This document shows positions 1 through 64,000 of a stretch of DNA of 64,000 nt, in pieces. Within the stretch, counting starts at the first letter, position 1. Each line of letters opens with the position of its first letter. A model generated the notes under the pieces. The model searched no databases. It was given only the letters and a program-made list of their open reading frames with translations, and was not told where the DNA came from. This stretch comes from Mobula hypostoma (Eukaryota), in assembly GCF_963921235.1 (NCBI RefSeq), contig NC_086108.1, positions 23,374,001 through 23,438,000 of the forward strand, in the 5' to 3' direction. Made by a program: the position numbers and the translations under genes.

Positions 1-1060
1 CAAGGAGACCTTGCTTTGTGGATCCAGAATTGGCTTGACCGCAGAAGGCAAAAGGTGGTTGTAGATGGTTTGTATTCTACATGGAGGTCGGTGACCAGTG
101 GTGTTCTGCAGGGATCTGTTCTGGGATTCCTCCTCTTTGTGATTTTATAAATGACGTGGATGAACAAATAGAAGGATGGGTTAGTAAGTTTGCTGATGCC
201 ACAAAGATTGGGGGTGTTGTGGATAGACTGGAGGGTTGTCAGAGGTTACAGCGGGACATTAATAAGATGCAGAACTGGACCGAGAAGTGGTAGATGGAGT
301 TCAACCCAGATAAGTGTGAAGTGGCTCGTTTTGGTAGGTCAGTTTGAAGACAGAATACAGTATTAATGGTAAGACTCTTGGCAGTGTGGAGGATTAGAGA
401 TTTTGGGGTCCATGTCCGTGGAACACTCAAAGCTGCTGCGCAGGTTGACAGTGTTATTAAGAAGGTGTATGGTGCGTTGGCATTCATCAGCCATGAGATT
501 GAGTTCAAGAACCATGTTACAGCAATATAAGACTTGGTCAGACCCCACTTGGAGTACTGTGTTCAGTTCTGGTCACCTCACTACAGGAAGGATGTGGATA
601 CTATAGAGAGAGGGCAGAGGAGGTTTACAAAGATGTTGCCTGGATTGGAGAGTGTGCCTTATGAGAATAGATTGAGTGAACTTGGCCTTTTCTCCTTGGA
701 GCGATGTAGGATGAGATGTGACCTGATAGAGTTGTATAAAATGATGAGAGGTGTTGATAGTGTGGTTAGCCAGAAGCTTTGTCCCAGGGCTGAAATGGCA
801 TAGCTTTAACTTGCTTGGAAGTAGGTATGAGGGGATGTTAGGGGTAAGTTTTTCACACAGAGAGTGGTGGTGCGTAGACAGTGGTGGAGGCGGATTCAAT
901 AAGTTCATTTAAGAGACTCTTAGGTACATGAGTTTAGAAAAATAGAGGGTTATGCGATAGGGAAATTCTAGGCAGTTTCTAGAGTAGGTTACATGGTTGG
1001 CACAACATTGTGGGGTGAAGGCCCTGTAAAGTGCTGTAGATTTCTGTGTTCTGTGTTCTA
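1..1060 (+). mobile_element. CR1 LINE 3' part (RT C-terminus and 3' UTR), frameshifted
   Basis: Motifs [42 protein letters not shown]. Ends in a (ttctgtg/ttctatg) tail. Confidence 0.9.
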
Positions 1061-2207
1061 TGTAATTGATGGGAAAAGAACACTGGCAGGGAAGATGGCA
1101 GAGCAGCAATGGCCGGAATTTCTGGAAGCAATTTGGAAGGCACAGGATATATACATCCTAAAGAAGAGGCATTCTAAAGGCAGGATGACACGACCGTGGC
1201 TAACAAGAGAAGTCAAAGCCAGCATAAAAACCAAAGAGGGGGCATATAATAGAGCAAAAATAGATGGAAAGTTAGAGGATTGGGAAGTTTTTAAAAACCA
1301 ACAGAAGACAACTAAAAAAGACATTAAGAAGGTAAAGATGGAATAGAAAAGTAAACTAGCCAATAATATTAAAAAGGATACCAAAAGTTTCTTCAGATAA
1401 TAAAGTGTAAAAGAGAGGTAAGAGTGAGTAGGTGGATATCGGACAACTGGAAAACAGTGCTGGAGAGGTATAATGGGGGACAAAGAAATGGCAGTCACAC
1501 TGAATAAGTATTTCACATCAGTCTTCACTGTGGAAGACATTAGCAGTATGGCAGAAACTACAGGTGTCCGGGGGTATGAAGTGCATGGTTACCATTACTA
1601 GAGAGAAGGTTCATGGGAAACTGAAAGATCCAAAGTTAGGTAAGTCACCTGGACTTGATGGTGTACAGCCTAGGGTTCTGAAAGAGGTGGATGAAGAGGT
1701 TTTGGAGTCTGTGTTGGGATCGGTTATTTTTCTGTTATATGTCAATGATTTGGATGGTGCAACTGATGACTTTGTTGCAAAGTTTGCAGATGATATGAAG
1801 ATAGGTGGAGGGGCAGGCAGCTTTGAGGAAGTAGAGAGGCTACAGAAGGACCTAGACAGATTAGGACAATGGGCAAAGCAGTGGCAGATGGAATACAGTG
1901 TTGGGAAGTGTATGGTCATGCATTTTGGTAGAAGAAATGAAAGGATAGACTACTTTCTAAATGGACAGAAAATATATAAAACTGAGGCACAAAGGGACTT
2001 TGAAGCCCTCTTGCAGAATTCCCTAAATATTAATTTGCAGGTTAAGTCAGTGATAGGAAAGCAAATCCAGTGTTAACGTTCATTTCAAGAGGACTAGAAT
2101 ATACAGTCAAGGATGTAATGTTGAGACTTTATAAAGCACTGCTGAGGCCTCGCTTGGAGTATTTTGAGCAGTTTTGGGCCCCTTACCTTAGAAAGGATGT
2201 GCCAAAA
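1061..2207 (+). mobile_element. Second CR1 subfamily fragment with an internal deletion near 1700
   Basis: KSPGLDGVQPRVLKEV is fused directly to SVLGSVIFLLYVNDLD..KFADDMK, followed by LRPRLEYFEQFWAPYL. Confidence 0.85.
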
Positions 2208-2510
2208 CTAGCTAGTTCTGATCCAGATAGAAAGCACTTGATGTTAAAGACCATTCATGAATGATAAAGATGTGTACTAATCTACCATTCCTGAATGACA
2301 GATATAGCTTAACAGACTTTAAAATCTACAATTCCTCCTCTCTCCTTCTTTTCATAGGAATAGCTCTGTAACTGGAACAAGTCTTCAAAAAGTTTTACAA
2401 AGCTTCTATTGTTTAGCGCTCCTGACATCTTCACGTCTGCATGGAATGTAGGATAGAAATCTGTCATACAGAGTTTGAAAAGTTCTGATATCCTTTGTTC
2501 TATTTTCCAG

Positions 2511-2602
2511 GGATCTTGGTGAAGAATGTGATGATGGTAACTTATTAGGTAATGATGGCTGCTCAAGAAAGTGTCAGAAAGAGGAGAAGTTCAACTGTGT
2601 GG
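2511..2602 (+). CDS. PAPPA2: Pappalysin-2-like internal exon 1 of 7 in window (Cys-rich repeat)
   Basis: ttttccag|G...GTGG|gtgagt. Translates [30 protein letters not shown](G), matching the pappalysin GEECDDG..DGCS..C motif. 92 bp, ends in phase 1. Confidence 0.92.
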
Positions 2603-5119
2603 GTGAGTGTTGCATTAATTATGCAGAGCACATATTTATATACTGTACATGGCTAATGGAGTAAAATATAATATGCAGGCTGGTTTGTTAATCTGACTAC
2701 ATACATAGCATCTATACGTGTTTCACTGTTTGCAGTCTTGTTCTTTGCACTGTGGGATTTGGACCATGTATCTACATCATCAGGAAGACCTGTTGATTTC
2801 ACCCCTGTAGCCCAGCCAAACTTAATCCTGTTTCTACGTACCTGAGAGTTAAATCCACATGCACATCTTGGCTGCCTCCAGATATAGCAAATCTTCCACA
2901 CTTATAGCCACTTTCCATCCACTATAAACTTAATTTTCCATAAAACTTTACTGTCCCGTGCTTGATGGGGACGTGGTGTAGGTTGGTGGTGAGGAGAAAT
3001 GGGTATAGTGTATGTTAATAGAGGGAGATCATCTAGAAATATACTAGAGGTAATGGAGAGATAATCATATATTTTATTGACACATGGATAAAGATAAAAG
3101 CAGATGGTCTTAGTGATGTTATGATCAGAAGCTCATCTTGATGCTGTGTCAATGGCTAATATCACTGGGGAGCATGTGTAGATGAGAATTCGGATGGGAT
3201 TGAAGGAGGGGTATTTCTGCAAAGGCAGCATTGAGGATGTGGGCGGCGAGTTTAACTAGTAATGTGAACCTCAAGAGTTGCTGTCTGAATTGGATAAATG
3301 TGCACTTTCAGTTCTTTTAATATTTTCTCTGACAGTCTGAGTTTAGCTGTACCTTCTGGCTGCCTGCTCATTTTGTTGATACTAGTGTTTTTTTAAACCT
3401 CAGGTTTTCTATAGTCCTGCTTTCTCTTGTAAAAACTAATTTTCTGTCATCAACACACAAGATTTTGGACATAGCCTAGAACAGACATTTCATCTAGAGA
3501 GAAAGTGGTGACAATATTGTCCAAGCAGCTTTTCACCTACAATCCACCTTCAGCCATTTAGTCATCTATCTGTCAAACTTAAATCTCTGCTGTTGCAGGA
3601 AAATTGTCTGCATTTCTAAAGTTTTTGTGGGATACTTTATAGGTGGACCTGAAATGCTATTTGCATCAGATTGATGCAGATCCTTTTCCCATCCAGTCAT
3701 TTTAATTTTGTAAATTATTTGCCTTTAACAAGTGTAAGCTTATAGTCCTTGATTATATCCTTTCCTGCAACTTAGTTATTGATTCTTCCTAATGTTTTCA
3801 CTTCTACCCTAACAGTAAATGCTAATGCAAAGTACTGTTTTCATCAACAATTCTATTACTTATTGTATTCTAAGAAGACCGCTTAATATTCTCAATTATA
3901 TTGCTTATAAATCATCTTCTTATGCTGAAAATGTTCCACTGCAGGAAGTTTTTTTTTTGCCAGTTTATTACAACTAGATCCTTTTCCTTTTCCCACCGGG
4001 TTTCACTTACTCAGTGGATTTCCTTTGGACTCCTCTGACCAATTCCATTCTTACATTTAACCTCTGTTCTGGTCACAATGTTCTCTTCAATATTCTACCT
4101 CTTCATCAGATATTGTTTCAGATTCTTAAAGACTGGACATGTTATTTTTCTTCCAGTCGAATATAACTGATGCCTTACTTCTCAAGTTGTCTACGAATCA
4201 CCAGCATTGTTACAGATTCCTCATTTTATTTTAACTTGGACTATACCTGAAGATTTCTATCACTTGCTCATTCTCTTCATCGCGTTCACGTGTATTCTGT
4301 CTTAATGCAAATACTTATAGCATCAATGTACTTGCATCATGTAGAATTATTTGTTGTCATCCAATTCCTTTTTTCCTGTCTGTCCTTTAAAAGTGGTAAA
4401 GAGAAATAATTATTGTTTGCTCTTCGGCAACTTGAATCCAGATCTCTGGTATAGCTGGTAAATCAAATCAATCCTTTATCAGCAATGTATCTAACTCACA
4501 AATTTGGTTGTAAATTGCTGTGTTTACTTGTTATGTTACTTGATCATTTGTACTGATCCTTATATTTTTTCATATCCTAATCATTGAACTTTTTGAGATC
4601 CCTTTCTCTCGATCACCCTTTCTCTGCTCAGAGCTTTCAGAAAGCTTTCCTGTCTCCTCTCAATGTACAGTGCTCAATCTTACAACTCTGCTGATGCCAC
4701 TTTGAATGTTTCAAAAACTTTCACCTGTTTCAACAACTTTCACCTGTAGCATACTCCTGGAGTGTATTATACTTTGAGTGAGTTCCCACTTTGCTTTTAA
4801 ACATGACTTCCAAGGAATTACAAAACTAATATGCCAATCTGGGCTTTTCCTTAGTCCTTGTCAGGGTTTCTTCCAGGGTCCTCCCACCTCTCTTGATCTA
4901 TTGGTATAGCCATTTATTCTCGTTTTCCTCATTTTTGCTCTGCTTGTATTCATCCGTAATATTTACCTTAACCGCTTTCTGTGGTGGTGAGTCCCATATT
5001 CTCAGCATTCTGAAGTTGATTCTCATGAACTGCCTGTTTGATTTCTTCATGACCACCTTACGTGGGTCACCTCCATTTAATACTACTTCTTCTCACCTTA
5101 AACCTATACTCTCTTGTTT

Positions 5120-5547
5120 TTGATACCCACACCATAGGAAAAAGATTTTGGCTATCTAATGTATCTGTGACTTTTAGAATTTTGTATACCAGGTTGAGAC
5201 CACCTTCGCTTCAAGGAAAATAAGCCCAACCAAACCCATCTCTCCATATATAAAGACCTCAGACCTAAGCAATGTTTAGGTGAACCTCCTCTGCATTTTC
5301 TTGAGTACAGTCACATCCTTCCAAGTGTTGCAACCAGAACTGAACATCATAATCCAAGAGTAATCAAACCAGTGTTCTGTAAATTTGCAACATGAAATTG
5401 CATTTACCTATGAAGGCAAGCATGCAATAGGCCACCTTCACTACCCAAGCTATCTGTGTTGCCACTTTCAGGGAAACTAGATTCTTGGTTCTCTATATTC
5501 ATTAACATATTTTAGCATCATACCATCTATTGTATATTTCCTGCCCT

Positions 5548-5579
<32 letters not shown>

Positions 5580-6285
5580 GTACCAAGTTGTATGACATAG
5601 GAATCATGGTCTTTCAATGACCATGATAGTTCTTGGCAAATATTTGTATAAAAGTGATTTGTCATTGTCTTCTTCTGGTAATGTGTCCACAAGATAGGTG
5701 ACCGTAGCCATTATCAATACTATTCAGAGATTGTCTGCTTGGTGCCAGTAGTTGCATAACCAGGTCTTGTGTTAGGCACCATCTGCTCATATGACCATCC
5801 ATCACCTGCTCTCATGGCTTTATGCGACCCTGATTAGGGGCCTAAGGAGGTGCTACTTCTTGTTCAAGGGTGGGAAGAAGCCTTACACCCCTCTATCCAT
5901 TCCTACTCTATATGACTTTCAAAAAATACATCACCTCACACTTTGCCTGTATTAAATTCCATCTGCCAATGCTCCACCCAATTTTCCATCTGATTTCTTT
6001 CCTGCTGTAGCCTTAGACAACCTTATTCGCTATCCACATTGCCAAATATTTTTGTGCCATCTGCAAACTAACTCATCATACTTCCTAGTATTACTCACTT
6101 CACTCATCATACTGCAATTACTCATCTAAGTCAATAGCACACATCAAAAGCACAAAAGTTCCTGGAAAAATCCCTGTCTATATACTTCCGATAAGGAAAG
6201 CATCCTTCTACCACTACCCTCTGTTTCCTGTCACTAAGCCAATGTTGGATCCAGTTTACCAGCTTGCCTTGGATCTAGTGTATAA
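5120..6285 (-). mobile_element. Degraded antisense CR1 RT fragment interrupted by a SINE
   Basis: Reverse complement gives decayed WQMEFN, FADGTK and VQFWL-type CR1 motifs. Confidence 0.7.
5548..5900 (-). mobile_element. RTE-related SINE-like element with (GAT)n tail ((ATC)n microsatellite at about 5548-5579)
   Basis: Reverse complement contains GAAGAAGACAATGACAAATCACT...TTTGCCAAGAA, resembling the RTE/BovB-derived segment of Sauria/Bov-A type SINEs, and ends in a GAT repeat. Confidence 0.5.
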
Positions 6286-6429
6286 AGTTGCTTCCCTAAA
6301 TTGCTATAACTCTCTAACCCCCACCTTCACTTTGCTCAAAACTTATCTCTTTGAATAATTTTTTTGTTATCTGCTGTAATCCATGTTATGTGACTCAGTC
6401 TCAGTTTTTGTATAATGATACTGGGATAT

Positions 6430-8440
6430 TATTAGGGAATGAGACAGAGCACGCATGACAGAAGTGAGTGTAGGTAACCACTTTGGATCTAGTGATCATA
6501 ATGCCATTAGTTTCAAACTAACTATGGAGAAGGATATGTCTGGTCCTCGGGTTAAGATTTTAGTTGGGAGAAAAGCCAGTTTCGATGGTATCAAAAAGGA
6601 TGTGGCAAATGTGGATGGGACAGATTGTTCTCTGGCAATGATGTGCTTGGTAAGAGGGAGGCCTTCAAAAGTGAAATTTTGGGAGTACAGAGTTTGTATG
6701 CTCCTGTCAGAATAAAAGGCTATGATAACAGGTTGAGGAAACTTTGGTTTTCGAGAGATATTGAGGCCCTGGTTAAGAAGAGGAGGAGGTGCATAGGAGG
6801 TAAAGGCAGGAAGAACAAATGAGGTACTCGAGTATAAGACATTCAAGAGAACACTTAAGAAGGAAATCAGGAAGGCTAAAAGAAGACTTAAGGTTGCTTT
6901 AGCAGTCAAAGTGAAGGAGAATCCAAAGGGCTTCTACAGATATATTAAGGGCCAATGAATAGCAAGGGACATATGAGGGGTGATTGATAGGTTCATGGCC
7001 TAAGGTAGAAGGAATGAATTTTAGAAAACGTAGCACATTTATTTTTCGACGTAGTCCCCTCCTACATTTACACATTTAGTCCAGCGGTTGTGGAGCATAC
7101 AGATCCCTTCTTTGTAGAAATGGGCATCTTGGACCTCCAGAAATGGTCCACAGCAGGGGTGATTGATAAGTTTGTGGCCTCGGGTAGAAGGCGATGAGTT
7201 ATTAACTTCAAACTTTCTGCATAATCACTCAAGGAGTAGAACTGCACGTGCATGTAATGAGAGCTGTATAACTCACCTCCTTCTACCTTAGGCCACGAGC
7301 TTATCAATCACCCCTGCTATGGACCACTTCTGGAGGTCCAAGATACCGACTTCTGCAAAGAAGGGATCCATATGCTCCACGACCACTGAACTAAGTGTGT
7401 AAATGTACGAGGGGACTATGTTGAAAAATAAATGTGCTAGGTATTCTAAAATTGATGCCGTCTACCTTAGGTCACGAACTTATCAATCACGCCTTGTAAT
7501 TGGTTGTTTTGAAGATCAGAGTTGTCATCTATGCACAGAGCTGAAAGAAATGGGGGAGATCTTAAATGGATTTTTTCCATCTGTATTTACTCAGGAGATG
7601 GACATAGAGTCTATAGAAATGAGGCAAAACAGCAGTGAGGTCATGAATCATATCCAGATTACAGAAAAGCTTGCTGACAAGACAAATTAGGGTGGATAAA
7701 TCTCCAGGGATCTTGCAAGGTGTTTCTCTGGACCTTGTGGGGAGCTGCTGCAGAAATTGCAGGGGCCATAGCAGAGGTATTTAAAATGTTGTCAGCAACG
7801 GCTGAGGTGCCGGAGGATTGGAGGATAGCTAATGTTGTTCTGTTGCTTAAGAAAGTCTCTAAAAATATTATTTATTTTGGCCGGTGAATCTGATGTCAGT
7901 AGTTGGTAAATTATTGGAAGGCAATATAAAGGACCGATATATAAGTATTTGGATAGATAGGAACTGATTAAGATTAGTCAGCATGGCTTTGTGTGTGATA
8001 GGTCCTGACTAACCAATCTTACAGAGGCTTTTCAAGGAAGTTACCAGGAAAGTTGTTGAAGGAAAGGGTGTGGATATTGCTACGTGGCCTCAGCAAAGCC
8101 TTTGAAAAGGTTCGTCAAGAAGGTTCAGTCGCTTGGCATTCAAGATGAGGTAGTTAATTGAATGTAGAATTTGGAGGTAATTAATTGAAGGTGAAATGTT
8201 TAAGAGGAACATGAGGGGGAACTTCTTCACTCAGCAGATGGAATGAGCTGCCAGCGGAAGTGGTGGATTTGAGTTAATTTTAAACACTTAAGAGAAATTT
8301 GGATAGGTACATGGATGAGGTGGGTATGGAGAACTGTGGTCCAGGTGCCAGTGGATGGGATTAGGCAGCATAATAGTTTGACACAGACTCGATGGGCCAA
8401 AAGGCCTGTTTCTATGCTGTAGTGTTCTATAACTCTATGT
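6430..8440 (+). mobile_element. CR1 LINE fragments (EN C-terminus, linker, RT start, 3' UTR) hosting a mariner MITE
   Basis: Motifs GNHFGSSDHNAISF, LNGFFPSVFT, EDWRIANV. CR1 3' tail at about 8190-8440. Confidence 0.85.
6974..7496. mobile_element. Mariner-type palindromic MITE
   Basis: TA flanks at 6972-73 and 7497-98. Termini TGAGGGGTGATTGATAG / TTATCAATCACGCCTTG. Inverted arms of about 230 bp around a spacer of about 60 bp. Confidence 0.85.
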
Positions 8441-9699
8441 GACTTTGGATCCTTTGCCACATTAAAGTTGTTTAAGTAACATGCTATCTGTAATTATAAG
8501 TATTCTGGTTTCTCAATGGATGAAATGCGATTTCAGTTTTGATCATTACATGAACTACGGCCTGTGGTCTAACTGAGCAACGCTTCTTAAACAGTAGCAT
8601 CAAGCCTTGCTGAGCTATTTATGGGTTAAAGTTTGGTGGAGGATAGCTGGCTAATGGCTCATATTATGCTCATGTGTCTTGCATTACGAGGGGTTATATG
8701 CCAATAAAGCCTGAATTTATTAGGATGTTTACACTTTTCCCATCAATTGTTTAGATTTCTTCAATTTGTTTTTAGTATCTGTCTTTGATGAAGACTGGGA
8801 CTAATTAAGATTCATTGATGCAATGTTGGTGGTATTGACATAACGTGATTTGGTCAAATATTAGATACTGTTAATTAGAGTCATCACATGGAACTAATTA
8901 TCTTTGTGCTCTTCTGCTTTGCACTTGAAGACCATAAGCACCATTCTTTCTCATGGTAAAGCCTCCTCAAAAACAAGTTGGATTTTTCTAATTATAAAAG
9001 AAATGATTGCTCTCAATTCAAAACATTCTTGAGCAGTGTCTACTGTTGCTTTTATTCAGTCCATATGGCAAAATGGAAAGGGTCAGTGAAATAAGCTAGC
9101 CTTAGATCTGGGGGCATGCCAGATGACCAGTTATCCAAGACAACAGGTACATTTTGTGGAAAGTCTAATCACACATCTGGATGCTGTGATTTGTTAATTA
9201 AGCATGAGCCCTGCAGGAAAATAAGTTAACATAATATCCCTATTCTTCTTTTTGCTATTGCTTGATTTCATGTACTTTTTAAACCCAAAGTTTGAAGAAA
9301 CAAACTTTTGGGAGTGCTTTAATGCGCCAAATTTTTTCTGCCAGGAAGTAAAGTTGGAAGAACATGTTTTTGTTTTCTTTTCATGAATTAGAAATGATTA
9401 TTTGACTAAATAGGGAGGCTTTTTTTTTCCCCTCCCAGGCGGCAATCTTGCCTTTCTCCTGATCTTTCTACCCTTTGAATCCTTATGTGTCAGGAGGTGA
9501 ACTTAAGGTGTAATTCAATAGACACAAGGGCAAAAGGGTAGATGAATATGCTGGTACAGTTGGACAAAGATGTGTGCAGGAAAATGCATAGATGTCCACA
9601 TAGACCTGTACCTGTGCTGTATATGACAGTGGTCATTACGAGATATTCATTGGCCCAACGGCCACAGCCTCTCTATACACAGAATTTTAATGTCTACTG

Positions 9700-10330
9700 A
9701 TTATTTGAGCTGATGTCTGCACCATGATTTCTGCCAGCTGGCCAGTAGCCTGAAGATGTTTGCAGCTAGCAGCTCTTGTGGATCATTTCATAGCTTTTCT
9801 TTGCTGAGTCTTCAATCTTGATAACTGTTTCATTGAAGCTGAGGCATGCTTTGTAGAGAAAAAGTGTCGATGAGGAGATGAATGTCAGCAGTTCAGGAGC
9901 ATGGGCTCCACTGCTTTCCAGCTCCATTGTCAGCGGGGTAAGAAAGCTGACACTTTCAAGACTGCTTGGGTAATTGCTAAAGCACCCTCCTTTGATATGA
10001 CATAGAAAGCTCATGTTTGGATGCCCAGCCTGCCAATCTAGTCACATTAGCCTTCTGAGATGCCAAGTGGAGAAAGGAGGTGCTTCCTGTAGCAAGTTCC
10101 ATGGTTTGGGGCTCATCGCTACAGTTGCACTGTGGCTTACAGAGAAATTTACAATTACTGAGCAGGTTAGCCTTGTCTTCCAGGGCCGAACTACAAAGTA
10201 CATTCTGCTCAGGGCTGCCTTCTGTTGATAAGGTACAAACGTAGTTTAAAGCAGGAACCTCTATTGTAGGTTTAGTGGTATTTGCTCCACCTCCACACTT
10301 CACATGTATCTGGCAGTGCCTTCCATCTGG
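9700..10330 (-). mobile_element. Degenerate Vingi/Ingi-like LINE 3' fragment
   Basis: KANLL..KF..KPQCNCSDEPQTME resembles the C-terminal Zn-knuckle (P.C.CG...QTM.H) of Ingi/Vingi-type LINEs. Confidence 0.35.
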
Positions 10331-10532
10331 ATAGTGAAAATCTATAACTCAGATGTTGGCTTATGCTTTCTGGAACAGCTGGCATGATTTTTGCAGTAGT
10401 TAGCTAAATTATAGTTAATGGGGAGGTTGGTGTTGCCTGTATTTTTTTCCATCTAATGGAAAACATTGGAATATCAATGGTGGAGTGGACAATAAGATCT
10501 GATGACATGGTAACACCTCGAGAGTAACTTGG

Positions 10533-11130
10533 AACATAGAACAGTACAGCAGAAGAACAGCCATTCACCCACAATATTGTGCCGAACCAGCTAAAAAGCA
10601 AATCAAAAACACCCAAACACTAATCTTTTCTACCTATACCATGTCCATATCCCTCCGTCTTCTTTACATCCATGTGCCTTTCCAAATGTCTCTTATAAGT
10701 TTCTAATGCACTTGTCTCTACCACCATACCACCTACTTTCAAAGAGCTATGAACTTGGATCTTAAGATCTCTCTGCTCAGTAACACTGTCAAGGATCTTG
10801 CCCTGTCTTCTTGCATTTGCCCTTCTGCAGTGCAACACTTCATATTTATCTACGTTAAACTTTATCTGCCATCTCTGCCCATATCTACAACTGATCTATA
10901 TCGTGCTGTATTCTTTGCCAGTTTTCTACACCGTCCACAACTTCACCAATTTTGGTATAATCCAGGTCATTTATACACATCACAAACAGCAGAGGTCCCA
11001 GCACAGATCCTTGTGGAACTCTGCTAATTACAGACCTCCAGCTCAAATAAGTCCCTTCAGCGATAAACTTCCGTCTTCTATCCTTGAGCCAGTTTTGAAT
11101 TTAAACAGCCAATTTAATGTGGACCCTATG
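10533..11130 (-). mobile_element. Antisense CR1 fragments with 3' tail
   Basis: Reverse complement gives a ttctatgtt tail, EQRDLKIQVHSSLKV and the VPQGSVLGPLLFVMCINDL region. Confidence 0.75.
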
Positions 11131-11374
11131 CAGCATCCAGGTGCATTCAATAGAGATCTGAGTACCTGCTGTGGCATCAGAGCTGTTGTTTTTCGGTTGT
11201 AATATTGTACTGAAACACCAAAGGTGCAATATGAAAAAGGGAAAGCAATACTCCTTGCACCTTGTTAATATCTTGATCTCTTTTATCATTAAAGTTGCCT
11301 TGAATTTTGGAAGATCTTTCAGCGTAAATTTTGGATATGAGTTATTCCAGAGTAAAAGGATCTCTGAACTTCCT

Positions 11375-11590
11375 TTTGATACTTTATACTTTATTGTCAC
11401 CAAACAATTGATACTAGAACGTACAATCATCACAGTGATATTTGATCTGCGCTTCCTGCTCACTGGATCACAAATATTAAATATTAATAATATTAAAAAT
11501 AGTAAACATAAGTAAATATTAAAATTTTAAATTATAAATCATAAATAGAAAATAGAAAAATGGAAAGTAAAGTAGTGCAAAAAAAAAGAT
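11375..11590 (-). repeat. AT-rich LINE 3' UTR remnant (Rex1/L2-like)
   Basis: Begins tactttatactttattg (reverse complement CAATAAAGTATAAAGTA tail) and has an AT-rich body. Confidence 0.4.
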
Positions 11591-11710
11591 GTGAGGGGCT
11601 AGATGGCCTACTTTTGTTTATTCTACATTGCATTATTTTTTAGTTAATTTGAAGTGGATTGAGACTTGGATATGTATTACAGATAAAATTTGAATAATAT
11701 ATTTTTTCAG

Positions 11711-11907
11711 GAGAGCCAAGCCTCTGCTACATGTACGACGGAGATGAGGTCTGCGAGGAATTTGAGAAAAATAGTAGTATTCGTGACTGTGGCTTTGTCA
11801 CACCTAAAGGCTTCAGTGACCAATGGGCAGCAGGAGCCTTGGCCTCCCACCAGGATGATAGAAAGTGTCCAGTTCAAGTGATCCCAGGACAACCTGACAT
11901 ATCAAAG
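11711..11907 (+). CDS. PAPPA2: Pappalysin-2-like internal exon 2 of 7
   Basis: tttttcag|GA...AAG|gtaggt. (G)[65 protein letters not shown]. 197 bp, phase 1 to 0. Confidence 0.95.
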
Positions 11908-12364
11908 GTAGGTTAACATTGATTGCCCTAACTGGACATGGTGAGTAATAAACATGAACCATTTAGGCTATGGGATGGAGCATTATATATCCCAATAAAA
12001 TGATAAATAAAATTTATTGAAAGCAATTGGGAATTTATTTTAAACATTTCTCTTTGATGCTGTGAATCACGAGCTGTTGAATTTGGTTAATCTTACATCC
12101 CATCCACTTTTCCACTAAAGGCCTCAGTTCATCATTGAAAAGTTTTTACTCTTATGTTTAGATTTTGCTCATGTTCTGCTCAACCTGAAACACTAATTCA
12201 TTTTTCCCTCCACTGAGATGCCTGAATTGTCTATTTCCAGTGTTTTCTGCTTTTATTTCCTGCTCACTGATTTTATTCATCTGATATTCCTGCCTTAATA
12301 TACAAACTTGTAGAAAGGACAGAATCTAATCTGCTGCTTTCGTTATACCACCTATTTAAATATA

Positions 12365-13735
12365 CAGTGGCATGTAAAAGTTTAGGCACCCCGGTCAAAA
12401 TTTCTGTTACTGTGAATAGCTAAATGAGTAAAAGATGAACTGATTTCCAAAAGGCATAAAGTTAAAGATGACACATTTCTTTAATATTTTAAGCAAGAAA
12501 ACTTTTTATTTCCATCTTTTACAGTTTCAAAACAACAAAAAAGGAAAAGGGCCCAAAGCAAAAGTTTGGGCACCCTGCATGGTCAATACTTAGTAACACC
12601 CCCTTTGGCAAGTATTACAGCTTGTAAACACATTTTGTAGCCAGCTAAGAGTCTTTCAATTCTTGTTTGGGGGATATTCGCCCATTCTTCCTTGCAAAAG
12701 GCTTCTAGTTCTGTGAGATTCTTGGGCGGTCTTGCATGCACTGCTCTTTTGAGGTCTATCCACAGATTCTTGGTAATGTTTAGGTCAGGGGACTGTGAGG
12801 GCCATGGCAAAACCTACAGCTTGCGCCTCTTGATATAGTCCATTGTTGGATTTTGAGGTGTGTTTGGGATCATTATCCTGTTGTAGAAGCCATCCTCTAG
12901 TTCTATTTTAACTTCATCAGTCCACAGGACTTGTTTCCAAAATGCATCAGGCTTGTTTAGATGTTCCTTTGAACCTTTTGAATAGAACTTTTTGGCTGCA
13001 ACGAGCAAATGTATGTTTGGAGAAAATGGTGCAGAATTTCCTGAAAAGAACCCCTCTCCAACTGTTAAGCATGGGGGTGGATAGATCATACTTTGGGCTT
13101 GTGTTGCAGCCAGTGGCACAGGGAACATTTACTGGTAGAGGGAAGAATGAATTCAATTAAATACCAGCAAATTCTGGAAGCAAGCATCACACCGTCTGAA
13201 AAAATGTGGAAGAGGAAAAGAGGATGGCTTCTACAACAGGATAATGATCCTAAACACACTTCAAAATCCACAATGGACTAGTTCAAGAGGTGCAAGCTGA
13301 AGGTTTTGCCATGGCCCTCGCAGTCCCCTGACCTAAGCATCATCGAGAATCTGTGGATAGACCTCAAAAGAGCAGTGCATGCAAGACGGCCCAAGATTCT
13401 CACAGAACTAGAAGCCTTTTGCAAGGAAGAATGGGTGAAAATCCCCCAAACAAGAATTGAAAGACTCTTAGCTGGCTACAGAAAGCATTGCCAAAGGGGT
13501 GTAACTAAGTACTGACCATGCAGGGTGCCCAAACTTTTGCTTTGGGCCCTTTTCCGTTTTTGTTATTTTGAAACTGTAAAAGATGGAAATAAAAAAGTTT
13601 TCTTGCTTAAAATATTAAAGAAATGTGTCATCTTTAACTTTATGCTTTTTGGAAATCAGTTCATATTTTACTCACTTAGCTATTCACAGTAGCAGAAATT
13701 TTGACCAGGGGTGCCCAAACTTTTGCATGCCATTG
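12365..13735. mobile_element. Rearranged fold-back Tc1 transposon (IR/DR type) with two inverted transposase 3' ends
   Basis: TA|CAGTGGCATG...CATGCCATTG|TA. DDE motifs WTDEVKIE, QQDNDPKH and WPSQSPDL, the last on both strands. Internal direct repeat AAAAGTTT(A/G)GGCACCC. Confidence 0.93.
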
Positions 13736-15024
13736 TAAAGCTTTTGGTCCCCAGTAAGTGAATATGACTGGAATAAAAGGCTAAAGTATATCAGTGGAGA
13801 GGGTCAAAAGACCAAATAAAATGCATTTGACCAAGGCTGGTGTATGATTGACCACTGAGTGAGCATTATGGATGTTTGCTCTCTTCAGTTTGTGCATGCT
13901 CCTTTTGATGTACAGTCAAGTTTCAGAGTCAATAAAATTTGGGTTGAAATCTCAGTCTACGTCTAGACCTCTCTTTTTCCTTCAGTCTAGGTGAATAAAG
14001 AAGATTCCATTTGGAAATAGCCTATTTGCACAGTCCACGTCCCATGGGAACAGAGAAGCACAAGTCAAAGTTACTCATTAGTCCGCTAATTTTGGATTTT
14101 TTGAAACATATGCATATATGATAGATTTTCTTCCTTGATATCATAATGCTCTGTGAACATGCTCAATCATATCCTATTAATCTATTCAGACTCATAACCC
14201 TGGCTTCTCCATTTAAAAGCCATATTTCATCAAATGAATTGAAGTAATGTGTCCATTATTGCCCTTTAAAAAATGTCTGTGATGCTGAAATACCATTGCA
14301 TCAGCAACTCAGAACGCTCACGTAATATACTATGTTCTTCTATTTATAACACTATGAGTGATCAAATGTTATACATAATATTCAAACAAGCTTCTCTTCA
14401 GTGGAGGCAAAATTTCTATTATTCATGTGATGGAGATGGAACCCACTGAAATTTCAGAAAAGTTTGAAGTATTTGCTACAACAGAGAGTTTCACTGAGCA
14501 GTGGGCATGATGCATATATTTCTAAATGCTTTATTCCAGCCAGGGTGAGCTAGCTAACTTCTTTATGCATTCATGATAAAGAGGTTTTCTGATAGTGTTT
14601 TACTTCTTAAGTGAAGGAGCAAAAAGGACTGGGACATTTATTCCCGATCTGCTCATATTTTTATGAAGCAAAACAGTTGTCATACTTCTAATAACCATGT
14701 GGCTTGGTAACTATTGTGAAGCCCTCAGTAATTATGATTGCAAAGGCTAAGCAAATATATTAGAGTCCATGGGATTTGGAACTGTATCGAGTGGTTCTAA
14801 AATTGGCCTTCAATCAGCAAAGTTTTCGCAGGATGGGACTGGGAGGGGCAGAACAGAAAAATGGACGACAGCCCATTTTATTTTCTACTTGGTTTTTGTT
14901 TACATCAAAATCAAATTTTGGCCACTTTGCAAAATCATACAACATGAATTTCCTTGCCTGTAAAGCTGCTCACTTATGTTGTTTTTAACTCATTTGTAAT
15001 AATGAACATTGTCTGACCCTTCAG

Positions 15025-15177
15025 GTTTGTCAGACAGAACTTCTGGATGAGACTGCTGGACTGTCCCAGTATGCCTGGTTTCCATGTACTGCTCCCTTTT
15101 ACACAGATAATACCCAAGACTTCAACAAACCTTATTCCTACCACAATTCAGATGATGATGAAAACATCTGGCTTAAG
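15025..15177 (+). CDS. PAPPA2: Pappalysin-2-like internal exon 3 of 7 (absent from ORF track)
   Basis: cccttcag|GTT...AAG|gtaaag. VCQTELLDETAGLSQYAWFPCTAPFYTDNTQDFNKPYSYHNSDDDENIWLK. 153 bp, phase 0 to 0. Confidence 0.92.
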
Positions 15178-16700
15178 GTAAAGTCCGACATTCTTCATGC
15201 TGGATGCTGCTTCATAGATGAAATACTTGTATTCAGTAATTTTGTTTTTGAGGAAATGTGGAATACCATCCTCATTTTAATTATGTACCTGCAGGAGCAT
15301 GAAATACCACATCACACGTTTGTTTCCTGTATCTTACATAATCGACTATTCCATAAAATATAGTTGTATATTCAATATTCAATATAATTTGCATCTTATT
15401 TCTAAACATGTTCAGGTATATTTGATCTCACCCCAATTATTCTGTTGAGTACCCTGTGGTTTATTCTGTATTCAGCAATATGATTAGTTCTCCCAATTGA
15501 GTGCATTGTGCTGGGCATTGATCTTCCTATACTATATAGTTCTTACCATTCCATCTTCTGTACTAGACAATATATTGGATCCATGTGGCTTTACCATTCA
15601 ATGAAGCCTACACTATACAATATATTGAACAGCCAAAGCATCCTCCATTATAGAGAAACAGCAATATACACTGTGTACTGAACCACCATGAGTTCTCCAT
15701 TGAGTGTATCCTGCAGTCGTATACTTGTACATACTGCAAAGTATCCTTCTTTGAGCAATATTAAATCATTGCTTTAATATTAAATTCTTTACCCTGCACT
15801 GTTCATGTGTTGACCAACACAGTCTATTCTGCAATAAGTCCTACAGTGAAAAAAAAAATCTTTTCTGCTGTTTATATACACAACAGTCATAATCTTTGGG
15901 AGATTGGATCCAGGGAGCTTAGACCAAAAACCTAGCAAATACGATATAGCCTCGGTATCGTAAGCTCAGTCACTTTCAACACCCAGGAAATAATTAAACT
16001 ATGTTATTTTAATCGATTGGGAGGCGTTGATGTTTAAAGAGACCCAGTTACTTTGTATGCTTGTCACTGGAACCAAATATGTAGGTGCTGTAGCAGTTAC
16101 AAAGCAAATGGTAATATTGGTTTTCATAGCAAGTGGGGTTGGGTGCAATAGCAAAGAAATCCTGCTCTAATTATTCAGGGCTTTGGTGAGATCTGATTTG
16201 GGGTACTGTGTGACAGCACTAAACAGACTGGATGCAAAGTAGTGCATCTAGAATGAGGGTTTGCAGTCTTGAGATTCAGTTTCAGCCATTTAAGACTAGG
16301 ATGAGGAGTTTGTGGAATTCACTACCTCAGAGTTGTAGAGGCTTGAGCATTGAATATAACATTTTAAACAAGGAGTATGGAAAGAGGGAAGGAATGTGGT
16401 ATTGAGACAGAGGATGAACTCCAATAATATTGAACAGTGGAACACACTTAAAGGGACAAATAGTTTCTGTGCTTCCATTGTTTTCTCGATGTAGATTTAT
16501 TGGAGTTTTCCAAATATAAGTATATATAATACTGTTTAAAGATTATCCCCAGAACGTTTATTGTTTACAGTAGATTTCTATCATGTATATATGTTTAAAT
16601 GTTAACCTTCACAGGCTTCTTTGTTATTTTCTTAAATGGCTGAAAAAATACTGTTGATATTTCAAATGCCAAACTCTCCATGTTTCTCTTTAAAACTCAG

Positions 16701-16836
16701 GTCTTCTTTGATCACCCCGGTGTGGCCAGGTCAATTCTACTTTACCTCTCTGCAGATGGAACAACATTCCTTGATCAACAGCGTAAAGTGATTAAAGTCC
16801 AGCTCACTGACACCAATGGACGCAACCACAGTCTGG
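16701..16836 (+). CDS. PAPPA2: Pappalysin-2-like internal exon 4 of 7
   Basis: aactcag|GTC...CTGG|gtatgt. VFFDHPGVARSILLYLSADGTTFLDQQRKVIKVQLTDTNGRNHSL(G). 136 bp, phase 0 to 1. Confidence 0.93.
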
Positions 16837-17099
16837 GTATGTGTGTTCTACCCAGCCACTTTACACTTCTACTACCTTGGATTTTATCGCTATCCTAATC
16901 GTGAATTCTTCTTTCAACTTCCTTAATTTAAAAATATCTGTGCCTTTAAACCTAAATGAAAATGAAGCAGTAACAAGACAAAAGAGATAGGCTTACACAA
17001 GTTCAAGGAAAGGTGGAAACCTAGCAGACTGGAAGGATTAGGAAAATGAGGTTGCTTTGGTATCTGAAAAATGTTATAAAAATTTTACCAACTTTGCCT

Positions 17100-18325
17100 C
17101 TAACTTCCTCCCTTAAATTCACTTGGTCCATCTCTGGAGACAAACTGTCAACCGATATCTTTTATAAACCTACTGATTCGCACAGTTATCTTGACTATAC
17201 CTCTTCCCACCTCATCTCCAGTAAAAATGCCTACTTTTCTCAGATTCTTCGCCTCTGCTGCATCCGTTCCCAGCACGTAGCTTTCCATTCCAGAACATCC
17301 AAGGTGTCCTCCTTCTTTAAAGTATGAGGTTTCCCTCTACCCCATCTTCCCACTGTCTTAACAGTGATAAAATTCCTCTTGTCTTTACCTACCACCCCAT
17401 CAATCTTCACATCCAACACATTATCCTTCACAACTCCCACTGTCTCCAAAAGGACCCTACCACTAAACGTAATTTTACCTCTCCTCAACTCCCTTTCCAC
17501 TTTCCACAGGGATTGCTCCCTCCATGAATCCCTTGTCCATTCATCCCTTCCCACTAATCTCTTCACGACGCTTATTCCTGCAGGCGGCTCAGGTGCTAGA
17601 CCTGCCCATACACCTTCTCCCTCACCTCCATTCAGGGCCCCAAACAGTCCTTCCAAGTAATGCAACACTTCATCTGCAAATCTGCTGGGATCGTCTATTG
17701 TGTCTGGCGCTCCCGATGCAGCCTCCTCTACATTGGTGAGACCTTTCGTAAATTTGGGGACTGCTTCGTTGAGCACCTCCACACCATCGGCCATAAGCGG
17801 GACTTCCCAGTGCTCAAAGATCTTAATTCCCATTCCCATTCCAACGTGTCAGTCCATGGCCTCCTCTTGTGGCAAGATGAGTCCACCCTCTGGGTGCAGG
17901 AGCAACACCTTATGTTCCATCTGGGTAGCCTCCAACCTGATGGCATGAATATCAATTTCTCTATCTGGTAGAGAAATTAGCCCTCCTCTTTCTACCCCAC
18001 CTGCCTATCACCTCCCTCTGGGTCCTCTCCTCTTTCCCTTTTTCCTATAGTCCACGCTCCCTCTTATTGGATTCCTTTTTCTCCAATCCTTGAATTTTCC
18101 CACTTAGCTGGTTTCACCTATCACCTCCCAGCAAGCCTCCTTCCCATCCCCCCTCCCCCACATTTTATTCTGGTCTCTTCCCCCTTCCTTCTCAAGAAGA
18201 AGCACCTCAGCCCAAAATATCAACTATTTATTCATCTCCATAGATGCTGCCTGAGCTGCTGAGTTCCTCCAGCATTTTGTGTGTGTTGCTCTGGATGTCC
18301 AGCATTTGCAGACTTTCTTGTGTTA
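17100..18325 (+). mobile_element. Penelope-like element 3' part (RT thumb, GIY-YIG endonuclease, tail)
   Basis: LSTDIFYKPTDSHSYLDYTSSH and GIVYCVWRSRCSLLYIGETFRKFGDCFVEHL, then a C/T-rich 3' region and a conserved gatgctgcctga tail. Confidence 0.88.
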
Positions 18326-21074
18326 TAGGAAGTTCAAATAGGGAATGTGGAAAGAATACCTTGTAAATGAAATCAAAGCTAACATTAAAAGTTTACATAA
18401 ATATGTTATGAGAATGGGAATGGCTCGGGACTATAAGGACATTAAAGATAGGTGAATGTAAGAGTATAAGAAAATGGATGAATTCTGTATCCATTTTGAT
18501 TGCAGAGGGAAAAGACAGTTAGTATTGATTTAAGGCATGTTCCAAATATGTTCCAAGATTTGCTAAATAACCTAGCTCTAGAGAAAGGGATATGACTGAC
18601 CCCTAGAATCTCAAGGATTGCATCTGCTATTGTATTAAGTAGGTAAAGTGGTGGTGATAATTATTTAAAAAATAAATCTTTCAAATCTGAAGGTCTAGAT
18701 TTTAAGAGGGAGTGGAGACTGAAATGAGGAAATCAAGTTAGTTTAACACCTGCCATTGGAAAGCTCCTGGAATTAATTTCAGTTACCTCTCCCAAAACGA
18801 TATCCTCACCATTGAGGCTCCAGTAACCTTCATTTGGTTCTTTTGGGCAAGCCACACATTTTGCATGCTGCATCGGGTTCTCAAATCAGACTCTCTATTC
18901 TGAATTTTGTCAAATGAATTATTGTCAGGTGGACAGAGAAATATATACAGAGAATGTGCTCAAACTTTCCTTAAAGTAATACAGCATTGCCGTTGACTGT
19001 AGGAATCTCCTTTTCCCACTCCCTGAAAATCACTTGAAGTAGAGAAGAAACTTTGGGATGTTAATGAGAACCTCTACAGTACTACTGAACCCTGTGTAAC
19101 TGACAGAAGCAGTACACCACCTCAAAAGCCAGCCATCTGTCTGCCCCATCACAAACTTCTACCTATCTGCACATGAGTCTGCTGTTCCCAATTGGCCTCA
19201 TTAGGAATAAACAAAAGAGGAAGTACATTAGGTCATCCTTGATCCCGACAGAAGGAAGAAGAAGTAATGTTGAAGAAACAATCCAATCTGTATTACTGCA
19301 GCTTGAACATACACCTTGGTGAAAGTGTTATTCTAGTTTTGTGAAGGAAAGGGGATGTCAGGCAAACCATGGAGTTAATTTGCATGTTAGATATTCTTTA
19401 TGTATTTAATAAGGTTCTGACAGGAGACATAACAAAATATGAGTGCATATTGAATTGGACTTAATCTTCTGGCACTCTTTATAAGGAAAAAATTAGGCTG
19501 TGGGAAAAGAGAGCTGTTGTGTATTTAAGATTTAAGTAATATTTCAGTAACCTTGTGTGTGTGTATATATATATGTTGATTAAACATTCTTGTTCATTTA
19601 AATAATTCATTATGAGTTGTATGTACAAATATGTGAATTGTATCTCATGATGCTACCACATGATACATGCACACCTTACTTAAAGTAAACTTGAAGTCAG
19701 ACTCGTATATCGGACTCTATTTCTTCCTGTGAGCTACTTTAATGTTTTGAAGTTACAAAACATAACAGCTGCACTTCATCTCATTAATGTGGAAGGACAA
19801 ATAACATCTCCCAGTTTCTCACAATGTATAGAAATTATTTGGGTGAAGGAATCTAGGTTTTCTGATGAAACTAAACCAGGAGACAGTGTAACTTATGTTA
19901 ACTGGAGAAATCACATAGGGGCTTTTAATGTGAGTGGGAAGAATGAAATAATCCATTTTGAATTCAAGGAATATTTATTTAAAGGCAAGAGGTGGGGACA
20001 GGATAACTGAATCATTCTGTAGAATTATACTCTGATTTCAGTATTAATGACAAATCTGAATGTCATCAGTGTTTCTAATTCTAACAGATAATAAAGAAGA
20101 CACATTTCTAGCAGTTCAATTGCACAACCAAGTTTTCTCTTGATTGGGTTCTTCCTGGTAGAAGTCACCTTTGCAAGCTTGATGCAATTTTCTATATTAT
20201 TTTATTAAAATCCCTTTTTATCTAAGACATCTCTTACAATTCAAGTTTTTTGACTATGCATATATGTGATCCTCCTTTCTTTAGCCCTCTACTTTAAAAC
20301 TGTTTATTTGTACCTTTTAAATTTGTTAGCTCTAATTCTTTTCCAGTTCTGGTGAAAAGTTTGCTGGATCAAATGCAGGAAATTCCAGATTTACTGATGG
20401 ACTTGGAAGGTTGAATCAGTCAGTTTGTTCCATTTCTGGGGTCAACATGGATTTCATTGATGAAATCCTTGGTTTTATTAAGGTTTCCCAACACATTGTT
20501 GAGCAATCACATCTTGGGTCCTGCATCAACTCCAACAGCATCTTCCAAACACATATCTACCATCAATAGGGCATCAGGGGCACGGAAACGGCACCTCCAT
20601 GTTCCTCTCCAAGTTACACACCATTCTGAATTAGAAACATACAGTACAACTGCTCCTTCATAGTCATTGGGTCTAAAATTCTGGAGCTTCCTCTCCAGCT
20701 GTGTTGTGAGTGTAGCTTCAGCAGAAGGAGTGCAGTGGCTTAAGAAGTGGTCTCACCTTCTCAGGGACAATGAGGGGTAGGTAATAAACGCTGGTCTTTC
20801 CTATGATGACCAGACCTTGAAATATGGACAAAAACAAAAATCTGACTGGCAAGGATCTGCAGTGCCACAGATTTCAATGGGCTTGATCAGGGGCAAATTT
20901 CCCTTTTAAAATCCTTTTGTATATTTTTATACTTCCAAATATTTACAATTTGTTGATTTTTTTTTTAGTTAACTTAAGAATATACTTTTTTCAATTTTAA
21001 CTATGTTTAAATGTCTCTGAATTTAAGAAGCAGAGCTGTTTTGGTCGGATCTCTCCATTTGGCCAGTTCATTGG

Positions 21075-21250
21075 CTATATTTAAGAGGGAGTTAGATAAG
21101 GCCCTTGTGGCTAAAGGGATCGGGGCTATGGAGAGGAGACAGGTATAGGGTTCTGAGTTGGATGATCAGCTATGATCGTAATGAATGACGGTGCAGACTC
21201 GAAGGGCCGAAAGGCCTACTCCTGCACCTATTTTCTTTGTTTCTATGTTT
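21075..21250 (+). mobile_element. CR1 3' UTR fragment
   Basis: gatcagctatgatc...gactcgaagggccgaaaggcctactcctgc...ttctatgtt tail. Confidence 0.75.
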
Positions 21251-21866
21251 AACGTGGGGTCTTGTCTCTGCTCAGCATAAATCCAGCATAAACTCATGGA
21301 CCATTTCGGGAACTCAACAGTCTGATGTTTAATATTCTGTGTGTTACTTGCTCGCTTTTTGCTGTTTGTGCGATTTGTTCTTTTTTATGCTTTGGATATT
21401 TGATGTTTTCTTTAAATGGGTTCCATGGTGTCTCTTTTTTGCTGCCTGTGGGAGAACAAATCTCAAAGTTGTATACTGTATACCTACTTTGATAATAAAT
21501 GTTCCTCAAAACTTTAAAAAAACTTAGAATTGCTGGACAGCTGCTTGAGGCTGCATCTGGTCCTATGGCAGACACAAAGATGTTTATGCAGCTATGGTGC
21601 CTGAACTTCTGAGTGTTACTGCAACACTTTATTTTGGTTTTTACATTATTTCTAGTTGTGTCATTATCATTTAAATGCTGTTTTTAGATGATTTTCGATT
21701 GGGTCATAGCACAATCTAAATCCTGTTGCTTGAATGGGATACACAACCAAGCTGCCACTGTCCAGGTGTTGATTATGTAGGATATGATAACACCATATCA
21801 CTGTTTAAATGCACTTTACAGAAAGATCGAAGGGTTTGTTACTGCCTCTGAATGCTGCATAATATA

Positions 21867-22403
21867 CAGGTAATGGCCACTTTATTTGGCCCAGGAGTGG
21901 GATGAGGAGTGGCCTTCTGCAGTTGTGGCCCACCCACTTGAAGGCTTAATGTGTTGTGAGTTCAGAGATGCCTTTCTGCACACCACTGATGTAACACATG
22001 TTTAGTTGAATTTCTATCACCTTCCTATCAGCTTGAACCAGTCTGGCCGTTCTCCTCTGACCGCTCTCATTAACAAAGCATTTTCACTCACTGAACTGCT
22101 GCTCACTGGATGCTTTTTGTTTTTGCGCTATTCTCTGTAAACTCTAGAGACTGTTGTGTGTGAAAATCCCAGGAGATCATCAGTTTCTGAGAAATTCAAA
22201 TTACCATGCTTAGCACTAACAATCATTCCATAGTCAAAGTCACTTCGATCGCATTTCTTCCTCATTCTGATATTTGGTCTGAACAGCAGCTGAACCTCTT
22301 GACCATATCTGCATGCTTTTATGCATTGAATTGCTGCACATGATTGTCTAATTAGATATTTGCATTAATGAGCAAGTGTAGCTAATAAAGTGCCCACTGA
22401 ATG
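21867..22403 (-). mobile_element. Internally deleted Tc1 element carrying a transposase N-terminus
   Basis: TA flanks and TIR-like ends (ggccactttatt / aataaagtgcccactg). Reverse complement encodes decayed KKCD.SDFDYGMIV...ISETDDLLGFSHTTVSRVYRE (paired-like HTH). Confidence 0.8.
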
Positions 22404-23539
22404 TATATCAGCTGCTTCAAAAGGATCAAGGTTTAAGTATAATTATTCATATTTTATAAATATCATGATCTGCTTGGATAGCTGTCTATGAATTGATGCA
22501 ATCCAATGATATCAGTGTTTAAAAGTCATGTATTGATAATAGTGTACATGGTGTCACTGAACAGAAGGTCTGCTTTATCTGACCAGTGTGCAGATTACCA
22601 TGTGGGCAGGAAAATGTTTCATGCCTACGTTTGCATGTTTAAGTGGAATATATCGGTGATGTGGTACTGACATTATTGTTGTTATTATGAATGCCCTCGG
22701 TACAGTTCTGTGTAATTATGACTTCAATCTAAATTAAGCAGGTTAACATGGTATAGTGTTTAAATCATTCCTCAGTATTACAATTGTTTGCGATTAGTAT
22801 TCATCTTTATTTCTGAGAATGATATTACTGTTGTTATGGTAGTTCATGGATGATATACAGTAGTATTGGTATGGGCTGCTGATAGACTACCATAAATGGT
22901 CTTTGGCCAAAACAAAGGTTTTGGTGAATTTCGCAAAAAATATTGTATATTATCAAGGAATGGGCATTTAATTGAATGGAAGTGCAAATGAAAAAGAAAC
23001 ATTCTTCTGATATTAGTGATACTATACAATGTAGCCAAAGGTAATTGGGAATAAGTGTCAGGAAAGCCACATTGCTATTATTTAAATATAATTCTTACAG
23101 TGACTTAGAATGAATTTGGACTGTCAATTTTGATTAAATACAGCCCTATTGTTTCAGGATTTAATTATGTATGTCTGATGCAGTGACATAGTATTAATGG
23201 TTAAATACTTGAGGCACTGCTGAAACCTCAAATCAACTTTTCCATTTGTTGCTGTTGAAACTGTTCTCAGCACTGTGAGGGACATCTCTTATGGCCACTC
23301 TCAGCTCCAGCACCACCTCCATCTCACCTCTCCTCCCCACCCCTCGCCCACCTGCCTCCCAATCTCCACCTAGCTACCATGAAAATGGAGTTTTTGTCAA
23401 TCTGGCCAGGAGCGGCCACTCTACGAGATTGGGTGCTGGACCATCTAAAGTCTTCAGGTCAGGGGCAAGGAACTCCCGTAGAGGCGCAATGAACATATTC
23501 TCTGAATCTGGAACAGTGAGGGTTTTAATAAGTGGCTCA

Positions 23540-23790
23540 AGGAATACCATCTTTGCAGCTATCTTTATGAAGGGAGGCAAATGAGTGTGCGGAAATTATC
23601 AGACTTTTACTTTGCTTTCCACTGCAAGGAAAAGTTGGCTCCATACTTTCTGACTGTCTCCTTTCTGTTGTCAAGAGATGCCGTGGGAATGGTATAGATT
23701 TGGGTCATTTTACTAGACAAGCAATATGATGATAATTGTCTGGCAAATTCAAATAATGCATTTGTTAGTACTCTTTATTTCGGAGTGCTG
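23540..23790 (+). mobile_element. Degenerate RTE-clade RT fragment
   Basis: IFMKGGK.VCGNYQTFTLLSTARK resembles the RTE motif KKGD..DCGNYRGISLLSTAGK. Confidence 0.5.
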
Positions 23791-23795
23791 TAATG

Positions 23796-24557
23796 CAGCG
23801 GTCCCCAACCACTGGGCCGCAAATCATGTGCTACCAGGGCATGGGGAAACGATATGAGTCAGCTGCACCATTCCTCATTCCCTGTCACGCACTGTTGAAC
23901 TTGAATATAGGGTTGCCAACTGTCCCGTATTTGCCAGGACATCCCGTATATTGGGCTAAATTGATTTCTCCCACACAGGACCGCCTTTGTCCCGTAACTT
24001 CCCCGCTGAGGTAGAGCATTCCTATGAAACCTTTCGTGCCGAACTGGCATACAGCGAAAAAGCAATTACAATTAATTTACATGGGAAAATTTTTTGAGCG
24101 TTCCCAGACCCAAAAAATAACCTACCAAATCATTCCAAATAACACATAAAACCTAAAATAACACTAACATATAGTAAAAGCAGGAATGATATGATAAATA
24201 CACAGCTTATATAAAGCAGAAATAATGTATGTAAAGTGTAGTTGGGAAGATTAAGTCAAAACCGATTTGTAGAAAAAAATCGGCACATACACGCATGCGC
24301 ACACAGGTGCCTGCGCAAGGCTTCATGGTGATGGTAGTCTTTCTCATGGTAAACACTGTCCCATATTTGACTGCTACTTTTGTCCCTTATTTGGGAGTGA
24401 GAAAGTTGGCAACCCTAACTGTAAAAGACATGTTGAGATGAGTTTAACCCTACTTGAACACCCCCCCGCCCCGCCTCCCCCCACTGGGTCGGCCGGTCCA
24501 CAAGAATATTGTCAATGTTAAACCGGTCCGCGGTGCAAAAAAGGTTGGGGACTCCTG
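23796..24557. mobile_element. Composite hAT (Charlie-like) MITE
   Basis: Perfect 8-bp TSD CTGTAATG (23788-95, 24558-65). TIRs CAGCGGTCCCCAACC / GGTTGGGGACTCCTG. Inner TIR pair TAGGGTTGCCAAC / GTTGGCAACCCTA. Confidence 0.9.
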
Positions 24558-24939
24558 CTGTAATGTGACAATCCGGATTCCATGACTGCAGTAGAATTTG
24601 TTCTCCAGACTTTGTATTTCAGGGTCTTAAACTTCCTCCCTTTAAAATAATTGACTCCGAATTTCTGTATTCAACTTCAGCAGGTTCAGAGATAGACTTA
24701 CAATTTTAGTAGGTAATTCAAGAATAAAGTAAATCAATGGGCTTATGTCATATTTAAGGCACACATTTCAGGTAGCAAGCCAAGTCCAACATCATCCACA
24801 TTTATTCAAGTCTTGTCAGTTTCAGTTTCCATCTTTGTATATCATTATTCTAACTGTGCTTATCCAGAGTCATATTATAAGAAGGGCCCCCATTCTGCAA
24901 AGTGTGACACCAGTACGTACCACGTCATTGTCACAATCA

Positions 24940-25230
24940 GAGTTTGAGTGTGCAGAGGTGCAATGTGAAGCTAACTTGCAGCAGCATCACTAGCACATAG
25001 CTTCAGAGAAGCAGAGTTAAAGAAAACCTTAAATATACATTTTACATCATTTTTGAAGGAAGAACACAACTAGAAGGAAAAAAATGTCCATTTTAGTACA
25101 AAAGTGTTGTTATACTGTACTGATAAGAGTTGTGCCCGTTGGTTCAAGAACTGAATGGCTGAAGGCAAGTAGCTGTTCTTGAACCTGGTGGTGTGTGACT
25201 TCAGACTTCTGTACCTCTTTATACCTCTGA
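24940..25230 (-). mobile_element. Rex1/Babar-like LINE 3' fragment
   Basis: RYRSLKSHTTRFKNSYLPSAIQFLN on the minus strand. Confidence 0.7.
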
Positions 25231-25309
25231 TCAGGGAACAACAAGAAAAATCTGGAACCTTCCATGTTGCTCCCTCCCCCGCCACTGTTATTGGATGATT
25301 AACCAGTAG

Positions 25310-27335
25310 AGATAGCCCAGGAAATTATGGACCAGTGAGTCTTACCTCAGTGGTTGGTAAATTGATGGAGAAGATCCTGAGAGGCAGGATTTTTGAACAT
25401 TTGGAGAGGTATAATATGATGAGGAATAGTCAGCATGGCTTTGTCAGGGGCAGGTCGTGCCTTACGAGCCTGATTGAATTTTTAGAGGATGTGCCTAAAC
25501 ACATTGATGAAGGAAGAGCAGTAGATGTAGTGTATATGGATTTCAGCAAGGCATTTGATAAGGTACCCCATGCAAGGCTTATTGAGAAAGTAAGGAGGCA
25601 TGGGATCCAAGGGACATTGCTTTGTGAATCCAGAACTGGCTTGCCCACAGAAGGCAAAGAGTGGTTGTAGACGGGTCATATTCTATATGGAGGTCGGTCA
25701 CCTGTGGAGTGCTTAGTCCTAGTCATAGTCATAGTCATACTTTATTGATCCCAGGGGAAATTGGTTTTCGTTACAGTTGCTCCATAAATAATAACTAGTA
25801 ATAGAACCATAAATAGTTAAATAGTGATATGTAAATTATGCCAGTAAATTATGAAATAAGTCCAGGACCAGCCTATTGGCTCAGGGTATCTGACCCTCCA
25901 AGGGAGGAGTTGTAAAGTTTGATGGCCACAGGCAGGAATGACTTCCTATGACGCTCTGTGTTGCATCTCGGTGGAATGAGTCTCTGGCTGAATGTACTCC
26001 TGTGCCCACCCAGTACATTATGTAGTGGATGGGAGGCATTGACCAATATGGCATGCAACTTGGGCAGCATTCTCTTTTCAGACACCACCGTGAGAGAGTC
26101 CAGTTCCATCCCCACAACATCACTGGCCTTACGAATGAGTTTGTTGATCCTGTTGGTGTCTGCTACCCTCAGCCTGCTGCCCCAGCACACAACAGCAAAC
26201 ATGATAGCATTGGCCACCACAGACTCGTAGAATATCCTCAGCATTGTCTGACAGATGTTAAAGGACCTCAGTCTCCTCAGGAAATAGAGATGGCTCTGTC
26301 CCTTCTTGTAGACAGCTTCAGTGTTCTTTGACCAGTCCAGTGTATTGTCAGGGATCTGTTCTGGGACCCTTATTCTTCGTGATATTTATAAATGACCTGG
26401 ATGAGGAAGTGGAGGGATGGGTTAGTAAGTTTGCTGATGACACAAAGGTTGGAGGTCTTGTGGATAGTGTAGAGGGCTGTCAGAGGTTACAGCGGGACAT
26501 TGGTAGGATGCAAAACTGGGCTGAGAAGTGGCAGATGGAGTTCAACCCAGATAAGTGTGAAGTGGTTCATTTTGGTAGGTCAAATATGATAGCAGAATAT
26601 AGTATTAATGGTAAAACTGTTGGCAGTGTGGAGGATCAGAGGGATCTTGAGGTCCGAGTCCATAGGACGCTCAAAGCAGCTGCACAGGTTGACTCTAGTT
26701 AGGAAGGCATACGATGTGTTGTCCTTCATCAATCGTGGAATTGAACTTAGGAGCTGAGAGTTAATGTTGCAGCTATCTAGGACCCTGGTCAGACCCCACT
26801 TGGAGTACTGTGCTCAGTTCTGGTCGCCTCACTACAGGAAGGATGTGGAAGCCATAGAAAGGGTGCAGAGGAGATTTACAAGGATGTTTCCTGGATTGAG
26901 GAGCATGCCTTATGAGAATAGGTTGAGTGAACTCGGCCTTTTCTCCTTGGAGCAACAGAGGATGAGAGGTGATCTGGTAGAGGTATATAAGGCAATGAGA
27001 GGCATTGATTGTATGGATAGTCAGAGGCTTTTCCCCAGGGCTGAAATGGTTGCCACAAGAGGACACAGGTTTAAGGTGCTGGAGAGCAGGTACAGAGGAG
27101 GTGTCAGGGGTAGGTTTTTTTGCTCAGAGTGGTAAGTATGTGGAACTGGCTGCCGGCAACGGTGGTGGAGGCAGATACGATAGGATCTTTTAAGAGACTT
27201 TTGGATAGGTACATGAAGCTTAGAAAAATAGAGGGCTATGGGGAAGTCTAGTAATTTCTAGGGTATGGACATGTTCGGCACAACTTTGTGGGCCAAAGGG
27301 CCTGTATTGTGCTGTAGGTTTTCTATGTTTTTATG
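25310..27335 (+). mobile_element. 5'-truncated CR1 LINE (RT and 3' UTR) split by a Rex1-like insertion
   Basis: VSLTSVVGK, SQHGFVRGRSCLT, YMDFSKAFDKVPH, QGSVLGP, KFADDTK, RPHLEYCAQFWSP, then a ttctatgtt tail. Confidence 0.93.
25714..26347 (-). mobile_element. Rex1/Babar-like LINE 3' end with (CTATGA)n tail
   Basis: MLRIFYESVVANAIMFAVVCWG...HPLH...CNTERHRKSFLPVAIKLYN. Inserted in the CR1 GVP|QGS motif. Confidence 0.85.
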
Positions 27336-30300
27336 TTCCTATTCCTTTTGTATGCCACCTACTAGATGTGAACACACTCCATTTTGAAATGACAACAAGA
27401 AGCAGCTACTCTTTTGTGTAATTTAAAATAAATGTGTTTGGTGTTGCTTGAAGTCAATTTAAACATTTACCTCGCCCCGCTTTCTTAAATTGATTACAGA
27501 TTGTGTGGTATTGGCTATTGTGATTGTATCCTGCCAACCCCCTTATGTATGGCAAAGAGGTAGTAAATTTGAACAGAAGGTTTACTGGAGTAGACTAATG
27601 CAACAGTTTTGGCCAGGGGGAGACAACTGATCTGTACATTCTACCTTATACACTTTGAAATTGCACTGGTTCTATGAAAGATACAACATCTTTCTTTCTG
27701 CTTGCGTGGCTCTGACATTTGAGTTTTTCTGATTGTGTCTGGCTATTTATCCAGTTGTATGCCAGTTGTAAGAGAAAAGATACAGTTGTTCTTCTAGCCC
27801 TTATACCCCAATAAAATTTGGAAGGGACCATTTTATCTTTGGCTTTATTTATATTGCCTTTCAAGGAAGGGTGCTTCCATTCCTTTTTGAACAAGGTCAA
27901 AGTGATTTTGATGGTGCGTGCAATTGTTTGGTAATGCACTTGGATTTTTTTTATAGTTTTGAAGCACTGTTGTTCCTTTGGACAACTTTCACTGGATCAG
28001 TCCTACCAAAGGCAATGTTGAAATCTTCAATGTTTTCTTTGTCAAAAACATTGAGTTGTCTGTAGATAATCACAAATGCTGGGCTCAGACTGGCTATATC
28101 CAATTTAAGAATGACATGAATGTTATAGTTGATTTTAATCAATACCACATATCTTAAATTTAAATTGTATGATAATTGGCTGTCTTGGTATAAGTAAATT
28201 AAAAGGAGTGCTTGGAAAAGCTTACAGTTAGATATCTTAGTAATTTTAGTTGTTTTTAAAAACTGTTTCTTACCTCATTGAAAAATTGTGCAAAATCTGT
28301 GCTTTTCATCGCTTGCTAATTTACAGCTGAATGTTAATTCTATACGTACTTATGTAACTACTACATCTGTAAAGAATGCTAAAACGCTGACTGTCTTTCA
28401 AGGATTTTCTGTTTTTATTGAAAGATTGCTGCTGTTTCATTCTGCATGGCAATGTGAGCTTTACTTATTTATTTGACTGTAGACATTTCTGCCAAGGCGC
28501 CTCAGAATGTAATGGCAAGTTACCATCTGGAACTGCTGCAGCACTTCATAAGAAGATATTCTGAAGTACTGCTGGCAAGGTTATTCCTGGATTTAGATCC
28601 AACAATGACATGGCAATGGTGATATATTTTCATTTCAGGATGGCAGGGAACCTGCATGTTGTGGTATTCCCATTTTACTGACGACCTTCTTCTTCTTCTT
28701 CTTTGTTTTTATGGCACAGAGTATAACTGGGGGAATTTTTCGCAATGGTGGGTTGACACCAATTACTGTACTGGCTTGATATGGAGTATGTTTGGAATGT
28801 TATCTGATCCTCTCTGTATCCAGTGTTCTCAGCCATTTCAAGATATCACCTGGAGTGAATTAGTTTGGTTTGCAGATTGGCTTCGGTGACGGTGGGGATC
28901 TTAAGAGGAAGATAAGGTGGTTGCAAATACTTCAGCCCCCTTTTGAACACTCACATGAGAATGCCCTCTATATCATTGACTCTGACAATGTACTTGGAGC
29001 CTTCTCGATGTGGGAAGATCACAAGCTGGATTTGATGAGTTGTATGATAGTTTAGTTTTATCCATTGCATTCTCATTTTGTTTGTTAGCATGTATGTAGT
29101 TCTGTTCTGCAGTTTAATAAGGTTGACACCGATATAACCATACTGTTCCCAGCATGCCTTTCTGTGCTTCATATTGACCTTGATTAATTTCCTGGCTTGA
29201 TAGTTACAGTAGAGTGAGTGGAGTGTCAGACAATGTCATTGTGTATATTTCTGTTGCTGCAGATGGTCCACAGCACTTGAATGGATGCTTGGTTTGAGTT
29301 GTTGTGAGCATGTTATATGGTGTCACATGATGGAGAGTGTCTTTGTTGTGAACATGGGGTATTGTCTTCACAAGAACTGCGTCATTTTCTCACCGCTATT
29401 ATGAATGAATACACCTGCCACAAATAGAGTAGGGGAGTCTCGTTTCTGCAATACCTGTATACCGAGCTGTGTCCACAACTGTTCACGGTTACTTGCTGTC
29501 ACGGGCAGAGCAGAAGCTGCAATGCATCTGAGTAGGATGGTTTTTGTGGTGAGGGTCAGTGGGGACATTCACATTTCTTCAGCCTCCTGAGGAAGTAGAG
29601 TTTCTGGTAAGCTTTCACCAGCTAATTAGCTGCTGGTAAGCTGGTGAGGAATCCAACAATGTCTCAGTTTTAAATGTCTTAATCTAACTTTTAGCCTTCT
29701 CAAAAGCTTTGAAAGTTTCTCACTCTCTAAACTTCTGCAAGTACAGTACAGTGATCTCCATGTTCTCGCAGTTTTGTGTAGAAAGTACCCACTTCCCTCA
29801 TGTATATTTTGATTTCTGCTGCTTTGGATCTTGGCATTTGAATTTCTGCTTTTAACCTCTCTAGCTCTCTCTCCTCATTTCAAAAGCCTCTCTAATCCTA
29901 CTCAACCAAATTTTCTTCTTAAACTGCTCCTGGTCACATTTCGCATTCTTACTCTTAACAGACACTGCTACTTATCAAAACCCATAACATATTTGAACAC
30001 TTCAACCAAAACTTCTTATTGTACTCTGCTTAAGGGTGAATAATCCCAGATTCTTCTGTCTCAGTACCTGAATGAAGCCAAGAATAGTCTGCAAGTACAC
30101 TAACAGCCAGCTTCTGAATACAAATAGCTCTGCCCTCAGTTATGATCTCACTTTTGTCCGCCTTCGCCTGCACCCGCCACGATGGCAGCCTCCTCTTCCA
30201 TCGCCTTGTCTCCAAGCCCAATTCTTTGGCAAGGATTCCACACCCTGTGCTGATGACCCCTTCTCCTGACTTCAACCTTCCTCCTCTTCTTGGACACTCT

Positions 30301-30659
30301 GCTCTGGATCTTTTCATCTCGAATTGCCATCTCAACTTCAGTATTCCTCTCTCCTCCTCCAATTTTATCACCTCAGAATGCACTGTCCTCTACTCTCTCC
30401 GCACCAATCAGAACCTTGCAGACAAAGTGTGTGCTGTTATCGTGTGGCCCACTGATATCTACCTTGCTAACACCAGGCAGCAATTCCCAGACACCTCCTC
30501 ATACCTACCTCTTTCTGGTCCGTCAGAAAACTGTCTCTGACATCATTACTGACCTCATCCAGTTTAGAGATCCTCCCATCCACTGCCACCAAACTCATAG
30601 TTGCCTTACCCAGACTACTCGCTTCTGCCTCCTGGCCAAGATCCACAAGCCAGACTTTC

Positions 30660-31170
30660 CAGAGTTTTGGGACCCATATCTCAGAAAGGATGTGCTGTCA
30701 TTGGAGAGAGTCCATAGGAGGCTCACGAGGATAATTCTGGGCCTTAAGGGGTTAACATATGAGGAGCGTTTGGGCCTGTACACACTGGAGTCTAGAAGGA
30801 TGTGTGGGAATCTCATTGAAACCTACCGAATGCTGAACAAACTAGATAGGGTGGATGTGGAGAGGATGTTTCCTGTGGTGGGGGTATCCAGAACTACAGG
30901 GTCAAAATTGAGGGCTGACTTTTAAGAATAGAGTTAAGGAGGAATTTTTTTAGCCAGAGAGTAGTGAATCTCTGGAATGCTGTGCCACAGACTGCAGTGG
31001 AGGCCAAGTCTGTGAGCATATTTAAAGCGGAAGCTGATAGTTTCCTGATTGGTCAGGGCATGTGGTGAGAAGGCAGGTGTTAGGAGTTGAGTGGTTTCCG
31101 GGATCAGCCATGGTGGAATGGCAGAGCAGACTCGATGGGCTGTATGGCCTAATTCTGCTCTTATGACCTT
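30660..31170 (+). mobile_element. CR1 3' end inserted in the Penelope element
   Basis: FWDPYLRKDVLSLERVHRRLTR...LGLYTLE followed by a CR1 3' UTR. Confidence 0.85.
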
Positions 31171-32948
31171 ATGATCTTATGGTGAAGAAGAGGCCATCAG
31201 GGCCAAAGAATTGAAAGTTATTGAGGAGATCGAGAGCATGAAAAGTGTCACGGATGTAAATAGGAAGGGTCTGACCAAGGGGATAGAATGGAATTGAGAT
31301 ACGAGGACATGAGTTCAGTGGGGGAGGAGCAGACCGAAACAATAGGCCTGTCCCTGTTTGGATAATAGTCCACACTGTTGTTCCTTTTACCGAAATACAT
31401 TATCATACCTTTTCCAACTATATTCCATCTGCCACTTTTTTGTCCATTCTTCCAGTTTGGCTGTCCTGCAACAATTGCATTGCTTCCTCAGCACAACCTA
31501 CTCTTCCCCCTGTCTTTGTATCATACACTATGGATGTTCAGTCCCTATACACTTCTATCCCCACCAAAGCCTTAAAGCTCTCCGCCTTTTTCTTGACAAA
31601 AGAATCAACCAATTCCTCTCCGCCACAACCCACCTCCGTCTGTCAGAAATGGTCCTCACCCTGAACAAGTTTTCCTTCGGCTCCACCCACTGGCTCCAAA
31701 CTCGAAGGATAGCCATGGGCAGCGTATGGGGCCCAGCTATGGCTGCCTCTTTGTTGCCTATGTAGAACAGTCCATGTTTCAAGCCTTTCCCAATAATACT
31801 CCCCAGTTCTTCCTCCGCTACATTGATGACTGCACTAGCGCTGCTTTATGCACCCATGCTGAGCTGGTCAATTTAATCAACTTTGCCTCTAACTTCCACC
31901 TTGCCTTTAAATTCACTTGGTTCATCTCTGACTCCTCCCTCCTCTTTCTCGATCTCTCTGTCTTCATCTCTAGAGATAAGCTGTCAACTGACATCTTTTA
32001 CAAACCTACTGGTTCCCATAGTTATCTCGGCTATACTTCTTCCCACCCTATCCCCTGTAAGAATGCTACTCCCTTTTCTCAGTTTCTTCACCTCCACCAT
32101 ATCTGTTCCCAGGATGTGCCTTTCTGCTCCAGGACATCAGATATGTCCTCCTCCTTTAAAGAACGAGGTTCCCTCCCTCCACAGGTGATGCTGCTCTCAC
32201 CCGCCTCTCCTCCATTTCCCAAACATCCACGCTCACCCCATTTCCCGCCACCTTAACAGTGATAATAATCCCTCTTTTCCTTACCTACCACCCCATCAGC
32301 CTCTATATCCAACATATTATCTTCTGCAATTTCTGCCATCTGCAAAGGGATCTTGCCACAAAACATACCTTTATCTTCCCCCCCGCCAGCTTTCCCACTA
32401 ATTGCACTCTCCACAATTCCCTTATTCATTTGTCCTTCCCTAATAATCTCCCTCCCAGCACTTATCCCTGCAAACAGCCTAAGTGCTACATCTGCCCACA
32501 TACCTCCTCCCTCACCTCTGTTCAATTGGGGAACCGCTTCATCAAGCCCCTCCGCTCCATGCGCCATGTGCAGGACTTCCGTTGGTGAAACATGTGCCAA
32601 GATTAGGCCTCGCTCAGGATGAAGGAGCATCACCTTGTATTCCATCTGGGTAGCCTCCAACCTGATTGCATGAATATCAATTTTTCCTTCTGGTAAACAA
32701 ATTTTCTGCCACCCCTTCCTCTATTCCCCACTCAGACCTTTTACCTCTTCTCACCTGTTTATTACTTCCTCCTGCTCCCCTGGTTCTCTCCTCCTTCCTT
32801 TTCTCCTATGGCCCAGTGTCCTCTCTATAAGATTCCATCTTCTCCAACCCTTGACCTTTCCCAACCATCTGGCTTCACCTATCACATTCCAGCTAGCCTA
32901 CTTCCCCTCACGCCCCCTTTTTAGTTTGGCATTTTCCCCTTCTTTCTC

Positions 32949-32984
32949 AGTCCTGAAGAAAGGTCTCGGCCTGAAAAGTTGACT
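32949..32984 (+). ncRNA. Minimal type I hammerhead ribozyme, degenerate copy
   Basis: AGTC-CTGAAGA-A-AGGTCTCGGCCT-GAAA-A-GTT-GACT. The stem III palindrome is broken (AAGT instead of ACGT). Confidence 0.6.
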
Positions 32985-35900
32985 CTGTATTCATTTCCAT
33001 AGATGTTGCCTAACAGTGATGGTGTGAGTTTAGGAACTCTTATATTGTGTGCTTGTGATGCCATTTGTGCTTGCTATCTTGTGTGTGCTTTGTGCTGTGT
33101 ATGACTGTTGGCACTGTGCTTTTCACCTTGACCCTGGAGTAACACTGTTTCATTTGGCTGTATTCATGAGTATTAATGATTGAATGCCAATTAAACTTGA
33201 ATTGAATTAACCTGCTGAGTTCCTCCAACATTTTGTGTGTGTTGCTTTGGATCTCCTGCATCTGCAGACTTTCTCGTGTTTATAGTGAAAGAAGGGTTAA
33301 TTAATTTTTGTTGCCTTTAGTGCAGTCTTGGTTAACTGCTCATCGTTTAGACAGTGCAAATATGTTGTAATTAGATCAGTCCATGCATGAATAGACCTCA
33401 CCTTCCTCTCTCTTAATCTGTCAGGCTGCAAAAAGATGTGGTTAAAAGTGGAACAGTGGAAAGTCCTTCCACTTTCAGGCATGAAGATTGTTTATGTAAT
33501 GTGCGGCACATTTGATTAGTAATAATTTATGCTGTCATTTCGCTTGTTATTAGGACTACTTTGGATTTGTATGAATGTTCCATTGCAAATTTATGCGCAC
33601 TTTAACTGGCAGCAGAATGACTGCAAAAGTTTAAGTTTAAAAATCAGTTCCAGCTCCCTGAAGGTTCACTTGGCAGGTGGACTGGCTGGTGTGCAACTGT
33701 GTCATGCTGACCAGCAAAGACCCAAGTTCAACTCCTGGCGGTTCCTGACATGAATGACGGTGCTATGGGGAAATAAATAAAATACACTTGTTTGGAAATT
33801 TGTATATCCCTAATGTCTTTCAGCCAACAAACTACTTTGGAAATGTAACCGCTATTATAATACAGGGAAGCATCACAAATATTTCGTTCATCTCAGGATG
33901 CCAGGTGTAGCAAAGAAATTGGATGTAATACTGGGAGAAAGTTCCTGCTTATTGAATAATTCTGTGGCTTCTTTTTCATCATATGGGTGGTGAAATGGGA
34001 CCTGGGTTTAATACTTCATTGGAAAGGCATTATCAAAGTACAGAGGGTTTTATGTGGTACATTCATATTATGTGGAAGTTGTAGACAATGGCAGTATTTA
34101 ATGGTTATTGCTAATTGCTCCTGAAGTGAGGAGCCAGTGGTGTGTCATCACCTATTTTTTATGTCAAGCATAACCTATGACTTTCTGATTTCCGAGCAAG
34201 GATCGCACCATTGAGCTAAGCCAAACAAAGAATTCAATTGGGTTAACCCTCCTGATAACGAAAAGAGAAAATAATCATCTGAGATTTCTGATACTCACCA
34301 CTGTTTCTGGAGCTGGCGCCTAGATGGAAATTGGCCTCGGATATCCAAGATCAGTCTATTTGTAAGGCCTCGGCTTAACAGTTGCATATGATGTTACCTC
34401 AAGAGCAATCCACCCCTGAGCAAAGCACTGGATAGGATCCACTGTTTCTGGCATTTCATATCATAGCAGAGCAGAAAATTGGAGGGAGTTGTTTTAAAAT
34501 AAAGTCCATTCCTGCAATTTTTATGCACTTAAGTTGTGAATTCTATTAATCAATTCTCACTTGCAATGGGGGTTGGGGGGTCTATATAAACACAAGCAAT
34601 CCTAGAGGGAAACATCAACAACTGTGCACTGAGGATGTCACCTCAACTGGTGATGCAAGCTAATTGCCAAGCTCAGTGAACACCACAACATCAAACTGTG
34701 AAAGACGTTTGGAGTTTTTGGATCAGATTAGAGGAGTAGACACTCATTTCATTGTACAGACATAATTGAGCATCACCTTATGTGATGTCTGTTCCATTTT
34801 CGACTAATGTTGTTAAAGACTCAACTTCAAGAACGGTCCTGTGCAATGTATTCAGTTTTTCTCCTCGCAGAGTATCTTACTTGCATTAGTTATGGTTATA
34901 TTAGATTAGATGTCAAATTGAGTTCTGCAGATTTTCACACTTGTTTTTGCCATCCAGCTGTGTGGAGGTACAGGAGTGAGAAGGACAAGTTTTGCATATA
35001 CTTTCCATTGTCTGGATGGAGAAAAGCAGTGGCTTTTTATGTTCTTTTGTCCATGTCATTACTGTCATTCATTAGTTTTTCAAAAGTTAGAAATATTTTA
35101 ACCTCTTTCCCACTGTCAATGATTAGAGACACTTTAGAGATATTTCTGTCGACCTGATTCCACATTTAGGCCAACCTCCAACAGCACATACGCCATGCTG
35201 CACTGTCTCTGGCGTGTATTCACCTGGACTGCAACAGCATGCAAGCCCGTAGCTTGAGGCCTAGTCCTTGCCACAGTTGATGCTTCGCAGCTGTCTCATC
35301 ACTTGTCTCGCCACCAAACAAGGGAAACAGGCCTGTAGAAGCTTATATTATCCATGTCCAATAGGGTCTTGCGATTACAAGGGAAATGTCTGAGATAGTC
35401 ACCCATAGTTACGCTGCACATCACCTTCATGCACCAACTCCAATGCCTTCGAGTAGCAGGCAGCAACATGGTCTGCTCCCAGGTCAGCCTCTCCAAATCC
35501 AATCGGGTCCTCGGTCATGCCGGCCGGCTCCTTCACTGACAAGCTGGCCTGCTCCTTCAACACCTCAGCTGGCTCCTTTGACACCCTAGCCAGCATTGCT
35601 GACATCCAGTGCAGCTGCTCTGATCAATAAACAGCTTAGTGATGTAGATCTTCAGTACCTGAAGTTCGTGGAGTCCAGAATTGTCTTTCAATTGTAATGA
35701 AACACATTTAACAAAGAAAAAGCTCCTTTGCACCCCCAGCGGCTGCTGCGTCTGAATACGCTGTCATCCTTCTGGAAATTTAAAACTCATCTGAAAGCAA
35801 ACACGTGAATAAAGAACATAGGAGAATCAGAAAATAAGGTGGGCTGGGAAATGGAAGTGTGAACAGAGAATTTGGGTTCTACTTTATTGCATACCCCAAA

Positions 35901-36118
35901 AATAATTCAACACTGCGACAGATAACGGATCTTGTGGGAGGAAACACTTAATTATCAATAAGTTAGTAATGGATAGCTTGAAATATATACTTAATTTTGT
36001 ATAATTTTTTTTGAAAAAAACTTTCTTTTATTCAGGATGAAGAAGATAAAAATAGTACTGTTTATTTCTTCCAGTCAGGTGTCTTTTCCTCTAATATATT
36101 TATCTCGTTTAATTTTAG

Positions 36119-36332
36119 GTACTTATGAATTGAGTTGCAAGAGGAATCCATTAATCATAAATGTGACTTCCAACACAGACCTCACCTTCTATAAGACAGC
36201 ATCAGTTCTGCTGAATATGTCCTCACCACTTGTGGCTATTTCTGGGGTGGCCCTGCGTACCTACAATCATTTCAATTTTGCTATTACATCCAATTGTCGA
36301 GAACGAGAAGGATGCAAGGACCACAAACAAAG
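36119..36332 (+). CDS. PAPPA2: Pappalysin-2-like internal exon 5 of 7
   Basis: aattttag|GT...AG|gtatga. (G)TYELSCKRNPLIINVTSNTDLTFYKTASVLLNMSSPLVAISGVALRTYNHFNFAITSNCREREGCKDHKQ(S). 214 bp, phase 1 to 2. Confidence 0.95.
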
Positions 36333-37247
36333 GTATGAGGTTTATACATTAAGGTGTGAGGCTTAAGTTCTTATTTAATGCAAGACAGGACGATGACTTG
36401 GTGGACAACATAATACTTGAGTTACCTTATGACAGCATCAGAAATTTCTGGGTCAACTGAAGCAGTGGTTGGATGCAAGATAAATCATTTTCTGTGGCCC
36501 ATTTGCAGTAAGGTTCTCTCTAGATATTTAATAATATTTTTATTTTAACAGTAGTCAACAAGTAGTATTTTTCTGCAGTATTAGCACTTTCTATGAACTG
36601 GATTGAGTCTGTTCATTTGTTAGCTGTATTTTAGATAGAAGAGACATTACACAAATCAGGTTGGATGGCCATTATCCACAGAACAAAGGGCAATGCCTAA
36701 TGCATAATATCATCCAGAATTGCAAACTCACTAGTTTTGAAGAGATGACATAAAGCTTATTGCTACCTTCTTTTCTTCAGGTGGTATCTTCAAGCAATGC
36801 AGTCTATCAGAAATAATTTGCTTTTGAATCTGGTAATATAGAACCCAATACATAGTTGGACTTGGTGTAGCAGCAACACATTGTATGCATTCAACCATAT
36901 GATTTCAAATGCCTGCACAATGCTTATTTACTTTGCTTCCACTAACCTTTCACTCCAATAAATCAACTTTCCTTTTGTCTCTAAAACATTGTCCTCATTT
37001 ATTAAGTGAACCCAATGAAACAATTCACCCTGTTATTTCTCAGCTTGTATTTTAAATCAATGAATAAACTGCTGGAGGACCACAGTAGTCAAGCAGCATC
37101 TCCTAAACATTGACTAGTCCTTTCCTCCTACAAACACTGCTGAGTCACTGAGTTCGTGCAGCAGATTATTTGTTGCTCTAGATTCCGGCCTCCTGTGTCT
37201 CTGTTGTGTTTTAGATCAACTTGTTACACCCGTTCTCTTCTTTATAG

Positions 37248-37413
37248 CTGTGCTTCATGTTCTTGTGATCAAGACTGGTGTGAAACTTTATCAGTACCTC
37301 ATGCAACTGTGAACTGCGCTGTGGATGGCAGTGAGCAAATGGAATGTCACGTGACCTGTGCGAGAGGATTATCATTGAAGTCTGTGTGTGGCAAATACCT
37401 TAGCCCTCTACAG
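37248..37413 (+). CDS. PAPPA2: Pappalysin-2-like internal exon 6 of 7 (start of CCP1/sushi)
   Basis: ctttatag|C...CAG|gtaaga. CASCSCDQDWCETLSVPHATVNCAVDGSEQMECHVTCARGLSLKSVCGKYLSPLQ. 166 bp, phase 2 to 0. Confidence 0.9.
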
Positions 37414-37479
37414 GTAAGACCATAAGATATAGTAGCCAAATTGATTAATTCATCCCATTCCCTTTCACTACTTTGATGT

Positions 37480-37975
37480 AGTACAAGGGAAAATCAGTAA
37501 CAGAGTGCAGAATATAGTAGTTTAGTTACAGAAAAAGGGCAGAGAACGTAGGCAATAAGGTGTAAGGGACATGACAAGGTGAATTGTGAGGTCAAGATTT
37601 CATCTTTAATGTACAAGAAGTTTGTTCAAGAGTCTTCTGTCCCATTCAAGAACATGGTAGAAGCAGTTCTTGAGTTCTTTGTATTTTCTGCTGATGGAAA
37701 AGGGTTAAAATGAGAATGTCTGTGGTGGGAGGTTTGTTGATTACGTTGGCTGCTTTTTCTGAGGCAGGGTAGCCTGAAGCAACGGCTAAGTCCATAGATG
37801 GGAGGTCCTTTTTTGTGATCAATTGAGCTGTGTCCAAACTGTCTTCAATTTCTCATGATCCTGGAAGTTAAGATGCATTCAGATAGGATGCTTTTCATGG
37901 TGCATCTATAAAAATTGGTGAAGTTTAATGGGGGCATTCCAAACTTCCTTAGCCTTCTGAGGGCATTGCATTGAC
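37480..37975 (-). mobile_element. Degenerate Rex1/Babar-like fragment
   Basis: DTAQLITKKDLPSMD...EKAANVINKP on the minus strand. Confidence 0.55.
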
Positions 37976-39577
37976 TTGGTTGGACCTGTACAGGCTATTT
38001 GACCAGGGAGGGACTGTGCTTGATATTATCTTAGGGAATGAGGATAGGTAACAGATTTTATTGTTTATGTAGGAGCCCTTTGGAAATGGTAATGATAGCT
38101 CAGTAAATTATGGAAAAAGATAAGATAGGGCCCTAAGCACTGGCGGTATAGGGGTGGATGAAGCGGATGATGTCGTGGAAACTGATTTTGATAACGAAGA
38201 TCATGACCTGGGAAAGAGAGATTGTGAACAGCTGCTAGTGGTAAAGCAACAGCTAATGTGGGAGCCATTTAAAAGCAAGATAAAAGCTGTGTTCAAGATT
38301 AGTATGTCCCTATCCGTAAAAGAGGCAAAGATGGTAAATTTAGGTAACCTTGGTGATGAAGGATATTGAAGGTTTGAACAGGGAAAGGGGGAAGTATGTC
38401 CAAAGAGAATCCTGAAATCTTTTATGAGCATATTATATGCACGAGGGAAGCTAAATAGGGAAAAGATACAAGAGAGGGAATCTATGATGGACCCAGGGTA
38501 TATAAGCAAGATCTGATTTGAATACTTCTCATCAGTATTCACAAGGGGGAGGTACATGGAGGCTGAAGAATTAAAGGAGCAATACACTGCAATTCTGGGC
38601 CATAGCTCTATCAGGATGGAAATATGGAGTGCTGGAAATATTGGAGCACATTAGGGTGATTCGTTCCCTAAGTGAAGGAAGCAAGCAAGGAGATTGCTAG
38701 GGATCATACGGAGATTTCTGCAGTTTTGTTAACCATGGCTGATGTAACAGAAGACCAGAAGAATGCTAATGTTGTTCAGAAGTAAGCAGTAGGGATAGGC
38801 CAACAAACTACAGGCTGGTATGACTTACATCAGTGATGGGGAAGTTGTTGAAGAAGGTTCTGAGGGACATGATTTATATTCACTTGGAAGGGCAGAGACT
38901 GATAAGAGGAATAAACTGAATTTTGTGCAGAGGAGATCATGTCTCACAAATCTGCATGAGTTTTTAAGCAGGTAACTAAGAAGATGGATGAAGATAGACA
39001 TGGCTTACATGAACTTTAAGTGTTTTGACAAAATCTGGTATTGTAGGCTTTTGCAGAACATGAAGACACAAGGTATCTGAGGCGTGCTGGTGAACTGGAT
39101 CTATAATGAGTTACTTGGTAGGAGGAATGGGGTAGGGATTCTACTGACTGAAGTCTTCGTCACGTGATGTGCAATGTGATCAATGCACAGATCTTTGTAC
39201 TACAGAGCAATGACTTGGAGTAGAGCTTAAGGCAGTGGGATGAAGTTTGGAGAAGATGCAAATACGGGTGGACTTGTGGATAGTGAAGAAATTTCAGGGG
39301 AACAGTCGGGCATAGATCAGATGAAAATTTGGGTGGAGTGGCGGTGGATGGGGTATCATCTAGCCAAGTGCAAGCTAATGCTCATGGAAGCATTATTAAA
39401 GTAAATGGCAGAGACTGTAGGAGCATTGATGTATAGAGAGACATTGGGATGCAAGTCCAAAGCTCTCTAACAGTGATGCCATAGGAAGAAAAGGAAGTGA
39501 AAAGGCATTTGCTATGCCTACCTTCATAGTCCAAGGCACTGAATATAAGATATGGGATATTGTGCCATAGTTATATA

Positions 39578-40620
39578 TTTTTTTAAATTCAGAGATGAAG
39601 CATGGACAGGCCCTGCCAGTGCAATGAGATGTGATGCCCAGCAACCCACCTATTTAACGCTAGACTAATCACAAAACAATTTGCAATGACCAATTAACCT
39701 ACTAACAGTACCCATAAACTCTTCTCAGGCTTCCAGCTGGGTCCAGGGATCAATTTTAACCAGTGTTTCGATGACATACTCCGCCATCTTTGCATCAAGG
39801 ATGATGCCCAGGCATGTCTAGTCCAGTGGTATATATACTTATCTCCCGTTGTCCATCTCTCCTGATTAGTTAGTCCTCAACCAATCAGGTTTCCGCTGTC
39901 CCACCTTGTTTAAAATTATATTCCAATTCTTACTTAGAGTGAGACCCTCATTTTTGTTGAAATTCTTTCTGAAGTTTGGTGACCAGAACTGTACACAATA
40001 TAAGTCGGATCAGGGAGCATTGGAGGCGTATCCGTTTGGGTTATCCAGGGAAATAAGTGGAAGCAGAACGTTGCAGGATTGACTTTAACAGCACACAACT
40101 ACTGTGCCACATCAACGCTTTTGGGACCGCCTGGTGAAGGCAGCCATTGAAATAAGACTGTAGAGGATAATAATTTCAACAGAAACAAAGGTCTCACTCC
40201 AAGTAAGAAATGGAATACAGTTTTTATCAAGGTGGGACAACATAAAGCTGATTGGTTGAGGACTAACCAATCAGGAAGGATGGATGGCAGGGGTTGAGTA
40301 TGTATACCACCAGGGTAGTCGTGCCTAGGCATCATCCCTAATGAAGGTGGTGTATTTGTCATCGAAACGTTGGTTAAAATGGACACTTGGACCCGGCTGG
40401 AAGCCTGAGAAGAGCTTATGCATCATATATGCCTGGGAAGAATGAGTTCCTTTTTTTTCTACTAATGGTATGTCTCTAAACCCTGGAAGGAAACGGGACC
40501 CCCCAGGGAAATACACACAGTCATGGGGAGAACACACAAATTCCCCACAGACAGTGCCAGAATTGAACTCCAAGCTCCAACACCTCATGTTGTAATAGCA
40601 TTGCGCCAATCTCCACACTA
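39578..40620 (-). mobile_element. tRNA-derived V-SINE/HE1-like SINE split by a Penelope insertion
   Basis: Head at 40455-40620 (reverse complement has a GAGTTCAATTC B-box and the TTCTCCCCATGAC.GTGTGTATTTCC V-domain). Tail at 39578-39712. CTACTAA is repeated at both breakpoints. Confidence 0.7.
39714..40458. mobile_element. Second Penelope family: GIY-YIG C-terminus and hammerhead tail with an inverted duplicate (pseudo-LTR)
   Basis: + strand 40003-40450 reads RIREHWRRIRLGYP...FWDRLVKAAIEIRL...NFNRNKGL. Inverted copy at about 39718-39968. Both carry a mutated CTGATGA...GAAAC motif. Confidence 0.75.
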
Positions 40621-41565
40621 CATTAGTAGTACGTATTAGTTAGAATTCTAGCGAGTTATGTACAGTTCCGGTCACCAAACTACAGAAAGGATTCAGTAGC
40701 ATAGAGAGCAGACAGAAGAAATTCACCAGGATGTTGACTAGAATGAAGAGCTGTAGTTATGTCGAGAGATTGGATAGACTGGGTTTAGTCTCACTGGAAG
40801 TTAGGAGGCTGAGGAGTGACTTATGGAGGTTTGTAAAATTGTGATGAACATAAAAATCAGAATCTTTTCCCCAGTACGAGGGTCTAGAATTAGAGGACAC
40901 TGGGGTTAGGTGAATGACACAGAGGTGACTATTTGGAGGTGGTGGAGGTAGATACAATATCAATGATTAAAAGCATTGAGACAGCTAGTTGGACAGGAAG
41001 GGTGCAGAGCGATATCGGGTTAATACGGGCAAATGGGATTAATGTAATGTAATGGGAATAAACGATGGAATGAACGAGTTGGGCCAAAACCGCCAATTTC
41101 TGTGCTGTAGGTTTCTATATTTCTATGACTGTGAGGTCCAACAGTAGCTATGGTCAATAGTTTTATTAAAATTTATATTTTGGAGGAACAGAAACAATAA
41201 TTGGATGTCAAGATTATTTTAAAAATGTCTCAATGTTTATGGTTCTATTCTGAACTGTTTCATAGGTGCATAAGTATGCCCCCTCAGGTTTGTGGACTTG
41301 TTCAGCATTACTTGTTTCAGTCACGTTGATTTTTTTCTGAGCACAATGGACCACAGGGCACAGTTTAATTTTGTGGATCAAGTCTAGTGATTAAAGAAAG
41401 AATGTGGCAGTTCTGAACATTAGGGCCACAGAGATTTGGAGATAATGCAAGATAATAGTGTTAAGGTAGATCAGCTATGATCTTGATGAATTGTGGAACA
41501 GGCTGACCTGCTCCTGCTCCTAGATTAGCTGACCTTTAGTGACTTGTGTACAAGCATGGCGTGCC

Positions 41566-41985
41566 ATGTTGAGTGAACTCTGCCTTTTCTCCTTGGACCG
41601 ACGGAGGATGAGAGGTGACCTGATAGAGGTGTACGAGATAATGAGAGGCATTAATTGTGTGGATAGTCAGAGGCTTTTTCCCAGGGCTGAAATGGCTAGC
41701 ACGAGAGGGCATAGTTTTAAGGTGCTTGAAAGTAGGTACAGCGGAGATGTCAGGGGTAAGTTTTTTACACAGAGGGTGGTGAGTGAGCGGAATGGGCTGC
41801 TGGCAACAGTGGCGGAGGTGGAAACAATAGGGTCTTATAAGAGACTCCTGGATGGATACATGGAGCTTAGAAAAATAGAGGGTTATGGGTAAGCCTAGGT
41901 AGTTCTAAGGTAGGGACATGTTTGGCACAGCTTTGTGGGCCGAAGGGCCCGTATTATGCTGTAGGTTTTCTTTGTTTGTATGTTT
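41566..41985 (+). mobile_element. Short CR1 3' end
   Basis: LSELCLFSLDRRRMRGDLIEVYEIMRG...FFTQRVV and a 3' UTR. Confidence 0.9.
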
Positions 41986-42911
41986 ATATGTCGCTTTGTA
42001 CATCAACACATGGCACATCCCTTTTCATGCTTTGTGCAACCAAGTGGATGACCTTGTATCCTCTGCATCCACCATCAACCACTTCTTTACCTGTTCACCC
42101 AGCTTGTTATATGACCTTAAAACTTCTTTACATCCTCCCCCATGTTCACAATCCCTCGTATAGGATCATGACCAGACTTGGAAAAAGGACTGCTCAATGT
42201 GGAAATATATTTTGATTAGTTTATTCATTGCAGACCATTGTCTTTTGGTGGACTATCAGTACAGATTCTGTTGAAGAGGTTTCACAGGATGCAGAGCCTG
42301 CTGGTTTACAAACAGCAAAGTACTTAAATGCTTGCTTTGATCTATCTTGAAGATTAAACAATGATGATAGGTTCGGAATTTGGCAATTGTAATTTAACCC
42401 CCAATATTTAGTTCCTACATTCACACTGCGGCAGGCTCCATTTGATTACCCTAGGTGCCACAAATACATATAGTTGAGCTTAATATGAGATAGTTGTCTT
42501 GCTTCTTTCAACATATAGAGGAGACAGATTACAGCTTTTCACTCTCCCCATCATCTCTTGAGACATTGCTTACAACGAAGCTGTGATGCAGCTATATGGT
42601 TACAATAAATAATCATAAATAAGTACATCTTTCCAAAAATGTATTTATTTATTGCATGTGTTTAGGATGTCACTGATATTTACTACTCATCCCTAACTTA
42701 CTTTAAGAAGGTGATTTGAGCTGCTTTTGAAAACCACTTCAGTCCTTGTGAAATTCCTTCCACAGTAGTTCGATGACAGTTCAAGAATTTCGATCCATTG
42801 AGAAGCGTATATTTCTGAGTCAGAATGGTTTGGGACTTGCAGATGATAGGGTTTCCACATGCTTGCTCGTTCTAGCTGGTTTGGGCTTAAATCAGCATGG
42901 ACGTTTTCTTG

Positions 42912-42992
42912 CAACACACATCAAAGTTGCTGGTGAACGCAGCAGGCCAGGCAGCATCTATAGGAAGAGGTGCAGTTGACGTTTCAGGCCGA
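42912..42992 (-). mobile_element. About 85-bp Penelope tail insertion truncated inside the hammerhead
   Basis: Near-identical to the reverse complement of 60295-60378. Flanked by the direct repeat GACGTTTTCTTG (42900-11, 42993-43004). Confidence 0.85.
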
Positions 42993-43513
42993 GACGTTTT
43001 CTTGTTTCTTACACTCTCACAAACGGAATTGTGCTTCAGAATTCTGTGGTTAAAACTGATATTATTTCATATGTAATTGTTGTGTAATAACCTTTCAAGT
43101 GAGAATCATTATACATTTTGCCAACACATTGCCAATCACTTTCTAAAATACAATGATGCATTGAAGGAACGTGCAGCCAACTTGACTTTGGTTAACCAGT
43201 GTTAAGATTGTTGTGATGCCTTTGCCTAAACAATGGCCTTCAAAACAACAGCAATACCTAATAAATCATTAGCTGTTGTTGACTTTAGTGACTGTTAAAT
43301 TTGATATTGATCAGTATGACTAGAATGAGGAAAAATGCAAGTGACTGGGGTTACATCTAGCTTTTTGGCAAAATGTTCTTTTATTGCCCTGTAACTTCTC
43401 AGATTGTTTTCAGGAATTAACAGAAATGATTTACTTATGAACCAAGATCTGTCAGAAACTGGTTCATTTCCTGATAATTTTTGTCCCATGCAAGGGTCAT
43501 TTATTAAAAGACT

Positions 43514-43766
43514 TTTTTTTTTGAGTGCCATACTCTGCCAGAGCTTCGGTGACCACTTTTCAAGTGGTTGTTTTGGAGGAAAGATTCTGTGAGTGGTCCC
43601 CCACTTCCTTCTCACAGCGCAGTTTTTTTTTATGAGGCCGGGTTGCGAGCTTGACACTCAACCCGGCACGGATGGAAAGCGTGCCCGGGAGTGGCCCAAC
43701 TGGGTTTGAACTCGGGAACCTTCGCTCCGGAGTCCGGCGCTGATGTCACTGCGCCACCAGCTGGCC
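43514..43766 (-). mobile_element. Young bipartite tRNA-derived SINE
   Basis: Reverse complement: A-box TGGCGCAGTGA, B-box GTTCAAACC, internal A run, a 3' module of about 100 bp, A tail. Perfect 11-bp TSD ATTAAAAGACT (43503-13, 43767-77). Confidence 0.85.
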
Positions 43767-43929
43767 ATTAAAAGACTACTTATGTGTAAAATATAACTAA
43801 AATATGGAATCATTACATGACATACTACAGGCAAAGTGGAATAGGTATGCAGTAAGGCCAAGAGAGGTCAAGAACAACACAGTAGATCAAATTATTCTTG
43901 TGCATTTATCATGCCGAGTTCAAGGGCAT

Positions 43930-45440
43930 TATAGAACATATAACAGCACAACACAGTACAGGCCCTTTGGCTCACAATGTTATGCCCACCTACATAAACT
44001 TATTCCATGGTCAATCTAACTCTTCCTTCTGACACCATCCATAAATCTTCATTTTCTTTTTACATCCATGTGCCTATATAAGAGCCTCCAAAATGATCCT
44101 ATTGTATCCATATTTACCACCACACTTGGTAGTGCATTTCAGGCACACACAGTCTCTGTGGGAAACACCTACTGCCAACAATTCCCCAACCGTTTCCTCC
44201 ACTCACCTTAAACAGATGTCCTGTGGTATTGATCATTCTCACCCTGGGGAAAAAGGCGCAGGCTTGTCTACTCTATCTATGCCTCTGTTCGTCTTATACG
44301 CTATCAAGTTGCTTCTCAGCTTCCTTTCCTCTAAGGAGAAAAGCCCTAGCTCGCTCAATCTTTCCTCATAAAACACATTACCTAATCTAGGCAGCATTGT
44401 CTCTAAATCTTCCATATCCTTCCTATAATAAAGCAACATGTTAATGCTTAACGTGTAGTCTGACCAGAGTTTTACAGAGCTGCAACATAACCTCGCAGCT
44501 TTCCTATTCAGTCCCTTGAGCAATGAATGTCAACACACCATATGTCGACCTTCTTAACCACCTAATCGGCTTGCATGGCAAACTTGAGGGATCTATGGAT
44601 GTGAGCCCCAAGATCCCTCTGTTCCTCCAAACTGCTAAGAATCCTAGCATTAACGTTGTAGTTTGATTTTCCACAGTGTATCACTTCATACTTCTGCAGA
44701 TTGAACTCCATCTGCCATTTCCCTGGCCAGCTCCGCATCCTATATATATATCCCTTTGTAACCTACGACAATCTTACACAACACCCCCAACCTTTGTATC
44801 ATCTGCAACCTTACTATCCCACCCTTCCACTTCCTCACCCAAATTCTTTATAAAAGTTACAAAGAGCAGGGGTTCCAGAACAGGTGCCTGCAGAACACCA
44901 CTAGTCATAGACATTTAGGGAGAATATGCTCCATCTACCTCTACCTCTGCCTTCTTAGTGCAAACTAATTTCAAATTCATGCAGCCAGATTTCCATCAAT
45001 CTCATGCCTCTTGACTTTCCAGATGAACCTACCATTGGGAACCTTGTCAGACATCTTTCAAAACACCCCATCCACCACTCTATCTTCATCTACTTGCTTT
45101 GTCACCTGCTTGAAAATCTCATTATGTTTGTGAGGCAGGGCATGCCCCTTACGAAGCTATGCTGACTATCCCTAATACAACAACACTTCTCGAAATGCAG
45201 GTAAATCCTGTCACTAAGAATCCTCTCCATTAGTTTGCCCACCACTGACCTAAGACCCACTAGTCTATAATCCCAGAGTTATCTATATTAACTTTCTTGA
45301 ACGTTGGAACAACATTTGCAATCCTGCAATCCTCTGCTATTACTCCTGTGGCCAAGGAGGATGCAAGCATTGCTCTCAATACCCCAGAAATCTTTTCCTC
45401 TTTTCCTTTACTTCCCGTAGTAACCCGGGATATATCAGCT
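43930..45440 (-). mobile_element. Antisense decayed CR1 (RT and 3' UTR)
   Basis: AEDCRIANVVPTFKK and [19 protein letters not shown] on the minus strand. Confidence 0.85.
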
Positions 45441-46289
45441 CTCACTCTTTCTTTGGCACTCAGAATCTGTGATACGTTTTTATCTTTTTTTTCAGCCCTC
45501 TTTCCCTGATATTATCAGTAGCTTTTTGTTAGGCAGTGTTAGATCTTGGCTCTATGGGCAGAATTTACGACGCAAGGGATTTTGTTTTGTATTTGGACAT
45601 TATCACTGGATTAAAATGACAATTAGCAACTAATAGTTTTGATGTGAATGAGGTGGTTCTTGATAAATCCCCACGCAGTCTGCCAAGAAATGTTGTTCCG
45701 CTCTGTCCTTCTTTGTGCTGGTTTGAAAAGTTTTAAAGTTCTTTAAGAGGAATAAACAAAAGTCAACAAAAAGAAATCTTCTGCATGAAATATTTAAAGC
45801 AGCCAGTGTGAAGTACTTGATGTTTTTTAGAATTTTGAATAACAGGATTTAGTTGGAATGGGCATGATTCATTGGAATTCTATAGAAATATAGAAATAAA
45901 TTAAACCTAGTTAACAGGTACTCTGCTATAACTATTCAAAGGCCAGTGAAGTATTACTATTTTACTTGAACAGTCTGAATACACGTCTATGTAACAGTTT
46001 TAAAAAGCCTTTGCTGAACTCCTGGGTGCCGCAACACTGTAAAAGGATTTTTTATCTTTATAAATCTGCAACGTTGATTTATCAGGATGAAACCAGACAT
46101 AAGAATTAAATTATGAGGATAGACTGCATAGACTAAGTTTGTCTTCATAGAGAGTAAATACTTAAATAATGGGTCTTGTGTTGGTTAATATGTTTCACAG
46201 AGTTCAATGATAGGTGAAAGTTTGCAATAAAATTCACAGTTAGTTTTTCAACAGGATTGAACTTTTGTTACAAATAAGGTGTTTGATGA

Positions 46290-47105
46290 CTTCAAGGTTC
46301 AAAGTAAATTTATTTTCAAAGTTACATATATGTCACTATATACAAACCTGAGGTTTGTTTTCTTGCAGGCATACACAGTAAATCCAATGAACGTAATAGA
46401 ATCAATGAAAGACTGCACCCAACTGGGTGGAGAACCAGTGTGCAAAAGACAAAAAACTGTGCAAATACAAATAAAAAAAGAAATAATAATGATTAATAAA
46501 TAGGCAATAAATATTGAGAACATCAGATGAAGTATCCTTGAAAGTGAGTTTATAGATTGTGGGAACAGTTCAGTGATGGGGCAAGTGAAGTTGAGTGAAG
46601 TTATCCCCTTGGTTCAAGAGCCTGGTGGTTGAGGGGTAATAACTGTTCCTGAACCTGGTGATGTGGGTCCCAAGGCTCCTGTACTCCTTCCTGATGGCAT
46701 CAGTGAAATGGTCTGGATGGCAGGGTCCCAGATGAATCCTGCTTTCCTGCAACATCACTCTGTGTAGACGTGCTCAATGGTAGGGAGAGTTTTACCCATG
46801 ATGGACTGGGCTGTATTCACTACTTTTTGTAGGATTTTCCATTAAAGGGGATTGGTGTTTCCATATTAAGCCATGATGCAACAGGTCAATATACTCTCCA
46901 CCACACATCTGTAGAAGTTTGTCGAAGTTATACGTCATACCAAATCTTTATGAACTTCTAAGTAGAGGTGCTGCTGTGCTTTCTTTGTAATTGTACTTGC
47001 ATGCTGGACCGAGGACAGATCCTCTGAAATGATAACACAGAGGAATTTAAAGTTGCTCATCCTCACTACCTCTAATTTCCCCAATGAGGACTGGCTTATG
47101 GGCCT
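46290..47105 (-). mobile_element. Rex1/Babar-like LINE 3' fragment and UTR
   Basis: RKEYRSLGTHITRFRNSYYPSTTRLLN. Tail (reverse complement) AATAAATTTACTTTGAACCTTGA. Confidence 0.75.
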
Positions 47106-47338
47106 GTGTTGTAAATAAAGTGTTTGATCGTTTGACCTGGTAATAAATCACAGACTACTTAAAATTGGATCAATCCATTTTAAAGGAGTTGAGAAAACAA
47201 TTAAGTAATTTTGAAATGAATCTATAACTTCCCTGGGAATAATTCAAATGTCATTGAGAGCCTTAGGCTCATTTGGAATTTACCTTTTGGTTAATGAGAT
47301 GAAGGAAATTAAAATATCCTTTCTTATTGCTCCTTCAG

Positions 47339-47516
47339 ACAAAGGTTTCTTTGATCTGCAAGCATGGAAAGTGGGATGGAGCTGTGACCTGTGAACCCAT
47401 TGACTGTGGAATTCCTGACCAGTCACATGTATACCATGCCAGTTTTTTTTGCCCTGAAGGCACCACTTTTGGAAGCCAATGCATCTTCTCCTGCAATCCA
47501 CCAGCAATACTGCAAG
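47339..47516 (+). CDS. PAPPA2: Pappalysin-2-like internal exon 7 of 7 (end of CCP1, start of CCP2)
   Basis: tccttcag|ACA...CAAG|gtatag. TKVSLICKHGKWDGAVTCEPIDCGIPDQSHVYHASFFCPEGTTFGSQCIFSCNPPAILQ(G). 178 bp, phase 0 to 1. The next exon was not found in the window. Confidence 0.95.
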
Positions 47517-47779
47517 GTATAGGAATGTTAACATTCATGTTCTTTCTTCAAATAAGTAGAATGTCTTCAAATAAGATAGTTGAAATGTAAAATATTGGGA
47601 CAAAAACACACAAAAAGTTACTGTACTGCCAGCAATGCTCTACTAGAAAGGCTGTTACCCTGTGTGTAGTTCAAGCTACCAGATCAGGGTATTGATCTTA
47701 AATGATTCAAAAGTCTGTGTTCAATAAATTTGGATAATGGTGAGAAGAGATTAGCTTATGATCCTACTCTTGAATAAAA

Positions 47780-49000
47780 ACAGGAACTACTGGCTCGGGC
47801 AGTATCTGTGGAAAGGGAACAGTTACTGTTTCAGATATGCGGCCCTTCATTAGACTGTGACAGAAAGAGATAACGCGCTAACTTTCATTAGGTGAGAAGC
47901 TGGGGGTGAGATGCATAGCCTACATAGAATATCTGTGATAGGATGAGTTGAAGTAATGTAATAGCAGCTGCTACCAACACATTAATCTTCTTGTCTGTAT
48001 AAGTATTCTTAATGGACCTGCTCAGCATGCTAGACTTATACAAACAGGTTAAGAAAACTGAGACACTCTCATATACATAGAGGCAACAGTAAATGCTTTA
48101 CAGACTCACCAGGTCAAGCAGTGTCTATTATGGAGAAAGAAAAACGGTCAGCTTTTCTAATGAGGGATGCTTTATCAGATCAGGGAAAGAGAGAAGCAGG
48201 TTAGTCCTAGTAGCAGCTTAGCAAGGTGATGACTGGAACAGTGGGAATATTTCTGATGAGTGAAGTCACAGACTGATGAGATCACATAACTTCATGATAT
48301 TGTTGTGTAATTTGTTACTATGGTTGCTCTGGGATACTAGGGTGTGCCTGGCCAGCTAAACTAAGAAATAAGATGGTAGGCAAAAACCTTTCACATATAG
48401 ACAGGAAGAAAGAGCCTGTTATCTTACATTCCAGAATTTGATATTGAATCTGGAAGTCAGCTACATGCTCAGGTAAAAGATAAATTGTTTCATAATCTTA
48501 CGATGGACATTGATGCAAAGGTTCAGGAAGTCACAGAGAGAGATTCAGAATGGGAGTGGAATGGGGAATTAAAGTTGCAGGCAGCCAAAATCTCAGGATT
48601 ACTCCTATGGACTGAGCACAGGTGCTCTATAAAGTCATCTTGATTTGGTTTCTGTGATGTAAAGGGGACTACGTTGTGAACCCTGAATGCAGTGCAAGTG
48701 CAAGTGAATTGCTGCTTCGATTGGAAAGAGTTTGCTTCCTTGGATGGTGGGAAGGGAGGAGTTAAAAGTGCAGGTATTTCTCCTCTTACGTTTGCATGGT
48801 CAAGTGTGATGTGATCATGAGTAGAAAGTTGCAAAGGGAGCAATCACTATGAATTACCATAAGGAGAGGAGAGGGAGTGGGAATTTAGTGGTGGAGTTTT
48901 GCTGGCACTGGCAGAATATGGGAATTATGATCCTTTGAATATAAACGTTAGTGGAGTGTGTTTAGAGCCAGGGGAATCCTGTTCTTGCTCTCCTCCACTC
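47780..49000 (-). mobile_element. Old Penelope-like remnant(s) (GIY-YIG and degenerate hammerhead tails)
   Basis: FQSKQQFTC...FIEHLCSVHRSNPEILAACNFNSPFHSHS. Reverse complement CAGTCTAATGAAGGG...CTGAAACAGTAACTG at about 47820-47858. Confidence 0.6.
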
Positions 49001-50489
49001 TTTTGTTAGCAATCAGTGTTCCCTATTGAGAAATGTTTGTATCTGGGCATTGGTCCTGCCTAGACTTGGTTCTTGCTGTGTTGTTGTTAGTGGTGAGAAG
49101 CCACTAACAGTTAGTGGTTCATCTTCAGACAGGGCTGAGTCAGTCAGAAAATAGTAAACTTGGATGCTACGTGAGAGAAGGGAATTAAAGGAAATCAAAG
49201 AACAGAAATTTCTCTCAGCACTGAGAAGAATATTTGCTTTAGTTTCTTGTCTTCTTGGAAATCACATCACAAATCGTCTTCTGCTTGCAATTTTGTTTGC
49301 CATAAATTAAGTAGACAAGATTGAGATTCATCTAGTTTGTGTTATAGAGAAATTGACTAGGAATGGTATGCACAGTCCTAGGTACTGTCTTTACATAATA
49401 AACCTGTTCTGATTCTGATTCTTGACTTCATTCGCATTCATGGAGTCTCCAGAAAATTTAGAAAAAATATGTATCTTCAAATCTGTCAATTTTGTGTTAA
49501 TGCTTGCTATCTATTCTCATCCCATTTCACAGATCATTTGTTCTTACCATCCAATTTTATTTGAATAATCTTTCTGCCCTATTGATAAACAAGGATAAAG
49601 CCCTCCATTCTGTACTAACATTTGATATAAAAATGTTTACTTCCCTTTAAATTTTACTCTTTCATTATTGCTCTTTGCAAATCACTCCAGATTTGTATTT
49701 GGGTTTTCCTTTAACTTTCCTGTTTCAGTAAAAAAAATCTTCAAATTTCTGATCTTTTCTTAATAGGTAACAGCATAATCCTTGGAATTTGTGAGTGAAT
49801 CTGTGCTACAAACACTTTAATTTGCTGTGATCTCATTTTGTAGTCAATACTTAGAATTAAATTCAGTTTTCAAATCATTGTTTAACCAGTTAAAATTATA
49901 GATTTTTGCTTTTTAATGGTCCTATACATTAGAAATGTACCTTATAATCTGGATTTAACTGTAAGTGACTGAAATCATATTGTTTATTATAAATTTCTCA
50001 CAGTATTCATTTTCTTCATAATTTACTATGTAATTTATTCCCCTTCAAACCACATTTGCTTATTTCGTAATCAACTTTGGCTTGCTGGTGTACAAAATAC
50101 ATTGACAAATTTGAATGTATTTTGAGTGCCTATGTTCATAACATTGAGGATTAAAAGATAGCCTCAGTGCAGATTCCAAGGATAGAGAATATGGATTTAA
50201 AAAAATCCAATTACACTTATTTCTACCTTTCTGATCCCTGGTGAGTTCTATAAGCATTGCCACAATCTATTGATTGCCAAAAATTCAGTTTAACAGCAAA
50301 ACATTATCATATAAATAGATCATACAAACAGCATCATATTAACTGTTCCTGTAAGCTTGCAAACTTTGAGTTCGTGAATGTAAATGCTTCAATAGGAATG
50401 TGACTTCTTAATTAATTACAGCATTAGTCTGATTAGTTCCAGTGTTAAGTAATGTTTTTAATTGAAATAAACCAGTTAGTATAATGCTC

Positions 50490-50682
50490 TTATAGTGCCA
50501 GTGACTGGGGTACAGCTGCTGTCTGTAAGTGATCACGTGAGTTTCCTCTCGGTACTCTGGTTCCCTTCCACGTTCCAAAGATAGACGGTTTTGTAGGCTA
50601 ATTGATGTAATTGGAGAGCATGGGCTCAATAGGACGGAAGGCTCTGTATCATGTTGTATCTCAAAATAAAAATAATAAATAA
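50490..50682 (+). mobile_element. V-SINE/HE1-like SINE fragment
   Basis: gtgagtttcctctcggtactctggttccc..ccacgttccaaaga V-domain, followed by a CR1-like tail ending aaataaaaataa. Confidence 0.6.
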
Positions 50683-51621
50683 ACCTCCAAATAGAAGCAT
50701 TATAAATATAAAGTGTATAGAATACTGAAGCAATCTTATAAATTAACCAAGCACATCCTCTAATTGCACAGTTTGTGGTGTGGTGATTGAACATTAATTT
50801 AATTAGAGACTCTCTGTCAGCTAAAAGCTAAAATGCACCTACATCTATCTAAACTAAGAAGCAGCAGAGATGCTTAGTCAACAAGTAGGTCAACATTTGA
50901 GGTTGGAGCCAGCTTCCATGTTACTGCTTGTCATCTGAAACTTTAATCACCGACTAAATTAATCTTGGCAGTTTTGCTCAATTAATGTGTTGGCTAAGTA
51001 CTTGATCTGGTTTTGGGAAATAAACCTGGTCAGGTGTCAAATCTCTTGGTGGGAGAGCATTTTGGAGGTAGTGACCACTGCTCTATCTCCTCACCATAGC
51101 GCTGGAGGGGACGAGAAGCAGACAATTTGGGAAAGCATTTAATTGGGGTAGGAGGAAATATGATGCTATTAGCAGGAATTTGGGAGCATAATTTGGGAGC
51201 GGGTATTCTCAGGGAAATGCATGGCAGAAATGTGGCTAGTGTTCAGGGAATGTGCATAGAGTTCTGCAAATGTTTCATGGAGGCAGGGAAGGGATGGAAG
51301 AGTTAAAGAAATATGGTGTACAAAGTATGTAGAAAATCTAGTTAAGAAAAAAAGAAAAGCTTACAAAAGGTTCAGGAAAGCAGGTTCTGATAGAACTCTA
51401 GAAAATTACAGGATTGCTAGGAAGGAGTTTAGGAATTGAATTAGGAGAGCCAGAAGGGGCCATGAGAAGTCCTTGGCGAGCAGGATTAAGGAAAACCCCA
51501 AGACATTCTACAAGTATGCGAAGAAAAAGAGGATGAGCCGTGTGAGAATAGGACCAATCAGGTGTGAAAGTGGAAATGTGTGCATGGAGTTGGAGGAGCT
51601 AGTGGAGGTACTTAATGAATA

Positions 51622-53167
51622 CAGGTTTTCCCCACCATCTGAGGGTAGAACGTTCCTATGAAATGTCGTAAAGCGAAGAAGCAATTACCATCTATTTATA
51701 TGGGAAAATTTTGTGAGCGTTCGCAGACCCAAAAATAACCTACCAAATCATGCCAATAACACATAAAATCTAAAATAACAGTAACATATAGTAAAAGCAG
51801 GAATGATATGATAAATACACAGCCTATATAAAGTAGAAATACTTTTCCACAATCATTACTGCACTGTTCCCCTAGCGAAAATCTCACGCAAGCGCCGTCA
51901 GCAGAAAACTCACGCAAGCGCTGTTGGCAAAAACACGGCGCAAGTGCTCTCCAGTAACCTTTAAGCTATGAAGCTGCCAAATCATACCAAATAACACGTA
52001 AAAATACACGGCCTATATAAAGTAGAAATAATGTATGTACAGTGTAGTATCACTTACCGGAATCGGGAAGACAGCGCCGAGCACACTGATGATGGTGTGT
52101 TAGGCTGAGTCGGAGTTTGGGTGGCAGTGGCCCCCACCCTCCAGGCCGCGGAGCGATACTTTGCCGCAAAGCATGCAGGGGTGCAGTGGTAGCCAGGAGG
52201 CACACAGCACATCTTTAAGAAAAAAACCGAAACAAACATGCTAATTAATTAGGTGCCGCCTGGCACGTAATTGTGAGCCCAGATCAGTGCCGATTTCTGA
52301 TCTGGGCCGACAATTACGTGTCAGCGGCACCTAATTAATTAGCATGTTTATTTCGGCTTTTTCTTAAAGATGTGCTGTGTGCCTCCCGGCTACCGTTGCA
52401 TTCTCCGCGAATCGGTATCTGTCCGTGGCCTGGGGGTTGGGGTGGTGGGATACCGGTGTGTCATCTTGTCATCGTCTGTTTCCATTAGGGCAGGCAGGTC
52501 ATCATCTCCTATGTCTGCCTGCCTCGATGTCGAAGGTCGAGGTTCGTCGTCTGCTGTGGCTGATGTGGAAGGCTTGCTTGATGGCTGAGGGCTGAGCCTC
52601 GCGCATTTTTCTATCACACAGTTCTTTGTAAGGACTCAAACCATCCTGCAAATATCCCCTAAACCGACATACCCTTTCAAAATTAAAGTCGTATTTTATC
52701 ATTACTCATTCAGTTTCGATTGTTATCCTTTTTTCTTCCAATTGCATCAGCTCTTTATCTATCAGTTCTTGGTCATGGGATGCCAAAGCCTCTTCAACAT
52801 CATGTTCATCACCTTCCACAAGCCAAACTCACTTTGTCCTTACTTCGTTCACCACGATCGAAACGCTTAATTAAGTCTAGTTTTACGCTAAGTTTAACAG
52901 GCTTATGGGCTCTTTTAGGCTTTTCCGATACCATAGAACTCATCTTGTAAATGACTGCTCACAGGCCCGTGGTTAAGCAATGCCGGCGAGAATGCAGTTC
53001 CAAATCCGGGGAGAGCGGCTGCTCGGGGCGCGCGGCCATTTATCACGCGCTGCTTTTTTTTTGTAACAGTGAAAACGCCTTCTGAAAGCGAAAACAGGGT
53101 ACTAATGTAGGTCTTTCGTAACAGTGAGGTTTCGTAAAGCGAACGTTCGAAAAGCGGGGGACAGCTG
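51622..53167 (-). mobile_element. Tigger/pogo-type non-autonomous DNA transposon
   Basis: TA TSD. Ends CAGGTTTTCCCC / GGGGGACAGCTG. Minus-strand ATG at 52934 gives MVSEKPKRAHKPVKLSVKLDLIKRFDRGERSKD (psq-HTH), deleted through to a C-terminal remnant. Confidence 0.85.
52126..52445. repeat. Palindromic hAT-like MITE nested in the Tigger element
   Basis: Inverted arms of about 150 bp centred near 52290 (...GCCCAGATCAG-tgccgattt-CTGATCTGGGCC...). Starts CAGTGGCCCCCA. Confidence 0.75.
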
Positions 53168-55599
53168 TACTTCGCTTCAGTATTCACCAGGGATAAAGAC
53201 CTTAGCAATTGTGGGGATTACTTACAGAGAACTGAAATACTTGAGCATATAGACATTAAGAAAAAGGATGTGCTGGAAAGTTTGAAAAGTACTGTTAGAT
53301 AAGTCACCGGCACCGGATGAGATATACCCCAGGCTACTGTGGGAAGCGAGGAAGGAGATTTCTGAGCCTTGTGTGCTGATCTTTGTGTCATCAATAGGGA
53401 CGGGAGAAGTACTGGAGGACTGGAGGGTTGCAAATGTTGTCCCTTGTTAAGAAAGGGAGTAAAGATAACCCAGGAAATTATAGACCAGTGAGTCTGACTT
53501 CAGTGGTGGGCAAGTTGTTGGAGAAGCTCCTGAGAGGCAGGATTTATAAGCATTTGGAGAGATTAGGAATAGTCAGCATGTCTTTGTCAAGGGCAGGTAG
53601 TGCCTTACGAGCCTGACTGAATTCCTTGCAGAAGTAATAAAACACATCGATGAAGATAGAGCAGTGGATGTAGTGTACATGGATTTCAGTAGGGCAGTTG
53701 TTAAGATTCCCCATGCAAAGCCCATTCAGAAAGTAAGGAGGAATGGGATCCAAGGAGACCTTGTTTTGTGGATCTGGAATTGGCTTGGCCACAAAAGGCA
53801 AAGGGTGGTTGTAGATGGTTTGTATTCTGCATGGAGGTCGGTGACCGGTGGTGTTCTGCAGGGATCTGCTCAAGGACCTCTCCTCTTTGTGATTTTTATA
53901 AATGACTTGGATGAGGAAGTAGAAGGGTGGGTTAGTAAGTTTGCTGATGACACAAAGGTTCGGGTGTTGTGGATGGTCTGGAGGGTTGTCAGAGGTTACA
54001 GCGGGACATTGATAGGATGTACAACTGGGCTGAGAAGCGGCAGAAGGACTTCAACCCAGATAAGTGTGAAGTGGTTCAATTTGGTAGGTCAAATTTGAAG
54101 ACAGAATATAATATTCTTGGTAAGACCTTTGGCAGTGTGGAGGATCTGAAAGATCTTGGGGTCTGTGTTGATTGGACACTCAAAGCTGCTGCGCAGGTTG
54201 ACAGTGTTGTTAAGAAGGTGTATGGTGTGTTGGCATTCATCAACTGTGGGAATGAGTTCAAGAGCCGTGAGGTAATGTTACAGCTATATAAGACGTTGGT
54301 CAGACCCCACTTGGAGTAATGTGTTCAGTTCTGGTCACCTCACTATAGGAAGGATGCGGATACTATAGAGAGTGCAGAGGAGACTTACAAGGATGTTGCC
54401 TGGATTGGAGGGCGTACCTTATGAGAATAGGTTGAGCGAACTTGGCCTTTTCTCCTTGGAATGACAGAGGATGAGAGGTGATCTGATAGAGGTGTATAAG
54501 ATGATGAGGGGTATTGATCATCTGGATAACCAGAGGCTTTTTCCCAGGGTTGAAATGGCTAATACAAGGGGGCATAGTTTTAAGGTGGAAATAGGTACCA
54601 AGGGAATGTCAGGGGTAAGTGGTGGGTGCTTGGAATGCACTGCTGGTGGCGGTGGTGGAAACGGATACAATAGGGTCTTTTAAGAGCCTCTTAGATAGGT
54701 ACATGGAACTTAGAAAAATAGAAGGCTATGCAACATTGTGGGCCAAAGGTCCTGTGTGCTGTAAATATCTGTGAACTATTCTCTTTGAACTAAAAGACAT
54801 AGAAAATTAAGTAAGTGTGCTGATAGAAATAAAATGGCAGGCATATCAAAGAAACGTTGAAACAAAGCTAATGATGATGAATTATTCCTCTCTGTAGTTC
54901 ATCAACTCTCTTAAATTCCTATTAAAGAACTTAACCTGGTTGAAAATTATGCCTTTGCATAATTGCATGCTCTGACAGTTGAACAGAGGGAGATTACAGC
55001 TATTCCAAAACCAAAACACATAAAAAGTATCTGACAATAACTGCTTGAGTCAGGATGTTTGGAATGTGCATGCACACTTGCATGAAAATCACAAAGAGAA
55101 TGGCAATTATTGCAGGGAAATGTCAAAGTTGAGATTATTGTCCTTTGCACAAGTACATGTATGCATAATTGCAAAGTAAAAGAAATACTTGTAGCAGCAT
55201 CACAGGCACATAGCACTGCAGATGTTTCACAGCCTTTGAGTTTGTGCACTGTAATCTAATATGGAGCAGCCTTTGTGACAGGGTGCTCATTATTAAAAAC
55301 TGTATCATTTGTGATTATTTTATTTCCACCGTTCTGAAGCCCTGCACTGTAGACTAATTCAAACCATCTGCAAATTATTCAGGAAATTGATAAAAAGAGA
55401 TAACATGGAAAGAAATGCTATCAACAGATAAAATCATATAGGCTCTAGATTTTCTCCTAGCAGTTTGCAGCCTCATTCATTACTGATCTACATATTAAAT
55501 ATGATTTGATCTATCATTGTAAGTGTGAACTATCATGCTGCCCAGCCCAATAATGGGAGTAATATATGCAAATTCAGAGCTAGTTATTATAGAAGAACC

Positions 55600-58120
55600 A
55601 AGGATCAGGAAAGGGAGGATGAGGCACCTGTGGCTGACCAGGGCAGTCAAAGATAGCATAAAAAGAAAAGAGAGAGCATATAATATAGCAAAAAAATAGT
55701 GAGAAGTTGGAGGACTGGGAAGCTTTTTTAAAAAAAAACAGAAGGCAACAAAAAGCCATAAATAGAGAAAAGATTATATATGAAGTAAGCCAATAATATA
55801 AAAGTGGATACCAAAAGTTTTTTCAGAGTAAACGAGAGGCGAGGGTGTATTTTGAACTGCTGGAAAATTATGCTAGAGAGGTAGTAATGGGGGACAAACA
55901 AATGACAGACAATCTTAATAAGTATTTTGCATCAGTCTTCACTGTGGGGAAAATACAAGCAGTATGCCAGAAACTTTAGAGTATTGGGGGCAGAAGTGAG
56001 TTTAATTGCTGCAACTGAATGGGGACAAACTGAATAAGTATTTTGCATCAGTCTTCATTGTGGAAGACACCAGCAACATGCCAAAAATTCATGAGAGATA
56101 GGGGCATAAGTGAGTGTTGTTGCTATTACTAAGGAGAGATTGCTTGGGAAGCTGAAAAGATTGAATCACCTGTATGGGTTGGATCACAATCCAGAGTTCT
56201 GAAAGAGGTAGATGGAGAGATTGTGGAGATATTAGTAGTGATCCTTTGAGAATCACTAGATTCTGATATGGTTCTGGAGGACTGGAAAATTGCAAATGTC
56301 ATTCCACTCCTCAAGAATGGAGGGAGACAGAAAAAAGGAAATTATAGGCTAATTAGTCTGACCTCAGTGGTTGCGAAGCTATTGAAGTGATTGTTAAGGA
56401 TGTGGTTTCTGGGTACTTGGAGGCTCATGACAAAATAGGCCAAAGTCAGCATGGTTTCCTTAAGTGAAAATCAAACATCTTACCTGATAAATCTTTTGGA
56501 ATTCGTTGAGGAAATAGCAGGCGGGATAGATGAAGGAGAATCGGTGGATATTGTGGATATTAGAAGACGTTTGACAAGGTGCCGCACATGAGGCTGCTTA
56601 ACAAACTAAGAACCCGTGGTATTACAGGAAAGATATTAGCATGTATAGAAAATTGGCTGACCGGCAGGAGGCAAAGCCTTTTCTAGTTGGCTACCAATGA
56701 CTGGTGGTGTTCCATGGTGTCGGTATTTGGACCGTTTCTTTTCATGTTATATGTCAATGATTTAGATGATGGAATTGATGGCTTTGTGGCCAGGTTTGTG
56801 GACAATACAGAGGTAGGAGGAGGGGCAAGTAGCGTTAAGGAACCAGGGAGTTTGCGGAAGGACTCAGATAGATTGGAAGAATGGGCAAAGAATATGAGAT
56901 GGAATATAGTGCAGGGAAGTTCGTTTAATTGTCATTCAACCAAGCATGAATACTTATGAATAGAGCTAAATCCACAGTGTTACTCCGGTGCCACGGTGCA
57001 AACACAGCACCAACACAAGGCAGATTTAACACTTATAGCACATATAAGATATCAGTAAAATACAGTCACATAAAAAAATATAGTCCAAGACTCTGAGTCC
57101 ATGAATGTTGCAGACATGTTGAACACAATACAGCCTGTCTTCTGCCGAATAAACACTGGGGGCAGCAGTGACTCCAGCTTGGACGTTGTGGCACACCACC
57201 TCTGGTGGAGCGTACCAACTCTGATGCCTCTCACCTGGGCGTCGATAAACAGGCGGCTTGAAGCTAAGCTCTCGCTACGATCATGGCCATGCAGCTCCCC
57301 GACTGACTGCCACTAATAAGTGAATTGGAGAAGTGTATGATCACGCACTTTGTTAGAAGGAATAAAGACTACTTTCTAATGAGTTGATGGTAAGGAAGGT
57401 AAATGCAATGTTAGCATTCATTTCGAGAAGACTAGAATATAAGAGCAAGGATGTAATGTTGAGGCTTTATAAGGCATTGGTCAGATCACACTTGGAGTAT
57501 CTGGAGCAGTATTGGTTCCCCTCAGCTGAGAAAGAAGTTCTGGCCTGGGAGAGGGTCAAGAGCAGGTTCATGATAATGATTCTGGGAATGAAAGTGTTAA
57601 CACATGAGGAGCGTTTGGTGGCTCTAGGCCTCTACTCACTGAAGTTTAGAAGTATGAGGGTGAATCTCGTTGAAGCCTATCAAATATTGAATGGCCTAGA
57701 TAGAGTGGATGTGCAGAGGATGTTTCCTATTGTGGGTGAGTCGAGGACCAGAGGGCACAGCCTCAGAATAGAGCAAACTTTTTTTATGCCATGGAGCCTT
57801 ACCATTAACCGAGCGGTCCGTGGACCCCAGGTTGGGAACTTCTGGAATAGAGTGACGATCGATTTAGAACAGAAATGAGGAGAAATTTTTTTAGCCAAAG
57901 GGTGGTTAATCTATGGAATTCATTGCCATGGACTGTTGAGGAGGTGAAGTCATTGGGTATATTTAAAAGTGGAGATTAGTAGTTTATTGATTAGTCAGGA
58001 TATCAAAGGTTACAGGAAGAAGGCAGGAGGAGTGGGATAATAAATCAGCCATGATTGAATTGCAGAGCAGACTGAATGGGTCGATCGGTCTATTTCTGCT
58101 TCTATGTCTTAAGGTCTTAA
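55600..58120 (+). mobile_element. Decayed CR1 LINE with nested insertions
   Basis: LNKYFASVF (duplicated), EDWKIANVIP, YVNDLDDGIDGFVARFVDNT, VRSHLEY. An antisense LINE-tail insert lies at about 56918-57325. Confidence 0.85.
57774..57844. mobile_element. Tiny hAT MITE (71 bp)
   Basis: 8-bp TSD GAATAGAG (57766-73, 57845-52). Right TIR GGTTGGGAACTTCTG; left TIR mostly deleted. Confidence 0.7.
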
Positions 58121-59239
58121 TAAACAGATCCTTCTCAGATTGATGCTCTGTGTTACTGGATTACCACAGATCAAAGGCAAAGTAAAATTTGTTATCAAAA
58201 TGTGTATATGTTACCGTATATTATCCTGAGATTCATTTTCTTGCAGGCATTGACAGAAAAAGGTTAAGTGTTTGGGTTTCAAATATTCATAACCTGTATC
58301 AATGACTTGTCTGAGGGGTGAAATGTGTTTTCAAGTGAAAAATTACCTGTAAAGTGAAAATCTGAAATGCTCAAATACCCAGTAATTCAGTCCATGTTCG
58401 TGAGAAGAGAAAGAGGGCTGATGTTTCAAGCTGAAGAGCTATTATGAGACCATGTTTCCAAGTTATATTTCCAAGTTTGCTAACAGTACTAAATGAGGTG
58501 GGATTATGAGTATGGAGGAAGATGTAAAGAAGGTTTGAAAGAATATGGACTCATTGACTGTGTGGGCATGGTATGACATATAAAATATGATGTGTAAACT
58601 GTGAAGTTGTCCACTTTGGTGAACATTCTAGAAAAGCAATGTATTTATCAAATGATGAGGGATTAGGTAGTGTTGATATTTAGACGGACCTTTGTGTGTT
58701 TGTATATTGGTCAATATACAAGGGTAAATATCATATTGGCCTCTTTAGCAAGAGGGTTTGATGACTGGAGTAGGGCATATTATTACATTTATATACAGTC
58801 TTAATGGATCTGCACCTGGAACATAGTGGATAAGTTTGGTCTCCCTACCCAAGGAATAATGGATTTGCTATTGGGGGAATGTCACAGAGGGTCACAGAGT
58901 GATCACAGAGGATCACTGATTTTAGGGATGACAAGTTGGCTTTATGAGGAGTGATTAAATAGATTAAGACTTCATTCTCTGAAGTTTAGAAGGATAAAAA
59001 GATATCTTATTGAATTGTACAAAATTCTTAAAGGGTTTGATAGGTTAGATGCAGGGAGGATGTTTCCTCCGATTTGAGTCTAGGCCTAAGGGTGGGGCAT
59101 AGTTGGAAAATAAGGGGTAGGCCTTTAAGTGAGGCAGAGATAAATCTTTGAAATTCTGTAGCCCAGAGTTACTGAACTGTGTTCATTTGAAACTGAGATT
59201 GGTAGATTCCTGAGCATTAAAAGAATCAATGGATATAGA

Positions 59240-60379
59240 CTAGGGAGATGTCTTCCTTTTTTAAAGAAAGGGGCTTCCCTTCCTCCACTATCAACTCTGC
59301 TCTTAAACGCATCTCCCCCATTTCACGTACATCTGCTCTCACTCCATCCTCCCGCCACCCCACTAGGAATAGGGTTCCCCTGGTCCTCACCTACCACCCC
59401 ACCAGCCTCCGGGTCCAACATATTATTCTCCGTAACTTCCGCCACCTCCAACGGGATCCCACCACTAAGCACATCTTTCCCTCCCCCCCCTGCATTCCGC
59501 AGGGATCGCTCCCTACACAACTCCCTTGTCCATTCGTCCCCCCCATCCCTCCCCACTGATCTCCCTCCTGGCACTTATCCGTGTAAGCGGAACAAGTGCG
59601 ACACATGCCCTTACACTTCCTCCCTTACCACCATTCAGGGCCCCAAACAGTCCTTCAAGGTGAGGCGACACTTCACCTGTGAGTCGACTGGGGTGATATA
59701 CTGCGTCCGGTGCTCCCGATGTGGCCTTTTATATATTGGCGAGACCCGACGCAGACTGGGAGACCGCTTTGCTGAACATCTACGCTCTGTCCGCCAGAGA
59801 AAGCAGGATCTCCCAGTGGCCACACATTTTAATTCCACATCCCATTCCCATTCTGACATGTCCATCCACGGCCTCCTCTACTGTAAAGATGAAGCCACAC
59901 TCAGGTTGGAGGAACAACACCTTATATTCCGTCTGGGTAGCCTCCAACCTGATGGTATGAACATCGACTTTTCTAACTTCCGCTAAGGCCCCACCTCCCC
60001 GTCGTACCCCATCTGTTACTCATTTTTATGCACACATTCTTTCTCTCACTCTCCTTTTTCTCCCTCTGTCCCTCTGAATATACCTCTTGCCCATCCTCTG
60101 GGTCCCCCCCCCTTGTCTTTCTTCCCGGACCTCCTGTCCCATGATCCTCTCGTATCCCCTTTTGCCTATCACCTGTCCAGCTCTTGGCTCTATCCCTCCC
60201 CCTCCTGTCTTCTCCTATCATTTTGGATCTCCCCCTCCCCCTCCAACTTTCAAATCCCTTACTCACTCTTCCTTCAGTTAGTCCTGACGAAGGGTCTCGG
60301 CCTGAAACGTCGACTGCACCTCTTCCTACAGATGCTGCCTGGCCTGCTGCGTTCACCAGCAACTTTGATGTGTGTTGCT
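59240..60379 (+). mobile_element. Young 5'-truncated Penelope-like element with intact GIY-YIG domain
   Basis: 14-bp TSD TCAATGGATATAGA (59226-39, 60380-93). ORF 59660-59986 reads GVIYCVRCSRCGLLYIGETRRRLGDRFAEHL...RLEEQHLIFRLGSLQPDGMN. Confidence 0.93.
60280..60315 (+). ncRNA. Minimal type I hammerhead ribozyme (intact core, dimer-type)
   Basis: AGTC(stem I)-CTGACGA-AGG.GTCTCGG.CCT(stem II)-GAAA-C-GTC^-GACT(stem I'). Palindromic ACGT in place of stem III. Confidence 0.8.
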
Positions 60380-60488
60380 TCAATGGATATAGAGATAGTT
60401 CTCGGAAATGGCTGTAAAATGAGGCATGATCTTGATGAATGATAAGGCAGGCTCAAAGGGCCATCTGGTCTCCTCCTATCCCCATGTA

Positions 60489-60750
60489 CAGTGGGTTTCG
60501 GCTAACTGGGGCACTTTGGGACTAGTATATTTTAGCCCAATGAAGTGGCTGCCTCAAATAGCCCAAGTTTCACATAGTTTAAAAAGGTATAAAAAAAGAC
60601 AAACTACCGTTTAACTGAGTAGCAGGTTATGAATTTAAATGTACAGAACAAATTAGAACACTATTAGTACTACTACAGTACTATAAAACTGCAATGTTCT
60701 TTTAATGGACTGTAAATGAACAAAATCAGCACAAACACTTGGTGTAGATA
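60489..60750. mobile_element. pogo/Tigger-like MITE end fragment
   Basis: TA|CAGTGGGTTTCGGCTAACTGGGGCAC start. The matching right TIR was not found. Confidence 0.35.
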
Positions 60751-60971
60751 AATTCTCAGTTCTCAGAGGATTTAGGCCTGATGGGGATTGCAAGGTAGGT
60801 TTGAAAGAGGCCATAAAAGGGATTTGAACCTATTTGTAAATTTTTAAATAAGTGTTGCAATATTGTGATCCAATGCATGGGTGTCTACAACTGGAGGGCA
60901 TAGATTTAGAGTACAGTAAGGTGTAGGGATACAGAATGAATCTCAGGAGAGCTTGGGTGAATGTAATCTAA

Positions 60972-62026
60972 GGCTACGTCTACACTACGCCTGATAATTT
61001 TGAAAACGCCGGTTTCCAGTAAAAACGACAGGCCTCCACACTAAGCGTTTTTCAAAATATCTCTGCCCACATTAGACGGATATTTGGGTGAATCTCCTCC
61101 TACTGGGCATGCGCAGGACACACAGAAAACAAACGAAGAGGAAACGGTATACTTGGTGTGCGTTTGTCCAGTTACAGAGTAGAAAAACTTTAAAGGAATT
61201 GCTCTTGGCTCTCGCGCAGGAGGACTTAAAACTAAAAAAAAACAAATACTGGAGCGTATGGAGGCAACTGATAGGGAGTTCACAGACAGTATGACCCAGC
61301 TGATGACGAACATTGAAAAACTGACTTAACTCTGTTGCGTTAATAAAGCACTTTGTTAAATGTATAAAACATGTCTGCATCAGTGTTATCATGTATTTTC
61401 ATACAATGTTACATTAGGTTGTTACACATCTATTGTCAGAGAAGTACTTGCATAAATAGGTAAAGCACCTTCATACAAACAAGGACAGAAAACAGGGCAA
61501 AGTGAGTATATTTATTTATTCAGTAAGCTATGGGTCAGAGTATTTGGTGAGTACATTTCTAACTCTTCTGACTTCAGTCTCGTTGCTGTCTGTTCTGAAA
61601 TTGTTAGGTTGTGTGGGGGGTTGTGTTCAAGAAAACAATGAAATGCTGTGCTGTGGCCATCTGTTCCGGCACGTCATGACAGCGTTTTTAAATAGTCAAA
61701 AAAGCTCACTTTACAATTTAACTCTCATGCCATTCACACCGACTGTGCGTTATAACAGCCGTACGGCAGTGCTTGCGCAGTACCAAGCAGAAGCAGGGAA
61801 AGCATTGTTGTTGTGGTGTTGTCATGACAGCGTTTTTAAATCTCTCCGTTTACCCCATATACACTACAACGGATATTAGGCGTTTTCAGATTTATTCACT
61901 CTGGAGACCATTTCTGAAAATCTCCGTTTTCAGGGGATGAAAACACCGTTTTAGTGTGGACAGAGGGTCAAAACGAAGAGAAAAAGCTTCATTTTCAAAA
62001 TTATCCGGCGTAGTGTGGACATAGCC
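60972..62026. mobile_element. Non-autonomous PIF/Harbinger element
   Basis: TAA TSD on both sides. TIRs GGCTACGTCTACACTACGCCTGATAATTTTGAAAA / TTTTCAAAATTATCCGGCGTAGTGTGGACATAGCC. Confidence 0.88.
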
Positions 62027-62937
62027 TAAAAGACAGACATTTGCAGTTTATGTGGCTGCAAGTGTGAACTAAAGTCACGGCTAAATTCCATTCCTTAAAT
62101 GCTTAATGGTGTACATGTTGGTTCTTACAACACTCCGTCAGTTTGTATGTCACCTTAAATGACACCAGCCTTGAACTGAGCCGTAAAATCATTTATTAAC
62201 AGCTGCGCATGATTTTTTGGCTGCGTTGACCTTCTCTGCATTATTAGAAACTGATCTTGGAAGTCAGGACTATTTTCACTGAAGGCAAATAATTAGCTGA
62301 TTACTGAAATCTACAAAGCTATAGGCCTGCTAAAATTTTGCTGCGGAGCCATCTGGGCCTTATTTGGAGCTTCAGTGTTGAATACACATTGTGCATTAGA
62401 GGGACTTCAGGTTCCATTTCTATTGCACAGTTATTAATTGCCAGTATTACTGTACCATGGAATAGAAATCTGTTGCTGGTGAGGTGGACCTGTCAGTAGA
62501 TTTGTACCAGTGGTATTAATATTTAGACTTAGAATTTGTCAATTTCCTTTGGGATTTTCGTGAAACTGGAGGGCTAATGTTAAAAAAAAACACCACTCAG
62601 GAGCTGATCCACTTGAGTTAGGGGTATAGGGTTAAGGTAATGGATAGGAATTTTGAAGGAATCTGAGGTGAATTTTTGCATCTAAAGAGTGGCCGGAATC
62701 TAGAAAACATTTGCTGAGTGGGAGGTGGAGATGAGCATTCTGATGCCATTTAAGAAGGATCTAACCGAACCCTGAAATCACCAAGAAGGCTGTGGCCCAT
62801 ATGCTGGCACATAGAATTAGCTTGTGAACTTGGTGATCATGGATAGAGTGGGACAGGGGACTTGTTTCTGTTTTGTGTGACTTGAGCACTGAGAGCTTGG
62901 GAGTTTTTAACTGTTGGAAGTACTGAGACTTTGCAGG

Positions 62938-64000
62938 ATGATAGGATTGAAGGCAGATAAATCCCCAGGGCCAGATGGTCTGCATCCCAGAGTGCTTAAG
63001 GAAGTGGCCCAAGAAATAGTGGATGCATTAGTGATAATTTTTCAAAACTCGTTAGATTCTGGACTAGTTCCTGAGGATTGGAGGGTGGCTAATGTAACCC
63101 CACTTTTTAAAAAAGGAGGGAGAGAGAAACCGGGGAATTATAGGCCGGTTAGCCTAACGTCGGTGGTGGGGAAACTGCTGGAGTCAGTTATCAAGGATGT
63201 GATAACAGCACATTTGGAAAGCGGTGAAATGATCGGACAAAGTCAGCATGGATTTGTGAAAGGAAAATCATGTCTGACGAATCTCATAACATTTTTTGAG
63301 GATGTAACTAGTAGAGTGGATAGGGGAGAACCAGTGGATGTGGTATATTTGGATTTTCAAAAGGCTTTTGACAAGGTCCCACATAGGAGATTAGTGTGCA
63401 AACTTAAAGCACACGGTATTGGGGGTAAGGTATTGGTGTGGGTGGAGAATTGGTTAGCAGACAGGAAGCAAAGAGTGGGAATAAACGGGACCTTTTCAGA
63501 ATGGCAGGCGGTGACTAGTGGGGTACCGCAAGGCTCAGTGCTGGGACCCCAGTTGTTTACAATATATATTAATGACTTGGATGAGGGAATTAAATGCAGC
63601 ATCTCCAAGTTTGCGGATGACACGAAGCTGGGTGGCAGTGTTAGCAGTGAGGAGGATGCTAAGAGGATGCAGGGTGACTTGGATAGGTTGGGTGAGTGGG
63701 CAAACTCATGGCAGATGCAATTTAATGTGGATAAATGTGAAGTTATCCACTTTGGTGGCAAAAATAGGAAAACAGATTATTATCTGAATGGTGGCCGATT
63801 AGGAAAAGGGGAGGTGCAACGAGACCTGGGTGTCATTATACACCAGTCATTGAAAGTGGGCATGCAGGTACAGCAGGCGGTGAAAAAGGCGAACGGTATG
63901 CTGGCATTTATAGCGAGAGGATTCGAGTACAGGAGCAGGGAGGTACTACTGCAGTTGTACAAGGCCTTGGTGAGACCACACCTGGAGTATTGTGTGCAGT
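62938..64000 (+). mobile_element. Young 5'-truncated CR1 with an uninterrupted RT frame running off the window end
   Basis: Stop-free frame from ATG 62938: LKADKSPGPDG...NYRPVSLTS...YLDFQKAFDKVPH...GVPQGSVLGP...KFADDTK...RPHLEYCVQ. Confidence 0.93.

Follow-up and report, generated by a model that had tools for sequence, protein, structure and literature searches.

A minimal hammerhead motif in a Penelope-like insertion within a pappalysin-2-like intron of Mobula hypostoma: a likely passenger copy

Described hammerhead systems closest to the motif

Minimal hammerhead ribozymes (min-HHRs) have been described in the pLTRs of metazoan Penelope-like elements, including Xena, Poseidon and Neptune of fishes, with 4,000 copies in coelacanth and 9,000 in Xenopus (Cervera and de la Pena 2014, PMC4209133). 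The available part of that paper reports no cleavage for min-HHR monomers and low cleavage for dimers, in line with the preliminary description of the present DNA, which had stated that Penelope hammerheads need a second copy. The motif at 60280-60315 of the window (the whole stretch of 64,000 nucleotides that was analysed) belongs to this class. Compared with the same part of PMC4209133, it has the type I topology with a short helix I of 4 bp, no helix III, the palindrome at 15.1-16.1 and the extra nucleotide between 9 and 10.1, and in its family, too, full elements hold two copies separated by about 3 kb, and truncated ones account for thousands of solo copies. It differs in that the youngest subfamily has G10.1-U11.1 and not G-C, in its short 4-bp helix II, and in that the 32,886 exact copies found here are more numerous and far more uniform. 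A motif from a shark or ray may already be among those in the supplement of PMC4209133.

A second well described case is the PAc (Poseidon) hammerhead of Anolis carolinensis (Frangione et al. 2024, PMC11167929), which according to the accessible text cuts only with the element protein, in vitro, and in a C3/G8-dependent manner. HHR mutants were there without effect on PAc insertion in vitro, uncleaved RNA was the main substrate, and RNA-seq showed no ends at the PAc site. Our family resembles PAc, as far as this text goes, in having the hammerhead in a repeat with two insertion end points downstream in the tail, and in that its genomic copies stem from uncut RNA; unlike PAc, whose start codon is in stem II, it has a likely start codon about 140 nt after the cut, and its ORF has the CX2-5CxxC linker that marks Neptune and Nematis elements (Craig et al. 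2021, PMC8557442, in part). With the endonuclease-bearing Neptune/Nematis elements in the available sections of PMC8557442 it shares the order of reverse transcriptase (RT), CX4CX2C linker and C-terminal GIY-YIG, as well as partial tandems, inverted 5'-truncated copies and an optional tail. The insertion studied here differs from them in its clear 14-bp target duplication in non-microsatellite DNA, and its clade is judged from the linker. Naiad elements thrive without a hammerhead, according to the same sections.

Domesticated intronic hammerheads have been reported in amniotes (PMC7761336, in part). These are described as few and highly conserved, and what our motif has in common with them is the sense, intronic hammerhead core; it is young, belongs to a family with tens of thousands of copies (32,886 of them exact), lacks helix III and gives no sign of locus-specific conservation, and it thus does not have the properties of a host-domesticated ribozyme. 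The non-LTR retrozymes of bioRxiv 10.64898/2026.07.22.740005, in the portion available, are also PLE-derived hammerhead repeats and also occur in a chondrichthyan; they form tandem non-coding arrays, whereas the present locus holds one truncated fragment of an autonomous element, recognisable by an ORF remnant and a target duplication. The available parts of PMC7761336, PMC6765202 and PMC8557442 describe the in vivo role of hammerheads as unknown, and a literature search on intron cleavage with exon tethering returned no paper, while one on Penelope hammerheads in sharks gave a single review.

The motif and the insertion that carries it

The coordinates of all features are collected in Table 1. 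Sequence reading of the motif gives, in order, AGUC, CUGACGA, the extra A, stem II, GAAA, CGUC and GACU. Both catalytic boxes and the UH cleavage site (GUC) are present, and the core, stem I, palindrome and C17 that the preliminary description had claimed are all read in the sequence. Its short stem II is likewise borne out by folding, which gives as the best solution the 4-bp GGGU/GCCU with a CUCG loop; the G10.1-U11.1 wobble closes this stem after the extra A, and sister copies have the G-C form. The Rfam gathering search of the whole window, the kind of hammerhead-model check that had been proposed, gave no matches. The loose pattern CTGANGA..GAAA is no more frequent in the window than chance predicts (4 seen against 6.8 expected), and the fold energy of 60280-60315 is not unusual (z -0.37). 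The identification as a hammerhead follows from the position in a Penelope tail, the 32,886 exact genomic copies and the min-HHR features published in the available part of PMC4209133.

Table 1. Position of the features in the window, with one pair of copies upstream of it
Feature	Position	Strand	Remarks
pappalysin-2-like exon upstream of host intron	47321..47518	+	intron ends ~1.2 kb past window end
motif-bearing Penelope-like insertion, 5'-truncated, with Neptune-type linker	59240..60379	+	92-98% identical to long sister copies
element ORF 3' end: last part of the RT thumb region, then CX4CX2C linker, GIY-YIG endonuclease and stop	59240..59986	+	
tail 3' of predicted cut	60312..60379	+	ends at nearer of two family end points; loose ends 60378-60384
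target-site duplication, left copy	59226..59239	+	14 bp
target-site duplication, right copy	60380..60393	+	14 bp
minimal type I hammerhead motif	60280..60315	+	basis: sequence reading, folding, PMC4209133 features (available part)
hammerhead stem I, AGUC/GACU	60280-83/60312-15	+	
hammerhead core CUGACGA	60284-90	+	
hammerhead extra unpaired A	60291	+	
hammerhead stem II	60292-95/60300-03	+	
hammerhead GAAA	60304-07	+	
hammerhead palindrome ACGU	60307-10	+	
hammerhead C17	60311	+	predicted cut after 60311
older decayed hammerhead copy, different intron	32949..32984	+	4 changes incl. ACGU to AAGU, C17 to U
85-nt young tail-only insertion	42911..42995	-	begins inside loop II, without CUGANGA
eroded hammerhead remnant of old copy	18194..18226 (approximate)	+	core lost
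two intact sense copies 487 nt apart, upstream intron, same gene	L333:402-437 + L333:889-924		~69.6 / 69.1 kb upstream of window start
inverted pair, ~530 bp, with transposase C-terminal remnant	12363-12898 and 13219-13737		91% identical

On its own, the motif is predicted to have a minimum free energy (MFE) fold in which GACG of the core is paired with CGUC, and with native flanks the predicted probability of stems I and II falls from 0.16 at 61 nt to no more than 0.002 at 140-230 nt. These values, like the dimer energies given below, are soft evidence, since ViennaRNA takes no account of tertiary contacts or proteins and puts a penalty on hammerhead junctions.

The insertion is bordered on both sides by a 14-bp target duplication, TCAATGGATATAGA. 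Its ORF, ending at 59983, has a GIY-YIG match (E 1.7e-4, just under the Pfam cut-off) and the linker CKRNKCDTC (CX4CX2C), and the motif lies about 295 nt downstream of the stop of this ORF remnant. These features agree with the young Penelope tail that had been named as the carrier. A common family 5' start at 59242 was considered and rejected; the sister copies run further upstream, and the insertion is therefore 5'-truncated. A search for the empty site in four further runs found no joint across the insertion, the flank being little covered. The insertion sits at the end of an old LINE fragment, which we take to be CR1-like, and reverse-transcriptase fragments of LINEs, presumably also CR1-like, are many in the window (62911-64000, 53400-54730, 25300-27350 and others).

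Copies, full-length elements and insertion starts in the genome

By exact pattern counting in the 3.48-Gb genome, the 36-mer of the motif occurs 32,886 times, 16,386 on the plus and 16,500 on the minus strand (binomial p 0.53), i.e. one per 106 kb, or one per 211 kb per strand; the reversed-sequence control of the 36-mer gave no occurrence in the genome. Exact tail 33-mers number 78,402, and 54,395 copies match a 35-nt pattern across the scissile bond. Two points are preferred as 3' ends family-wide, one about 68 nt and the other about 100 nt past the predicted cut, much as PAc has two reverse-transcription starts; the longer tail end has 10,519 exact copies. Many insertions are head-to-head inverted pairs with junctions inside the hammerhead at short microhomologies (GA, GAC, GACT; loci L051-L080, L081-L110 and L191-L210), and in some of these insertions the sequence from one GAC word of the motif to the other is deleted as well.

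With the RT of a sister copy as protein query, the best 150 scored matches of 41,073 candidates were taken, and among the matches listed several lie in open frames of more than 1,000 aa, the long frames measuring 1,018-1,058 aa. Four of the 16 long-ORF loci fetched (L311, L317, L318 and L322) are of full-length type, their ORF region lying between two sense motifs at a distance of 3,512-3,516 nt from each other, and another locus begins within the upstream motif. Four of the five fetched copies that reach the upstream repeat cross the 5' motif uncut. In L311 and L317 the frame is unbroken over 1,043 codons, and L322 is longer than one unit. The ORF of full-length elements is about 1,015 aa, and its start codon is likely to lie about 140 nt after the cut. 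One full ORF gave RVT_1 followed by GIY-YIG, the expected order, with both matches under the Pfam curated cut-offs, and in the ORF remnant of the window the CX2-5CxxC linker is present upstream of GIY-YIG as in Neptune/Nematis. The two hammerheads 3.5 kb apart that flank this ORF are the natural dimer partners.

The motif is well kept between subfamilies. In 16 older-subfamily copies the majority base equals that of the young motif at 35 of 36 positions, N7 being the one that differs, and mean identity is 82% in the motif, 59% downstream and 47% upstream, the first figure being inflated because the copies were picked at no more than 9 mismatches in the motif. Catalytic positions, palindrome and UH triplet are all kept across subfamilies as the flanks change, and contigs of other runs depart from the reference exactly before 60280 and after 60315. 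This constancy in older and younger subfamilies alike, while the flanks diverge, suggests that the motif serves the element and not the host. The preliminary description had named a lack of core conservation or covariation in the family as evidence against its reading; conservation is indeed found, whereas no two-sided compensatory stem change was seen in this genome, which has only the one-sided G-C/G-U change, and a metagenome scan for relatives with covariation gave none.

After insertion the hammerhead cores decay, a third slower than the tail control. Freeing A13, A14, A15.1 and U16.1 in the 35-nt pattern adds 1,270 copies (0.57% per site), compared with 1,940 copies (0.86% per site) for four A/T tail positions, a core/tail substitution ratio of 0.66 (chi-square p 3e-31, with one tail control). 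The slower decay may come from selection on the master lineage, from tail subfamily variants or from mutational context, causes which are not separable here, and weak selection on the inserted copies may also contribute.

Insertion starts were used as a test of cleavage in vivo, the copies whose match begins at the cut being compared with those at three control positions (-2, +2 and +5). Matches beginning at the cut number 693, against 318, 436 and 445 at the controls, and the first listed 50, 50, 50 and 20 loci, respectively, were classified by hand, many of them being intact motifs with point changes. Inverted junctions account for 28/50 loci at the cut and for 8/50, 8/50 and 6/20 at the controls (scaled, about 388, 51, 70 and 134). 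We rejected this excess as evidence of cleavage, since it tracks the chances for microhomology with the inverted arm, which are 20 at the cut and 2, 3 and 7 at the controls. Starts beside unrelated flank make up 6/50 at the cut and 4/50, 2/50 and 2/20 at the controls, which scales to 83 (95% range 39-165) against 25, 17 and 44, with overlapping ranges. The excess weakly hints at cutting of some element RNA in vivo, and the starts at the cut beside unrelated flank, estimated at about 80-150, correspond to at most about 0.3% of the intact read-through copies. As the 3' ends of the insertions fall in the tail, beyond the motif, the template was presumably continuous across the scissile bond in every whole-motif copy, and for the copies of this family the template RNA would almost always have been uncut (or re-ligated) when it was reverse-transcribed.

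The host intron and the part played by the motif

A tblastn search with a ray pappalysin-2-like protein placed plus-strand exons at 47321-47518 and, beyond the window, at 65236-65451, so that the motif lies in sense orientation within a 17.7-kb intron between 47518 and 65236, which confirms its proposed place in a pappalysin intron. For the 47321 exon the closest proteins (4 of 15 candidates) come from rays and a catshark and are pappalysin-2-like, and the name pappalysin-2-like is taken from these closest fish proteins; matches to solved structures divide by exon between PAPP-A and PAPP-A2. The mapped exons, all on the plus strand, begin about 146 kb upstream of the window, reach 114 kb beyond it and cover residues 198-1693, and the first 197 residues of the protein were not found in the 200 kb fetched. 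Across this 323-kb span about 1.5 exact sense copies of the motif are expected and 2 are seen, and with up to 8 mismatches allowed the counts are 11 in sense and 8 in antisense. The intron placement is therefore not special, being predicted by copy density, and it is likely due to chance. Contigs of four runs guessed to be RNA cover the element and not its unique flank, and cannot show RNA ends.

The copy at 32949-32984, which had been put forward as a partner in cis, exists, but it has lost the palindrome and C17 and lies 27 kb off in another intron. The next sense copy, 9.3 kb downstream of the motif, has ACAU instead of ACGU. The nearest intact sense partners are the two copies 487 nt apart about 129 kb upstream of the motif, which belong to two adjacent Penelope insertions and are a better candidate for a cis dimer than the 60280/32949 pair. 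The predicted active homodimer has -9.5 kcal/mol and the 60280+32949 heterodimer -4.0 (about -4 for either heterodimer), while competing folds reach -20 to -28 and the inactive duplex (-28.3) is far below the perfect homodimer. Even with only 487 nt between the copies, the prediction puts the active double hammerhead 29 kcal/mol above the MFE.

We consider it highly probable that the motif serves the element, as an inefficient and probably protein-assisted double hammerhead, and that the intronic copy is a likely silent passenger of one 5'-truncated insertion. Two motifs in an element transcript of more than unit length would pair through their ACGU palindromes to form a double hammerhead, which may serve, at low efficiency, in trimming the element RNA or making it circular, probably with the assistance of the element protein. 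Reverse transcription would begin in the tail 3' of the motif and copy through it, and because copying would start just downstream and pass through the motif, even short truncated insertions would keep it. The core of the lone intronic motif is predicted to be blocked or mispaired in the fold, and the closest intact partner is about 129 kb away; the pre-mRNA is accordingly predicted to be cut here rarely if ever.

The motif might also lack any catalytic function in this family, its retention being due solely to a role as RNA structure or as a binding site for protein beside the start of reverse transcription. This is compatible with a passenger copy in the intron and differs only on the role of the motif in the element; it would fit the four of five copies that cross the 5' motif uncut (the fifth starting inside it), the G10.1-U11.1 wobble of the youngest subfamily and, from the available parts of PMC11167929 and PMC8557442, PAc insertion in vitro unaffected by HHR mutants and the thriving Naiad elements. 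We find it unlikely, given that catalytic positions, palindrome and UH triplet are kept across subfamilies as the flanks change and that the PAc homologue, in the same part of PMC11167929, does cut with C3/G8 dependence. Rather less probable still is an incidental cleavage with no selected host role, in which intronic copies are occasionally cut with the help of element protein or abundant element RNA (e.g. in the germ line) or as close intact pairs. Such cutting would profit from the intact core, palindrome and GUC at 60280-60315, from the intact 487-nt pair in an upstream intron of the same gene, and from the long open frames (1,018-1,058 aa), from which a helper protein may be made, just as the PAc hammerhead is activated by its own protein in vitro (PMC11167929, in part). 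The weak excess of unrelated-flank starts at the cut (83 against 25, 17 and 44) points the same way, but it derives from 6/50 loci against 4/50, 2/50 and 2/20 and concerns element RNA, not host introns; moreover, the 487-nt pair would have to climb the predicted 29 kcal/mol to its active form, and the 60280 copy is without a close intact partner.

Readings that give the host intron a larger part are harder to accept. Given full-length elements and tens of thousands of identical, intact motifs in the genome, one could imagine the Penelope protein or element RNA acting as a switch for the simultaneous cutting of thousands of host introns upon expression of the element, which seems very improbable; if it were so, a transposon outbreak would bring transcriptome-wide scission of pre-mRNA, and close sense pairs such as the 487-nt pair would fire first. 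We give almost no credence to a host network, in which sense intronic hammerheads pair in cis (with 32949) or in trans, cut the pre-mRNA and tune pappalysin-2 output. The sense, intronic position, the very high copy number, which in principle makes partners plentiful, and the domesticated intronic hammerheads reported for amniotes in the available part of PMC7761336 speak for it; against it are the density of exact sense copies (about 1.5 expected, 2 seen), the 11 sense and 8 antisense copies, the youth of the insertion in an active-looking family, the broken palindrome and U17 of 32949, the ACAU of the copy 9.3 kb downstream and the decay of the cores of inserted copies. The ribozyme network in host pre-mRNA proposed in the preliminary description is accordingly not upheld, its placement being predicted by density, its named partner degenerate and the inserted cores accumulating substitutions.

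As a single locus, 60280-60315 is ordinary under the favoured reading of a passenger copy. The family has a modest use, in that more than 50,000 near-identical copies together with intact full-length elements make up a large natural data set on the role of the Penelope hammerhead. Within the window, older Penelope copies at 17081-18330 and 31870-33285 are about 65-72% identical to the young one and have decayed hammerheads, and the tail-only insertion at 42911-42995 has a duplicated flank of about 9-12 bp. The inverted pair at 12363-12898 and 13219-13737 is presumably Tc1/mariner-like.
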